Part shown: positions 1-64,000 of the stretch, in pieces
Layout: each line of letters begins with the position of its first letter
Position numbering within the stretch: position 1 is the first letter of the stretch
Virus record (IMG/VR): IMGVR_UViG_3300048024_000800
Span: 10,952-74,951 of that record
Origin: a virus
Lineage: Duplodnaviria > Caudoviricetes
DNA: 64,000 nucleotides
Direction: 5' to 3' (one strand)
Made by a program: the position numbers and the translations under genes
The notes under the pieces: generated by a model
Told to the model about the DNA's origin: nothing
Seen by the model: the letters and a program-made list of their open reading frames with translations, nothing else
Database searches by the model: none

Positions 1-2
1 AC

Positions 3-3000
3 GGTAATACGGCCCCGCTGGAGGCAGCTGTTCAGGCGGCTGTAAACAGAATTCGCAAGACTCCAATCAAGGTAACTGTTGACGATAAGGGCGCTACTCA
101 GCCCTTGGGCAATATGAAGCGGGGCGCTGATGAGTTTAGCAAATCGATGGAAGCTGCGAACGCTCGTATTATAGCTTTTGGAGCAAGTATGGCGATTATA
201 AATGGAATTTCTGACGCATTCAAAGCTATGGTCACCAATGTCGTTCAGGTAGAAAAAGCTTTGGCAGATATTAATGTTGTGATGGGTTTAAGTTTGGCTA
301 ACTTGGATAAGTTTTCAGACTCTTTATTTAAGGTGGCGAAGGAAACTGCTGCAAGTTTTGATGTAGCTGCTGCAGCAGCCACGGAATATGCACGTCAAGG
401 TTTAGCTGTTGAGGAAACCTTGAAAAGAACCAAGGACGCTTTAATCTTGACTCGATTAACAGGCATGGACTCTGCAAATGCAGTTAAAGCTTTAACTGCC
501 GCGATGAATACATACGGAGATCAAATAAAAGATACTACTCAATTGGTTAGTAAGTTTGCCGCAGTAGACGTTAAGTTTGCGGTTAGCGCGGAAGACTTTG
601 CTGATGCAATATCTCGTACTGGTCAGGCTGCAAAAAGTGCTGGAGTAGATATTGATGAGTTGGTGGGTCTGGTTACTGCAGCGCAGCAGCAAACTGCTAG
701 AGGTGGTAAAGTAATCGGAAACTCGTTTAAAACAATTTTCACGAGAATAGGAAGAACTGATACATTAAATCAATTAGAAAACTTGGGCATTGCTGTTCGA
801 GATGTCGAAGGAAATACAATCGGCGCAAAAAGAATTTTGACTGATCTTGCAAATACGTTTGACTCTTTGACCGAGTCGCAAAAAGCTCAAATTGCACAAA
901 CAGTTGGTGGAGTTTTTCAAATCAATGTTCTTAAGGCTGTATTAAGTGATGCCGCGAAACAAAACGGAATTCTTGCGAACGCAACACAAATTTCTGCAGG
1001 GGCTACGGATGAAGCTATACAAAAGAATGAACAACTAAGAAGCACAATGTCTGCAATGGCTAGCGAAACAGGTCTCGCGCTTAAAGAAGTTTCTGCTAAA
1101 ATAGGGGAGCTCGCGATAGCTCCTGGAATGGAAAAGATTTTAAATATCGTTAAAGGTTTTGCGGAAGGAGCTTCTGATATGCTTGGAGATGGAGAGTCTT
1201 CTGGAAATAAATTTGCTACAGGTTTTTTAAAAGGACTCGGTAATATTATTACTGGTCCGGGATTGGTTGTTATCGTTGCCGTGTTTGGCAAACTATTTTT
1301 GAAAGCGGCTCAGTATGCTCGAGAAAGTTTGGGCTCGTTGATTGGTGTTACGAGTGAAGCTCAAAAACAAAAAGCTATACAAACTTCTTTGGTCACTTTA
1401 TTTGGTCAGAACGCAGCTCTTAGCAAGGAAATGTTGCGCACCGATATCTCTCGAACAGAAAAGGAAAGAATAATTCTTGGATTGCTTAAAGCTCAGGTAG
1501 TGGAAGCTAATGCTTTAAACACTATCGCGAGAAGTTCTGCAGCTAATTTGTATCAAAAAGGTTACGGATCTAATCTTGCTCCCAGAGCAAAACCTCGCCG
1601 TACAAGCGCGCAAGGTTATATACCTAATTATGTAGACGCTGAGCGCCAGCAAGCCGCACAAGGTGGGTATGCTGCTGGAAGTATTCGCAGTATGAACATG
1701 CCTGGCGAAGGCTCGGTGATATACAACAGTGCAGAAAAAGTAAAGAATTTTAAAGGTATGAGTCAGCCCGCGATTATGCCTCCAAAGTCAAGTAAAGCTG
1801 GAGAAAATTATCAACAAGCATTTGGCAGTATACATGGATTTGATCCATATGCTGCAGGAGGATATATACCGAATTTTGCGAAAAAAACCGCATCTAAAAC
1901 TTCTGATATTCCACGAAATCTTAATTCTAAAAAACTGGGAGATCTGAATAAAGATTCTTCTTTAATTTTATTAACCGCTGACTCTTCTGCTGATAGCGAG
2001 TCGAGGTTCTTTGTGGGAAAAGACCCTAAGGGTGGGACAAAAATTTTAAACACTGCAGATCTAGCTTCAAAGAGGACTACGGGTTATTACCAAGTAGATG
2101 TTCCGTATTATTCTCTAGATAAAAACGACAAAAGTAGGAAAAGTAAAATAGACTTACCCTCGATACAAAAGGCAATTACTGCTGCAGCATCAGGCAAAGC
2201 TCTTGATATAGCCAAGCAAATTGTCGGGGGAGAGAAGAATTTAAAACCTTTTAATAGAGAACAAATTAAAGAAACATTTAATAAAGGCGCTTTTAAGGGC
2301 GCCGCTGGTAGCGCATTCGAGAGTGCAATAGCTGCAGCCCTTGACTCTTATTTGTTTCAAGATTATAAAGCAAGAACTGATACATCTGCTATAGATTTAC
2401 CTTATGACCCTAAGGTGTTTCAGTATTTTGGAGCTCCTCCTGGTGCTGGGAAAATGGGGGCAGAGGTAAAAGCTGATCTAGCTAACAATTTGCAACAAGG
2501 TGCCGCCAATAAGTTTTATCAGGTTTTAGCGGGGGGTCGTGCGGCATGGCAATATAAGGATAAAAATTTTAAGGACCAAATGAGGGGGCCGGCTGAAGAT
2601 GCAGGTTTGGAAAGAAGGGGGGGCGCTTATTTTAAGAAAGGTAGGGCTTACGGTCATATTCCAAACTTCGCCGCAGCGCGACTAGCTCTCACGGGTGGAT
2701 TGGTTGGAAAAAACAAATTTGGCAATATAGATCGCAGGCAGATGACAAGACTAGTAAGATCTAATCCTTACTTCAACGGCTTGATGAATGAACATCTTAC
2801 ATGGGACAGTTTTCCGAAAAAAGATAAGCGTAAATTAAGCAGGTGGCTACTCAAACAAGGGGTGTCTAACCGAGCCTTACAAGCGTATGGTCTTGCAAGC
2901 ATGCATTCAAAATCGATCGGAGAGGGAATCTCAAACTTAGCTATGGCGAAAGGCTATATTCCTAACTTTGCTGACCCATTATCTGATGCGATAGGTAGGG

Positions 3001-6000
3001 AAAAAGAGGCTGGAGTTCCTGTTTCAAAAATAAGAATTGGCTCTCATTCAGCGCTAATGAATAAAAGCAATCCGATTGGTCTGGGCGTAACCAATACAGA
3101 CGATGAACCAAATGGATTGCGAGATGTATTTGGAGCTGCTAATGGATATGTGCCGAATTATTTTAATCCATGGGAGCGCTTAAAAAGTTCGGTAAAGAAT
3201 AGCGATTTTGGAAAAAGCTGGGATAAGGCTACGGCGCAGCACACCAAAGAAATACAAAGATTAAACGCCAGAATCAAACAAAGAGAGCAAGCTTTAAGCA
3301 AGCATAATCAAGAGTTATCAGCACTCACTAAGGGGACTAGTGAGTATAACGCAGTTCAGAGAAAAATAAGAGACACCACCAAAAATTTAAATAAAGCTAC
3401 GCAAAAAAAGACTGCCCTCCTAAACTCTCCTGCGCCTGGCGTCGGGGGCAAGATGGGTAGATTTAGTCAAGGTCTCGGAAAAGCTTTTTCTGGAAATTCA
3501 GGCATGATGATGATGATGGGAGCTCCTATGGCGGCAGGGTTTCTTCAGCAAGGGGGGATGGGTGCACAGGGAGGAAATCAAAATATGTACGCTGCAGGTG
3601 GAGCCTTAAGCGGTGCCGCTTCCGGAGCTATGATGGCAAGCATGATAGCCCCAATGTTTGGACCTGGAGCTCCTTTAGTTATAGGTATTGGTGGACTAAT
3701 TGGAGGACTTGAGGGCTTAGCGGCTGCAAATGAAGAAAATACAAAAGCATTAAAAGAAGTCGAGAAAGAAAGAAGGCAGCAGGTTGTATCTTCTTTTGTA
3801 GGTGCAGATCCTAAGTTCATGCAAAAATTTTCCAAGAACATATTTAAAGACCTGAGCCCAGAAGACAAATCAGTCATGAGAATGGCAGCGCCTGAGTTTA
3901 CAGCCACTAAACCCCCCGATGTTAGCGAAAAAGACATATTTACGAGAAGCGCAGTTAACCCAATAGCTAAAATGAAAATTCCTTTTTTGTCTCCGCTGTT
4001 TTCTCCAAGCGACGAAGAAAGAGCGCAAGCTACGGAATATAGAGAACAGATGGATGAACAAAAGCAATTTCAAAAATACCAAAAATACCAAGTTAGCAAT
4101 ATGAGAAAAGCTTTGGGGTCTATGGGGGATGAAGAATTTTTGTTGCCAAATTATCAAAAAAATAAGCAAGGTAAAATACAAACAAAAGGGCAACCCGAGT
4201 TAAAAAAAGCTTCTGCATATCTAGAAAATTTAGAAAACATAGGGTTTTTTGAGGTAAAAGATACTGGTGACGTAGCGAGGGTTGAAGCTCTTCGGTCAAA
4301 GTTATACGAAATCTACCAAAGCAATCTAACCCAGCAAGAAAAAGCCTTAATTCTTCAATTAAACTTTCAGCGAGTGATGTTAAAATCCCAAAAAGCTGCC
4401 GCGGATACTCAATTAGATATAAAAAGTAAATATCTAAAACAATCTAATTTATTAGATTCTCAAGAAAAGATTCTCGGTGGTTTGATAAGCGAAGAGCAAA
4501 AAGTTAGAATTCAATACAATAAAAATTTAACAAAAGCTTCTGAGGCGTATGCTAGTGGAGCTGCCAAGGCGGAATCTGATTTTTCTATGGGCCTGCTTCA
4601 AGATATTCAGGGACAAGGTAGGGATAGCCTTAGATCTGCAATAAAGCAAGAGTTGTTTAATCGGATGACCAACGAAGAACAGCGTGGAAAGGGAACCGCA
4701 GAGAGTATTTCAAATGTCGAACTCTCTGGAGAATTAGCCGCAATGTCATCTAAGGAAAAAGAAGAATTTTTAACGAGCTTAAAAAATAAAAATAAGGGGC
4801 TCGATAACGAAATTAATGAAATACTAGGCAATAGACAATTAATATATGATAACCAAATAAACACCCTAGAAAAACAAAAAACTCTTTCTGATGGTCAGAG
4901 CCTGTCTCAAAAAAATCTCAATGAAAAAATTGCTAAACAAAAAGACCTAATGGTTGATGTTAACAGGGAGATGCAAGCTTACATCCGTGGGTTAGATAAT
5001 GCTGCTCAATCCAGGGTAATAGCTTCTGAAATTACCGCTGCTAGATTTGGAGCTAGACCTCAAACACAAGAAGCAACTTTTGCGGAGCAACAAAGATTGG
5101 TCAAGGAAAGACAGCAAGGTATTCGCGAATCATATACAAAAAGCGCAGTTTCAGAAATGCAAAAACTGGCAACTGATAAAGGTTTAACTAAGGAGCAAAG
5201 ATTGGAAATTGCTGCTGACCCATCAAAATTAAAAGGTATGTCTTCAGCGGCTATTGACTCTATGGAGAAAAGCTTTAAATCAAGAGGAGGGTCGAGGAAA
5301 ACTACAATGCTAGATCAATTAATAAAAAATAGCCCTACTGACACGGAAGACCAAAAAAAATTAAAAATTTCAAGAAAACAGGAATTGGATGAATTAAAAA
5401 CCCTTGAACAATCAATTACTGACGCAAAAGCTCAAACATCCAAACAAGAAGACGATATTATTGCCAAGCTTGAAGAGCAAAAAAATAAAGTTGAAGAAAG
5501 AATATCAAAAGAAAAAATATTGCAAGAAATAAGAGAAAAAGAATACACCCGAAGAACTGGCCCAGGTGCTTTCGGAGAGGGCGTTAAGGATGCTGGGATA
5601 GATATGGAAAAGCGGGTCGCTATGATGGACTACGAGCTTGGAACAAGGCTTCCTCAAACATTTGCTAATGGTTTGTCTGGAGCGTTCATTGAGGCGATCA
5701 ATGGAGCCAAGGACTTGGACGACGCGCTCAGAGACGCTGGCTTGAATTTCTTGAAGATGATTCAAGAAGCCATGATGCAAAAAATGGTCATGCAAATGAT
5801 GGGAGGCTTGGGATTTTCGCAAGGAGGTAATGTCCGCAATTACTCGAAGGGCGGAAATGTTCCCGCAAGAGTTTCGAATGGAGAATATTTAATGAGTCGA
5901 GAGGCTGTAAATAAATACGGCGGATCATTTATGCATGGATTGAACGCCCGAGGAAAAGCTCCTGGATTTTCTTCTGGAGGAAGAACTATTCAGCCAGGAT

Positions 6001-6995
6001 CCGCACTGGCTGCTAATTTTGGCGGAGCCGAAGGTTATAAATCCGGAAAAAGGTACCAATCTCAAGCAATGTCTTCATTTTTTTATAGCGGACAATCCGG
6101 CAATCCTGGACTGCGGGAGGACACCGACGAAATGAGTAAAATATTGGCAGAAAGAGAGCAAGCAAGGTTGAGAGCTGAGGCTGAGGCAAAAGCAAAAAAA
6201 CAAGAAAAAAGAGCCATGTGGGGCATGCTTGCCGGAATTGTCGCGACCTCAGCGGCGAGCTCATTAATGGATCATTTCTCTAGTTCAAACTTAACTGCAG
6301 ACGCAAAGGCTGATGGTTATACTGTAGACACTCCTTCTGGGGTTAGGTCTGCCACAAAAGATGGTTACCAATACAGTCTTCTGCCTGGCGCTAGCGACAA
6401 AGGATTTGATAATGTTTCTAAAACCAGAAGCTGGAACCCTTTTAGCTGGGGAGGTTCTGGAGCTGGAGCCAGCATAAATGAAAGGCAATTTCAATTTAAT
6501 GATTTTCAGGCTTCTCCGAATTATGGCGTTCCCCCCGACCCGTTCGGCTATAAGGACCCTAGGCTTGCGTATTTTGGTGGAAAAATAGGTAACTACGCAA
6601 ATGGCGGACCTATTTCTGGGAAATCTGGAATCGATCAAATTCCTGCGATGCTTAGCGAGGGCGAGTATGTCGTTAAAGCTAGTAGTGCGAGACAGATTGG
6701 TAGGCCAATGCTTGACCAAATAAATGCAGGAAAGTTTTATGATGGAGGGCAAGTATCTACTTTAAGCCAGAACTCGGAATCTTCCGTATCTGAGGGTAAT
6801 ACAAATAATATAAATATTTCCGTAAATATAGAAAATGGAACAGTAAAAGAATCTAATGAAAACTCAAAGGATCAGGATTCGAAAAATCAGGATTCTAGTA
6901 GTGAGTCTAAGATCGCCCAAAAAATTAAACAACAAGTAGTTGCTGTAATAATAGAAGAACAAAGGATTGGGGGTCTTTTAAACAAGTCTAAATGA
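3..6995 (+). CDS. Tail tape measure protein, TP901-type core (5' end lies upstream of the window; frame is open from base 3)
   Basis: Ala/Gly-rich helical N-terminal core typical of TP901-family TMPs (ATEYARQG, LTRLTGMD, AVDVKFAVSAEDFADAISRTG, IGNSFKTIFTRI); hydrophobic segments; long coiled coils; C-terminal [FY]xxGG...GEY motifs; upstream of tail-tip genes. The frame reads GNTAPLEAAVQAAVNRIRK... without a stop before the called TTG at 105. Confidence 0.93.
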   Translation, partial: GNTAPLEAAVQAAVNRIRKTPIKVTVDDKGATQPLGNMKRGADEFSKSMEAANARIIAFGASMAIINGISDAFKAMVTNVVQVEKALADINVVMGLSLANLDKFSDSLFKVAKETAASFDVAAAAATEYARQGLAVEETLKRTKDALILTRLTGMDSANAVKALTAAMNTYGDQIKDTTQLVSKFAAVDVKFAVSAEDFADAISRTGQAAKSAGVDIDELVGLVTAAQQQTARGGKVIGNSFKTIFTRIGRTDTLNQLENLGIAVRDVEGNTIGAKRILTDLANTFDSLTESQKAQIAQTVGGVFQINVLKAVLSDAAKQNGILANATQISAGATDEAIQKNEQLRSTMSAMASETGLALKEVSAKIGELAIAPGMEKILNIVKGFAEGASDMLGDGESSGNKFATGFLKGLGNIITGPGLVVIVAVFGKLFLKAAQYARESLGSLIGVTSEAQKQKAIQTSLVTLFGQNAALSKEMLRTDISRTEKERIILGLLKAQVVEANALNTIARSSAANLYQKGYGSNLAPRAKPRRTSAQGYIPNYVDAERQQAAQGGYAAGSIRSMNMPGEGSVIYNSAEKVKNFKGMSQPAIMPPKSSKAGENYQQAFGSIHGFDPYAAGGYIPNFAKKTASKTSDIPRNLNSKKLGDLNKDSSLILLTADSSADSESRFFVGKDPKGGTKILNTADLASKRTTGYYQVDVPYYSLDKNDKSRKSKIDLPSIQKAITAAASGKALDIAKQIVGGEKNLKPFNREQIKETFNKGAFKGAAGSAFESAIAAALDSYLFQDYKARTDTSAIDLPYDPKVFQYFGAPPGAGKMGAEVKADLANNLQQGAANKFYQVLAGGRAAWQYKDKNFKDQMRGPAEDAGLERRGGAYFKKGRAYGHIPNFAAARLALTGGLVGKNKFGNIDRRQMTRLVRSNPYFNGLMNEHLTWDSFPKKDKRKLSRWLLKQGVSNRALQAYGLASMHSKSIGEGISNLAMAKGYIPNFADPLSDAIGREKEAGVPVSKIRIGSHSALMNKSNPIGLGVTNTDDEPNGLRDVFGAANGYVPNYFNPWERLKSSVKNSDFGKSWDKATAQHTKEIQRLNARIKQREQALSKHNQELSALTKGTSEYNAVQRKIRDTTKNLNKATQKKTALLNSPAPGVGGKMGRFSQGLGKAFSGNSGMMMMMGAPMAAGFLQQGGMGAQGGNQNMYAAGGALSGAASGAMMASMIAPMFGPGAPLVIGIGGLIGGLEGLAAANEENTKALKEVEKERRQQVVSSFVGADPKFMQKFSKNIFKDLSPEDKSVMRMAAPEFTATKPPDVSEKDIFTRSAVNPIAKMKIPFLSPLFSPSDEERAQATEYREQMDEQKQFQKYQKYQVSNMRKALGSMGDEEFLLPNYQKNKQGKIQTKGQPELKKASAYLENLENIGFFEVKDTGDVARVEALRSKLYEIYQSNLTQQEKALILQLNFQRVMLKSQKAAADTQLDIKSKYLKQSNLLDSQEKILGGLISEEQKVRIQYNKNLTKASEAYASGAAKAESDFSMGLLQDIQGQGRDSLRSAIKQELFNRMTNEEQRGKGTAESISNVELSGELAAMSSKEKEEFLTSLKNKNKGLDNEINEILGNRQLIYDNQINTLEKQKTLSDGQSLSQKNLNEKIAKQKDLMVDVNREMQAYIRGLDNAAQSRVIASEITAARFGARPQTQEATFAEQQRLVKERQQGIRESYTKSAVSEMQKLATDKGLTKEQRLEIAADPSKLKGMSSAAIDSMEKSFKSRGGSRKTTMLDQLIKNSPTDTEDQKKLKISRKQELDELKTLEQSITDAKAQTSKQEDDIIAKLEEQKNKVEERISKEKILQEIREKEYTRRTGPGAFGEGVKDAGIDMEKRVAMMDYELGTRLPQTFANGLSGAFIEAINGAKDLDDALRDAGLNFLKMIQEAMMQKMVMQMMGGLGFSQGGNVRNYSKGGNVPARVSNGEYLMSREAVNKYGGSFMHGLNARGKAPGFSSGGRTIQPGSALAANFGGAEGYKSGKRYQSQAMSSFFYSGQSGNPGLREDTDEMSKILAEREQARLRAEAEAKAKKQEKRAMWGMLAGIVATSAASSLMDHFSSSNLTADAKADGYTVDTPSGVRSATKDGYQYSLLPGASDKGFDNVSKTRSWNPFSWGGSGAGASINERQFQFNDFQASPNYGVPPDPFGYKDPRLAYFGGKIGNYANGGPISGKSGIDQIPAMLSEGEYVVKASSARQIGRPMLDQINAGKFYDGGQVSTLSQNSESSVSEGNTNNINISVNIENGTVKESNENSKDQDSKNQDSSSESKIAQKIKQQVVAVIIEEQRIGGLLNKSK

Positions 6996-8122
6996 GTTTC
7001 TCTAATTACCAACAAACCGTAATAATAAACGGAATATCTTTATCTGGGGTTCAAGATGTTAACGGAAGTTATGGAATCAATGAAAAGCCTGTTCGTGTTG
7101 CAGGGGCTGGATTTGTTGACGCTTTAATAGATTCTCCGCTAGAAGGAAACTTTTCGATTTCAAGAAAAATGGTAAGCCGGGACCCTCTTCTCTCTTCCAA
7201 TGTTATTGGCTCCTACGATTTTGATGAAGAAGAAATTAGCGGGGCTATACTTTATGATGAAGCTAGCAAGGGGTTCGGGTTTACTAAAGGTAGGGTTTCC
7301 AGGTATTCTGTTTCTTGTTCTGTTGGAGATATTCCGTCTATCGAGACCGATATTATTGTGTTTGGGTCGTTGGGAAAAAATGTTCTATCTGAAACTCGTT
7401 TCGAAATTAATGAGTCTTTTGCAAATTATCCATTTGGGGGCGATGATGTCTATTTCTTGGATTCTAATGGAAATCTTCTTGATGGTTCAAATTCAGAGAA
7501 TTTAAAAACTAAATGGGATGGCGGATCTTTAGTCGTCAGTCAAAGTGATTATAATTCTCTACCTTCTAACTCTCGCATATTCGACGATGGTGATGTTTTG
7601 GGTTTGGGCAGAAACGCATTCTCTTCGCAAGTTTCCTATGAGGGAGCTATAAACAAAGAGCATCCACCAATACAATTTTGCGATCAATCTAGTATTAAGG
7701 TCAGTGTTAGTGATTTTGAAATAGATGCTGTCAGTGATTTTAGTTTTAGCAGGACAATAAACTTATCACCGATTTATGCAATACATCAAGGAAACGACCA
7801 AGAGTGGGATGAGGGCAAACTTAGTTTTCCTAACCTAGAGCCTGTTCAGATAGATACTCAATATCCGATTGAGACAGATATAAATTTCACGATGATCGTT
7901 CAGTCTTATCAAATAAGAGAAATTAGGGAAAGAATACAGTCTGCCCCAAAAAGCGATGTATCTATTCAAATAAGGGATTCAAAGACCGATCAAATAATCA
8001 ACTCTCTGGTCGGAAGAAACGTAAGACTTACAAGTGAATCTCTCACTTCGAATACAGAGCAGGAGATGTCCATATCTTTAACCTATAAAGGTTATGAAAC
8101 CTCTCACAATCCCGTAATATGA
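6992..8122 (+). CDS. Putative tail tube-fold/tail-tip hub protein with an inserted ~70-aa module
   Basis: ATGA-coupled to the TMP; alternating beta-strand pattern in two similar halves (INGISLSGVQDVNGSY.. / FEIDAVSDFSFSRTINL..); position between TMP and gpM. Confidence 0.5.
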   Translation: MSFSNYQQTVIINGISLSGVQDVNGSYGINEKPVRVAGAGFVDALIDSPLEGNFSISRKMVSRDPLLSSNVIGSYDFDEEEISGAILYDEASKGFGFTKGRVSRYSVSCSVGDIPSIETDIIVFGSLGKNVLSETRFEINESFANYPFGGDDVYFLDSNGNLLDGSNSENLKTKWDGGSLVVSQSDYNSLPSNSRIFDDGDVLGLGRNAFSSQVSYEGAINKEHPPIQFCDQSSIKVSVSDFEIDAVSDFSFSRTINLSPIYAIHQGNDQEWDEGKLSFPNLEPVQIDTQYPIETDINFTMIVQSYQIREIRERIQSAPKSDVSIQIRDSKTDQIINSLVGRNVRLTSESLTSNTEQEMSISLTYKGYETSHNPVI

Positions 8123-9036
8123 GTAATCCGTTTTTAAGGTTCGAAGATGGAAAAATTTCCTTAGGAGGTAAAGACTTATTGGTTTCATCTGCGAACCTTT
8201 CTATTTCTCCATCTTTTCAGGTAGAGAGGGTTTACGGGGATTATGATCCCGACCTGGTTGGAGCTAAGACAGAATTTATTAATTTCGCCCCAATGACCGG
8301 ACTTAATGGAAAATTGGATATTTCGTTTTACATCTCCGCCGAATCTTTTAATCGAGAAGGAGGTATTAATTCTATCGAAAGACTGTTTGAAATAAAAGGC
8401 GGAATGTCTGAGGATCCTATACATTCAAATGTTGTTGGTAGATATTCTTTCGACAATATGTATTTAACTTCTTTTAGTTTTGAGCTTCAACCTTTTAAAA
8501 TTGTTAAGGCTAGCGCTTCGTATATTATATATGGTTCAATCAGAAAGAATCCTAGCCGAAGATTTGTTCAGTTGGGAGCTAATTTTGCTCATGGGTTAAA
8601 ATCTTTCGGGCAAATAAAAATTGGAGGCGCTGCAGTTAACCCTTCTTCCTCTGAGAAGTTTGAAATTAATAGTTTGAATTATAAAATAATCGTGGATAGA
8701 AAGCTACATACTAAGATAAGAGAATCTGAAAATACGAGTATTAATACTTTTCCCGACGGGGTCTTGCCTTATAGAGTTTCAGTTGAAAGCATCGAGTCTG
8801 AAATGAATGTGCAATGTAATGATATTGTCTCAAGCTTGAATTCTTACGGAGATCAGCAGCTGGGGAGCTCTCCCGAAGGGCTGCAAGATTCTGAAATTTG
8901 CGCCTTTTTGTACTCTGCAAAAGGGGAGAGGGTCGCTAAATTTTCCTCAAGGGGTAAGATTCAGTCAGAGTCTATTTCTATAACTGAAGGATCAAACGCT
9001 TCTTGCAATATATATATTAAGGAAATTATAAAGTAA
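8119..9036 (+). CDS. Putative tail tube-fold/baseplate hub protein
   Basis: Overlap-coupled within the tail operon; beta-rich pattern (ANLSISPSFQVERVYG, MYLTSFSFELQP) resembling the preceding gene. Confidence 0.45.
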   Translation: MSNPFLRFEDGKISLGGKDLLVSSANLSISPSFQVERVYGDYDPDLVGAKTEFINFAPMTGLNGKLDISFYISAESFNREGGINSIERLFEIKGGMSEDPIHSNVVGRYSFDNMYLTSFSFELQPFKIVKASASYIIYGSIRKNPSRRFVQLGANFAHGLKSFGQIKIGGAAVNPSSSEKFEINSLNYKIIVDRKLHTKIRESENTSINTFPDGVLPYRVSVESIESEMNVQCNDIVSSLNSYGDQQLGSSPEGLQDSEICAFLYSAKGERVAKFSSRGKIQSESISITEGSNASCNIYIKEIIK

Positions 9037-12000
9037 TGAGTAATAATCCTGAAGATGGAAATTATTTTCTAGCTAACATATCTAATTATAGCGGGGTTTT
9101 TGACCCTTCTCTTAGTTATAAAAAGTTTGATTTTGTTTATGATCAGAATGACGGGCTTTATTATTACGCAAAAAAAGATATTTCTTTTGGTGGTAATGTT
9201 CAAGTTTCGGGTGATTATAGATTTGATTTAGTTCCAGATGGCCCCATAATAGATAATAGAGAGTCGTATTACATTTATGATAAATGGAATCAATTAGGGT
9301 TGCTAAACCAAGGTTTTCGTGCTGGACAAGAAATAAGTATACAGGGTTCTATACAGGGTTCAAACGGGAACTTTGAGGTTTTAGAAGTCGAAGAGAGCGT
9401 GGACGCTTATTATAATTCAGAAGCTCAAAACACAATTATCTCTGCGTTAGATCTCACTGAACTTGCTGGAGGTTGGTACAGGTCTTCGTGGTTTTTTATT
9501 CCTAATAAGGGAGAAGTTTCTGAACTCGACAAGTCTCTTAACTATCTAATAGAAGGTAGTAATTGGATTTATAATACACTACTCGGTTGGCTTTTTATTA
9601 ATCTTGATAATTCTTACGGAAAAAACTTTTGGTTTTACATGCCACAATTTTCTAACTCTAGGAGTGAGGGTGACGGTGTTTGGTTATGGGCTGATATTCA
9701 AACTATCGGGTCTTCAATTGCAAACTCAAACTCTTTTATTTATCTAGGACCTTCTAATCAAGTTAACGACTACTTGAGTTATGTGGTAAATTCTCCAGAG
9801 CTTAATGAATATTACTCTCTTGGTAAAAGTTGGGATTATCAGGATGGCCTGGGCTCTCTTCCGTCAGATAGAAAAAGTAAAGAGGAATTTGGACTAAGTC
9901 ATTGGGTTTTTAACGGAGAAAAAGAAGGTTATTCTATGCCAACAAAACAGCTCATGGGTGCAGAAAGTTGGGTTTTTTGTTCCGAGTCTCACTCAGACTT
10001 ATATTCTGTTTATTTTTATAATTACTCTGATAATACTTGGTTTGGCAAATCAACGTCTTCTCTGGCTATCTCTCAAGTTTCGAGTTCTCAGGTTCAAATA
10101 TCTCCAGAGTCTTCTGTTCCTTCGAGTTTTGTACCTAATAGGTTGACCGATGGAGTATCTTCTAGGTTGATCGTTAGAGGTTCAAATGAGAATTCTAAGA
10201 TTTCTACAATTGAGGAAGCTGGCGAAAATAATATTATTCTTACCTCTATCAATAATTTGCCCAGTTCTAATCAAGATGCTTGGGCGTCCGACAGATTCTT
10301 TTTTGATGCAGATTATGGATCTACTGTAAATTTCAAAGCCAATGTGAGTAAAAATGAATTCGGCAATGGATATTATTCTGTTCAACCAAAAGGAATTAAT
10401 TGTTTGGACTTTGAGGTTAATTTAGATTTTAGAAATAGGACTAATAGGGAGGCTAATGCAATCATTCATTTTTTAGAATCCCATCAAGGCCAACTAGAAA
10501 AAGATTCTTCCTCTTCTTTTTTGCAGTATAATCAGGGAATATCTGGATTCAATTGGGACGGCTCTTCCACCTTTCATCCATACGACTCCCTGGATAATCA
10601 GTCTAAAACTTTTTACTGTTCAGAGTTTTCTCATAGTTTAAATTTTGAGAATAGTAATGATGTCTCTGTTAAGTTGAGAAATTTTAATACTTCTATATTG
10701 AATAAGTCTGAATCATTGTTTATTAATAGAGCTGATGATTATAGCGAAAGCTCTTATTATTCTAAAAATGATGTGGTTTTTTATCCGGATAATCATCAGT
10801 ATTATTATTTTCATAGCGGAAGCCAGCATCAGGAGGCTCTAGCTGGGCCTCCCGTTTTGATGCATGATGAGTGGACTAAACAAAGCGGGTATTGCTCAGA
10901 GATAAACAAAGAAGCGTGGACTAGGGAGTTTTTCTGGAAACCTTCTGTCGGGCTAACTGTGTCCCAGAACCCCAAGGTTTTAGAATTAAATTTGAACGAT
11001 TCGTATTCGCAGATTTATGCAAACGGAATTAATGCTAATCTATTAAATTTAAATCTAAATTTTAATAATAGAGATGACGCAGAGTGTTATTCTATTCTTC
11101 ATTTTTTGGAACAACATTACGGATCTGTACCTTTTATATTTTACCCTCCTGCTCCCTACGAAACAGAAAAGGCTTTTATATGTAGAGATTGGTCTCACGT
11201 TTATAATTTTAAAAATAATCATAGTATATCTGTTCTATTCGAGGAGTTTCCTTTAAAGCTATCGAGTGAGGATTTAATTAACCAAATATCTCCCGCAATA
11301 AAAACTAAAGGAGAAATAATTGCTCCTTCTTTTTTAGAGTTTTCTGAAGAGAATGAAGAGTTCTCTTGGGATTCCGTGTTAAAGAAAAGGTTTTATATAA
11401 AAAATGTTGGCGGAACTGATGTAGATATATCAAGCTTGCGCATTTCTTCAGAAAGATATTTTAGAATTTTAGGAAAAAGGTCCTTGGGCGAAACGTATTG
11501 CACTGAGGGGCTTGATAGAAAAAGTTTAGTTTTCGACGAGAGCTTTGTTACAGCGCGATCTATATATTTAGATATTTTAGAGCAAGATGCTCCCGAGAGT
11601 TTTATTCAAATATATTCTGAAGATTTAAAATATTGGAGCGTTGGCGATTTTATTGGGGTGCTAATGAATGACGATTTATTTCTTTATTCCGCTCCTTCCG
11701 TTAAAAAAATAAAAATTTTATATAAAGATTTATTGGGTAGGGATGCAGATTCGCAGGGCTTAGATTACTATATAAATGAGAGTGATAATTTAAGTATTGT
11801 TGAGTCAATAATGGATTCTAGTGAGTTTTGCGAAGCTTTTCTTTTGCCTAAAACTTCTGAGCGGCCAGGAACCGTGCTGCAAGTACCTTTGGATAAGCTA
11901 TTAGATCTTAATCTTCAGGGTAGGACGATAAAACTTAAATCTTATGATGATGGAGTTCAGGGGTTTGAGACTTTCGACGATGGCCCTTTCGCTAGATTTA

Positions 12001-14438
12001 TTCAGTACCCGGATGGAAAAATAAAAGATGAGGGATCTGGCACATTTTATGATTATTCGTATTTCATTAATAGCTCTATGTTTGAGCAATATGGAACTTC
12101 TGTCGTTCCTGCTTATTCTGAGGTATATATAGACATAGTATATCAAAATAAATATGGCGAGATTCCGGCATTTTTTTTAGAAGATAATTTAGGGGAGAGA
12201 ATAGAGTGGAATAATTATGATGGAAGCCCGGGAGGAGGGTTAAAGATTTCAAATGGAAGCGAGTGGCTCGACTCCGAACTTACAATTCAAACTGATTCTA
12301 AGGCAATAAAGTCAGAGCTTCGAGCTTGGGTGACGTCTTCAGATAAAGAGCGCAAAGAAGTTATTGAGGAGGAGAATGAAGCCTGGAAAAAAGCCGAATG
12401 CATAACTTTTCCTTTCAGCCTAAGATTTATGGATGCAGATAGCAGTCGTTTTATAAAATTTGGTAACCTCTGGCTTCAATCATTTAGTCATGGGGACCCA
12501 GTCCGACCTAGAACCGAAAACTCTGAGGGAACTTTATTTAAAGATGCGGTTAATTGTAGGGCTGATTGGCCTTTGTTTGACTCTTCTGACTCTGTTCATT
12601 ATTTAGGTTTATGGGTTCCTTATGAATTTAAAACTTTTTCAATACAGAATGGGGGGGTTTTATTACCAAGGCCTTTTTCTCCAACTTCTGTTCTAAGTTC
12701 TACCGGTGAGCTAAAAATTAACTCCTCTATTTCTTTGGACGTCGCTAATTCTGATATTCATACATTGATAAGTATTGAGCCTATCGATTCATCTGAATTA
12801 CCATTAGGGTATTCCAGCGGTTGGAGTCAAAAAGGAATTATGAAAATTCATTCTTCAAAAGCTAACACTTTAGAAGATAATGTATCTTTGCCGGTTAGTT
12901 TTTCATACTCTTGTTTTTCTGAAGCTTCTTGCTTTATTGAGGATAATGCGGGATTGGGTAATATACAGTTTTCTATAGAACCTGTAGTTTATAAATATGG
13001 AATGTTGTATGACAGCGAGCTTGAAAGCTATTATGTAGAGAATAAAGATGGAGATTCGCTAGGAAGAAACCTAGATCTTGATTCGGCTTACAGTCTGCTA
13101 CTGAGGTCAAAAACATCTCTCGATGCTTATAAGAAGATGGTTGATTACTGGGGCAGGGTTTCATGCAGAATTTGGAGGCACTTGACTAGAACTGACGCTC
13201 AGGATGAATTGCTCAAGGAAGCTTATTCAAATCAGGGGCTTGAGCGACTTTGGGTTGTAGGAAACTTTATTCGACAATCTTCTCCGCTTCCATATTTAAA
13301 AAACTCTCCTGGGTTTAATTTTGATATAAATTTTATGTGCCCAGATATAGATCCTAGGTTTAAAGAAGGGCTTGAAGAAGCTATACTTTCTTGGCAGAAT
13401 ATTATTCAAGATGATTGTTCTATAAGTGTGGACATAGTTGAGACCTCTCATGGCAGACTCCCTGGAGAATTTGGGTTTGATCCAAATTCTTCAACAATAG
13501 CTTATGTCGCATCGAGTGCGTCAAGTTTTATAGAAAAAGGCATGAGGGTCTGGGGAAAAGATTACCCTCTTCGCGCAAGCGCTGTTTTTGCGTATAACCC
13601 TGAGATTATGTCTTCTGATGAATCTCTTAATTTAAATAGCTTGGGATCAAGTTTTGCTAAAGAGGTATCATCTCATGAACTTGGGCACGTTTTTGGGTTG
13701 ACTGTGTTTCATAAAGTGGGGTTTTTCATGCCTGCAAGCCAAGAGAAGCTTGATGAGATAATACCTAACCAAATCATAAGGCCTTTTGACGGAGATTTTG
13801 TTTTCTTTACTAATTCAAATGGAGATACTTTAAGCGAAGGTGAAAATCTGAAGACGATATGGGACAACCTACTTGGACCTTGGGAAACAGAGCCTGTGTT
13901 TATAGACCAGGCGCAATACGATTCTCTGTCCGACGAATCTTTTTTAAGTTCTGACAATAAAACATTATCTTTGGGCAAGGACGCCTTTAGTGAAAGAAAT
14001 AACATAACCTCTTTCTGGGGAGATGAGAGTCGGCAACTCATGGCTCATTCTTATGAAAATGAAGATTTTGGATGGCAATATATCGCAGCTAAAGGGGTTG
14101 AAAAGTATCAAGAGTTAATTGCTCATAATGGATACGATGATCCAGATAATTATTTTTATGAAAGCGTGCCTCTTAATCAAAGGAATAATACCAATTCTAC
14201 AGAAATACTACCGGACCTGCACTTTTCTGAGTTTCCAAAAAAGCAAAAAAATGGCATTAAATGGCAACCAGCTTTTCCAGCCGCCCTTATGACCACTTTT
14301 ATCGACTTAAATAAGGGTATGACTCAATCAAGATTTACTTTAGGATGTATAGAGGATTTAGGTTATACTGTTGATTATACTTTTGCATGTTCTAATGATC
14401 ACCCTAGCTTAAAAATAGATGCTGGAGAGAACGATTAA
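9036..14438 (+). CDS. Enlarged lambda gpM-like distal tail protein: two gpM-like domains, Trp-rich repeat, DUF4214-like helix bundle and C-terminal zinc metalloprotease
   Basis: Two gpM-like units (FGNGY..QPKGIN..F.NRT..EANAIIHFLE.H.G and SYSQ..NGIN..FNNRD..E..ILHFLEQHYGSVPF); HELGH at 13674-13688 followed by H.SE..LMT..SRFTLGCIEDLGYTVDY; immediately upstream of gpL. Confidence 0.8.
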   Translation: MSNNPEDGNYFLANISNYSGVFDPSLSYKKFDFVYDQNDGLYYYAKKDISFGGNVQVSGDYRFDLVPDGPIIDNRESYYIYDKWNQLGLLNQGFRAGQEISIQGSIQGSNGNFEVLEVEESVDAYYNSEAQNTIISALDLTELAGGWYRSSWFFIPNKGEVSELDKSLNYLIEGSNWIYNTLLGWLFINLDNSYGKNFWFYMPQFSNSRSEGDGVWLWADIQTIGSSIANSNSFIYLGPSNQVNDYLSYVVNSPELNEYYSLGKSWDYQDGLGSLPSDRKSKEEFGLSHWVFNGEKEGYSMPTKQLMGAESWVFCSESHSDLYSVYFYNYSDNTWFGKSTSSLAISQVSSSQVQISPESSVPSSFVPNRLTDGVSSRLIVRGSNENSKISTIEEAGENNIILTSINNLPSSNQDAWASDRFFFDADYGSTVNFKANVSKNEFGNGYYSVQPKGINCLDFEVNLDFRNRTNREANAIIHFLESHQGQLEKDSSSSFLQYNQGISGFNWDGSSTFHPYDSLDNQSKTFYCSEFSHSLNFENSNDVSVKLRNFNTSILNKSESLFINRADDYSESSYYSKNDVVFYPDNHQYYYFHSGSQHQEALAGPPVLMHDEWTKQSGYCSEINKEAWTREFFWKPSVGLTVSQNPKVLELNLNDSYSQIYANGINANLLNLNLNFNNRDDAECYSILHFLEQHYGSVPFIFYPPAPYETEKAFICRDWSHVYNFKNNHSISVLFEEFPLKLSSEDLINQISPAIKTKGEIIAPSFLEFSEENEEFSWDSVLKKRFYIKNVGGTDVDISSLRISSERYFRILGKRSLGETYCTEGLDRKSLVFDESFVTARSIYLDILEQDAPESFIQIYSEDLKYWSVGDFIGVLMNDDLFLYSAPSVKKIKILYKDLLGRDADSQGLDYYINESDNLSIVESIMDSSEFCEAFLLPKTSERPGTVLQVPLDKLLDLNLQGRTIKLKSYDDGVQGFETFDDGPFARFIQYPDGKIKDEGSGTFYDYSYFINSSMFEQYGTSVVPAYSEVYIDIVYQNKYGEIPAFFLEDNLGERIEWNNYDGSPGGGLKISNGSEWLDSELTIQTDSKAIKSELRAWVTSSDKERKEVIEEENEAWKKAECITFPFSLRFMDADSSRFIKFGNLWLQSFSHGDPVRPRTENSEGTLFKDAVNCRADWPLFDSSDSVHYLGLWVPYEFKTFSIQNGGVLLPRPFSPTSVLSSTGELKINSSISLDVANSDIHTLISIEPIDSSELPLGYSSGWSQKGIMKIHSSKANTLEDNVSLPVSFSYSCFSEASCFIEDNAGLGNIQFSIEPVVYKYGMLYDSELESYYVENKDGDSLGRNLDLDSAYSLLLRSKTSLDAYKKMVDYWGRVSCRIWRHLTRTDAQDELLKEAYSNQGLERLWVVGNFIRQSSPLPYLKNSPGFNFDINFMCPDIDPRFKEGLEEAILSWQNIIQDDCSISVDIVETSHGRLPGEFGFDPNSSTIAYVASSASSFIEKGMRVWGKDYPLRASAVFAYNPEIMSSDESLNLNSLGSSFAKEVSSHELGHVFGLTVFHKVGFFMPASQEKLDEIIPNQIIRPFDGDFVFFTNSNGDTLSEGENLKTIWDNLLGPWETEPVFIDQAQYDSLSDESFLSSDNKTLSLGKDAFSERNNITSFWGDESRQLMAHSYENEDFGWQYIAAKGVEKYQELIAHNGYDDPDNYFYESVPLNQRNNTNSTEILPDLHFSEFPKKQKNGIKWQPAFPAALMTTFIDLNKGMTQSRFTLGCIEDLGYTVDYTFACSNDHPSLKIDAGEND

Positions 14439-14444
14439 CATATT

Positions 14445-15644
14445 ATGACACAGGAATCAAGTTCAAACTTAAATAAGCAGTTAAATTCTTTAACTCCTGA
14501 TACTCTTCTTGAGTTTTTTGAGATAGATTTTAGCAATCTCCAAGCAAACTTTGATCAGTTTAAATTGGATTATGGAATAACTTTTGGCTCTGAACCTATT
14601 TATAGGTTTTGCCCCATGATAAATGGAACAAACCCTATTATCTGGCAGGGAATTTCCTTTCAGCCTTTGCCTATAAAAATAGAAGGTTTTGAGCATAAGT
14701 CTGAAGGAGGTTTGCCTAGACCAATATTAACCCTTGCAAATCCTGATGGAATATTCTCTAGAATAGTTTATTCTAATCAAGATTTTACTAATTGTAAGGT
14801 AACCAGAAAGCGAACTTTTGCTAAATTTCTTGACTTGGATAATTTCCAAAACAGGAATCAGGAGGGTGGCACCAATAGCCTCTTTGCTCTCGAAGATAAA
14901 GAAGCTCATTTTGATGATGATATATATTATGTAAATAGGAAGGTTTCCGAGAGTAAAAAAAGCATATCTTTTGAGTTAATTTCTCCACTGGAAATGGAGA
15001 ATGCCAAGATTCCTGCAAGAAAAATAATTTCTAATTTTTGTCCATGGACTTATAGGTGTTCTGTGGGTTGCAAATACAATGGTTTGCCTATAGAGAGTAT
15101 TGAGGGAGTTGACCTTACTGAGAATTTTTTAAGCAAAAAGAACCAGGGGTTGTTCTCTAATTCTTCTTCAATTAATGCATCATTACTTGATAAAGATTTA
15201 GGTAAAGTCAGGGTAGATCGATATCCAGAAATGCTTAAGTCTGTGCCTGAGTGGAGCCCTTTTGGTCATCAATTTTCTGAAGAATCTAAAAAGTTTTTAG
15301 AAGGTTCTGAAGTGGAAATATTCAGTTACAAGTTGGGAGATTTGGTAAAAATAGTTAATTCTTCGTCTTCCAATCCTTACGTTCAGGTGCCGCAAGTTTT
15401 TGTGTGCACGAGAACTCATGCATCTCCGGCTGAATTTCATCCCTATTTAAGCAAGGATTATTGGGCTAAGGATGAATGCTCTAAGACTATAAGCGCATGT
15501 AAAAAAAGATTCCCTCCTCGAGGCTCCGTAGAAGAAAAAAAATACGCAACTAGAGGTAATATTTTTGTAAGAAAAGAGGGCACCATTCCTCAAGACCTTA
15601 GGTTTGGGGGTTTTCCTGGAACTGAGGAATATCCTTTTGAATAA
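14445..15644 (+). CDS. Lambda gpL-like tail tip protein (Fe-S cluster binding)
   Basis: IWQG..FQPLPIKIEGFE....LPRP.LT.AN, VTRKRTFAKFLD..NF, four-Cys motif CPWTYR..GC...DECSK..SACK.RF, and terminal FGGFPG. Confidence 0.93.
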   Translation: MTQESSSNLNKQLNSLTPDTLLEFFEIDFSNLQANFDQFKLDYGITFGSEPIYRFCPMINGTNPIIWQGISFQPLPIKIEGFEHKSEGGLPRPILTLANPDGIFSRIVYSNQDFTNCKVTRKRTFAKFLDLDNFQNRNQEGGTNSLFALEDKEAHFDDDIYYVNRKVSESKKSISFELISPLEMENAKIPARKIISNFCPWTYRCSVGCKYNGLPIESIEGVDLTENFLSKKNQGLFSNSSSINASLLDKDLGKVRVDRYPEMLKSVPEWSPFGHQFSEESKKFLEGSEVEIFSYKLGDLVKIVNSSSSNPYVQVPQVFVCTRTHASPAEFHPYLSKDYWAKDECSKTISACKKRFPPRGSVEEKKYATRGNIFVRKEGTIPQDLRFGGFPGTEEYPFE

Positions 15645-15966
15645 TCCCTTCCAAGAATTATTGCTATGTAAGATTAAAAAATATGCGAGAGAAAACAGTG
15701 GGGAGGAGTCCTGCGGCGTTATAGTTCGGGATCTTGCGGGTTTTAAGTTCTTTCCTTGCGAGAATTTAAGCCTAAGAAAAGATTCTCATTTTTTTATAGA
15801 CCCTTATATTATAGTTGAAAATGATGTAGCGTGCATTTATCATTCTCATGTGAGTCAATCTTCTGAACCTTCTGCTCTTGATAAAAAAACTTCCAATGAA
15901 TTATGTATTCCTTATTTAATATATAGTTTAAAAGATGATGACTTTTATTTTTATAATTGTGTATAG
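15637..15966 (+). CDS. gpK-like JAB/MPN metallo-isopeptidase lacking an NlpC/P60 domain (start TTG 15637, or 15604 as called)
   Basis: EESCG..., HSH......PS..D JAMM motif; lies between gpL and gpI as in lambdoid tails. Confidence 0.85.
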   Translation: MNNPFQELLLCKIKKYARENSGEESCGVIVRDLAGFKFFPCENLSLRKDSHFFIDPYIIVENDVACIYHSHVSQSSEPSALDKKTSNELCIPYLIYSLKDDDFYFYNCV

Positions 15967-15984
15967 TAAGTATAAGGTAATAAG

Positions 15985-18900
15985 GTGAAAAAGGTATATT
16001 TACATGGTAAGATGGGGGAGAAATTTGGCTCGGAGTGGCATTTTAATGTTAAGACGGTTCCTGAGGCTTTAAGGGCTATAGACTGCAATTGCGAGGGTTT
16101 CCTTGATTATTTCCAGCAAAAAATAAATGAGGGGGATAAATATTTTATTTTTAAAAAAGATTATAGAAATATAAAGAGCAAGGAAGACTTCGAGGGTAGT
16201 CTTGTACTTAATCAGGATGAGGCCTTGTCGGAAATAGAGTCGGAAGAGATTCATTTAGTTCCGTCTGTTCAGGGAAGTATTCCGGGTTTTTTCGCTGCTG
16301 CCTCGGCTTGGGCTGCTAATTTTTTCACTGTAACTACTCTTATTAATATTGTAGTTATGACCGCCATAAGTTATGGCATCGCTATGCTTACAAAGCCCCC
16401 TGACGAGGAGGAGGTCGATGTTAAAACTATAACCTCTAAGTCTTATGTTATGAATGGGGCTTCTAACAGGGCTGCCCAAGGAATTCCTGTTCCGATTGGT
16501 TATGGAAGATTGATGGTCGGTTCTGTTAATATAGGGCTTGAGCGAGCGATTAAAAAATCTTCTTTTTTGCGATCCGAAAGTGATCAAGTTTTACAATCTT
16601 TTTCTACTACTAGGTTTTTGGAATTAATCTGCGAAGGCCCTATAGAGGGGTTTGTCGATCAAAAGGGAGTTAAGTTAGCTCAAGAAGATTGGGAAAAAGC
16701 TGTTTTTTTAAATGAGGTTCCTGTGAGAAATGAAGATGGAACATATAATTATATATTATCTGAAGAAAAGAATCAATCTGTAGTAGTGGATCAAATCTCA
16801 GACGTAACCACAAGTATATCTATATCTACCGGAGATGAAGATGACTTTTCTCAATCCACTTATTTTTCTGATGGGATAAATTATATCAGGGAATATAATA
16901 AGGTTATGTATGGGCCATCTCCTTATACAATAAAGAATCAGGCTTTTCTCGTTGAAGATGAGGATTCAGGCCTCCAGGAAATAGAAAAAGCTAAAAAATA
17001 CGGAGCTAAGATATTTTCTCATTTTGTTTCTAACGTTAGTGTTGGGCAGTGTATTTTTTCTCTTGCCGCAAGATTATCAAAGAGCGATACACAGGGGAAC
17101 ACTTTCCCTGAAACTTGCAGGTTTGCTATTCTAGTTCAGAGATTTGATGGAGAATTTAATATCCTAGATAAACAATCTGGGTGTCGCGTCAAAATCTCAG
17201 ATGACTTTAGGGTGAATCACGGAGAAATTGGTATTTACGAAGATGAGAGCGCGAGAGGAAGAGATGGAAGAAGTATCGAAAAGTGGGAGTTTGGATTTAG
17301 GTTTTACTGGGAGAAGCTTAAAGATGAGGAAATGCAAGGCGAGAATCTTGTGATGTTTCCGATATTTAGGCCTAAAAATATTGACGAGGCTGTCGAGTCT
17401 TTTCGCACAGACGCTCATTTTACAGAAAAAGCCAAAAGCTTTGAAGATTTTGTAGATAGGAACGAAGAAGCTTATTCTTCGTATAAAGAAAAAATAAAAA
17501 GTTCGGGTATTTTTTGCGTAAACGGGATCGCTACGGAAAGTTTTGAGTTTCAAATAAGTTGCGATTTTGATTTTAATTTTGGAACTTCAGAGATTAATGA
17601 GGGTATAACGTTTAAAATTATTAAATTAAGCCCTGAATACGATCCGTCTATCTCTGGAGAGCAAGATATAGCCGGAATGAGAAAGGTTCGTTCAATGTCT
17701 TTCGTAAGCGTTCAGGAGAAGGTCGACTGTTCCTTAAGGTATCCTCATAGTGCAATTTGCTCTGTGGAATTTGACAGTAGGAATTTTGAGAATACTCCTA
17801 GTAGAGCTTACCATTTAAAGCTTAAAAAAGTTCTTATTCCTTCTAATTATGATCCAATATTAAGGAAGTATATAGACGATAAAGGAAATAAAACTCCATG
17901 GGACGGATTGTTTAAGGGGCAACAGACTTCTGTCGAATCCCTCAATTCAATTAGCGATTTTCACAAATACTGGACAGATAATCCGGCTTTTATTTTGTTT
18001 GATTTGATACAAAATCCAAGGTTTGGTGTTTCTAGGTATGGCCTTGAAGAAGGTTCTATAGATAAGTGGCAAATTTATAAAATAGCAAAATACTGTGATG
18101 AGTTAGTTAATACTGATTATATTGTGGAGACAAAAACTCAGATCCTTAGATCTTTTTTTACAAGTGGAGTTGTTAAGTTTGATAAATACTCTGACATTCT
18201 GGATGGAAATTATGGTTATATGGAAATTTCTGTAGATGATAATTTTTTCTATAATTCTGGCGATAATAGAGTGCTCTTGCAGTCGAAAAAAGTAGGTAGA
18301 AGTGATTATTCTCCTCTTGGGCTAAATAGGGATGACCCTTGTACTTCTGTAAGTCTTGAAATGATTTTTGATGAAATTTTGGGTAGGGAGCCTACTAGCG
18401 AGGAAGTTTCTATTTATGAAGATTTTTCTATTGGTCGTGTTTGCGATTCTTTAGTTTTTAAATTGAACGAGCAGAACCCTCAGTCAGTATTTCTAGACAG
18501 CGATTTCAAAAAAGAGTTCGGGAGCGGGTCTCAGTTTGCTGGTAAAAAAATAGCATTCTTCTCTTCAGATCATAACTTAAGTAGTTTTTCTCCAGATGTA
18601 AAGCTTAAGATACAGAAGGATTCATGCCTTAAGAATGGAAGATTTGGTATAGAAGAAAGAATACTTTTAGACGCTGACCCTGTTTCTAGAAAAATATATG
18701 TCTCCGGACCAAGTTTTAAAGGAGACTTTAAACCTGTTTTAAATCCTTGGGGAGACGAATTGTATTTAGGGGGCTGCGCTTGCCAGGTGAATCACCCACT
18801 TGTTGAGCCTAGGTTTTCTTCTAATTTTTATATAACTGATCAAACTGATGCGTTGTCCGCCTTAAATCACGTTTGCTCTATTTTTAGGGGCATCCCAAGC

Positions 18901-21129
18901 TATTATTCAGGGAAAATAAGCTCCAACCATGACTTTCCAAAAAAAGCAAGGATGCTTTTTACTAATTCTAATATACATTCTGACGGCTTTTCGTATTCAG
19001 GGAGTCATAAAGCTCAAAAGTACACCAGCTCGCTTGTTAGGTTTAATAATAAAGAGAAAAATTTTGCACCAGATGTCATTGTTGAAGAGGATTCAAAAGC
19101 TCTTCAAAGAATAGGGTTTCAGCAAAAAGAAACTATTGGATTTGGGATTACTTCTGAGTCTCAAGCTAGAAGGCTTGCTAGATGGACTCTTCATACTGCT
19201 AATTCGGAGGTTGATGCAGTGTCATTTAAAACGTCGCTCCCCGCAAGCTTATTACATCCTGGTTCTGTTTTTGAAGTGTCTGACGAAATGAGGGTTGGTA
19301 AAGGTCGAAGTGGAAGAATTTCTGAGATAATTATGACTAGAAATTATGATTTGCTGAATGAAGAAAATGAATCTGCTCTTATTGAGGATCCCTATATTTT
19401 GCTTGACAAGTTCGTAAGTCAGGGTCCTAACCCTTCAAGGGTTGAGCTTTCTGTATCTGTGGGCATAAGTAGCGGGTCGTTTTACTCAATAAATAATAGA
19501 TCGTTAGAAGAAAAAACTGTGGACGATCAAGACACTGAAATTGATAATGTGCAGTCTTCTCAGATACTTAGGTTTGACTGTTCCGTTGGTAGCTTAGGTG
19601 AAGTTGACGAAAGGCCTATTGGTGTTGGCCGACCTTCTATACTTGAAGATTTTTTGTTAAAAATAAGTTTAGAGGTTGATTCTAAGAATAACTCTTTTAA
19701 GGCTTATAAGCATGGATTTGTATCTGGGTCAAGAGTTAGATTTTTATCTAATGGAATTTTGCCTGCTGGGTTGGATGTTAATCGAGTTAATGATCGTTCC
19801 TACTTTATTATTAATGAGACTGACCATACTTTTCAAGTATCAAAAACGAATAACGGCGAACCTGTTTTTATCTATAACGAAGGGTTTGATGCTTTTCTTC
19901 AAAGAGGAGGTTCTCATTTTGTTTGCCCTGAAAACTTAAACGGGAAAACTTCCGCCGCAACTTTAGAATATTTAGGGCAAATACAAAAAGGTGCAAATTT
20001 TTCTATAAGCGGTAATGTGAATTCTGAAGTTAGTAACGTTGGGACTACTTCTTTAAACTCTTCTGAGCTTTCTAGTATAGGGGTATTAAATACTAGTTTT
20101 GCTAATTTTTTGTCGTGGCAATATTCTACTATACTTGGGCAAATATACATTTCTTCGAAGGAATGGGTTTTTTCAATTGATTTTGGGTGGGTTTACGTTA
20201 GTTATATTATTGATTCTCCGGTGGGTGATAGGTGGATATTTATCGAAGATATGGGGTGGACCCTTATAGATGCCGCGCAAGATTATTGGTGGATACCTTA
20301 TTACCACGAACATCAGACTATTAGCCCTTGGGTTTTTAAATCTGACAAAAATGAACTTTTTATTCGAGACTCTGATTGGGCCAGCAAGAAAAAAACTGAT
20401 TATGTTTATATAGGCGGATATTCTCATAATCCTTATGGTAAGAAATTTTTAATAACTTATGTCTCCGAAAGCTCTTTGGGTTATTGGGTTAAACAGCCAA
20501 GCCTCGAGCTAACTGAAGGAAGCCCTTCCGATCCCCCTTCGTCGCCGGAATCTGTAGATGTAAGTGGTCCCCATCAGGACAGTTCTTCATTGGATCATAT
20601 TTACTACATAGACAGTTTAAGTTCTGAGCAGGGGAGTGAGGCTATAGGAGTTAAGCTTTTAAGCTCTCAGCCTTTGGGCTCAAGGATTAATCCTAACGTA
20701 ATAATCGAAGGGTTCGAAAGTGAAAATCATAATTTCAACGCGTTAATTAATAAAAAATGGGAGGCAGTTTATATTGACGATCTTAATCTTGAGCTTATAG
20801 CTTCAAATCTAGAGGCTGCTGATTTTCTGCAAGATTCTTATCAAATTTATGATCATGGAAAGGTGAAATACGAGAGTGTTGCTTCCTCTATTTTTTCAAA
20901 TTTTTTAGAAAAAAAACTGTATAGAACTTTATCAGTAAAAGAGTTGCCTGATGGAGAATTTGAAGTTTCTGGTATGGAGTATAATTTTCAAAAATTTAAA
21001 TCTGTTGATGAAAATGAATCTTTGAGGACTCCTTATTTTCCTATACCGCCGCAGGCAGATATGAGTGTTCCTGATTCTCCTTCTGATTTGCAACTTGAAG
21101 ATAATACTTATAGGGGTGTATTTAAGTAA
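15985..21129 (+). CDS. Fused gpI (ubiquitin-like tail assembly protein) and gpJ (central tail tip / host specificity protein, N-terminal part)
   Basis: gpI motifs (KVYLHG.MGEKFG..W...V.TV.EALRAI; IHLVPSVQG; SY.MNG..N...[15 protein letters not shown]) followed by gpJ motifs ([71 protein letters not shown]). Confidence 0.9.
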
Positions 21130-21130
21130 G
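21116..21130 (+). promoter_or_regulatory. Putative late promoter motif GTGTA (copy upstream of the giant fibre)
   Basis: GTGTATTTAAGTAAG-ATG; same motif and spacing as at 51254, 52947 and 55562. Confidence 0.5.
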
Positions 21131-24100
21131 ATGGCTACAACAATATTAGGGTTAAAGTTTAAGGTTAATGATCTTTCTGCTAGGTATGAGGTTGTTGGGA
21201 CGTCTGACAATTACTCTTTTTCTTATGATCTTGGTAAGGGCGAGGACCTGGTTGAGAGCTCTGTCAATAATCAATACAGCAAGTCTATAGATCTTCTAGG
21301 AAATTATGGCGTTTTTAATGTGCGGGTTTTTGCCGAAACTTCTCTGGGGATAAGGTCACAATTTATTGAAGAAAATGTAGTTATCTCTCCTCCAAGTTTT
21401 GGTGGAACTTATACGTTTTCTAAAATTCAGATGTCTTCACTTGGTAAAGATTTTGATCCGTTTATAAATAAAGCCGCTAGTCAGCAGGATAATTTATTAA
21501 ACTGTTCTTCTGTGTTTGCCGGTAGGCATGTAAATATAAAATGGGAGGTATCTCCTCCTCCAGGCCACCCTTTGGAGGGGCAATCTATTTCTTCAGAATT
21601 AATGTCCGATCCTTTTTTTGATCACTTTGAGTTAAGTCTAAAAAGTGGAAACCCTGGCCTAGATATCTCCAGTTTAAGCTCTTCAGAGCCTTTGATGAAT
21701 ACTCTTAAAACTGAAGAGGTTAATGAAGCGCTCTCTAATTATCGAGAGAATTTTTTAAATATAGATAATTATATTTTTGAGGATTTAGATTTAGCTAGAA
21801 ATTTAGACCTTCAAATTGTGTGCGTGGATTCTCTTGGTGATACGTGCACAGGTTTGATTAGCGGGTTTAATCCTGCTCCTGTTTTGAGTAGTTTTTCTAA
21901 TTCCACTTCTTCATCTAAGACTTCTTTTTCTTGGAGCTCTGAAGATTTTGACTTTAGGAATGTTCAGGTTTCTTACCTTGCTGTGCCTGATGGGCATTCT
22001 ATATATGATGACCAGGATCTTCAGAATAGTATACTTCATTTAGAGTCATTAAGTGCAGCAAAAGAATATATAGCTTTACCGGATTTTAGTTATCAGGTTG
22101 GAGATCTCGCGCTATATTCTGATGATAATGTATATAGAGCTACTCAAGATCATATAGTTGACTCTTTGAACGGCCCTGGAAATTTAAATTTTTGGGAGGA
22201 AGTCGGGCCTAAGGTTAATTTTCATTCTGATACAGAAACTGTTAATTTGAACTTTTTTGAGAATGTCCAGTTGTGGGGATTCAATTATTACTATTCTTTA
22301 TTACCTTTTGATGAGTTTGGGGCTGGAGATGTTTTTAATGTTACCAGTGAAGGCTTAAGTAGGAAGGGTGAGGGTGGTGAACTTAGGAGTTTTAATACGT
22401 CTGTTGCGATTAGTGATTTAAATTTTAGGGAGCGAGGCGATGATCTAGTTTTTTCTTGGGGCTTTTTTGATGAAAAAGGTAATAAGTTGGACCTTACTGA
22501 TTATAGGGTTAAATCTGATAGCATTGATGCAAGTGAGCAGCTGTTTGTTCAGGCTTACATTTTTGATGTAGACACTCTTGATGTTGTTTACGATATTGAC
22601 CCCCTAGATCCCTCTATCTTTGATTATTTTGAATACAATAGAGATTTAAATAATTCAATATATCTTCAGGGAGGTTTTCCTCCTTACGCTCAAGAGTTCG
22701 ATCCTGGTCAAGTTTATTCTCCTGATGGATCCAATAATTGCGCTTTTATTGAGGGGCAGTATAAAATTTTTAAGTCTGTAGCTCAGAACAGCTTTACTTC
22801 TCCTTATGTTCGTCCTTACTATAAGGATTGGATTAGCGAGAATAATTATTATTCTGTTTCTGATGAAAATATTGTAAAATACGATGGGGCCTTATATAAA
22901 GTTATACAAGACATTGGGCCTCTCGCTCCATCTGTGGTTGGTTTTTTTAATGAAGAGTTCCTGTCTGAGAATTCTGAATATTATTCTATAGGAGATTTAG
23001 TTTTTGCTCCTGATATTGATATTGAAATTTTTAACCCTTCTCTATCTTTTAATGTTGGGGAGTTGGTTTTTTATAGAGGGTCTGTTTACAGATGCCTTTC
23101 TTCTCAGTCTAAAGGTAACGCAATTTATCCGAATTTAGATTCTGAATTTTGGCGTAAAGAAAATCCGGTTGAAGATTTTTCATGCTCTGTCTTTAAACTA
23201 ATATACGATTCTTCGATCGAGCCAATGGGGGTAAGTCCAGCTTCAGTTAACTCGGGTTGGGAAAGGGTTACTCCAAATAATAACTCTGATTATTTTTCTT
23301 TATTTGCTGGGCCTTTCAATTATAATGTCGTAGAGTGGAGCGAAGATTATGATTTTTATGAGGGAGACTTTACTGTTTATGGAAATGATATTTGGATATG
23401 TCTCGCGCCAAATAGGTCGCAGCGACCCCCTGAATATTCTAGCTCCTGGAGCAATCAAATTTTTTCGTCAGATTCAAATTCATTTCAAGATATAGTTGCT
23501 GATTATAAGTTTGAGGATATTGTATTCCATAACGATCAGGTTTATAAGTGCTTATCTGATAATCCTACTGGCGCGCCTATATCTGCTATCAGCGAGCCTA
23601 ATAGGAGTTCATTAAGTAATTATTTAGATTCTCAGTGGATTCCTTTTTGGGAAGAGGATCTAAGTGACTATGGTAACGTATTTGGTCATGTAGGTATCCC
23701 CGAAAGCGGAAAAAGAGATATAGGCATAGATGTTTCTTTGGTCAATCTCAATGGCGACATATTAGACTCTTCGCGAATTATTGCGACTAATCCTCCTCCA
23801 AGAATATTACCGCAAGGCTTTAGTGTTGACAGTACAAGCATGGCTTCTAGGGTTAGATTTAATTTTAATTACGATCAGGGATTTCAAGAAAAAACAACGA
23901 AAGTCAATTTGTATAGATCTAGCTTTCCGGATTTCGATATAACCGGATCTGATAAATTTCCTCTTGAGCATATTGGTGCAGATTCTACATTCGTAAAGTC
24001 TGTGTTGGGTGCTGGAGATGCTACGTTTGGCGATAATATTACTGAAATTTTTGACGATCCTCCTTTATATGTAAACTCAGAAGGTATAGAGGAGGCTACT

Positions 24101-27100
24101 GGTTATTATTATAAAATTCTGCCTTTTGATGATTTTGGGTCCGGAGATTTGTTTGGAGTAAACCCCAGTAACGATGGAGGTCTTGACAAGATCATAGTTT
24201 ACCCAAAAAACTTTCACAGTCAAAATCCAACAGATCCAATTGGAGAAATTCCCAAAGCATCCCAACCAAACCTGGGTCCAGATGGGGGTATAATTTTATA
24301 CGAATCTATTCCTGGTCCAGCGCAAAACTTAACTGGAGATACTGCGTTTGTAAACTACTTCTTGAATTGGGATATGCCTACTTCAGAAAGGGATGAGAAT
24401 GATAATTTTGTTAAGAGAGTTCCTAATGATATTGATTATTATGAAATCTGGGAATCTACAGGTAAATATATAAACTACAGTTTGGATGGAGGAGTTAGTT
24501 CAAGCTTTTTGAATCAAACTACTAATCTAAATGGTTATAGAAGAATTATTGGAGATCTTGAAAGCTATGGAGATGTACCTTTAGAGGCAATTGATATCGC
24601 AGAAAGTATAGTTGGTGCAAAAAATATATTTGATGTAGACGCTCGGTCGCTGTCCTTAGAAACCACTTACAAGGGGGAAGTTAATGATAGAAGATATTTT
24701 TGGGTAAGACCTGTAGATTTTGCAGGAAATAAGGGACCTTTTACTGGAGCCAAAAATTTCGATGGAGAGTACGTTGAGGGTTTAGAGTTAACACTGGGAC
24801 AAGCAAAAACTACAGATATTGCTGACTTTGAGCAAAATATAACAAAAACATTTCCTAATACGGTAGCTTTGGTTCCCAATAACCCTTTTAAAAATCAAGA
24901 CCCCAATAGTTCGTCTATATCTTGGGAAAGTCATTATTTGTATAATAACGGAACTGGCTATTATATTTCTGCAGGTAGCACAGACGATAAATTTCTTTAT
25001 TTTACGGGAAGTTCTTTAGAGTTAACTGAAGACCAAAAGAAGGAAGAATTAAAGTTGGGTCAAGCTGGAGGAGGAACTCTTGACGACTCTAAAAATAATC
25101 CCCTTAGGAATGTAGTCTTTACTGGAGATTACGATTCTGTAAATTATCATCCCGCTGGACAGGGGCAGGGTACCGACGATGAGCTTCCGGCAGTAGTAGA
25201 TGATAGCGATTTTATAATAGCAAGAAATGTAAACGGCATAGCTTCTCCAATGTGGCACGCATTTGCTAACGCATTGATTGGTAGTGCTCACATAGAAAAT
25301 GCCGCTATTACAAATGCAAAAATTCATAACTTAACTGCAGACAAAATTAGAAGTGCAGAAATAAAAGGTCAAGATATTCAGGTGGGTCTTGGTGGGGGTA
25401 GCGGTCAAATTAGGAGCGCTGGCTTCGATGGTCTTGCTGATACTGGAAAAGGTTTTGTTGTTAGTGGAGACGGAAGCTTCGTTTTTGCGGCGGACGACGG
25501 AAGATTACACTTTGATGATGGCGAACTTGTATTAGAAGGAAAGCTTAAGCAAGTTGATGGTAAAGAATATACATTTATAGATTTAGATGCTTCGCCTGAT
25601 TCTTTCTTTTATAGTGAATTGTCTGATGGAACATATGTTAGTGATGAACCTCAAACCTGTGAAATTAGGGCGTCTTTTCAAAATAGTTTTGTTCAAGAAA
25701 ATCAAGTTAGATTTAGAGTCAGTAATCCTAATAATGGATATGAATTTATTAAGTATAGCGATTTTGATGATGATCCTACGACATATGGTAAATACAATAT
25801 AAGCGGATTTAAATATGATCCAACCGATGGTGACTTTGTAGGCGGAGAACCTAAGGTTGCTACTGCGGAATTTAATGTAACTGGATTTAATCAAATGATT
25901 AATACTGTTGATCCGCAGCTTACAACAATTATTGTTTCTGCATCAGGATTAAATACCTCAACCGAAAGATCAATTCCAATTAATTTTGTAGCCGATGGAG
26001 CGGCTGCTGTATATGTAGAACTTGCTGCAACTCAACAAGTTTTTGAATACGATTCGGATGGAAATGAGCTTGCAACGAATAGTGATCCTACATTAACTGC
26101 GACGGCATATAATGCTGATGGATTGATATATTACAACTTTATTTCTGGCGGATTGAGTTTGCAGAATTCAGTATCAAATTATTATCAAGTGACAGGTATA
26201 CCTGAAAAATTTGAAGATATGCCGATAGCTTTTTCTGTGGATATAAGTGGACAAGACGATTCTTCTATACTTGCTTCTGATCGTTTTACATTTTTCGGAA
26301 CGCATCCAGGTAAAGATTCGTATACTGTTTTTCTAACAAATGAAAATCATACATATCCAGCAAATGAGAATGGGCTTGTTCATCCTGATGATCTTGAAGT
26401 AGGTAAAACTCAAGTTAGGTTTTTTAGGGGAACTGGAGAATATAGATATGATCAAGCTGGTTCTGCAGATAAAAGTTTTAGTCTTGTTAGTGTCACTAGC
26501 AGCCATCAAAATGTTGTTACTCATTCTGAAGATCCACAAGGGGTTGGTGTTGATAGAAAACTTTTTGTTAAAATGGCCGCCTATCCTGACGATAAAAATG
26601 AGGGAACTTTTACAATAAAAGTAAAAGACAATCAATACAGCGATGTTACTTTTGAAAAAATATACACCTACTCAAAATCAATAGAAGCTGCCAAGGGAAG
26701 AACTGTTGAGTTGTCTGCCGGTGCACAGGCTATTAAGTATGATACTGCGGGTGATAATCCAACACAAAATCAAACAGTTGAAATAACCGCATTTGCGACT
26801 AATTTCATTGCGGCAGCGCAATATGAATTTTTCATAGGAAATACTAAAATTCAGAACAAAAATGTGGGTGCTACTATAGAAATTAACATTCCTGCTACTC
26901 ATGATGGAACTGCAACAACAAGTAATCCAGACGACCCCACTAATTCTGCAACTTATAATTTACCTGTTACAATAGAATGTAAAGCATATGACACGACAAA
27001 AAATGATACTGGAGATGTAATCGACACTAATCCAAGGGCTACAGACCAAATTACAATATTCGGTCTGAAGGAAGGCTCTAATGCTATAACTGTAATTCAG

Positions 27101-30100
27101 TCTCAGCAGTTTGTTAATGTTCCTGTAAAAAATGATAGCTCTGGTGGAGTAACTGATGTAGATGTTTCTAATACAGAAAATATATTAACTGTTTTTGATG
27201 GAACAAATCAATTAAATTATAAATCGGGCTCTGTTCCGACAGACATAGATGATGGAGATATTGGTTTTTATGTTGCTGCTACTTCATCGTCTTTAACGGT
27301 AACCTCTGGGGCTGTTACCGGTCCGCCTAAGCAATTTAAAACAAGCATAGCTCAAGCCTCAGATTGGTTTACGAGCGAAAATTCAGCCAAAATAAATTAT
27401 GCAATAACTGTAATTGACCATGATGAACAAAAAAGAGAATTAGATGCAGAACAAAATTTAGTTAAAACTTTTGATGGAACAATAGCAAGAAAAGTAGATT
27501 TAACTGCTGATGATCAAACAATAGAGTATGATTCCGCAGGAAATACTGATTCGGGTCAAAAAATTACTCTTACCGCTACGGCACATAATACAATTGGAGA
27601 TGTTTACTATAAATATACTGTAACAGATTCTAGTGGAGCTGTTGTTGATAATAGTCTAGATGTAAGCGGATTTAACAAGGATGATACAGAGGTTAAATAT
27701 ACTGTACCACAAGTAATTGGCGGCCCTGTAAAAATTAAAGTTGAAATAAGTGAAAAGTCCGATGGAAGTGTTGTTCTAGCAACAGACGAAATTACAATTT
27801 ATTCTTTGAAGAACGGATCTGATGTTATCACAGCAATCTTAAGTAACGAAGCTCATTCTTTAACCAAAGATTTTGAAGGAATAATCACTTCTACGGGAAG
27901 CGGAACAGATATTAAAGTTTTCCAAGGGACACAAGAATTAACATTTGTTGCAGGAACAGTAAACCCTTCGGGTGAGAATACTTTTACGGTAGAGGATTCA
28001 ACTATAGGCGGAGTTACTAATGGAAGCATGGCCCAGCATGCAGATCAAGACAAGAAGTATTGCGTTGTAGAACCTCATGACTTTAGCTCTTTCACTGGTC
28101 AATCTGCGACGATTACATATACAATAAAATTTAAAAATGACGTTGGAGAAACAGGCACCATAACGAAACAACAAACCTTCTCTATATCTCAAGAAGGAGA
28201 ACACGCAAGAAAAGTTGATCTAACAGGAGACCAAGCTGTAAAGTATAATACTGCTGGAAGTTCTCCTGATCCTGATGAGATTACATTAACTGCAACCGCA
28301 CTCAACCAAAGGTCAAGTTCGACTTTGCTATATAGGTACAGCCTTGTCGGAAATACAATAGGTACTCTTAAGGAGGGCAACAGCACTTACAACGAAGAGT
28401 TCATCAGTGAGAATACAATAAAGTATAATCCTCCTGACAATAAATTTAAGGTTGCTACTGTTATGGTTGAAATGCGTGAGGATGGAACTGATGTAGCTAA
28501 AGATACATTAAGTATTTATGGTATTCAAGACGGCTCTGATGTTATCACAGCAATATTAAGTAACGAAGCTCATACCCTACCTAAGAATTTTAATAACATT
28601 GTTGATTATTCAGGAAGCGGAACAACTATTCAAGTATATCAAGGTACTACTGAGTTAGCTGTGGTCGACGACTCGACCACACTTTCTGCGGGAAAATACA
28701 AGATAAGTACAGCGGCAGCCGGTATACAAGCTAATCGATCGACAACAACATTAAATGAATTCGATAACGCATCAAATTTAACTGCAGATGCTGCAAGCAT
28801 AACGTTTACCATAGAAGGAAAAGATTCTGACGGCAAAGATTTCTCAATTGTTAAGACGCAAACCTTCTCTATATCTGCACAAGGTATACTAGGTAATAGA
28901 GGGGTAGGTATAACGTTTAGAGGAGTTTATGATCCAACCGAAGAAGAGTATATTGGCGCGGTTGATGGAGGGAACAGAGGTGATGTGGTTGAATATAATG
29001 GTTCATATTATTTGTGTATACAAGATAATGGGACTAAGGCAGGCTTATCAGTAAAAAACCCTACTGATGGCGCGTACTGGGAAGGGTTTGGTGCTGAGTT
29101 TTCAAGCGTAGCAACAGATATATTGTTGGCTCAAGACGCCGCAATAACTAGATCTTTGGTGATGGGCAAAAATACTAAAGATCCGTCGGGAAGCGGAGGA
29201 GTAATAAGAAGCGCAAATAAAACGGGATTTGGAGATGGTAACGAAGGATTTTTCCTTGGTGATACTGATGTTGTTGAATTTGAAGTTGGTGATTCTGATT
29301 CTTTTATTAAATTTGATACTGATTCAGATAGAGTAGAAATTAAGGGTTCATTGATTATTAATAGTAGGGATGATAGTAATTTAAATATTAATTCTATAGA
29401 TGGAGAAGACGCAACATTTATTGGTGGTGGATATAATAATTCGATATCAGGTTTGGGTTCCTCGATTGTTGGTGGGGGAGAAAATGATATAAGCGGAAGG
29501 TTTTCTTTTATAGGTGGTGGTTTTAATAATAATATGGGCGACAATTTCTCTGCTATTGTTGCTGGATACAATAACGAAATGCCAAATACTGGAGAGCTGC
29601 ATCAAGGAGCTAATCTTATTGGGGCAGGAATACATAATATTATTGACGGAGGAACTTCACAAACTATAGTAAATGGAAGCGAAAACCTTATTCATCAAAC
29701 AGGAAATGTTGGGGACGAGCTTGTAGCTTTTGATGGTCAACAAGGTTGGCTTTCTCCAGGTTTTCTTGGAACTTTTTCTGGCTATGGAGGTGGAGGTTTG
29801 GCGTATAATAAAAGCGCTAATTTCGTAGATGGTCTGGCAGGTTGGGTTGAAAACTCTTGGTGGCCATCATACAAAAAAGATTGGGGTGTGAATACGTTAA
29901 GTAATGTATTTTATATTGGGAGTAACCGAGGAATAAGTCAAGGCGCCTGGGTTTATCATACCGATTTAAAGTGGTGCAATTTTTCGGATCAAAGTAGTGA
30001 AGTGTATAATGACGCTGAATATAGAATTTATGATAGTTTATATGGAAAAGCTTATCCTAATAAAGATACGTTTTACATTTATATGGCAAGTTTTGATCCA

Positions 30101-32722
30101 GACTTTCGGGATTTTTATTTCTGGTACAAAGATGAAGGTCTTGCTCTGGTGCAGTCTGGGGGTTCTTTGGGTCTAGGTATTAAACTTTATAGACATATAC
30201 TGCCAGCAGCTTACGACGCTACGACCACCTACGTCGCGGGAGCCCTAGTCGCTGATCCGGTAGATAGCAAGTATTATAAAAGCACAAATGGAGCAGCTGC
30301 CGGAGGAGGAGTTCCTTCTTCAACCGCTGGATGGACAGTTGCTGACGACATTTCGTCTTATGGTTGGTATTTTTTACTAAAGGATAATAATTCTGAAATT
30401 AAGTTGTATCATTATAACACTCAACAATTGCATTCACCGATTAGCGTGTCGGTTGATACGGATGGCGATGGAGTGGATGACTATTTGGACCTGGATGACG
30501 ATGGCGATGGAATCCCAGATGTTGATGACGACTTTCCGCTAGATTCCACAGAAGATACTGATACAGACGGTGACAATATAGGAGATAATGCAGACACAGA
30601 TGATGATAACGATGGAACCCTAGATGTTAACGACGATTATCCTCTTGATCCAAATAAAGCGTCAGGAACTGATACTGACGGAGATGGGCAAGACGATGAA
30701 TTTGACGAAGATGATGATGGTGATGGGCTATTAGATATAAACGATAACTTTTCGTTAGACGCTCAGCAAGCTCAAGCGATCACTTGGAACAATAATACTT
30801 CTCACAACTTGAATGCTGGTTCGTTTTCTTTGGAAGCTACTAGCACCTCAGGACTCACGCTTTCGTACACAAGTAGCAACACATCAATTGCAACAGTAAA
30901 TTCAAGCGGGTTGGTGACACCGCTAACAGGTGGAGCATTTACAATAACAATATCTGCGCCAGCCAATGCAAGTTACTTTGCAGCTTCTTTGACTACTGCT
31001 TCGATCACTGTGATTGATGACGTAACTGATACTGATGACGATGGAATTCCAGATTCTTCTGATCCATTTCCAAACCAGGTAGCTCAAACGATCTCTTGGA
31101 ACAATAGTACTTCTCACAACTTGAGTGACGGCCCTTTTTCTTTGGAAGCTTCTACCGATTCAGTAGTCACGCTTACGTACGCAAGTAGCAACACATCAAT
31201 TGCAACAGTAGATGCAAGTGGATTGGTGACACCGCTAACAGGCGGAGCATTTACAATAACAATATCTGCACCAGCCAATGCAGGTTACTTTGCAGCTTCT
31301 TTGACTTCTGCTTCGATCACTGTGATTGATGATGTAACTGATACTGATGGGGATGGAGTGGTTGATCTGAATGATAACTTTCCAAACAATCCTAACCGCG
31401 CAAGCGGAACGGACACTGATGGTGATGGTATAGATGACGAATTTGAGATTTTTACCCCAGTAGACGAAGCGCAACTTAAAACTGCCGTGGACGAGTGGAT
31501 TGACGATGAAGCGTCTGCGGTGATAAAGTATAAAGATATTAATACGTGGAACGTAAGTAATGTAACGAACATGAGAGCTATGTTTCACAGTGCAACATCT
31601 TTTAATCAAGACATAAGCTCCTGGGACGTTAGTAATGTGACAGATATGGCTTACATGTTTTACAAAGCAACATCTTTTAATCAAGACATAAGTTCTTGGA
31701 ATGTTAGTAATGTGACAAGTATGATAGACATGTTTAATGGAGCAGCATCTTTTGATCAAGACCTTAGTAGTTGGGATTTCGGCCCACGCGCTAATGGCTT
31801 TGGACCCAATATGCATGATATGTTTGAGTATAACAGCGTGTTTGGGGGTCCACGATTAAGTGTGTTTAATTATGATGCACTATTGAATTCAATTAAAAAT
31901 CACGTTGAGGCTGCGGATGGGTATTCAGGCGGTTTAAATGGAGGAGGCTCTTATTATTCAATCAACGGATTGGCGGCAAGGAATTATCTCAGCACAGGAG
32001 TCTGGGCCCCATACGAGTGGGATTGGGCCGTTCAAGATTGGGGACAACTGAAGACTGCAGGTCTTTCTTTAAGCTTTGATACAAAAACATTAACCATTGA
32101 AGATAATAACTATAACACTCACAATCTTTACGCTTGGTTCCAGTGGCAATGCGACTTGGCTGGGAAAGATGTGGCGTGGAACCGCACTGGCAACGCTCTT
32201 GATCTAGGCGACTGGAACATACTCATAACAGGTTATTCAAGATACACTGGCGACATGACAACGACGGGAATCATTACTGTAGACGTGCCGTTATATATAT
32301 ATGAGACTTATGGTCAGGCATTTGCGGGAAATAGGACAGACGCGAACGGACTATTTAGAAGTTTACATCCCCAAGTCTCTTTTGACCCCGTTACTAAAAT
32401 AGTCACTACTAAGTTCTTCCCTGGTCCTGATGGCGCTTACGAGACTTGGAGTACGGTTGTCTCCAGTGAATCGCATAGTTTTGCTAAAATATACAGCGCA
32501 GGGTTATATTCTAGCGGTGAGGTGATCGGTTATTATGGTAGCGGGGGTGGTGAAGTTGTCTTCCAGTCCGACGCGTTAGACAGCTCGTTTAACGGAGAAT
32601 ATAAATTTACATTTTCCGGAAAAAGTAAAAACCCCTATACAGGCACCTTTATAGCGAGCCAACCCATGCATTATGTCTCGTCAGGGGAAGAGGTGTTTCT
32701 TACAATAAATATACAGACCTAA
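21131..32722 (+). CDS. Giant mosaic tail fibre/tip protein (~3860 aa) with FN3-like, CBM5/12-like, gpJ C-terminal-like, Ig-like, GGxxN, TSP3, Big_2 and DUF285/BspA-like modules
   Basis: ATG 21131 preferred over the called 21065 because it follows the gpJ stop and a GTGTA motif. Contains YxxGDxVxYxxxxY repeats, [24 protein letters not shown], [LT][ST]NE[AN]H repeats, FIGGGxxN repeats, DTDGDG repeats and WxVSNVTxMxxMF..[10 protein letters not shown] repeats. Confidence 0.85.
30450..30750 (+). repeat. Asp-rich thrombospondin type-3-like Ca-binding repeats (DxDGDG / DDDxDG) within the fibre
   Basis: [62 protein letters not shown]. Confidence 0.85.
30770..31350 (+). repeat. Tandem direct duplication (two ~270-bp copies, 312-bp period) encoding Big_2-like Ig domains
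   Basis: Copies at ~30770-31038 and ~31082-31350 share long identical runs such as CAAGTAGCAACACATCAATTGCAACAGTA and GGAGCATTTACAATAACAATATCTGC. Confidence 0.9.
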
Positions 32723-32741
32723 TAATGAAAGAAATTAAAAA

Positions 32742-33656
32742 ATGACAACTTCTTCCCCAACATCAACGCAAGGTTTCAGTGATTATTATAATGATAATAA
32801 TTTCATTGGCGCTGGAGTAGATAATCAAATAATAAACAGCTCGAGATGCTCAATTCTTCAGGGCTCTTCTAGTTTTATTAGCGGTAAATATAATTGCCAT
32901 GCAGTAGGTGATTATCTGGGCGTAGGCTCTCTTCAGCTTGAGGATAATACTTTTAATATAGGTTGCTTTAACGGAACTTATTCATGGGGGCCAATATTCG
33001 CAAAAAGAGGACTATCTGTTACTCATGATGCTATGTTTGGTGGGGAGGTTAGAATTGGCGGAAGTAGCAATAGGCATATTCAGCCTTCAGGTTTTTTTCC
33101 TGATAATTCATGGTTGGACATGGAAAACGGTTACTTTAAGGGTGGAAACGACTTTGGTTATGTAGATTTTGATGCTCAAATGGACCTAGAAGACATGACT
33201 CAAAGATGGGCAGTGAGAATACATAATGGCTTTATAGAGGAAGATAGCGATACAAGTTCTGATCTTTTTATAACCACCGACCCCTCCCAAACCCAGAAGC
33301 TTTCTAATTTGAACGTTCAAGGAGATGTAATTTCTTTTTCTTCCTCTGATAGGAATTTAAAAGATAATATTTCTTTGATAGAAAACCCTCTCGATAAAGT
33401 TTTATCTCTTGATGCTATAGAATTTGACTGGAATTCTAACCAGCATGCATACAGAGGTCACGATCTCGGGTTGATTGCTCAACAGGTAGAAGAGGTTGCT
33501 CCAGAGTTGGTGGTCACCAGAAGTGATGGATACAAGGCAATTAAATATGATAAAATAAATTCTTTAATTGTTGGAGCTATACAAGAACAACAAAAGAAAA
33601 TAGAATTTTTAGAAAAAAGGCTTGAAAGTCTGGAGCGGCGGTCTAGTCGTTCATAA
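32742..33656 (+). CDS. Tail fibre protein with a C-terminal intramolecular chaperone (Peptidase S74)
   Basis: SSDRNLKDNI autocleavage motif; G.IAQQVEEVAPELV; YKAIKYDKI..L.VGAIQEQQ coiled-coil tail. Confidence 0.9.
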   Translation: MTTSSPTSTQGFSDYYNDNNFIGAGVDNQIINSSRCSILQGSSSFISGKYNCHAVGDYLGVGSLQLEDNTFNIGCFNGTYSWGPIFAKRGLSVTHDAMFGGEVRIGGSSNRHIQPSGFFPDNSWLDMENGYFKGGNDFGYVDFDAQMDLEDMTQRWAVRIHNGFIEEDSDTSSDLFITTDPSQTQKLSNLNVQGDVISFSSSDRNLKDNISLIENPLDKVLSLDAIEFDWNSNQHAYRGHDLGLIAQQVEEVAPELVVTRSDGYKAIKYDKINSLIVGAIQEQQKKIEFLEKRLESLERRSSRS

Positions 33657-34470
33657 CTTTCATTAACACTCTAGCTTGCGTCGCAGGTATATCTGAAAAG
33701 TCATTCCATTCTTTTACTGAATCGTTTTTGTATTTTCCATCTTTCCACCAATCTCTAAGATAAACTTTAAATTCTTCAAAGCTTGAGCAGTTTAATTTTT
33801 CTTTGGCTAGGTTTTCTATCATTGAGTGGGGGGTAAGTGATGGAGATGAATTTGATTGTCCAGAGAATGACTTGTTATTCGATTTATCTATTTCATCGTC
33901 CCCTACAATGTGGACGTTTAAGAAATTTCTCACGCATCTAACAAACGCTCTATTGCAAGCTATTGTTTCAAGGAATTTTGTAGCAAAGCTACTGGTATTA
34001 TTTAGGGTAGCGTTCGCCATATCTTGAAACTCAACAGCTTTGTTTCCTGTTTCATAGTTTGGTAAAAATTTTATTTTGCAAACTGCTGCTACGTGGTCTT
34101 GTTCACATTTAACTATGTCATAAGAAACATCCAAAAAACCTCTAAGCTTTGCGAGTTCTTTTATTCCGCTTAGTTTTATTAATAGTTGGTGATCTCCCAG
34201 TCCAACTACGCTCCTTGGCATATCTTTTTTTCTTAAATCAAACCATGATTTGTTCGGAAATAAATGCTCATCTTTTATCATTGATCTCCAGTTTACTGAT
34301 CCATCTTCTGCGAATTCATAATCAACGTTATCTAATAAGCCAAATTGATTTCTGCAGAATTTTCCTGGCCCATCTTTATAGTTTTTGATATAGTTCTTGG
34401 GTTTTTCTTTTATTTCTGCGGTTGATTCGAGAGTTACTGAGTTGTCTGTGGCTGATTTTGATTTTGTCAT
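33643..34470 (-). CDS. Putative Rad52/Sak-like single-strand annealing protein
   Basis: LLIKLSGIKELA.LRG...V...CKI, and the helix ETIACNRAFVRCVRNFLNVHIVGDDEI resembling the A.TRA..RA.R...EE helix of Rad52-fold proteins; flexible linker and small C-terminal domain. Confidence 0.5.
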   Translation of the reverse strand: MTKSKSATDNSVTLESTAEIKEKPKNYIKNYKDGPGKFCRNQFGLLDNVDYEFAEDGSVNWRSMIKDEHLFPNKSWFDLRKKDMPRSVVGLGDHQLLIKLSGIKELAKLRGFLDVSYDIVKCEQDHVAAVCKIKFLPNYETGNKAVEFQDMANATLNNTSSFATKFLETIACNRAFVRCVRNFLNVHIVGDDEIDKSNNKSFSGQSNSSPSLTPHSMIENLAKEKLNCSSFEEFKVYLRDWWKDGKYKNDSVKEWNDFSDIPATQARVLMKVMND

Positions 34471-35630
34471 TATTTGCGTTCGTTATAAATTTTTATTATG
34501 TTCAAGTCTTCCCAGAATTCTTCACAATCAATAATTTCATTATGATTTCCTGGTTTGTCGTACTTCCATGCAGCCTTACTGTTGTATATTTGGCCTCCTG
34601 ATACTATTTTCATTGAACATTTATAACGAGAATTATCGCATAGTTTTTCTGATTTGTCAAGATCTTTTTTTGTTTTTGGTTGTTGTAGTAAAATATTCCA
34701 ATCAAAAAACTTAACTCTTATATTGTTTATATTTTTTTTATCTTTGCTTATTAAATTAAATTTTATATTTGATCTTTCTAATAATCTAAAATAGTTTTCA
34801 TTATCTTCTTCTGATACATAGTAATTTATATAGTTTATGTTATCCTTTATTATATTGAGGTATTTTATTTGCATGGGTTTATCTAGGAAAATATTGCATT
34901 TTCTGTCGTATGCCCATTTAACTATATTTTCTTCATCAAAGCATTCGTTGCCCCATATGTTTACTGCTTGACCCTCCGCGAATGAGGACGGCATGATGTG
35001 GTTTGGCACAACAGATATAGAGCTTTTGTGGTACTCCACTCCAGTGTGTATTGTTTCTATTTTATCTAGATCATTCTTTATTTTTAATAAATTTAATACA
35101 CCCAAAGCTATCTCCTCTGGCTTGATTAGGTTAACTGTTTTGGGGAACTCTTTACTTGAAAAGGAGGGCTTTAATCCTTTTCTGTCTGACTCTATTAATA
35201 TTTGATTATTTTTGTCGCCCCAATAAGGGCCGCAACATTCTTTATATAGTATGCTATATAGGCACACTATTTTTTTATTATATCCTGATGCTATATGTGT
35301 GCTAAATGAATCATTTCCGAAGTGTAGTAGAGAGTTTTTTATTAAGTAAGCTGTTTGCCTTATTGAGGTCTTCCCGTGAAAGTTTGTGCATCCAGGTATA
35401 CCTTTGTCGTCTTTTCCTCCTATTTGTATAATTTTTATCCCCATTTTTCTTAGGTAGGGTTCAATTATTAAGATTACATCTTCAAAGTAGTCGTAGTTTT
35501 TTGATTCCATTCCGCTGCTTGCATGCAACGTTATGTATTTATCATGCGGAACCGGAAAAAAAAGAGGTTCTATGTGAGGAGTATCTATCTTAACTCCGCA
35601 GGAAAGCGCATATTGTTCTATTAAGTGCAT
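34470..35630 (-). CDS. GT9 (heptosyltransferase-like) GT-B glycosyltransferase
   Basis: YITLH.SSGM..KNY.Y, IIQIGG..D, GKTSI.QTA.LIKNS.LH.GNDSF..HIA. Confidence 0.75.
   Translation of the reverse strand: MHLIEQYALSCGVKIDTPHIEPLFFPVPHDKYITLHASSGMESKNYDYFEDVILIIEPYLRKMGIKIIQIGGKDDKGIPGCTNFHGKTSIRQTAYLIKNSLLHFGNDSFSTHIASGYNKKIVCLYSILYKECCGPYWGDKNNQILIESDRKGLKPSFSSKEFPKTVNLIKPEEIALGVLNLLKIKNDLDKIETIHTGVEYHKSSISVVPNHIMPSSFAEGQAVNIWGNECFDEENIVKWAYDRKCNIFLDKPMQIKYLNIIKDNINYINYYVSEEDNENYFRLLERSNIKFNLISKDKKNINNIRVKFFDWNILLQQPKTKKDLDKSEKLCDNSRYKCSMKIVSGGQIYNSKAAWKYDKPGNHNEIIDCEEFWEDLNIIKIYNERK
34632..34660 (-). promoter_or_regulatory. Sigma70-type promoter embedded in the GT9 gene, oriented toward the annealing-protein gene
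   Basis: Minus strand TTGACA-17 nt-GATAAT. Confidence 0.6.
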
Positions 35631-37525
35631 ATGTCGAATTGTATTTTATCTTTTCCGTTGTGCATGTAATTTAACATCCTTTGAGTTCCTATGAAGGGCA
35701 AAAAAGCTATTTCAAAGAAACCTTCGTGATCTCCGTGCCCTTCCATTACTGTAAGGTTATCTAAATTCTTATCGTAGGGTATAACCTTATGTATATAAGG
35801 ATTTCCTTCTAGTACTTCGAAATACTCCTTTTTCGTTGCAAAGTAAATATTTAAATCCGGATAAGTCTCTTTTATGTTTTTTAGTAAAGAGGTGCATAGA
35901 TATACATCCCCTATGCTTTCGGGCATCGATATTAAAAGCCTTTTTCCTTTATCGTCCTCACTTAAAAGCTCAGAGAAATTTATGTTTTTATTTTTTTCAT
36001 TATCTTTTGCTGCTACCTGCTTAAAGTATTTTAATATTTCATCCCTGGTGGCGCCTTCGGATAATTTTTTTGACCAATGCTTGTGCCCATCATCAGATTC
36101 TTTAATTTCCATATCTAGGATATTTCTATAAATATCTTTTAACCAATCAGATTGATCCTCTATCTCTGGAGGGTTATATTCAGGGTTTTTAGGTTTTGAT
36201 TTAAAATCAAAATCCCAATCTGGAGCATCCATATTATCTAGAAGTAGCTCCAGTTTTTTTCCTATAGATTCTATTCCGTAATTTTTTATTGTAAAATCTC
36301 TAGCTTTCCTACCAAGCTCTTCTCTTTTACTGTTACTCATTCTGAATACTTTTCTTAATTGACTGGCTATACTGTCAGGACTGGTGCTAGCTTTGATAAA
36401 CTGGGTGCCCGGTTCTCTATATTCAGTCCAGCTAAGCGGTAGGCCTGCCGAGTCTTTGGTGCAGCAATCTTCTCCGCAGCTATAATTTGTTACTAGAGTT
36501 ATCAACTCTGTTAGCTTCGCTTCTTGTATAGGTATCTCTTGACCCCCGCTTGTAAATGGGTGGCAATAGACGTCCATGCAGTTATATATCTGATTTAACT
36601 GAATTTCACTAACCCCTAGTTTAGCATTTGTTGTGTTTTGGCTTTTCTTTGAACCGCAAAAAGGGCAATCTTCTTCCTCTTTCGAGAAACTTTTTATCTC
36701 GAAGTTTTTGCAATTAGAGCATATATAAGTAGTTAATACTCTGGATGGATCTATTTTTTTCTCCTTGATTAACCTCGGGATATCCCAGCCCTCTGACCAG
36801 CTAGTGTGTAATAGTAATTTAGCTGATGAGTTTGGATTTTGGTTACAAAAAATCTTGAATCCTTCAAGTAGATTTGGGACGCTCTTTCTTAATTGGTTTC
36901 TAAAAACGAAACCTATCACAAAGTCTTTATCTATTTTAAAGAAGTTTCTTATCTTCTTTCTATCTTGATCCTCTAACTTTTTAAAGTTTGAGGTGTCTAG
37001 AGCTCCATGTAGAGTTTTTACATGATCGTGACCTAATTTATTTAAAGCTTTTGACGCGAAGGATGACCACGTAAAATAGTTTTTAATCTCTGGGGCAACT
37101 TTCTCTGCTTCGGGTAGTATTGGCAGGCTGTCTAAAGTAGTCCAGATCATGCAATTTATTTTGTTCCACCATTTCTTTTCTGTATATCCTGAGAAGGCCC
37201 ATATGTCTTCTATACCTATGTAAACATCAGGTTTCTCCTGTTCAATTATCTTGTCAATCGTGTGGGTTCCGTAGCTGGCGCTTCTTGCTAAACTTGGATC
37301 TTCTTTTAATTTTCTTAATAAAGATGGATTGTTGGGGAGAGAGCCCTCACACTTCCATGGCAAGTTTTTTAAAGACGCGTCTCCCCATTGTATGCCGTTT
37401 GAGAACTCTACTATATCATACTTTCCTGTTTTTTGTAAGTAGAGTAGTATATTTTTTGTATGCTTTCCGAATCCAGTAAAAGCTTTACAGTGATTGGAGT
37501 GTATTAAGATTTTTTTTTTATTCAT
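35621..37525 (-). CDS. GT4-like glycosyltransferase with Zn-ribbon insert and C-terminal GT9-like fragment
   Basis: TGFGK, GFVFRNQLRKS, LNQIYN.MDVY.HPF.SGG.EIPI.EA; CSNC..CPFC insert; SIGDVYL.TSLL..IKE.YP. Confidence 0.8.
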   Translation of the reverse strand: MNKKKILIHSNHCKAFTGFGKHTKNILLYLQKTGKYDIVEFSNGIQWGDASLKNLPWKCEGSLPNNPSLLRKLKEDPSLARSASYGTHTIDKIIEQEKPDVYIGIEDIWAFSGYTEKKWWNKINCMIWTTLDSLPILPEAEKVAPEIKNYFTWSSFASKALNKLGHDHVKTLHGALDTSNFKKLEDQDRKKIRNFFKIDKDFVIGFVFRNQLRKSVPNLLEGFKIFCNQNPNSSAKLLLHTSWSEGWDIPRLIKEKKIDPSRVLTTYICSNCKNFEIKSFSKEEEDCPFCGSKKSQNTTNAKLGVSEIQLNQIYNCMDVYCHPFTSGGQEIPIQEAKLTELITLVTNYSCGEDCCTKDSAGLPLSWTEYREPGTQFIKASTSPDSIASQLRKVFRMSNSKREELGRKARDFTIKNYGIESIGKKLELLLDNMDAPDWDFDFKSKPKNPEYNPPEIEDQSDWLKDIYRNILDMEIKESDDGHKHWSKKLSEGATRDEILKYFKQVAAKDNEKNKNINFSELLSEDDKGKRLLISMPESIGDVYLCTSLLKNIKETYPDLNIYFATKKEYFEVLEGNPYIHKVIPYDKNLDNLTVMEGHGDHEGFFEIAFLPFIGTQRMLNYMHNGKDKIQFDICT

Positions 37526-38175
37526 TAAAACGGAGCATCCTCTGAGGGCGTCGGTTTTTCGGTTTTATTATTTGCGCCATCACAAGAAATGTTTAGTAGT
37601 TTTTGAAGCATACCTAATCCTCCAGCTAGATAATCTTGGGGCCTATTATCGCTTTTATCTCGATAGCTTTGCATCTTTTTATGATCCTCTATTCTTCTGT
37701 GCTCGTAGAGACAATGAAGGTAATGTTTAAAAAATTCGGCTAGATTCTCTACCTCGCCGGGTTCTAGTGGTATTCTGAAATTTTGACTTCCATTTCTAGT
37801 TAGGGTTATTCCGAAGGCAGGAAGAGTTACCCATTTTTCAGAATCTGCGGTTTTTATTTTTGACTTCTTGTCCCAGGGGGTAAATTTTATTGAAGTCTTG
37901 TTGTCTTCAAATGCATGAAAAGATGAGAATTCGTTCCTGTTTTTAAACGCGCTTATTACTCCGCCTATTTCAAATTCAGTAAATTTTATATTTATTTTTT
38001 TATCTGGATCATTCGCATTTTGAGAAAAGCTTCCCGTTTTTGTTTTGTCGTTCCAACTGTGCTGTTGAATGGCGTTTGCGTAAACAACCGGCTCTTTCTT
38101 TTTGTTATGACCTATTGAGAAATTGAAAGCACAACCTGCGTTTTTGCTGTTTGGTTTGTATAAAGATAATGACAT
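37525..38175 (-). CDS. Hypothetical protein, possibly PC4/Whirly-like ssDNA-binding protein
   Basis: Beta-rich N-terminal domain and acidic SSB-like C-terminal tip EDAPF. Confidence 0.35.
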   Translation of the reverse strand: MSLSLYKPNSKNAGCAFNFSIGHNKKKEPVVYANAIQQHSWNDKTKTGSFSQNANDPDKKINIKFTEFEIGGVISAFKNRNEFSSFHAFEDNKTSIKFTPWDKKSKIKTADSEKWVTLPAFGITLTRNGSQNFRIPLEPGEVENLAEFFKHYLHCLYEHRRIEDHKKMQSYRDKSDNRPQDYLAGGLGMLQKLLNISCDGANNKTEKPTPSEDAPF

Positions 38176-38196
38176 GATGTTAAAGATATTTTAATA

Positions 38197-38224
38197 ATAA
38201 TAACATTCATATTTGTTTTGTCAA
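38197..38224 (-). promoter_or_regulatory. Sigma70-type promoter upstream of 37525..38175
   Basis: Minus strand TTGACA-16 nt-TATTAT with TGn extension. Confidence 0.5.
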
Positions 38225-39099
38225 CTATCAATTAATTCTATGTCGTGACACCAGTCTTCTTCGTTGTATAGCGCGTCATACTTTCTGTAGCTAGATGTCC
38301 ATATGTGATTTGGTAAATCGCGTATTCTTATTATGTCAAAATGTTTTTTCATTAGTTCTGTGCATTTTTTTTCATCTAGCACGCCAACCCTTTTTAAGTT
38401 TTTGTCCCAAAAGCTTTCTATTATAGCTCGACACAGTAGCTGTTCTGGAAATTGAGATATCCTTTTTTTATTGCAAAGCTCTGTTGATAGTTTAAACACG
38501 TCAAGCATCCTTGTTCGCTCTCCAGCTACAATATGATCGGATGGGTGGAATTTGTTCTGCCTTGAGAATCTAAAATAGATATTCGAAGTTATTATTTTGA
38601 ACCATTGATATTCTCCGTTTTTTTTATTTATGTGAGAGTTGTTTATTAATTTTGATATGAATGGCTCTAGGGTTGGGTAACTCTCGTCAGATCTAACTTT
38701 TATACAAAAGAAACCTGTCGCCTTTTTGATTCCGCTTAATGTCGTTATGTTTTGGTATATCCATGGGGCTTGTTTTCCTGGCTTTTTATTTTTAACTTTT
38801 ACGTTTTTATATTTATTGACTACGATTTTTATTTTATCTTTGTAATTATCTAGTCTTGATAGGTCATCTGTGTCCCAACAACTTACTATAACTTCTCCGT
38901 AGCGTAAATAGTTATTTATGGTGCTTATTGATCTTTCGTGAAGTGGTCCTTGTATTATTATTGATACTGTTCTTTCGCGCTTTTCGAATCTTTTTAATAT
39001 TCCTTTTTGTAGCGATATCGAAAAATTAGTAAAACTCGAAACGAAACTTAGTTCTTGCCCTTCCTTGTTTTTTAATTTGTGTGGGTTCCATTCGTTCAT
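38221..39099 (-). CDS. WavE-like LPS/glycan synthesis protein
   Basis: SIIIQGP, IVSCW, Q..TTL.GIKK....CIKVRSDE, FHPSDH..AG, PEQ motifs. Confidence 0.7.
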   Translation of the reverse strand: MNEWNPHKLKNKEGQELSFVSSFTNFSISLQKGILKRFEKRERTVSIIIQGPLHERSISTINNYLRYGEVIVSCWDTDDLSRLDNYKDKIKIVVNKYKNVKVKNKKPGKQAPWIYQNITTLSGIKKATGFFCIKVRSDESYPTLEPFISKLINNSHINKKNGEYQWFKIITSNIYFRFSRQNKFHPSDHIVAGERTRMLDVFKLSTELCNKKRISQFPEQLLCRAIIESFWDKNLKRVGVLDEKKCTELMKKHFDIIRIRDLPNHIWTSSYRKYDALYNEEDWCHDIELIDS

Positions 39100-39518
39100 T
39101 TTAAATAATCAGAACATAAGCCAAAGCATGGAGGCCCCGCATACCGCCTTGCATCATCTACAACCAAAACGCTTTTATTGCTGACCCTTTTTCCTGGATA
39201 GGTCCATATGAAATTTTTAGAAGTTAACGTAAAGTCGTCTGACTCATGCCAAAAATAATTTAAAGTTCTAAACTGGCTAAGTAGGTCCATTGCTTCTAGG
39301 TTTTTACAATGAATCCATAAGTGTCTGAAGTTCTGAATGAGAAATTTTGTAGGACACGGAGTTTCTGGGTTATCATGCCCGAGCCATAATTGCTTATCTG
39401 CCCAGATGTCAATTTCGACATCAAATCCTAGTTCTAGAGCTTCCTCTATGTAACTTATTGAGTTTTCTCTTTTTTCGTTAGGGCCAGCAATGTTACCCCT
39501 GTGGGATATTAATATCAT
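39096..39518 (-). CDS. Small glycerophosphodiester phosphodiesterase-like (PLC-like) protein
   Basis: ISHRGN, EN...I..AL..GFDVEIDIW, LGHD, WIHCKN, GLCSD. Confidence 0.8.
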   Translation of the reverse strand: MILISHRGNIAGPNEKRENSISYIEEALELGFDVEIDIWADKQLWLGHDNPETPCPTKFLIQNFRHLWIHCKNLEAMDLLSQFRTLNYFWHESDDFTLTSKNFIWTYPGKRVSNKSVLVVDDARRYAGPPCFGLCSDYLK

Positions 39519-40875
39519 ATTTTAAGAAAGTTTCTAGATCCTCTGGAGTTCCTAGCCCCCACATCTTTTCAATATGGAACGTTTTTACTCTAGCTCCATT
39601 CAATAAAGCTTCATTATATACTGGGCATACGTAGAATTCATTATTGACTCTAATATTTTTTTCTATCATCTGTTCTGCTGATTTTACGTAATCAGAGCCT
39701 TTTCTCCAGAAGTATATACCAACAGTTGCATGTTCGCTGATGGGTTTCTTTTCTGCTACTTCAATCACGAATCCGTCATCATTTAATTTTGCGTAACTCC
39801 ACTTGGGGTGAGTTGAGTGAAATGTTAAAATGGACGCATCGATGTCGTCTGCCATAGATGAGTACATGAATTGATTACTGTCCCACTGTACATACTGATC
39901 GGAGTTTGCTAGAACTAATGGTTGATCATTGTTGATAAACTCTTTAGCTAAAAGCGTCGTGCATGCCGCTCCCTCGGTTAAGCCTTCTACTTGAACTATT
40001 TCGCAGTTTGGAGAAATTAAATTTAAAGTATGCTGTAGGGAGTATTTTTCGTAATGTTCTTTTTGTACAATAAAGATATGCTTGGCATCGATATTTAAGT
40101 TTTCGACAACTCTTTGTATCATAGGTTTTCCATCAACATCAATTAAGGGCTTAGGAAAAGTATAACCTGCTTGCTCGAATCTGGACCCTGCTCCAGCCAT
40201 AGGAATGAGTACGTTCATTTTACCTCCTTGCCATTTGGGTGAAATTGATGATGTTTTTTCTGCACTTAGTATAGTATTGTTTACCTTAGTAAATGTCAAG
40301 TCGTTAGAATCTGTAACTGCACATAAATGTGCCCCGCTTCTTATTGCTCCTTTTCTTCCGATGTGAGAGTCTTCTATAACTAGAGTTTCGTCGGGGTTAG
40401 CTTTCGCTTTGATCATGCACTGCATGTAAATTTCCGCATTGGGTTTTGGTAAGTTTACATCTTCATTTGAGTATAGAAAATCTATGTATTCAAAAAAACC
40501 TTTTCTTATTAACATTAATTTTGATGTATCTCTTATAGAGTTTGTTGCGCATGCAATTTTATAATTTTGTGATTTTAGTTTTTTAAGAATATCTATTATT
40601 CTATGGTCACGCTGGTAGTCGTCTATTTCTTGTAATGTTTTTTGTTGTTTGAGTTGCCATACTCTGTTGTGATATTTTTCTGGAAGATTTTTTTCGGCGG
40701 TTAACTTTTTTAGTTTTTGCGTAGTTGTTAATGCGTCATACTTGCAAAGATGTTCTTCTTTGCTGATTGTGTATTCTCCTCCTATTTCTGAAAGGGCTTT
40801 ATTTAGGGCAATGTAATGTAATTCGCGCGACTCAACCAATACTCCATCTAAATCAAATATAATTAATTTAATCAT
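39493..40875 (-). CDS. Bifunctional HAD-family phosphatase / sugar nucleotidyltransferase
   Basis: FDLDGVL, KPNAE, IEDS..G (HAD); IPMAGAGSRF..AGY..PKPLI, ANSDQ, NNEFYVCPVYN, LGTPEDL (NTP transferase). Confidence 0.9.
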   Translation of the reverse strand: MIKLIIFDLDGVLVESRELHYIALNKALSEIGGEYTISKEEHLCKYDALTTTQKLKKLTAEKNLPEKYHNRVWQLKQQKTLQEIDDYQRDHRIIDILKKLKSQNYKIACATNSIRDTSKLMLIRKGFFEYIDFLYSNEDVNLPKPNAEIYMQCMIKAKANPDETLVIEDSHIGRKGAIRSGAHLCAVTDSNDLTFTKVNNTILSAEKTSSISPKWQGGKMNVLIPMAGAGSRFEQAGYTFPKPLIDVDGKPMIQRVVENLNIDAKHIFIVQKEHYEKYSLQHTLNLISPNCEIVQVEGLTEGAACTTLLAKEFINNDQPLVLANSDQYVQWDSNQFMYSSMADDIDASILTFHSTHPKWSYAKLNDDGFVIEVAEKKPISEHATVGIYFWRKGSDYVKSAEQMIEKNIRVNNEFYVCPVYNEALLNGARVKTFHIEKMWGLGTPEDLETFLKYDINIPQG

Positions 40876-41608
40876 CCGTTTTACTTAATGCTGCGTCGAT
40901 AAGTAGGTCTATTTCTTTTTTGTTTCTTGGAAAATTTCTTGGGCAATGGCAGTCGATAAAATGTCCACCTTTAATTTCGCTTAAGGAGTAGTTCCAGTTT
41001 TTTCTATCAATTCTTCGTGTTGCTATTGCGTTATTAAAGCCTCTTTTTAAAAAGGATATTTTATTTTTATTATTCCACTTATTAATCATTCTTCCAAAGA
41101 ATAATTCATCCGTATCCCATCCCCAGTTAAATTTACTTAAGTTTTTGCAATATTCCTCGAATGAATGGCTTAGTTTTAATATCTCAATAAAAACTTTACC
41201 TTTAGCTGCGTTGTAGCATATCGGGAACCTGTTTCTTGATAAAGAGGAGGGGGCATCAGAAGTCATGATTGCAATGTTATCACTGCAAATTTCTTTTATG
41301 CTATCTGAGAAATAGTGGGGGCTTAATGGAAGCATATCGATATCTGATGTTATGCAAGTTTTTTCCTTATAGTATTGGGTTGCAAACATTCTCGATATTT
41401 GCGATTGAGTTGATATGGGTAAATATTTGTTTTTTTTTATAAAATGTAAATCGTAATTTTCATTTTCAACATAATCGTTTCTGTCGCATATGAAAACTAA
41501 TACTGGCTTAATACCAACGAGGTCACTCCATAATCTAGAAGCGTACGGCCAGAATTCTATATAAGAAGACTCGTTATCTGCGCTAACTATTGCATAATCA
41601 ATTTTCAT
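40868..41608 (-). CDS. Putative GT-A glycosyltransferase
   Basis: TSDIDMLPL DxD motif, W.TDE, IDCH.PR; cluster context. Confidence 0.5.
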   Translation of the reverse strand: MKIDYAIVSADNESSYIEFWPYASRLWSDLVGIKPVLVFICDRNDYVENENYDLHFIKKNKYLPISTQSQISRMFATQYYKEKTCITSDIDMLPLSPHYFSDSIKEICSDNIAIMTSDAPSSLSRNRFPICYNAAKGKVFIEILKLSHSFEEYCKNLSKFNWGWDTDELFFGRMINKWNNKNKISFLKRGFNNAIATRRIDRKNWNYSLSEIKGGHFIDCHCPRNFPRNKKEIDLLIDAALSKTDD

Positions 41609-41612
41609 ACAA

Positions 41613-42206
41613 CTAAGGAACTCTGGAAAGAATCATTAATCCATTATTATTTTTAAATTCTTTTTCTATATTCCATTGTTTATTTAGATTTATAAAGTCG
41701 GTAACCGCTGCATATAGGCCGGTTTTGTTTTTGGGCATATCTTTTATTAAATTGCTTGCGTGTTTATATGTGTGTTCATCTTTATTCTTAAATGAAACTG
41801 TATCATGTAATATAATTGCATGATTAACTTTTGCGGAATGCCTTGTTAATTCACTGTATAGTTGATTGTAGGTGTGCAGTGTATCTATGAAAAGCACATC
41901 TGTTTGCTCTATTTCTATTGATAGGCTATCACATTCTTGGAATATAAAATCTGTTTTTAATGATTTTGATATGTCTATTATTTGTTGAGTTTCATTTGTT
42001 ATTTTTATGTCATAGGATATTAATTTATTGGGCTCCCCTGCTAGTAAGGCTATAGTCGAACTGCCCCATCTTACGCCCATCTCTGTTATGTGATTATATT
42101 TCTCGGCGTAAGATTTTAGGGTGGGAAGGTGCTCATTTATGTCGATTGATTTATATAAGAGGGGCTCTGTTGTATGTTTTTTGTATAATTCTTTAATTAA
42201 TTTCAT
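41613..42206 (-). CDS. Class I SAM-dependent methyltransferase (Methyltransf_24-like)
   Basis: EMGVRWGSST, SYDI, DVLFIDTLHTY.QL..EL, ILHDT, NNNGL. Confidence 0.8.
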   Translation of the reverse strand: MKLIKELYKKHTTEPLLYKSIDINEHLPTLKSYAEKYNHITEMGVRWGSSTIALLAGEPNKLISYDIKITNETQQIIDISKSLKTDFIFQECDSLSIEIEQTDVLFIDTLHTYNQLYSELTRHSAKVNHAIILHDTVSFKNKDEHTYKHASNLIKDMPKNKTGLYAAVTDFINLNKQWNIEKEFKNNNGLMILSRVP

Positions 42207-42894
42207 TTGAGTATCCTAAATGTTTATGTAAATAGTGCATTCTTTGTATATCTATGTGTCTATTTGGTGGAAACTTGCACCTGAAGTGAAATATATTATC
42301 TGGGATATTTATATTAATAATATCATTAAGGTGAGGGAAGTCAAAGCGTTTTTGTGGTGATGGACTAATGCCTGCTTGGAGAAAAATTTTAGATATAGCT
42401 ACGTCGTCCGGTAAAGAATGGTCCCATAATTCTTTTTTTTCTAGGCATAGGTTTATTAAGTCTTTAGATATGAAGTATCCAGATCCGGAGCAAAATTTAA
42501 TGCGTTCGTTTTGTTTTTTGTTTGAGTGGCTGCCTATTACTCCGCTATAAAATTTATTAATTGGTATTTTTTTTATAAAATATAGGAATTGAGAACTATG
42601 TATATATGATGAAATATTTGTTCTGAAAATATAATCTGGATTGTATTTGGTATTTATAAGTTTAATTGCTTCTAGTGTTTTCCTTCCGATGTTTTCTTTT
42701 AGCTCTTGGCCTGGGCATAGTATGTAGTCTTTTTTTATTTGCGCTGACTCTACTGAGTTGCTATATTTATAGAAAAATATTTTTACATCGTTATTTTTTG
42801 ACAACTCTTTTATCCACGTGGGTCTTTGCCCTTTTTCCTCTATGCCAATAAAGGGGGCGCTATCCGTGGTTAATATAAGTATTATGCATTTCAT
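42193..42894 (-). CDS. Putative glycosyltransferase (GT31/galactosyltransferase-like)
   Basis: KT..AI, DYIFRTNISSY, FCSGSGYFISKDL, PDDVAI. Confidence 0.6.
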   Translation of the reverse strand: MKCIILILTTDSAPFIGIEEKGQRPTWIKELSKNNDVKIFFYKYSNSVESAQIKKDYILCPGQELKENIGRKTLEAIKLINTKYNPDYIFRTNISSYIHSSQFLYFIKKIPINKFYSGVIGSHSNKKQNERIKFCSGSGYFISKDLINLCLEKKELWDHSLPDDVAISKIFLQAGISPSPQKRFDFPHLNDIININIPDNIFHFRCKFPPNRHIDIQRMHYLHKHLGYSNEIN

Positions 42895-43591
42895 GATTGT
42901 TTATAGATTGCTCTTTCCAGTTTTTATCTAAGTATACGTAGTCTTCTGTTTTAGGGAAAAGTTCTATGTGCTCTTTAGTTTTTCCGACAGGTATGTAACC
43001 AGGATGAGGCTCTGAGTGTATTAGAATTTTTTTAGTGTATTTAAGCATTTTGGGTACGAAGTAGTTAGTTAAGAAGAACTCGTCTGCCCCGTATATAGTT
43101 TTATCATCTTTATATTCGTTTATTAAATTAAGTGTTGAGAATGGGGTTTTCTTTGAGGATATACAGCCAGCCATGTAATACCTAGGTTCTTTTTTCTTAT
43201 ACAGGGCTAACCTGTCATGGGCGAACCATATGAATTCTAGCATATGATCTTTTTTTAGCCAATCATTGATGCAAAAAATGTCGTTCTCTTGTATTGGAAA
43301 ATCTAAATCCCTGCAGACTGTTATATCTGCGTTATCAAAAGCCAAAAAGCGCCAAAAGCAACCTTCTCTACCTTTAGACCTTGGCATTTTTATAAGTTCA
43401 GTGTTTTTAATTGAATTTAATCTACTAATAATGCCTTCGGGAACCGTGTCATCGTGGTATACTCTAAATTTCCAATCGGGCATAAAGTCTCTAACAAATT
43501 TAGCATTCCTTATTGATCCTATGGAGTATTTATTAAAAGATGTAAATCTATTAAAAAAAAGAGATGTCGATATAATCTTCTTTATTGTCAT
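42860..43591 (-). CDS. Putative GT-A glycosyltransferase
   Basis: IISTSL, G..RNA......PDW.FRVY.D, FWRFLA, CRDLD, YG.DE.FL. Confidence 0.55.
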   Translation of the reverse strand: MTIKKIISTSLFFNRFTSFNKYSIGSIRNAKFVRDFMPDWKFRVYHDDTVPEGIISRLNSIKNTELIKMPRSKGREGCFWRFLAFDNADITVCRDLDFPIQENDIFCINDWLKKDHMLEFIWFAHDRLALYKKKEPRYYMAGCISSKKTPFSTLNLINEYKDDKTIYGADEFFLTNYFVPKMLKYTKKILIHSEPHPGYIPVGKTKEHIELFPKTEDYVYLDKNWKEQSINNHEMHNTYINHG

Positions 43592-43625
43592 AAAGGCTTA
43601 AGGTTAAATTTAAAATATTTTTATA

Positions 43626-44231
43626 TTAATCTATTGTTTTTTCTGTGCAAATTATTAATTGAGTACTCTGGGATCTATTTGTTATTTTGTGATCTATCAC
43701 TTTTAGGTGGCTTGAAATATATTGGTTAAATTCAGAAGAGTTCCACTCTCTAATATGAGTTTTATTTCCTGGAGGGCCATTATACCCGGGGTTATTGGGG
43801 TGATAGTGCAAGTCTCTATCTGGGGTAGATATGAATGCAAATTTAAATTTAAAAGTTTTTATATATTCCATTAGCATGTCTGGATTTATTAAGTGCTCTA
43901 TTACATCCGCACAGATTACTATATCTGTTTTAAGGTTTGGGGGGTTGTTGAAATCTGATTTAAGCCATTGATGGGAGGGATATTTTGAATTTAAGAAATC
44001 AAGGTTACATTCAACTTCTAGTCCTGTGGTGTTATATTCCTGGAAGTATTTAACAAGTTTATATCCGGAGCCACACCCAATATCAATTACATTATTAAGG
44101 TCATGTTTTTGCATGAAGCCCCTAGCTTCAAGATAGACTTCTTTTTGCCAACCATCAGTATTTTTGGTATCATCATAATGTAGGAAATTTTTCCTAGAGG
44201 TATAATTGTTTTTTATAAAGAAATTTTTCAT
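43626..44231 (-). CDS. Class I SAM-dependent methyltransferase
   Basis: IDIGCGSG, DIVICADVIEHL.NPD, ISTP, HIREW. Confidence 0.88.
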   Translation of the reverse strand: MKNFFIKNNYTSRKNFLHYDDTKNTDGWQKEVYLEARGFMQKHDLNNVIDIGCGSGYKLVKYFQEYNTTGLEVECNLDFLNSKYPSHQWLKSDFNNPPNLKTDIVICADVIEHLINPDMLMEYIKTFKFKFAFISTPDRDLHYHPNNPGYNGPPGNKTHIREWNSSEFNQYISSHLKVIDHKITNRSQSTQLIICTEKTID

Positions 44232-44236
44232 AAATA

Positions 44237-44911
44237 TTAAAGTTTTACTGATATTAATTTTATGTGTTTGTTTAATTTTTGAGAAGATATTATCTCATAA
44301 TTAATGTTATTTAAGCCACTTTTTTTAAAGTGAGATAGTTGAATTTCTTTATTTCCAGTATTAAATATAAGATCTTCTAGGTCTGATATCTTTTTCTTTT
44401 CGCCAGAATAGATTTCATTATTTGGTTTATGGGGTAAAATTTTTAACATATTGAATGTTGTTAGTTTAAGGTGGCCTGACATATTGTTTTTATTTATAAT
44501 ATATCTATGAAAAAGGGCTCTATCTTCTATTCCCCATCCCCATATATTATTAGGAAAGCCATTTGCTTCCTGGAAGCTGCAACTCGAGAGTTTGCATACG
44601 CCCCCCAAGGAATTTTCGTGGGCAGTGAAGATGCGTAATGCATCATATGAGTTGATAGTGTAAAATTCTTTAATTAATTTTTCTGAAGGAATAATATCTA
44701 CATCATGGGTGATAATAAAATCTTTATCGGAACTTTCCAGGAAACCTATATTTAATAGTTTTCCCCTATTGAATTTTTTATTGTCAGCTTGCTCTATTAT
44801 TAATATTTCGGGTTGATTGAAATATTTAACGAAAACTTCTAGGGTGTTTTTTATAAAAATATTAAGATGTTCGTGTCTGTCCCTGAATGGAATAATTATT
44901 GACGATTTCAT
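44237..44911 (-). CDS. GT7 (beta-1,4-galactosyltransferase-like) glycosyltransferase
   Basis: IIPFRDR..HL, IEQ...FNRGKLLNIG, HDVD, NGFPN..WGWG.ED. Confidence 0.9.
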   Translation of the reverse strand: MKSSIIIPFRDRHEHLNIFIKNTLEVFVKYFNQPEILIIEQADNKKFNRGKLLNIGFLESSDKDFIITHDVDIIPSEKLIKEFYTINSYDALRIFTAHENSLGGVCKLSSCSFQEANGFPNNIWGWGIEDRALFHRYIINKNNMSGHLKLTTFNMLKILPHKPNNEIYSGEKKKISDLEDLIFNTGNKEIQLSHFKKSGLNNINYEIISSQKLNKHIKLISVKL

Positions 44912-45810
44912 TTTAAATATTTGTTTTTCATGTGGGATTTGATTTCCTTAAATATGCCCTCGTTCCACATAAAGTTGTTTTGGAATTTTTTATAAACTTC
45001 TTGATTTAACCAACTGTCAAGTTTGAAGTTTTCAGGGTTGCTATGCTCTCCTATTTCTCCTATGTAGTTGAAGTTATTAGTGAACGTAGATACTTTAATG
45101 AAACCTCTGGCCGCAAAGGCTGCCGAGGTGCATGAGTCTTGACTTGAAACAATTTTTCTTGGATCAGCTCCAATGGAAGACATTAATTTTAAAATTTCTC
45201 CATGAGGTCTGAATCTATATTCTTGCGGCAATAACTTCCAGTACGACTCCAGTATGTCATATATTGATTCATAAGAAGATCTCCTTATTGCATAAGCCCA
45301 AAGATGATCCATTAAAATGAGTTTATCCTTATTGTCTTCTTGAATATTTATAGAAAGCCTGTCGTCTCTATCATGTGAATAATTTATATATGAATAACGG
45401 TGAGTTTTCTTTGATCGATGATGCTCTCCGAAGCAATTAATCATCGCTATTCTTTCGTCGTCTTTAAATTTATCAATAAGAAAATCTAACTGCTGTATGT
45501 AATGAGGTTGCAATACGGAATCGTCTTCAATGATTATAGCAAATTCATGGTCTTTAAGAGCCAACTCTCTTGCGTATTTCATTATCCTAGCAACACCTTG
45601 GTTTGATTTTGATATTACTGTTTCGCAGTGAGGAATGAATTGGTTGGCTAGTTTAAATGAATCTTCAATTAAGGGAATATCTTCCTTGAACCTAGGTCCA
45701 TCGACAACACAATAAACCTTCCTATCCCAACATTGCGGAGATAATGAATCTAAGACTCGCTTAAAGTAATCAGGTCTATTATAAGCTGTTAGTACTATTG
45801 GAGCTTTCAT
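44908..45810 (-). CDS. GT-A glycosyltransferase (GT2/GT13-like); probable start MKAPIV at 45810
   Basis: PIVLTAYNRPDY..RVL.SL, VDGP, IIIEDD, YIG..G.H. Confidence 0.75.
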   Translation of the reverse strand: MKAPIVLTAYNRPDYFKRVLDSLSPQCWDRKVYCVVDGPRFKEDIPLIEDSFKLANQFIPHCETVISKSNQGVARIMKYARELALKDHEFAIIIEDDSVLQPHYIQQLDFLIDKFKDDERIAMINCFGEHHRSKKTHRYSYINYSHDRDDRLSINIQEDNKDKLILMDHLWAYAIRRSSYESIYDILESYWKLLPQEYRFRPHGEILKLMSSIGADPRKIVSSQDSCTSAAFAARGFIKVSTFTNNFNYIGEIGEHSNPENFKLDSWLNQEVYKKFQNNFMWNEGIFKEIKSHMKNKYLK

Positions 45811-46597
45811 TGTAGATTGTAGAGTTGTGCCCTTGATTTCTCCATTTTTTTCCATCTTTGCATAATATAGTTTTTATATTTCCAAAAGAATTGGTGCCTG
45901 TTAATTGCTTGTACTTACAGTTTTGTAAATGAAGACACATAGTCATGACTGACTCGGGGACCTTAATCGTGTATTCTGGGTATCCATCTTCCCACATGAT
46001 TTTTATAGCTTGTCTTAAAAATGATAGGCAATTAAAATATTTATCCATTTGATCTGGGTGACCAATAGCAAATTGATCATTGATTTGATTTGGTAGAGAT
46101 TGTTTTTCGTAAACAAAACTAAAACTAAATTCTTTTTTTAATTCTTCTTCGTGATCGTAAATATTATCACTTTCAAATAAAGGTAATCTTATTAATTTAT
46201 TTTTTATGCAATCATTTTTTTCATGAATTTTGATTGGTTCGAGAACTTGTATATCTGGGCGTAATCTGACAACTAGATCGTACTCAGTTTTTTTGTAAGT
46301 AATATAATCCTGATACATTGTGTGGCAGGTCTTTAGTCCTGCTAGCATGGGTATTAATCCTGGGTTAGGTTCGAGTTTTAATTGATCTATTGATCCTACT
46401 ACTTTCATTACTTGATTGAAATTTAAGATGTGCTGCCTTGTGGGTCTGTAGTATTGGTAGAATTCTTGATAGGGTTGGTCATCCCAGGTACTGATAAAAA
46501 TATCTGGACTGAGAGGTTGTATTATGTTTTTCGTTATGGATTCTATACAGTTTTCCCAGTCTCCTAGTTTTCCGCTAAATAGTAGTGCTGTTTTCAT
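45779..46597 (-). CDS. Putative glycosyltransferase-like protein
   Basis: KTALLFSG, DIFISTW, YDLVVRLRPD, INDQFAIG, PE motifs common in glycan clusters. Confidence 0.55.
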   Translation of the reverse strand: MKTALLFSGKLGDWENCIESITKNIIQPLSPDIFISTWDDQPYQEFYQYYRPTRQHILNFNQVMKVVGSIDQLKLEPNPGLIPMLAGLKTCHTMYQDYITYKKTEYDLVVRLRPDIQVLEPIKIHEKNDCIKNKLIRLPLFESDNIYDHEEELKKEFSFSFVYEKQSLPNQINDQFAIGHPDQMDKYFNCLSFLRQAIKIMWEDGYPEYTIKVPESVMTMCLHLQNCKYKQLTGTNSFGNIKTILCKDGKKWRNQGHNSTIYNESSNSTNSL

Positions 46598-47544
46598 TCT
46601 GTGATATATTCCGTTATGTTTCTCTGGGCTACAAGCTTTTCGATATTATCCAATAGGAAAGGGTAAAGTCTGTACGCAGGATTTCTTAATGTGTTTTTGA
46701 TTATTTGTCCCGCGCTCTTAACGTCGTAGTGTAAGGGAAGCACGAACTTTTCATTAAAAAGCCATCTTATTAGATATGAATATTGAGTTACGCCGTAAGA
46801 CTCGCAGTACTTTGAGAACGTAAAAGTGGGCTTTCCATAGTGGTAGGGAATGAATCTTATTCCAGAATCAATTCCAAAAGCGGCGATGCACTTACTTGAT
46901 ATAAAGAAGATGTCTGTTAGCGAAGCTTCCACAAAGTGTAGTCGAGGGTTTTCGTCATTAATTATATCTTGATACTTGTGTTTGGAATCTTTATCCATAA
47001 GTACTACCACGTCAAACTCTAGAGCAATATTCTTTAAGAGTTTATCAATATACCAATCTTCCATATTCGAATCTGCCCCATCTCTAGCATATAGATGTGA
47101 CATTATGAATCTTTCTGGAAGATCTATTTTTGAGTTTATTTGGCATTCTGGTTTTGGGAAAAAATTAAATCTTTTAAACCAGTCAAAATTATAATTTAAC
47201 CATTCCAATGAATCGATATGTAGATCATAAAATTTATCATATTCTTTATTCATTTTATTGAATATGTTATCGGGTACATTCTTTATATTGCCGATGTGAT
47301 CTTCATCTGGGAAATTGGATGATTTTATTTTAAATGTTTTGTATTTTTTTTCTTTAATGATGAATGTTTCATTAAAATGAGAAGGCCACATTTCATTAAG
47401 TATTTTTGATTGACTCTCGCTTCCTTCTGTATCTGAGAATAAATCTATAGAGCAATCTGGATGAAGCTCCTTTATTGCCGGAACAAAACGGTTTGCCGCA
47501 AAATGGTCTCCTAGCCCTCCCTCCATTCTTACTGATACCTTCAC
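46594..47544 (-). CDS. Putative GT-B glycosyltransferase (GT9-like)
   Basis: EGGLGDH....F.PAIKE.HP; GIDSGI......GKPT. Confidence 0.6.
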   Translation of the reverse strand: MKVSVRMEGGLGDHFAANRFVPAIKELHPDCSIDLFSDTEGSESQSKILNEMWPSHFNETFIIKEKKYKTFKIKSSNFPDEDHIGNIKNVPDNIFNKMNKEYDKFYDLHIDSLEWLNYNFDWFKRFNFFPKPECQINSKIDLPERFIMSHLYARDGADSNMEDWYIDKLLKNIALEFDVVVLMDKDSKHKYQDIINDENPRLHFVEASLTDIFFISSKCIAAFGIDSGIRFIPYHYGKPTFTFSKYCESYGVTQYSYLIRWLFNEKFVLPLHYDVKSAGQIIKNTLRNPAYRLYPFLLDNIEKLVAQRNITEYITE

Positions 47545-47855
47545 TGTCTACTACCTCTGATTATCACGTTATCTCCGCCGAGTACTACAGTAGTTAACTG
47601 GGTTAATGTTTTATTGCAAGTTTTTTTTCTTTTGATATGTTTGGCCTTGGCTAACCTGTTGAGACTTCCTGATATTTTTCCGTATGACATTCCCCCAAGA
47701 TCCAACCCTATTCTTTCGTTGGAGAAAAAGATTGGCTTTCCGTGGGACGCCTTGGAAACGAGATAGTTATATACAACTAAATCATTGCCAATTAAGTTTC
47801 CATTGATAATATCTTCTTGTACAACGACTGGAATTTGTGTGAATTTTTTCATCAT
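47541..47855 (-). CDS. Winged helix-turn-helix DNA-binding protein (replication initiator N-terminal-like or regulator); probable start at 47855 or 47852
   Basis: F.QIP, DLVVY.YL......FFSNERIG.DLG.MS..KIS.SL.RL...HI.R; the called start at 47870 falls inside the promoter. Confidence 0.6.
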   Translation of the reverse strand: MMKKFTQIPVVVQEDIINGNLIGNDLVVYNYLVSKASHGKPIFFSNERIGLDLGGMSYGKISGSLNRLAKAKHIKRKKTCNKTLTQLTTVVLGGDNVIIRGSRQ

Positions 47856-47860
47856 GTTTG

Positions 47861-47889
47861 ATAATATCATGAAAGCTTACTTTTGTCAA
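47861..47889 (-). promoter_or_regulatory. Consensus sigma70 promoter, leftward
   Basis: Minus strand TTGACA-17 nt-TATTAT with TGn extension; ATG 5 or 8 nt downstream. Confidence 0.8.
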
Positions 47890-47992
47890 GCAACATTCAA
47901 AAAACTGTACATGCGACATACAATTAATTGTACAATGTTAATAATATAGATATACATTAATATATTTTTTTAATATTATATAAATATAAGAA

Positions 47993-48021
47993 TTGACAAA
48001 TTGTATAGATGGTGATATAGT
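47993..48021 (+). promoter_or_regulatory. Consensus sigma70 promoter, rightward
   Basis: TTGACA-17 nt-TATAGT with TGn extension; ATG 6 nt downstream at 48028. Confidence 0.85.
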
Positions 48022-48027
48022 AGTTGA

Positions 48028-48324
48028 ATGAAGTTTTTAGATTTAAGTGATGGAAGGTTCTTTTTAGTAAAATGCTCAGACTGGTCGGTAATCACCGAAG
48101 CCTCGAGCGAAACAGAGGCGTGTACCGCTGCATTAACTGAAATGTTGGACAAGTCGGGCAAAGACTTAAAATTATCTTCAGTTATGGTAACACAAGAATT
48201 AATACCAGATGTAATGGACGAAAGGTATGATGATCCGGTATCCTACCATTCAGTTTCCAGGATGCTGGCCAATGCGGGAATGCATGACTTATCCTCAAGT
48301 ATGAAGCATATATTCGGAGCGTAA
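48028..48324 (+). CDS. Hypothetical protein
   Basis: First ORF after a consensus promoter; 2 nt from the next gene. Confidence 0.6.
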   Translation: MKFLDLSDGRFFLVKCSDWSVITEASSETEACTAALTEMLDKSGKDLKLSSVMVTQELIPDVMDERYDDPVSYHSVSRMLANAGMHDLSSSMKHIFGA

Positions 48325-48326
48325 AT

Positions 48327-48875
48327 ATGAAGCTTATAGGTATATGCGGTTTAGCTAGGTGCGGGAAGGACACTTTTTTTGAAATATCAAAAAGTATATT
48401 AAGAGAGAAAGGCTCAGAGGCTAAGAAGTTTGCTTTCGCTGATTCCCTAAAGTTGGAATGCGACGAGCTACTAGGGAAATATACTAATATATCATCCTTT
48501 ACTGAGAAGGACGAGGAAAAGAAGATGATTAGACCGCTTCTTGTGGCTTATGGCACAAACATAAGAAGAAAGCTTAACGAGAACTGCTGGATAGAAAAAA
48601 TAGAAGAAGAGGTTCTTAAAAATTTGAACCTAGGCAAAGTCGTATTTATTACGGATGTAAGGTTTGAAAATGAAATAGACTGGATACATAGAATGGGAGG
48701 AAAAACGGTACACATAACCAGAGAGGGTACCGCGCCCCCTAATTTAGACGAAGAAATTAACAATCCCATACTCAAGCGTAAATCTAATATACGCATAACT
48801 TGCAATAATTTCCCTGACAAATATATAGATAAACTTAGAAATACAGTAGAGTTAGCTTTACAATCAATTTTATGA
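48327..48875 (+). CDS. Deoxynucleoside monophosphate kinase-like P-loop kinase
   Basis: IGICGLARCGKDT, FAD.LK, RPLL..YGT..RR, ITDVRFENE. Confidence 0.85.
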   Translation: MKLIGICGLARCGKDTFFEISKSILREKGSEAKKFAFADSLKLECDELLGKYTNISSFTEKDEEKKMIRPLLVAYGTNIRRKLNENCWIEKIEEEVLKNLNLGKVVFITDVRFENEIDWIHRMGGKTVHITREGTAPPNLDEEINNPILKRKSNIRITCNNFPDKYIDKLRNTVELALQSIL

Positions 48876-49468
48876 ACGAAGAAACTACAGACTTAACTCT
48901 GATCGAGAACATACAGAATAATAAAAAACAAGAAGACAGCTTAAACGCCTTAGTGGAAAGGCATAGTGGAATTTACTTAGAAATGGTAAATTCTTATGCT
49001 AGTCCAAACAGCCCGTTTATTGATTACAATGATCTGGTTAACGATAAAGAATATAAAATTTACAGCGCCGCAATAAAATTTGACAAGACTAAAGGGGCAA
49101 AGTTTAGTACTTACCTAGGAAACGAAACAAAATGGATGTGCTTAAATATATACAATAAGAACAAAAGAAGACCAACATGGCACTCAGACTACTTAGAAAA
49201 TATACCTGAATCTCCAGACTTCCAATGCGACCCAATGTCCGCGAACGTCAAAAAAGATTTATTAAATAAAGTATTAAATGTAATAGACGAACATCCTGAC
49301 AAAAGAGTAAAAAGAATTTTCAATATGAGATATATAATAGGACACAAAAATAAAGTGATGTCTTGGAAAAAAATAGGAACAGTAATGAAATTAAGTATAC
49401 AAGGTTGCATAAACATACATAACTCTGCAATTAATAGCTTCAAGGAACAACTAAAGGAGGAAGTATGA
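48872..49468 (+). CDS. Phage-encoded sigma-70 family sigma factor
   Basis: Region 2 (L.ERH..I....V..Y, A..KFDKTKGAKFSTY) and region 4 HTH (IF.MRY...MSWKKIG..MKLS.QG..NIH..AI). Confidence 0.85.
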   Translation: MNEETTDLTLIENIQNNKKQEDSLNALVERHSGIYLEMVNSYASPNSPFIDYNDLVNDKEYKIYSAAIKFDKTKGAKFSTYLGNETKWMCLNIYNKNKRRPTWHSDYLENIPESPDFQCDPMSANVKKDLLNKVLNVIDEHPDKRVKRIFNMRYIIGHKNKVMSWKKIGTVMKLSIQGCINIHNSAINSFKEQLKEEV

Positions 49469-49848
49469 ATAAATTCATAGGACTCGGCAACCTAACTAGG
49501 GAGCCTGAGATTAAAAAAACAAAAAATGGAAACACTGTTTGTGACTTTAGTGTCGCTATAAACAACAAGGCTAGCAACTCAGTATTCTACATTGACGTAG
49601 AAGCATGGGGAAATGTGGCTGAAAACTGCAACAGATTCCTATCGAAAGGCAGAAAAGTTTTACTCGAAGGGAAACTATTGTCAAGTAGCTGGGTTTCTAA
49701 ATCTGGAGAAAACAGAAGTAAGACTTATTGTAGGGCTGATTTTGTAAACTTTCTTGATAAGCCTTCAGAGGAGAACCAAAAAGAAAACGTTGATAGGAAA
49801 GCTGAGCGAATAATAGAAGAGGACGACTTCGCAGACATCCCGTTTTAA
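49465..49848 (+). CDS. ssb: Single-stranded DNA-binding protein
   Basis: GNLTREPE, FSVAIN, IDVEAWG..AE....LSKGRKVL.EG.L, acidic tip DDFADIPF. Confidence 0.95.
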   Translation: MNKFIGLGNLTREPEIKKTKNGNTVCDFSVAINNKASNSVFYIDVEAWGNVAENCNRFLSKGRKVLLEGKLLSSSWVSKSGENRSKTYCRADFVNFLDKPSEENQKENVDRKAERIIEEDDFADIPF

Positions 49849-49849
49849 C

Positions 49850-50902
49850 ATGAATTCAATAATATATAAAGGCCCACTAAACTCCTTATCATTTGGGAAC
49901 GTGTCCGTAAACCTACTAAAGGCAATGTTCGAAAAGGGAATGAACGTAGCTATATTCCCGAATGGCAATATAGATGTTAGCGCCTTCGAAATAGATCAAG
50001 ATTTTAAAACATGGATAGAATCTGGGATTAATGATAGGTTTCAAATATTCAAGAAATCTGACACAACGTTGCAAATGTGGCACTTAAATGGTTCGGAAAA
50101 CAGAATATCCCCCAAGCAGATACTGTATACTTTTTACGAGTTAGATAAGCCAACTAGCACGGAAATTTCCCTAGCAAACTTTCAAGATAAGACTGTATTT
50201 AGCTCATCTCAAGCTCAATCTCTCTTTCCAGATTCATCGTTTTCCCCTTTGGGGTTTGATAGCTTTTTTCATAAAACTGAAAAAAAATACCTTGAGGGAA
50301 AAACCCACTTTGGGTTAATGGGTAAATTTGAAAAAAGAAAGCATACCGAAAAAATAATAAAATGCTGGATCCGTAAGTACGGAGGTAACCACAACTACCA
50401 ATTGACATGCTGCATAACAAACCCATTTCTAAAGAAAGAACAAATGGAGGCCGTAATATCACGAATTCTCGGAGGAGAAAGATGTGAGAACATTAATTTC
50501 TTACCCTTCCTTCCTAAAAATTCTCAAGTAAACGACTACTTAAACTCAATAGATATTGACCTAGGAGGAATGAGTGGCGCAGAAGGTTGGAACCTCCCCT
50601 CTTTTAATGCAACCTGCCTAGGAAAATGGAGCATAGTACTAAATAGTAGCTCTCATAAAGATTGGGCTTCTAAAGATAACTGCGTACTAGTAAACCCAAG
50701 CGGCAAAGAGCCTGCTTATGATAATATGTTTTTTAAAGAAGGAGAAGAGTTTAATCAGGGCAACATATATACTTTTGATCAAGATGAATTCATCGATGCA
50801 ATGGAAAAAGCTGAAGAAAGATGTACCATAACAAATACAGAAGGTGAAAAATTAAAGCATAAGTTCACCTATGAAAACACACTAAATAAGATTTTAGAAT
50901 AA
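49850..50902 (+). CDS. GT4-like GT-B glycosyltransferase
   Basis: SFGNVS, PLGFD, GKFEKRK, S.AEGWNLP.F.A..LGK. Confidence 0.75.
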   Translation: MNSIIYKGPLNSLSFGNVSVNLLKAMFEKGMNVAIFPNGNIDVSAFEIDQDFKTWIESGINDRFQIFKKSDTTLQMWHLNGSENRISPKQILYTFYELDKPTSTEISLANFQDKTVFSSSQAQSLFPDSSFSPLGFDSFFHKTEKKYLEGKTHFGLMGKFEKRKHTEKIIKCWIRKYGGNHNYQLTCCITNPFLKKEQMEAVISRILGGERCENINFLPFLPKNSQVNDYLNSIDIDLGGMSGAEGWNLPSFNATCLGKWSIVLNSSSHKDWASKDNCVLVNPSGKEPAYDNMFFKEGEEFNQGNIYTFDQDEFIDAMEKAEERCTITNTEGEKLKHKFTYENTLNKILE

Positions 50903-51246
50903 TGCCTCTATATACATATGAGCACCCCGAAACAGAAGAGTTGATTGACATAGTTCAATCAATGAAAGAGGATCATATATATATTGACAATGAAGGAGTA
51001 AAGTGGAATAGAGTATTTTACGCGCCTGAAGCTTCAACAGACTCAAGTATTGACCCGTTCGACAAAGAAGCATTCAAGTCTAAAACCTTTAATAAAAAAG
51101 GTTCTTATAACGATGTGCTAGAAAAAAGTAAAGAGTTGGGGCAAATGAGAAAAGATAAACTAGGGTACGACCCTGTTCAAAAAAAATACTTCAAGGATTA
51201 TAGTAGCAAGAGAAGGGGCATAAAGCACCCTCTTGACAACACCTAA
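50902..51246 (+). CDS. FmdB-like small protein (degenerate zinc ribbon)
   Basis: MPLYTYE.P......IVQSM.E.H......W.RVF..P pattern. Confidence 0.5.
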   Translation: MPLYTYEHPETEELIDIVQSMKEDHIYIDNEGVKWNRVFYAPEASTDSSIDPFDKEAFKSKTFNKKGSYNDVLEKSKELGQMRKDKLGYDPVQKKYFKDYSSKRRGIKHPLDNT

Positions 51247-51253
51247 ATTTTAG

Positions 51254-51270
51254 GTGTAATATACTCCTGT
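51254..51270 (+). promoter_or_regulatory. Putative late promoter motif GTGTAATA
   Basis: GTGTAATATACTCCTGT-ATG. Confidence 0.55.
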
Positions 51271-52533
51271 ATGTCAGACCCAGGAGATTTTAAGAATAAT
51301 CCGTTATATACGGATATAACAAAACTTGATGCGCTATCACCCTCGCCATCTTTTTCTTATAACTGGAACAAAGCATCGGGAAGATGGGACCCTGCAGCGG
51401 AAGTAGATTTTATACTAGAAGGGTTATCTGGAGAGCTCGCAGAGTTAAACAGACAAAGCTCTAGTAGTGTAAAATTATTGTCAGGTATCTCAGGAGAACT
51501 CTCAAATATTCATGTTGAGGTTGAGATCGACAGGGATATAGAATCCCATAGGTTACTATCAGGCATTCATGGCGAATTGCTTAACCTAGGGGTAAACGAC
51601 ACGAGATCCCATGAGTTGCTATCAGGAGTAAAATCAGAATTATCAAACATACACGTTGATGTAGAGATAGATAAAGATGTTGAATCTCATAGATTGCTAT
51701 CTGGAGTCTTAGATTCGCTTACTAATCTTGATGTAAACGACACAAAAGCTCACGGTTTGCTATCAGGTTTATCTATAGGTTTATCAAATCTAGATGTAGA
51801 TGACAATAAAACCCACGAACTACTTTCGGGAGTAATAGGAAAACTTGACCAAATAGGAGGAACCCCATCCGATCCCATTAGCGGAAATCAATCAAGAAGC
51901 AAGTCTCAACAATGGAAACTTAGAACCAAGACGGTTTCGCAAAAAATAGAAGAAGACTTTATACTTATGGAAGACATTCCTGAAGAATTAAGGTTTGGCT
52001 CAAACTCTGGAGATTGCTTAGGTCAAGACAGAAACATAAAAGATGATTTATTCGGAAACTACTTCAATAATGGAAGAAAAAATTCCAGTGAACCAGAAAA
52101 ATCACATCCAGATTTTTTCTTGCACGCAGAATATACAAAACCTGATAGATGCAGAGACTCTTTTTCTACCTTTGATAGCGATACTCAATACGGATTAAGA
52201 CAAGAAAACTTTAAGGCTAGTTTAAAAAATTCTTACGAACTACAAGATTATAATGAATTATATGAAAGAGGACTACTTGATCATATTGTAATATACAACC
52301 ACTCTCCTTATCCCATACAGTTTCACACTAGCGATAGAAGGTTTTCAATAACAGATTCAGTAAAAGAAGGAAAAGATAATTTAATATTCCTCGATCCAGA
52401 TATGGCCGTTAAGATACACAATGACGAAGCAGGAAGAGTTTTTGTAAAAAGACCGCATACTATATCAGGATATTCAGTAGATTACGCAATTATATATAAA
52501 GTTCCAGCGGAGCAAGACAGGATCGACGGCTAA
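51271..52533 (+). CDS. Hypothetical (probably virion) protein with H-x-LLSG repeats
   Basis: GTGTAAT motif upstream; six LLSG repeats with 21/25-aa spacing. Confidence 0.6.
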   Translation: MSDPGDFKNNPLYTDITKLDALSPSPSFSYNWNKASGRWDPAAEVDFILEGLSGELAELNRQSSSSVKLLSGISGELSNIHVEVEIDRDIESHRLLSGIHGELLNLGVNDTRSHELLSGVKSELSNIHVDVEIDKDVESHRLLSGVLDSLTNLDVNDTKAHGLLSGLSIGLSNLDVDDNKTHELLSGVIGKLDQIGGTPSDPISGNQSRSKSQQWKLRTKTVSQKIEEDFILMEDIPEELRFGSNSGDCLGQDRNIKDDLFGNYFNNGRKNSSEPEKSHPDFFLHAEYTKPDRCRDSFSTFDSDTQYGLRQENFKASLKNSYELQDYNELYERGLLDHIVIYNHSPYPIQFHTSDRRFSITDSVKEGKDNLIFLDPDMAVKIHNDEAGRVFVKRPHTISGYSVDYAIIYKVPAEQDRIDG

Positions 52534-52938
52534 ATGGACTATTTCAGAATCAAAGACCCTCTAAAAAGGGTAGGTCCAGATAGTTATATAATCGGGAAAA
52601 GCTTAACTGAACCACAGTTAAGGTTAGATGGAAACAGGCTTGAGGTTGATGAGATATATGCAACTTCCGCTTTATTTATAAACGGCCTAAATGTATCAGA
52701 CTACATAACAGGAAGCTCACTGCAAGATCAAAATTTTAACTCTAACCTTCGAGACAGTAGGCTTGATATATCAGAAGCCTTTGAGAAAGATGAGTTGGGA
52801 GATATATCCCCTTCTAACGCCCCACTTATATCAGATTCAATGTGGATATTAAGGGATGATAATAATCTAGAATTAAGAGCTAATATCTGGAGGTATGATA
52901 CAGGCCCCGAAGCTTTTACAGATGATATATCTTTTTAA
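52534..52938 (+). CDS. Hypothetical protein
   Basis: Abuts the previous gene; acidic composition. Confidence 0.55.
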   Translation: MDYFRIKDPLKRVGPDSYIIGKSLTEPQLRLDGNRLEVDEIYATSALFINGLNVSDYITGSSLQDQNFNSNLRDSRLDISEAFEKDELGDISPSNAPLISDSMWILRDDNNLELRANIWRYDTGPEAFTDDISF

Positions 52939-52946
52939 TAATATTT

Positions 52947-52960
52947 GTGTAATATAAGTA
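52947..52960 (+). promoter_or_regulatory. Putative late promoter motif GTGTAATA
   Basis: GTGTAATATAAGTA-ATG. Confidence 0.6.
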
Positions 52961-55546
52961 ATGGCTACAAGAAATTTAGTTCCAAGGAATAGCGGAGAAG
53001 GTGGAGTCGGCAGGCTAGACAAAGCTTGGGCGACAGGAGTATTTGATAATTTATATTTTGGCGGATTAATGGTCTCCATGGACCAAAACGTAAGAACCTC
53101 AGATAGTGTAGAGTTTGTGAGTGGAAATTTTACAGACTCCTTAACGCTCGGAGGGGTAGATGTTTCCAAGCTGGGCACATCAATATCCCAAGTAGAATCT
53201 GGAGCTGCAGAATTTCTTTTTATATCCGATGTCCAAGATAATAACGGCGTAACAAACAAGACCTTCTTTGACTCCCCGGATCCAAATCTTTATTTATCAG
53301 GAATAACAGTTGCATCTGCATCAGATCTAAGAGTGGAAATACAATGGGATGGCCCAAATTACGATTACATGGGGGAAGCTTTTATTAATAATCAAAAAAT
53401 ACCCTTAAGTAACATTGAGCAGTTAGGGCAAGACACCCGAAGATTTAAAGGTTTTTTGAATAATATAAACCTAGAGGGAGCCACATCAATAACCGCAACA
53501 GCTAACGGAAGAGTTTCTGAAATTTCATTAAACGAACTAGGTTTAGGTCCTGAGCCAATAAACATATTCATAGATGAAATTATCAACGCTACGCCAAAAC
53601 CCCAGCAACAGCTAGGAGTAAGCCACTTAAAAGCTGGAGATAAAATAAACATATATGCAGACTTCGACACAAACGATATAACTTTAATAAAAGTTCACGG
53701 GTACGGATTAGCTCAAGAGATAGATTTCACTAACTATCAACTATCAAACCTGGGGGGCCGTTATAGAGCCACAATACCAGTGACCATCTCTAACGAAACA
53801 GGACCTCAACCCGTTGCAGTACAAGCGATAAACTCTTTTGGCTCCACAGGAGAGCTTAAAGAGTCTACCGACTTTATGCATTCTAGCGGGACAAGAAATT
53901 TAGATCAATCATACCCCATAATATCAGCCAATAATCCCAGTTCGTACAATGGAAGATCTGATGGATTAAGAGAGGGAGAGAGCACCTCCTTCTCAAACAC
54001 CATTTCAAACTGGTCCAACACCTCCGATACAGTTTCATACACAGCCCTAAATTCAGACATTTCGATATCCAATACATCAACCTTTGAAAGCAGCAAGTCG
54101 GTAAATTATGTAAATGGAATATACAACAATTCAGACAATATAGAAATTAACGCAGTAAGAACAAACAACGGAGCAACCGATACGGAAAGAGTAAAAGTTA
54201 AAATCGAAAACGGCCCCGCAATAACAGGCGCAAATTTATCCGCTATAGCTACATCCTCAATACCGCCTCACTCTATAGGGACATCAGAGGTGAAAGCTGG
54301 AGACGTAGTAGGTTCAGAAATATTTATAGATGGAAAAGGTGTTAGTATAAACGACATCTCTATTTCTATAAGAGATGAAGGCTTATCAAATGGCTCTCAA
54401 ACTAACTACAACTCAAACTTCTCCAAGACCGTATTGAGCGACGGAAGTTTTAAATTCGAAGTTCCGATAAATGTATTCGGGTCAATAGGCTCTTCGTCTA
54501 GAGATGGAGATCTCCCTATATCAATAAGAGCTAAGAATAATTTTGGCTCTACTAGCGACAAATTCACCACTTCAGACACCGCTCGACTTAACAACCTAAG
54601 CTTTCCGTCTGTGAATATCGGAGTAATATCCTACCCCAATTCACAACAAGCTATAAAATCCACGGAATCAGCAACCCTGAATAACACGGCTTCAAATTTC
54701 GACATTATAACTTATTCCTCTCAAAACAATCAACTCTCAATAGATAATTCCTCGTCGTTCCAATCCCTAAAAAATGTATCCTACTTAAATGGTAGTTATA
54801 ATATAAAATCAGACGGAGGAGATAACAATATAAAAATATCCGCCACAAAAAACTCTAATGGAATAACTATAGAAAAGGAAGATGTTATAAATATCGCAAA
54901 CACTCCACTAAGCTTGTCAATAATTAACCTTTCTCAAAAACTAAGTAGCTCACCGAGCGGAAACCAAGATCAGTTTTCTTTAGCGAGCGACCAACTAATG
55001 TTAGCGAACCCAACCTTAAGTACTGATACAGCCCAAGCAAACTCGTCAACTCTATCTCAAAACTCCCAAGGTACAGGAAAATTAAGCAACTCTTATACGA
55101 TTACAGCTCTAGATGTAGATACAAAAGGAACCTTCTCCTGGCAAGCTTCGGCAGTCAATCTTGCAGGAATAGAAACTACGTCAATAGCAGTAAACCCCAC
55201 ATATAAATTGGAGGGTTTTTCCTCAAGAACGATAGAAGCTTCACCCAACAGTATTGGGCAAGGTTTAGCAAGCATAGGAACCTCAGTATCCAACCCTAAT
55301 AATTTATCCCTTGAGAACATTTCGGAAGGAGGTTCCGCACAAAACGGAGGAACGATTTACACATACCAAACATACACAAACGGAGTCCAACTAGACAACA
55401 CTTACGATATTAATAATAAATTTGCCATATGCGACATAAACGGAATCACCAACTCTAATGGAGATCATGTATTTAATTTAGATAAGTTGAATAGGTCCGC
55501 CAACACATCTACATTAAATCCCGCCAGTTTCGTAATTTCTGAATAA
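52961..55546 (+). CDS. Ser/Asn/Thr-rich structural (fibre or decoration) protein with repeated Ig-like units
   Basis: N-terminal NLVPR.....G...K.W and DQNVRTSDSVEF motifs seen in phage fibres; duplicated unit (KAGD..., A.N.FGST, YP....., ES..F.NT.SN, FES.K.V.Y.NG.YN). Confidence 0.6.
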   Translation: MATRNLVPRNSGEGGVGRLDKAWATGVFDNLYFGGLMVSMDQNVRTSDSVEFVSGNFTDSLTLGGVDVSKLGTSISQVESGAAEFLFISDVQDNNGVTNKTFFDSPDPNLYLSGITVASASDLRVEIQWDGPNYDYMGEAFINNQKIPLSNIEQLGQDTRRFKGFLNNINLEGATSITATANGRVSEISLNELGLGPEPINIFIDEIINATPKPQQQLGVSHLKAGDKINIYADFDTNDITLIKVHGYGLAQEIDFTNYQLSNLGGRYRATIPVTISNETGPQPVAVQAINSFGSTGELKESTDFMHSSGTRNLDQSYPIISANNPSSYNGRSDGLREGESTSFSNTISNWSNTSDTVSYTALNSDISISNTSTFESSKSVNYVNGIYNNSDNIEINAVRTNNGATDTERVKVKIENGPAITGANLSAIATSSIPPHSIGTSEVKAGDVVGSEIFIDGKGVSINDISISIRDEGLSNGSQTNYNSNFSKTVLSDGSFKFEVPINVFGSIGSSSRDGDLPISIRAKNNFGSTSDKFTTSDTARLNNLSFPSVNIGVISYPNSQQAIKSTESATLNNTASNFDIITYSSQNNQLSIDNSSSFQSLKNVSYLNGSYNIKSDGGDNNIKISATKNSNGITIEKEDVINIANTPLSLSIINLSQKLSSSPSGNQDQFSLASDQLMLANPTLSTDTAQANSSTLSQNSQGTGKLSNSYTITALDVDTKGTFSWQASAVNLAGIETTSIAVNPTYKLEGFSSRTIEASPNSIGQGLASIGTSVSNPNNLSLENISEGGSAQNGGTIYTYQTYTNGVQLDNTYDINNKFAICDINGITNSNGDHVFNLDKLNRSANTSTLNPASFVISE

Positions 55547-55561
55547 ATATTCGAATTTATT

Positions 55562-55576
55562 GTGTAATAAAGCTCA
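55562..55576 (+). promoter_or_regulatory. Putative late promoter motif GTGTAATA
   Basis: GTGTAATAAAGCTCA-ATG. Confidence 0.6.
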
Positions 55577-56656
55577 ATGAATATATTGCTTACTGCTAAC
55601 TATAAAAACGGGTTATTCAGCAACGGACTTCAACAAAATATAGTTTTCCTTGCTGAACTATTAAAAGGTATTGGCTTTACTCCAATTATTGCCATAAATC
55701 ATAAAACAGAAGAATGCATTGATCCACCATCTGATATTTTAATTATAGAAGAAAATGAATTATTAGAATATTGTGAAGATATATCTTTTATATTAAATAC
55801 CGCATGGATGATTAATGCTGATAAAGTAAATTTTATAAAAAAATCAAACCCTGAATGTAAGAACGTTCACGTATTATACGGTAATTCAATGCTTGCGGAT
55901 ATTGAAAGGTGCAGTTGGGAAGATCACATATCAGTAAATCCGGACGCGGTCGATGAAGTTTGGATCTCCCCGCATTATGAAATATCATTCGAATACTTTA
56001 AAACCTACTACAAAACAGATAAGGTTTTTGAGCTACCCTATATATGGTCGCCAAAGTATGTAAAAATTCACGAAAAAATATGGAACTCAATAAACAAAAG
56101 CTGCTTTTATAATGAAAAAGATAAAAAACACATAGCAATACTAGAGCCCAATCTAAACATAACAAAGCATTGCCTTCCATCGATTATGGCGCTAGAAGAA
56201 TTTTTTAATCAAAACGGAAAAGAGCTTAAAAAAGATATAAATGTTTACTGCAGCGCGAAATTAATAGACAAACTCTATTTCAAGACCTTAATTAATAAAT
56301 TAAACATATTTAAACATAAAAAAATATTCTTCGCAAAAAGAAAAAAGGTTGCAGAAATCTTCTCCCACGAATGCGATTTAGTAGTATCTCACCAATTGCT
56401 AAACGGACTGAATTATACATACCTCGAAGCCTTATACTTTAATATCCCACTGGTACATAATTCAGAATACATAAAAGAAGCGGGTTATTTCTATCCAGAT
56501 TATGACACTAATTTAGCCGCAAAAGCTATAAAAAATGCCATAACGAACCATAGCAAAAACCTACAACAGTACAAGGAAAAATCAGCACAAGTACTAAATA
56601 AATATTCACCAACAAACCCAATTGTTATAGAAAAATATAAAAAATTATTGTCATGA
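55577..56656 (+). CDS. DUF2827-like putative GT-B glycosyltransferase (paralog 1)
   Basis: LFSNGLQQNIVFL, PYIWSP, ILEPN.NITK.CLP, VVSHQ..N.LNY.YLEALY...PLVHNS....GY.YP. Confidence 0.75.
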   Translation: MNILLTANYKNGLFSNGLQQNIVFLAELLKGIGFTPIIAINHKTEECIDPPSDILIIEENELLEYCEDISFILNTAWMINADKVNFIKKSNPECKNVHVLYGNSMLADIERCSWEDHISVNPDAVDEVWISPHYEISFEYFKTYYKTDKVFELPYIWSPKYVKIHEKIWNSINKSCFYNEKDKKHIAILEPNLNITKHCLPSIMALEEFFNQNGKELKKDINVYCSAKLIDKLYFKTLINKLNIFKHKKIFFAKRKKVAEIFSHECDLVVSHQLLNGLNYTYLEALYFNIPLVHNSEYIKEAGYFYPDYDTNLAAKAIKNAITNHSKNLQQYKEKSAQVLNKYSPTNPIVIEKYKKLLS

Positions 56657-57765
56657 AAATAGGAATCACACTCGATATGTCCACGGCCTTTTGGGCCAGC
56701 GGAATGCAACAGCACATAACTTTTTTATACGATTTGTTTAAAAGAATAGGTCACGAATGTCACTACATAGTAAAAGAAAAACCTAAAAATAAAATGCATT
56801 TCAAACATACAGGTATGCTATTTACAGATTTAATGGAGGATGGTAATGAAAAGTTTGATCTATTAATTATTGCTGGATATGATATTCCCGCGAATGCTGT
56901 AAAAAAACTTAAACAAAGAAACGAAAAACTAAAAGTTATAGTCGCTCATTTCGGCCATAAATTAAACATTGATACATTTAATACCATGTTCTCAACAAGA
57001 TATCCCAATAAAGATTATGAGTTAAACCCAAAATCTTTCGGCAAGGATATAGATCAAATATGGATATTACCTCACCACGAATCAGGCAAAGAGTATATAA
57101 AAACCTACTATGGAAACGACAATGTAATAACAACACCCATGATATGGGAGCCGTCATTCGTTCAGGAAGAAATTAATAAATTAAAAAACAAAAACTTATC
57201 TCCATTTTTCAAAAAAGAGTTCTCTAAAAAAGTTTGTATCTTTGAGCCAAACGTCAATATGTTAAAAACCTGCATGGTGCCATTAATGATCTGCGAAAGA
57301 CTGGAGTTCAAAAAACCCAATAACATAGAATCCATAAATGTTTTTTGTGCAGAAAGAATCAGAGAAAGAAAATATTTTGAAGTATTCGTAAAAAGATTAG
57401 ATATACTGCAAAAGAAAGATTTTTGTTATTTTAATAATAGATGGTCATCACTCGATGCGTTAAGTAAGTTTGGAAGTGTTATAGTGAGCCACCAGGAAGA
57501 TTGTCAATATAATTACGCAAACTTCGAGCAGCTGTACATGGGCTTACCTTTAATCCACAATTGCCCAGATCTCTGTAATATCGGATATTATTATGAAAAA
57601 CACGACATATTAGGGGGATCCAACCAGCTTTATAGCGCAATGATAAATCACGAAGAAGTTCAAGATCAATACACTCAGCAAGCAAGAGAAAAATTAAAAG
57701 AGTTTAGCCCATTCGAAACAAAAACTATAAACATCTTTTCAAAAATAATAGATGACATTAAATAA
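56653..57765 (+). CDS. DUF2827-like putative GT-B glycosyltransferase (paralog 2)
   Basis: IGIT....FWASGMQQH..FL, PMIWEP, IFEPNVN.LKT..VP..ICE, IVSHQ....YNY..FE.LY.GLPLIHN....GYYY. Confidence 0.75.
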   Translation: MKIGITLDMSTAFWASGMQQHITFLYDLFKRIGHECHYIVKEKPKNKMHFKHTGMLFTDLMEDGNEKFDLLIIAGYDIPANAVKKLKQRNEKLKVIVAHFGHKLNIDTFNTMFSTRYPNKDYELNPKSFGKDIDQIWILPHHESGKEYIKTYYGNDNVITTPMIWEPSFVQEEINKLKNKNLSPFFKKEFSKKVCIFEPNVNMLKTCMVPLMICERLEFKKPNNIESINVFCAERIRERKYFEVFVKRLDILQKKDFCYFNNRWSSLDALSKFGSVIVSHQEDCQYNYANFEQLYMGLPLIHNCPDLCNIGYYYEKHDILGGSNQLYSAMINHEEVQDQYTQQAREKLKEFSPFETKTINIFSKIIDDIK

Positions 57766-60448
57766 AATAAGTAAAGCTTTTTTCATAAATTTAGATAGAA
57801 GAAAAGATAGGTTAGAACATATAAATAAAAACCTACCATTTTTAGCAGAAAGGTTTCCTGCTATTGACGCGAAAAACCTAGAGTTAAACGATGAAATAAA
57901 AAAAATATTCGATAAAAACTTACAAAAATTTACAAAAGCAGAAATATCATGCTCCCTGAGTCATTATAAGCTATGGAAAAACCTAACACTAGATAAAGGC
58001 GCTGACAATTATTTAATATTAGAAGATGACGCGGTCTTCAAAGAAGGGTTTACGAATTTCTGGAATCAAGTGTTCAGTAAACATATACCTGAAAATTATA
58101 ATTTAATATACTTAGGCGGTTGTCAGCCTTGGAATAAACCCCACTACCATAAAGCATTAGAAAAATATAATAATTATTTCTTTAACATTAAAAGAAACGA
58201 TTTTTTCACTAAAAATGATCATTTTTGGCACATGAATGCAAGCTCATATGTTTTAAGTAAAACTGCTGCAAGTTTATTATGTCAATGGGTTGAGCAGAAT
58301 GGAATAGATGATGCGCTTGATAATTTCATGCAAAGATTCTTTAATAAAAATGAGTTACTTGCTTCACCAAAAAGTATATATCATCTTAATCCACTCATGA
58401 GCTATCAATTGCACGAAGAAAATGACAATACAGAAATAGATAAAAAATCAGATTTAAGATTCGCAGAAGAAAAGTTTCAGTCGGTTGATTTAAAAAATAT
58501 ATTGTACTGGAAACACGAAACTGGAAGTGGTAATTTTGGCGACGAATTGAATGTTCCCGTAGGTAAGTTTTTGTTTGGAAATAGTGTTGACTTTAATAAA
58601 GAGGGTTCTGCGGAATCAATTAGGTTGATTGGTTCAAATTTAGGGGATATAAAAAGAGGTGATATTGTTTCTGGCGTGGGTTTTCATCATCACACTCAAA
58701 AAATAGAGTCAATAGGCGTCGAGTTTAATTGTGTTCGCGGTCCACTAAGTTTAAAAACTCTGAACCAACAGCTTGATGAGCCCAAGAATTGTTTTCTTGG
58801 TGACCCAGCATTATTATTGAAACTATTTCATGAGCCTAATTTACGCGAAGAGCTTGTAGATAAAATTGGAGTTGTGCCGCATATTTCTAATATCGATTAT
58901 TTTAAGAAACAAGTTGGTCAGCTTGGTGATTTTTATTTGATTGATCCAACGAATTCATGGGAGCAGGTGGTGAGTGAAATTTATTCTTGTAGATCGATAA
59001 TATCAAGTTCTTTACACGGTTTGATTTGCTCGGACGCTTACGACAAACCAAATGTGTGGATAAAAGTTCCAGGACAATCAATTCCTCCTTGTGATAAAAA
59101 TAGTGATTATGGGGATTTCAAGTATTGGGATTATCTTTTAAGTCAAGGTAGGAAAGTTGAATTTATTAACAATATAAAAGATGACTTGTCGAGCAAATTG
59201 TATGGCGGGGGTAATAAAATTGATTTAGATAAAATGTTCTTTGCTATTTCTGGCAAAAAACTAATTAAAAACAATTGTTTTCCAAATTTAAAACCAATTT
59301 CATCAAATCAAATACCCAAAAAAATTCATCTATCTTGGAAAAATAAAAATGTACTTGATTCAAACTACGAACTTATTCGAAAAGGCGCGAAAAACCTAGA
59401 GCTACTGAATCCAGATTGGGACGTTCAGGTTTATGATGACGAGGACGTCAATCGATTACTGCGCGATTCAATTGGTCGCGACAATTGGAATTTAATAAAA
59501 GACAGAAAAATTACCGAAAAAACAGATTTGTGGAGATTATTAAAAACATATAAGGAAGGCGGGTTGTATGTTGATATTGATAGATATATTGATACTCCAA
59601 TATCTGAAATTGTTAATCATAAAACATCATGTGTTTTACCAACTTTTCAAGACGTAGATTTCTCTCAAGATTTTATTTTGACTTGCGCGAAAAACCCAAT
59701 CATAGGTCGAGCAATAGCAAACAATTTAAATTACAGAAAACAAGGAAAGCCTTTGTTTTTCTTGGCTGTATATTCTTACATGCAATCGGTGTGTGAAATT
59801 TTAGGCGCAAAGATTGTTGATCGCGGCAACAATCCAGAATATTTTAACGACATAAGAAAGCAAGTTGAGGCTTGTGCATATCTTGAAACTTTCCGCGAAA
59901 TTGGTCCAGAATATCACACATTATACAGAAACATCGACAAACAATTTAATGCACAAATGTTTGAAAAAGATAAAGCAGATTTTTATAATGCAGAAAATGT
60001 TGTTCATTGGAATGCGCAAACTCAAGCATTTCATGTTTCACAAAAAACAAAAAAACAAAAATTAATATTCACACAAAATAATTTATTTGAGCAGGATTTT
60101 ATATGTGAGTTGTTTGATGATTTTGATGTTGTTATCAATGAAGATATGAATATTGTAGAAGAGAATAGTGTGATTGTGTATAGCGATATGTATGCGAAAA
60201 ACATAAATGCATATCCAGAAAAATTCCGCGAAAACCTAAATCAATTGCGCGCAAAGCAAAATCAATATTTTGAAAAATTAAAAAATAAAAATTGTATATT
60301 GGTTCATTTGAGCGACGAACATTGTCACGCCGAAATTGATCATTACAAAAATTTTAAACATGTGTTTCGACAATATTATAGAAAAGATGCTGTAGCAAAC
60401 AATGTAACATTTATTCCTTTGGGATACAAGAAAGGGTTTAAATCATGA
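57752..60448 (+). CDS. Multidomain glycan enzyme: GT25, polysaccharide pyruvyltransferase-like, GT32 (DxD) and N-terminal half of an exostosin/GT47-like domain
   Basis: INLDRRKDR..C.LSH..LW..LILEDD (GT25); GNFGDEL..VRGPLS..GDPALL..SSSLHG (pyruvyltransferase); IPKKIH..W..KTDLWR...Y.EGGLYVDID (GT32); LVHLSDE..VFRQYY..IPLGY. Confidence 0.85.
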   Translation: MTLNKISKAFFINLDRRKDRLEHINKNLPFLAERFPAIDAKNLELNDEIKKIFDKNLQKFTKAEISCSLSHYKLWKNLTLDKGADNYLILEDDAVFKEGFTNFWNQVFSKHIPENYNLIYLGGCQPWNKPHYHKALEKYNNYFFNIKRNDFFTKNDHFWHMNASSYVLSKTAASLLCQWVEQNGIDDALDNFMQRFFNKNELLASPKSIYHLNPLMSYQLHEENDNTEIDKKSDLRFAEEKFQSVDLKNILYWKHETGSGNFGDELNVPVGKFLFGNSVDFNKEGSAESIRLIGSNLGDIKRGDIVSGVGFHHHTQKIESIGVEFNCVRGPLSLKTLNQQLDEPKNCFLGDPALLLKLFHEPNLREELVDKIGVVPHISNIDYFKKQVGQLGDFYLIDPTNSWEQVVSEIYSCRSIISSSLHGLICSDAYDKPNVWIKVPGQSIPPCDKNSDYGDFKYWDYLLSQGRKVEFINNIKDDLSSKLYGGGNKIDLDKMFFAISGKKLIKNNCFPNLKPISSNQIPKKIHLSWKNKNVLDSNYELIRKGAKNLELLNPDWDVQVYDDEDVNRLLRDSIGRDNWNLIKDRKITEKTDLWRLLKTYKEGGLYVDIDRYIDTPISEIVNHKTSCVLPTFQDVDFSQDFILTCAKNPIIGRAIANNLNYRKQGKPLFFLAVYSYMQSVCEILGAKIVDRGNNPEYFNDIRKQVEACAYLETFREIGPEYHTLYRNIDKQFNAQMFEKDKADFYNAENVVHWNAQTQAFHVSQKTKKQKLIFTQNNLFEQDFICELFDDFDVVINEDMNIVEENSVIVYSDMYAKNINAYPEKFRENLNQLRAKQNQYFEKLKNKNCILVHLSDEHCHAEIDHYKNFKHVFRQYYRKDAVANNVTFIPLGYKKGFKS

Positions 60449-63168
60449 AGAAATATACTTGGTGTTTCGCGGGTCAGATTCACAAACAAGGTGATCGCGA
60501 AAAAATGATTGAATCATTGAAGAAATGCAATGGCGAATATCATATTCATGTAGCCGAGGGTTGGCAATCGGGCGATTCTTTGAGCACTCAAGAATATAAA
60601 AAAATATTAGAGCAATCAATTTTCGTACCATGTCCTCGCGGTAATACGAGTGTTGACACTTTTAGATTGTACGAATCGCTTGAGGTTGGTGCAATTCCAA
60701 TTGTTGAAAAAGATGATTATTGGCGCAATCTACTTGGCGAACATCCTCTCATTGAAACTGCATCTTGGAACAACATATCAAATGATATCAACATACTTCT
60801 TGAAAATTCAGAGTGGGTAGTCGAGCATTCTAAGCGAGTACAATCTTGGTGGAACGAATATAAAAAACAATTGAAGCAAAAAATATCAAACATAATCTCC
60901 GCGAAAAGTAAACCTACTCAAAATAAAATTTATGATGTATGCTTTTGTTGCGATGAAAATTTAATAGAATATGCAATTAATCCCATAAATGCAATATCCG
61001 AAAAAAATGCAAATAATAATGTCATTATTCATTTTATTTATTCAGGGAAAGGAGGTGATTTACATTATATAGAAAATGCATTAGTCGATAAATCAAATAT
61101 TGTACTTAAAAAATATATTGTAGATCCTCTTGATATTTCTGTTAATAAAACATGGAGATCAATCGAGCATTTATCAAGTGCAACCAATTTAAAATTACAG
61201 ATTCCAGATATATTAAAAGATATTGATAGGGTTATATATTTTGATGTAGATACTATTCCCTATATAGATTTAAAAGAATTTGATGACGTAAAAACAGATA
61301 TATGCGGAATCGCAATGCGTCAGGAAATTAAAAATGGTTGGCGAACATTTAATGGATCAAAAAGAACTGTAACAGAAAATAAAAACCCTATTGATTTCGG
61401 TGATCGAGTTATTGGAAATTCTGGAGTTATGGTTTTGGACTTAGAAAGCCTAAGAAAAAATAAATTTACAGATTTTTGCATAAAAGAAAAAATTAAAAAT
61501 AATTATAAAATCCCCTTAACAGGAGGAGACCAAGACCTAATAAATATATATTGTAAGTGTAATTTCGACACACTACCCAAAGAATTAAATATACTCGTTT
61601 CTGATCAATTAAAAGATGTTACTAATGATTGTTTTAAATTGCAGCAATACATCACATCCCAAAAAGATGGAGTTCACCTATTGAAAAAAGGTAGTACAAC
61701 CCAACATAGCCAGGGAGTGTTGCATTTTATTGGAAAACATAAACCCTGGAATAGCGATTGCTTAGGGTCTGAGTTTTGGCGGAAGTTTAGTTTGGTAAAT
61801 GAAGATATAAGTTTGCACGAAAGAGCTCCAGGAGAAATCGTAGATTATTTTAATATAGATTGTCAATTAACCAATAAAAACTTATCTAGCATTGTTAAAG
61901 AAATTCAAGATAAAAAATGTAATTGTAATATGCTCGTTTTCGGACTAGGTAAAGATAGTGTTATATATGATACAGTCAATAAAGGATATACATTATTCTT
62001 AGAAACGAATCAGGCGTGGATAGACTTAAATCAAAACATAAAAAATAAAATTCTATATAATTTCCCAACAACTGTTAAAGATAGTCTTCCTATAAATAAA
62101 GACTATTTAAATGAGTTTGATATGCCTGATTTTATAGCAAAAACAAAATGGGATATCATTCTTGTCGACGCTCCTCCTGGAGATAGGTTTGAGGCTCCCG
62201 GTCGAGCTTTGCCTATATACTGGTCTAGTCAAATTGTAAAAAAGTCCCAAGCAACTGTTTTTATTGATGATTGCCGTAGAGATTTAGAGAAGGAATATTG
62301 CGATGAGTTTTTTCCTGAAATTAACTTTGATATGAGACGTGATGCTAAAAGAGGTGAATTTAGGGCGTATAAGCAAAAACAAAAGAATTCTCAAATTAAT
62401 CCGCGAAAACACAAAGAATTTTTAAAATTAAGAAATGAATGGTCTAACTTAGTTGACTGCGATTACCTTAAATACATAAGTAAACATTTAAATCAAATAC
62501 ATATACCAAAAGAAAAATTTACAGTTTATAATTCAGGAAAGAAAATTGCGATTGTTAGTTTGTACACTCCTGAAATTGCAGATTATGCGATATGTTCTGA
62601 GATGAGTGTGAGAGATTATTGTTTGGCAAATGGATATACATTTTATGTTTATCGCGAAAAACTACAAGCTGATGCTAGCGCAAATTGGTCGAAAGCGCGC
62701 GCAATTCTCAATCACCTTGATGATCATGAAGATATTGTGTGGATGGATTCAGACACAATCATATACAATCCAAAAAAACGTTTTGAAGATATACTCGCTA
62801 AATGCACTGACACAAAAAAAATTATTGCATGTGAAGATATCGGCGCAAACAACAAAAAAATTGCCAAAGGTATGATGCTTAATAGTGGGGTTGTCATTTT
62901 TAGAAATCATAATTATACAAAAAACATAATTAAAAAATGGATGAATGCAGATTGCGACAAAAGTAGTTTGTATGCAAGCGGCGGCGATCAAGGGGTATTG
63001 TGCGATATATTAAAAAAGAGCGATGGATTTGGATTTAATAGAAAAATATTTGAAATGAACGAATTCAACACGGACCCAAGGTTAGTAAACGAAGATACAT
63101 TTATATTACATTTTATGGCCTATCCATATGAATTAAAAAAAATATTCATGAGCTATTGGTGCAGCTAA
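60445..63168 (+). CDS. Multidomain glycan enzyme: exostosin/GT47-like C-terminal half, GT8, DUF579-like polysaccharide methyltransferase and GT34
   Basis: WCFAG..SIFVPCPRGN..DTFRLYESLE.GAIP; RVIYFDVD..NSGVMVLDL..GDQDLIN..LHF.G.HKPW (GT8); LVFGLGKDS..FLE..WDIILVDAP.G...PGR (DUF579); WSK..I..VWMDSD..LNSGV..DQG..FILHF (GT34). Confidence 0.85.
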   Translation: MKKYTWCFAGQIHKQGDREKMIESLKKCNGEYHIHVAEGWQSGDSLSTQEYKKILEQSIFVPCPRGNTSVDTFRLYESLEVGAIPIVEKDDYWRNLLGEHPLIETASWNNISNDINILLENSEWVVEHSKRVQSWWNEYKKQLKQKISNIISAKSKPTQNKIYDVCFCCDENLIEYAINPINAISEKNANNNVIIHFIYSGKGGDLHYIENALVDKSNIVLKKYIVDPLDISVNKTWRSIEHLSSATNLKLQIPDILKDIDRVIYFDVDTIPYIDLKEFDDVKTDICGIAMRQEIKNGWRTFNGSKRTVTENKNPIDFGDRVIGNSGVMVLDLESLRKNKFTDFCIKEKIKNNYKIPLTGGDQDLINIYCKCNFDTLPKELNILVSDQLKDVTNDCFKLQQYITSQKDGVHLLKKGSTTQHSQGVLHFIGKHKPWNSDCLGSEFWRKFSLVNEDISLHERAPGEIVDYFNIDCQLTNKNLSSIVKEIQDKKCNCNMLVFGLGKDSVIYDTVNKGYTLFLETNQAWIDLNQNIKNKILYNFPTTVKDSLPINKDYLNEFDMPDFIAKTKWDIILVDAPPGDRFEAPGRALPIYWSSQIVKKSQATVFIDDCRRDLEKEYCDEFFPEINFDMRRDAKRGEFRAYKQKQKNSQINPRKHKEFLKLRNEWSNLVDCDYLKYISKHLNQIHIPKEKFTVYNSGKKIAIVSLYTPEIADYAICSEMSVRDYCLANGYTFYVYREKLQADASANWSKARAILNHLDDHEDIVWMDSDTIIYNPKKRFEDILAKCTDTKKIIACEDIGANNKKIAKGMMLNSGVVIFRNHNYTKNIIKKWMNADCDKSSLYASGGDQGVLCDILKKSDGFGFNRKIFEMNEFNTDPRLVNEDTFILHFMAYPYELKKIFMSYWCS

Positions 63169-63248
63169 AACGCCAAAACCCTTTGTTTATCAGGGTTTCA
63201 TAAAAAATAAAAGTTCCCAAAAGCTTTTTTTAAACGTATATAATATTA

Positions 63249-64000
63249 ATGGCAAAGGTATTCCGTACCGAAACATTAAGCCTATCGGACAATATCCGAT
63301 TGGCCTCGAGTGGAGCTGGCGCGTTCGAAATTCAGAGCGCAGGCGGATCCACACTAATGAGTAAAGCTACAATCGAAAGCGATATCTCAAGCTTGCAAGC
63401 TCAGAGAACAATCGACGAAAGTGATACTAACACTGAAATCTCCAGCTTACAAGCTGCAGACGTTAAAAATGAGTCTGACCTTAGTGTTGACGTTTCTAGC
63501 CTTCAAGCTGCAGACGTTAAAAATGAGTCTGACCTTAGCGTTGATATCTCAAGCTTACAAGCGCAGAGAGTAATCGACGAAAGTGATACTAACACTGAAA
63601 TCTCCAGCTTACAAGCTGAAGACGTAAAGAACGAATCCGACCTTAGCGTTGATGTTTCTAGCTTACAAGCTGAAGACGTAAAGAACGAATCCGACCTTAG
63701 CGTTGATGTTTCTAGCTTACAAGCTCAAGACGTAAAGAACGAATCCGACCTTAGCGTTGATGTTTCTAGTCTTCACGCCGTAAACTCTAAAGATACAACA
63801 GATATCTCCAGTTTACAAGCTCAAGACGTAAAGAACGAATCCGACCTTAGCGTTGACATTTCTTCTTTGCAAGCTCAGAGAGTAATCGACGAAAGTGATA
63901 CTAACACTGAAATCTCCAGCTTACAAGCTGAAGACGTAAAGAACGAATCCGACCTTAGTGTTGACGTTTCTAGCCTTCAAGCTGCAGACGTTAAAAACGA
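63249..64000 (+). CDS. Repeat-rich acidic coiled-coil protein, truncated by the window end (absent from the ORF track)
   Basis: ATG 63249: MAKVFRTETLSLSDNIRLASSGAGAFEIQSAGGSTLMSKATIESDI followed by 18-aa repeats; frame open to the end of the window. Confidence 0.9.
   Translation, partial: MAKVFRTETLSLSDNIRLASSGAGAFEIQSAGGSTLMSKATIESDISSLQAQRTIDESDTNTEISSLQAADVKNESDLSVDVSSLQAADVKNESDLSVDISSLQAQRVIDESDTNTEISSLQAEDVKNESDLSVDVSSLQAEDVKNESDLSVDVSSLQAQDVKNESDLSVDVSSLHAVNSKDTTDISSLQAQDVKNESDLSVDISSLQAQRVIDESDTNTEISSLQAEDVKNESDLSVDVSSLQAADVKN
63381..64000 (+). repeat. 54-bp coding tandem repeat array with two unit types
   Basis: Units encode SSLQAxDVKNESDLSVD[VI] and SSLQAQR[TV]IDESDTNTEI, plus one 14-aa unit. 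Confidence 0.95.

Follow-up and report, generated by a model that had tools for sequence, protein, structure and literature searches.

We analysed a stretch of 64,000 nucleotides (hereafter the window) from an uncultured marine phage, whose plus strand opens with a long gene for a tape measure protein. The reading frame spans 2330 aa in the window with its 5′ end open, and reaches ~2340 aa in the parent contig, where the start codon lies ~8–10 codons upstream of the window. By sequence, the gene product is a TP901-family tail tape measure protein: PF10145 is matched above its gathering score (97 bits versus 33.2), 13 of the 14 PHROG families that match the protein are annotated as tape measure protein, and both its length (2330+ aa) and its position directly before the tail-tip genes fit membership in this family. 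Downstream lie genes that match the minor tail protein PHROGs 14 and 18 and a fusion of tail assembly I and central fibre J-like proteins. The gene is organized as follows, with handles for the five motifs (M1–M5) and the four segments between them:

3–6995, plus strand: tape measure protein gene (ORF list, translation, PF10145, tape-measure PHROGs)
339–911, plus strand: TP901/PhageMin_Tail domain, res. 113–303 (PF10145)
1221–1319, plus strand: hydrophobic, membrane-segment-like stretch before the cassettes, res. 407–439 (hydropathy only; Kyte–Doolittle maximum 2.19 over 19 residues)
1614–1631, plus strand: motif M1, GYIPNY (DNA pattern search)
1632–1859, plus strand: segment c0, 76 aa between motifs, conserved core (alignments, clustering)
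1860–1877, plus strand: motif M2, GYIPNF, where the hypervariable module begins on its left (DNA pattern search)
1878–2651, plus strand: segment c2, 258 aa, hypervariable, with a variable N-terminal half predicted to be β-rich and a C-terminal half predicted to be helical (clustering, AlphaFold2)
2307–2513, plus strand: c2 signature G769-x-x-F-E773, D798, E821-x-K823, K837 (alignment)
2652–2669, plus strand: motif M3, GHIPNF (DNA pattern search)
2670–2951, plus strand: segment c3, 94 aa, optional mobile cassette with a predicted helical core, res. 911–961 (occurrence, identity)
2952–2969, plus strand: motif M4, GYIPNF (DNA pattern search)
2970–3143, plus strand: segment c1, 58 aa, most conserved module (clustering, alignment)
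3144–3161, plus strand: motif M5, GYVPNY; the sequence beyond is exchangeable again (DNA pattern search)
3627–3731, plus strand: Gly/Met-rich hydrophobic stretch after the cassettes, res. 1209–1243 (hydropathy only, sequence)

A punctuating peptide in the tape measure protein

The initial annotation had described five copies of G-[YH]-[IV]-P-N-[FY] behind the TP901 core, each preceded by an Ala, that bracket segments of about 82, 264, 100 and 64 aa. This architecture is confirmed. The copies start at nt 1614, 1860, 2652, 2952 and 3144 (res. 538, 620, 884, 984 and 1048), the segment lengths are the spacings between motif starts, Ala occupies position −2 in 5/5 copies, and the PF10145 domain lies upstream of the motifs. 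A degenerate DNA pattern finds five matches in the 64-kb window, all on the plus strand and in the one open frame of the tape measure gene, and 100 dinucleotide-preserving shuffles gave a mean of 0.00 matches, with none reaching five. A chance or low-complexity repeat of no significance has a probability close to nil and is ruled out by five copies against none expected and by conservation across hundreds of proteins.

The motif recurs in relatives, with 3–9 copies in 121/121 proteins examined and 4–17 copies in each of 41 giant relatives of 4079–5000 aa. In a sample drawn by the c1 profile alone, at least two copies occur in 82 of the 84 proteins of at least 1900 aa, and one protein of this sample holds the highest count, 18. 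Across 225 proteins, 805 of the 876 PN[FYW] tripeptides lie within a full motif. The consensus of the junction peptide is A-x-G-[YFH]-[IV]-P-N-[FY]-A; of 481 distinct instances, 86% have Ala at −2 and 77% at +6, and the invariance of the motif copies is partly by construction because the collecting pattern fixes G, P and N. Synonymous codon use in 255 motif copies is roughly that found elsewhere in the gene; constraint acts on the protein sequence of the motif rather than on its DNA. In both AlphaFold2 models, the motif residues fall in stretches with pLDDT below 50, which places the motifs in low-confidence linkers between parts predicted to fold independently.

Fixed, hypervariable and mobile segments

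The four segments belong to four separate sequence families and are unrelated, as had been proposed; a profile comparison of the first and fourth yields an alignment that covers the motif only. Their description as globular-looking suits most of the 264-aa segment (AlphaFold2 pLDDT ~73–97 over model residues 105–325, res. 636–856) and a 50-aa helical core of the 100-aa segment (pLDDT 80–89), but not the 64-aa segment, which reaches only 51–68, or the 82-aa segment (35–79). Only the hypervariable c2 and the optional, mobile c3 resemble the swappable cargo that had been proposed, whereas c0 and c1 are conserved core modules.

Both c0 and c1 are fixed modules of the family, present in nearly all relatives. 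The c0 segment, found in 177/225 proteins, has 114 distinct sequences that collapse into 3 clusters at 50% identity, and it holds a degenerate inner motif copy (KVKNF in the window, VVPN[FY] in distant relatives). For c1, 128 distinct sequences form 1 cluster at the same identity, 23 of 70 columns are invariant, the core reads L..AI.RE..AG.P...IR...L....NP.GL.VTNT.DEP.G., and the profile matches 968 cluster representatives at E≤0.001. Segment c2 is always present, in dozens of very divergent versions that share E, D and [ED]-x-K: between conserved flanks, clustering at 50% identity splits its 145 distinct sequences into 41 clusters. No variation occurs at the E, D or K across 54 aligned sequences, and across 111 sequences these residues are at least 80–90% conserved; an E or D stands two positions ahead of the Lys in 23/23 rows inspected. 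Segment c3 occurs in 38/225 proteins, in five different slots. The whole repertoire of 963 inter-motif segments from the 225 proteins comprises 163 families, 100 of them singletons.

Exchange of modules at the motif

The proposal that the motif is a recombination junction is strongly supported, as module borders coincide with the motif among related phages. The comparison of homologues is positive because the segments vary in number and identity while the motifs and their flanks stay conserved. Relatives P0007–P0014 match the window at 98–99% identity over the 300 aa that precede M1, at 99% in c0, 99–100% in c3 and 95% in c1, but at only 22–29% in c2, and the switch occurs directly after M2 and 2–3 residues before M3; the pattern at c2 is the same in DNA as in protein. 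In P0004, a 244-aa module replaces c3 between the same motifs. Identity in c2 is at most 50% in 52 of 56 locus pairs that are at least 90% identical upstream, and where the flanks are conserved but c2 is unrelated (257 pairs), identity ends 0–2 residues past M2 and restarts 0–5 before M3; the protein pairs counted here share kinship and are not phylogenetically independent.

Seawater contigs at least 95% like the window show the same borders, with matches that end at nt 1876, begin at nt 2639 and end at nt 3161. One contig of 7187 nt matches nt 1300–3161 and is unlike the window thereafter, and a single seawater run contains the window's c2 together with another version of it.

Optional modules such as c3 move between distantly related tape measure proteins. 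P0033 and P0040 show 93–94% identity in this segment and 37–41% in their N-terminal parts; c3 has six different left neighbours among 10 proteins inspected. Between the window and another phage, L007, nucleotide identity is 98.2% in c3, 85.5% in c0, 74.1% in c1 and 69.5% in the upstream 600 nt. The c2 swap could be ordinary homologous recombination in the flanking c0 and c1/c3, for which no role of the motif is needed. Joins at the motif are required because the neighbours of c3 vary, and it is only the c3 evidence that requires them. This exchange points to a swapping of accessory domains that is built into the tape measure protein.

Putative roles of the modules and the junction peptide

Recognisable domains occur in the cassettes of some relatives: SNase (PF00565) in P0080 (27.1 bits) and P0129 (25.1 bits; cut-off 21 for both), the CI-type HTH Phage_CI_repr in P0129 (36.5 bits versus a cut-off of 22), and DUF7178 in L029 (70.3 bits versus 27), each within a single inter-motif segment. 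A whole-protein scan of 12 relatives recognised a cassette domain in three, and most cassettes carry no recognisable domain. A Pfam search at E≤10 returned no family for the window's four segments, SNase is absent from its tape measure protein in the Pfam scan, and 54 aligned c0+c2 sequences gave no consistent family match. For c2, neither a PDB sequence profile nor the ESM Atlas returned a match. Structural comparison of the segments, which the initial annotation had advised, did not lead to a known fold: models were built, and Foldseek searches with both against PDB and BFVD returned none at E≤0.001. The order of E773, D798 and E821-x-K823 in c2 fits that of PD-(D/E)xK, and these three to four conserved residues are the basis for reading c2 as a putative nuclease. 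The α-β-β-β-α-β core with a four-stranded mixed sheet expected of PD-(D/E)xK was not found in c2 by AlphaFold2 and fold comparison, and the model has one strand and one bridge only around the conserved residues. Effector delivery by tape measure cassettes is only suggested, by the cassettes of relatives that hold SNase, CI-type HTH or DUF7178 domains and by the E, D and [ED]-x-K that c2 keeps.

We consider it moderately probable that res. 538–1053 form an array of modules with a junction peptide as punctuation, and that these modules are swapped, ejected with the tape measure and engaged in nucleic-acid work. New combinations would arise by recombination, either within the short conserved DNA that encodes the motif or within the conserved modules beside it; of the products, only those joined in frame at linkers would survive. 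As known tape measure proteins suggest, the modules would travel inside the tail with the tape measure protein and exit the virion before the DNA, so that their site of action during injection would be the envelope or the cytoplasm. Work on nucleic acids may be read from the SNase and CI-type HTH domains in relatives' cassettes and from the acidic/basic triad of c2. That the peptide is both a flexible junction and a docking site has a little less than an even chance; that it is a cleavage site freeing the modules is unlikely. It seems improbable that the protein is a self-processing delivery polyprotein, cut on tail exit after the Asn, between A-x-G-[YFH]-[IV]-P-N and [FY]-A, with the peptide serving also as the handle by which marine phages trade effectors. 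Were this so, changeable nucleic-acid-targeting enzymes and DNA-binding domains would enter the host ahead of the genome, and the array would be a phage counterpart of polymorphic toxins within the injection machinery.

Several tape measure proteins undergo processing, and the bond after an Asn can break via a succinimide, as in some virus capsid proteins and in FlhB/EscU. A polyprotein whose motif is cleaved, by itself at the Asn or by a phage or host protease, with modules freed in tail assembly or after ejection, would have its motifs where they are found, flanking every module in low-confidence linkers as polyprotein cleavage sites do. The retention of G, P, N and the aromatic residue at the protein level and the enzyme-like and DNA-binding domains in relatives' cassettes also speak for it. 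We nevertheless judge such cleavage distinctly unlikely. Autocatalytic cleavage at Asn normally depends on folded surroundings, whereas disorder is predicted for the motif, and in the divergent P0163, where IPHF and IPNL replace IPNF, His stands for Asn in two motif-like copies. The Pfam scan found no protease domain in the tape measure protein; among the neighbouring genes, annotated with PHROGs only, ten upstream ORFs, two directly downstream and a 3885-aa ORF have no functionally annotated match. Of the segments that would be freed, c0 and c1 are conserved core rather than cargo, and the tandem array of P0204, with 11 motif copies and spacers of 11–36 aa, would yield useless small peptides. 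Such an array looks more like repeats of a binding peptide than like a separator of domains. An uncleaved peptide that repeatedly docks onto a partner (for example the inner tail-tube wall, a tail assembly chaperone or a host periplasmic or membrane factor), with the modules as tolerated insertions, is further favoured by the conservation of a short peptide as protein in a disordered context, by two motif copies only 4 residues apart in P0035, and by the giant relatives, where motif pairs around c0-like or c1-like modules recur far downstream after 800–1300 motif-free residues. Docking of this kind leaves unexplained the invariant charged triad of c2 and the enzyme and DNA-binding domains in cassettes, and we regard it as possible but doubtful.

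Alternatively, c2 and the optional cassettes may be the surfaces that host factors or defences see during injection, swapped for escape or for use of another host factor rather than for the delivery of an activity. The 41 clusters formed by 145 c2 sequences between conserved flanks, and the two c2 versions within one seawater run, agree with immune evasion or host adaptation. There is also a precedent for a defence that involves a tape measure protein: SNIPE, an E. coli membrane nuclease active during injection, cross-links to it, and escape mutations map to its residues 100–150, according to the available part of the preprint (bioRxiv 10.1101/2025.11.03.685801). The escape site, as given there, lies in a different tape measure protein, however, and the invariant E, D and [ED]-x-K amid free-running sequence suggest an active or binding site beyond a variable surface. 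We rate evasion as rather unlikely, and it can be combined with the module array.

Comparison with known modular proteins

A literature search for six variants of the motif string across 8.4 million papers returned none of relevance. Polymorphic toxins have border motifs, VENN in CdiA and PxxxxDPxGL in Rhs; Zhang et al. reportedly treated such systems in 2012 in Biol Direct. The likeness lies in a short conserved peptide that borders carrier and exchangeable domains, in near-identical carriers with unrelated domains, and in nuclease domains as common cargo. Unlike in those toxins, the exchangeable parts here are internal, with the motif on both sides and as many as 17 consecutive slots, a virion tail protein acts as the carrier, and the window's exchangeable domains fall in no recognised toxin family (Pfam, E≤10). 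Embedded enzyme domains are known from mycobacteriophage tape measure proteins with Rpf-like and peptidase motifs and from T5 pb2. These offer a parallel in extra internal domains active during infection, but are cell-wall hydrolases at fixed positions, and we know of no description of motif-bounded, exchangeable slots in them. In T4-type gp38 adhesins, Trojet et al. reportedly found in 2011 that conserved glycine-rich motifs delimit hypervariable segments. There too, short conserved motifs frame hypervariable segments of a structural protein and are regarded as guides of modular exchange. In gp38 each segment is a short loop in the tip that binds the receptor, in contrast to the whole domains of 60–600 aa inside the tail here.

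To our knowledge, the polyvalent proteins of phages and conjugative elements do not include tape measure proteins and lack a punctuating junction motif; their domain content is recognisable, whereas here it mostly is not. The consulted part of one source presents them as large proteins of many domains that are injected with DNA and are believed to bear several anti-host-defence activities (Iyer et al. 2017 as cited in PMC7824862). Sle1-type effectors of actinobacterial contractile injection systems likewise join a coiled-coil carrier that resembles a tape measure protein to a functional domain that has diversified (Nagakubo et al. 2026, PMC13277306). In the sections of that article available, the variable domain is single and C-terminal, unlike the internal array here, no junction motif is reported, and the system is a cellular nanomachine rather than a phage (PMC13277306). 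The same sections state that one Sle1 relative inhibits E. coli growth, presumably via nucleic acids, and the authors call the system a reconfigurable platform (PMC13277306).

A motif-divided tape measure protein and its relatives

The 5′ end of the window is occupied by one long reading frame, and 13 of the 14 PHROG families that it matches are annotated as tape measure protein. Genes 3′ of it match minor tail protein PHROGs 14 and 18, and beside them lie a 1714-aa tail assembly I-like/central fibre J-like fusion, a 3885-aa ORF and a fibre gene. Judged by these matches, the frame encodes the tape measure protein of a long-tailed phage resembling lambda.

nt 3-6995, plus strand: tape measure gene, a single open frame of 2330 aa with an open 5′ end
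aa 113-303 of its product: PF10145 (PhageMin_Tail), 97 bits against a cut-off of 33.2

The protein is divided by the hexapeptide G-[YH]-[IV]-P-N-[FY], of which the initial annotation had described five spaced copies, each with an Ala two to three residues before the Gly. Both points were reproduced. The degenerate DNA pattern for the motif matches the window at 1614, 1860, 2652, 2952 and 3144, five matches against a mean of 0.00 in 100 shuffles of the window. The copies, numbered M1–M5 in order, start at residues 538, 620, 884, 984 and 1048, which gives spacings of 82, 264, 100 and 64 aa (segments c0, c2, c3 and c1, respectively), and the Ala is found at position -2 in 5/5 copies. A literature search for the motif peptide strings, or for 'tape measure protein' together with 'IPNF', found them in no relevant paper.

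Of 7994 candidates scored against aa 520-1075, 837 proteins reached E<=0.001. We examined 121 proteins (120 listed matches of the 837, plus the window's own), and every one contains three to nine motif copies, with four copies in 76 and five in 33. As this sample leans to relatives of the window's own segments, a separate search was run with a profile of c1 only, yielding 968 matches at E<=0.001, and 758 at E<=1e-10, from 1.84 billion cluster representatives. Among the best 150 of the 968 are 84 proteins of at least 1900 aa, which carry one motif copy (2 proteins), two (6), three (30), four (34), five (5), six, eight, ten or eleven (1 each), 13 (2) and 18 (1). The five-motif form of the window, present in only 5/84, is thus a minority form. 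Forty-one relatives of 4079-5000 aa have 4-17 copies each. In public metagenomes the family comprises ~970 representatives of clusters built at 50% identity, the samples being metagenomic and partly selected through conserved modules. In most full-length relatives the first motif lies at residue 530-730, independent of total length; one relative, P0015, begins 6 residues before M1, which may reflect either a natural split or an error of gene calling.

Across 225 proteins, the full motif surrounds 805 of 876 PN[FYW] tripeptides. Of the 481 distinct instances, 86% have Ala at -2 and 77% have Ala at +6, giving an extended consensus A-x-G-[YFH]-[IV]-P-N-[FY]-A, in which the invariance of G, P and N arises partly by construction because the collecting pattern fixes these residues. 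The divergent protein P0163 has IPHF and IPNL ahead of c1-like repeats. Specifically, this 483-aa protein consists of a coiled coil followed by three tandem c1-like domains, each after a variant (IPNL, IPHF, LPHF) instead of G-x-IPNF, and may represent a separate lineage with c1 as the repeated unit. In P0204, another relative, aa 630-1260 contain a ~19-aa unit, GYIPNF-A-x-x-[IV]-E-x-A-[IV]-E-P-K-A-R-A-K, in ~8 tandem repeats before c1; two decayed motif copies, GYTPNF and GYITNS, lie within this array.

Segment classes and module exchange at the motif

Clustering of the inter-motif segments in the first 121 proteins revealed the architecture c0-c2-c1 in 76 proteins and c0-c2-c3-c1 in 20, with 4 more carrying an additional far-downstream motif; the c3 slot can also hold modules of 121-135 aa or 244 aa, and more complex arrays occur. 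At 50% identity, 114 distinct c0 sequences fall into 3 clusters and 128 distinct c1 sequences into one, with 23/70 columns invariant, a conservation due in part to how the sample was selected, as c0 and c1 patterns served to find the loci and representatives. Segment c2 is always present yet hypervariable (145 distinct sequences in 41 clusters at 50% identity), and c3 is optional (38/225 proteins). At least 163 sequence families fill the slots of the 225 proteins, in arrays of 1 to 17 slots. The four segments had been proposed to be unrelated cargo: they are unrelated, c0 and c1 sharing only the motif, but not of equal status, with c0 and c1 conserved, c2 hypervariable and c3 optional. Stand-alone c2+c3 forms were sought among 8000 scored candidates, a search limited by its word filter, and none of the proteins of 196-627 aa matched at E<=0.001.

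Two further modules are located near the C-terminus of the tape measure protein, where phrog_13338 (unknown function) matches aa 2193-2245.

Window 5800-6750, plus strand: two C-terminal modules (aa 1935-2250) with the pattern G-G-x-[VI]-P-A-x-[VL]-S-x-G-E-Y-[LV]; GGNVPARVSNGEYLM and IDQIPAMLSEGEYVV

A relationship of c0 or c1 to these GEY-type modules was rejected (hhalign probability <1%), as was the idea that c0 and c1 are repeats of one unit, for which hhalign aligns 10 columns, comprising the motif only.

Comparison of close relatives locates the borders of exchange. The relatives P0007-P0014 are 98-99% identical to the window over 300 aa before M1, 99% in c0, 99-100% in c3 and 95% in c1, and 22-29% in c2; identity spans M2, ends at the next residue and returns 2-3 residues before M3. 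P0004 shares c2 with the window (98%), but the interval from M3 to M4 is filled exactly by an unrelated module of 244 aa, and downstream of M5 alternative versions start with FNPWE or APTP. In IMG/VR, 52/56 locus pairs at least 90% identical over the 150 aa before M1 have a c2 identity of 50% or less. We collected 257 pairs, not independent events (as holds for all pair counts), in which c2 is unrelated while identity is >=95% in c0 and >=85% over the 36 residues that start at M3. Identity extends past M2 by 0 (126 pairs), 1 (104) or 2 residues (27), and ahead of M3 by 0 (185), 1 (14), 2 (46), 3 (11) or 5 residues (1). The DNA behaves likewise, with near-identity to the last base of M2, an unrelated stretch, and near-identity from within or just before M3. 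At the related locus L007, nucleotide identity to the window is 69.5% over the 600 nt before M1, 85.5% in c0, 50.9% (unrelated) in c2, 98.2% in c3, 74.1% in c1 and 53.0% after M5; its high-identity tract starts right after M3 and fades after M4. These comparisons support the earlier proposals that segments vary in number and identity between conserved motifs and flanks, and that the motif is a recombination junction.

The c2 swaps could also be explained by ordinary recombination in the conserved flanks. The history of c3 bears on this point. P0033 and P0040 have a c3 93-94% identical to that of the window, and their N-terminal parts are 37-41% identical to it. Over the 225 proteins the c3 family takes slots 1, 3, 4, 5 and 7, and in the 10 proteins inspected its left neighbor is one of six modules and its right neighbor one of two, similarity stopping at the motifs. 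The window's own c3 has evidently moved, and its joins to unrelated neighbors require recombination at the motif or directly beside it. The idea that the motif is a recombination signal at the DNA level was rejected: M1–M5 are encoded by differing codons with varying third positions, and 255 motif copies use synonymous codons roughly as the remainder of the genes do, so the constraint acts on the peptide. The motif fixes ~12/18 bases, which may suffice for low-frequency recombination.

Module differences are also seen in natural populations. Of the sequencing runs screened for sampled words of nt 1300-3500, 14 DNA runs, taken from seawater and further marine or aquatic metagenomes, contain half of the words or more, and 3 of these runs are perhaps the origin of the window's own DNA; six RNA runs contain 6-23% of the words, by word content only. 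Contigs of four runs from four studies (X4-X6 and X8) were compared with the window at >=95% likeness, leaving out as evidence parts uncovered in X4-X6. Among the X6 contigs, one has the c2 of the window (nt 1827-2537), and a second matches nt 1827-1876 and then becomes unlike the window, with the break in the last codon of M2; read by eye, it continues as F-S-S-K-E-I-G-K-K, resembling the c2 start of P0007. One backbone thus occurs with two versions of c2 within this sample. Another X6 contig, the third, differs from the window as far as nt 2639, 13 nt ahead of M3, and matches it from that point up to nt 3097. A 7187-nt contig of X8 matches nt 1300-3161 with 41 differences and diverges after the last base of M5, reading A-P-T-P-L-T-Y-S-D-I, the alternative version of P0011 and of locus L002. 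A metagenome contig scan gave 22 loci, many of them on contigs equal in length to those of IMG/VR loci in the comparison, and none of them the window's near-identical lineage with a different c2.

Predicted structure and possible roles of modules and motif

We predicted aa 532-893 (model 1, 54 sequences, mean pLDDT 72.6) and aa 878-1073 (model 2, 56 sequences, mean pLDDT 57.0) with AlphaFold2. The globular look ascribed to the segments holds for c2, where residues 105-325 of model 1 fold well (block means ~73-97) into a β-rich N-terminal and a helical C-terminal half, and for the helical core of c3 (model 2 residues 34-84, pLDDT 80-89), but less so for c0, which is weak (35-79), and c1, which reaches 51-68. 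The pLDDT is <50 around M1, M2 and M3 in model 1, and the motifs of model 2 likewise lie in stretches <50. Prediction of c1 with its motifs as a 3-copy complex scored 0.00, which carries no weight for or against a trimer. The array is flanked by two hydrophobic stretches, aa 407-439 and 1209-1243, defined by hydropathy only. In the relative P0068, a precomputed annotation gives the Pfam glycine-zipper domain PF13488.

Window 3480-3740, plus strand: Gly/Met/Ala-rich hydrophobic region (aa 1160-1245) downstream of the array, with a run of five Met (GNSGMMMMMGAPMAAGF)

Fold comparison of the models, suggested at the outset, found no known domain: Foldseek gave nothing at E<=0.001 for model 1 against PDB and BFVD or model 2 against PDB. 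The window's four segments match 0 Pfam families at E<=10, only two chance-level coiled coils by PDB sequence profile, and nothing usable in the ESM Atlas; among the 54 aligned c0+c2 sequences no Pfam family occurs in more than 2. Segment c2 has a signature in which G769-x-x-F-E773 lies on a helix and E821-x-K823 on a strand, with D798 between them and K837 after them; its E, D and K are invariant in the 54 sequences, and in the 23 sequences displayed the second residue ahead of the Lys is either E or D. PD-(D/E)xK nucleases share this residue pattern, but the c2 model lacks their sheet and a fold match. We regard c2 as a tentative candidate nuclease of this type, the assignment being somewhat likelier to fail than to hold. 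Of 12 relatives' proteins scanned whole, 3 have a recognizable domain above cut-off inside a cassette, and the majority of cassettes have no domain match.

P0080, aa 1004-1100, within segment 740-1156: SNase, 27.1 bits against a cut-off of 21
P0129, aa 2191-2288, within segment 2158-2360: SNase, 25.1 bits against a cut-off of 21
P0129, aa 1063-1097, within segment 890-1331: CI-repressor HTH, 36.5 bits against a cut-off of 22
L029, aa 906-1102, within segment 891-1177: DUF7178, 70.3 bits against a cut-off of 27

To the extent that a theme can be read from the cassettes, it is nucleic acids, not the cell wall.

The motif was also suggested to be a processing site. Cleavage there is possible, and the placement of motifs in linkers at every module border favors it; the tandem array of P0204 (11 copies with 11-36-aa spacers), the replacement of Asn by His in P0163 and the predicted absence of a folded context speak against it. 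The same tandem arrays fit a repeated docking peptide, as do motif pairs recurring 800-1300 residues apart in giant relatives, although no partner was identified.

Tape measure proteins are usually regarded as rulers and membrane conduits. Near-identical seawater phages that differ by whole modules display a turnover like that of receptor-binding, toxin or defense genes, yet inside the tail. The array follows the same logic as polymorphic toxins, namely a conserved carrier, a border motif and exchangeable domains, and resembles polyvalent proteins injected with phage DNA as described in PMC7824862. Nearest in kind is Sle1, presented in PMC13277306 as a tape-measure-like CIS effector with a diversified functional domain. 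New features are the junction peptide as such and an internal, two-sided, multi-slot array within a phage tape measure protein. Tape measure proteins are described as targets of defenses active during injection (bioRxiv 10.1101/2025.11.03.685801), which offers a possible second reason for module turnover. Assuming that the modules are active in injection, the array would amount to a large and uncharted reservoir of phage proteins that act early, mostly without known fold or family; the motif would be a simple sequence handle for finding them in metagenomes, and tape measure length would predict tail length poorly in this family. The junction peptide may serve as a natural insertion site for foreign domains in a tail protein.

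Genome setting and host

The parent IMG/VR contig measures 74,951 nt, the window being its nt 10952-74951, with a CheckV completeness of 54%. Among 50,697 phage records, no cultured phage matched aa 520-1076 (tblastn) or nt 1-20000 (megablast). In 185,579 species genomes, only two short contigs of one Flavobacteriaceae MAG match, too few for naming a host; a Crocinitomicaceae MAG is named by one source.

Upstream of the tape measure gene (parent contig nt 1-11100, locus L110), 0/10 ORFs have a PHROG match at E<=1e-5, and 7/10 are oriented opposite to it. Two same-strand ORFs directly before it, at parent contig nt 9080-9898 and 9904-10890, occupy the place expected for tail tube or chaperone genes. 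The 376-aa and 305-aa ORFs that directly follow it lack a PHROG match at E<=1e-5. In lambda, tail assembly protein I and central tail fibre J are separate genes. The 3885-aa ORF has only two weak PHROG matches, of unknown function, near its C-terminus.

Window 6992-9036, plus strand: two ORFs (376 and 305 aa) in the expected place of the distal tail protein
Window 15985-21129, plus strand: 1714-aa ORF, phrog_32 (tail assembly protein I-like) at aa 1-184 and a phrog_31 (central tail fibre J-like) body, 329 bits
Window 21065-32722, plus strand: 3885-aa ORF directly 3′ of the J-like gene, its 5′ end overlapping the preceding ORF by 65 nt
Window 33643-47870, minus strand: 16 closely packed ORFs after the tail fibre gene, with a plus-strand block from 48327
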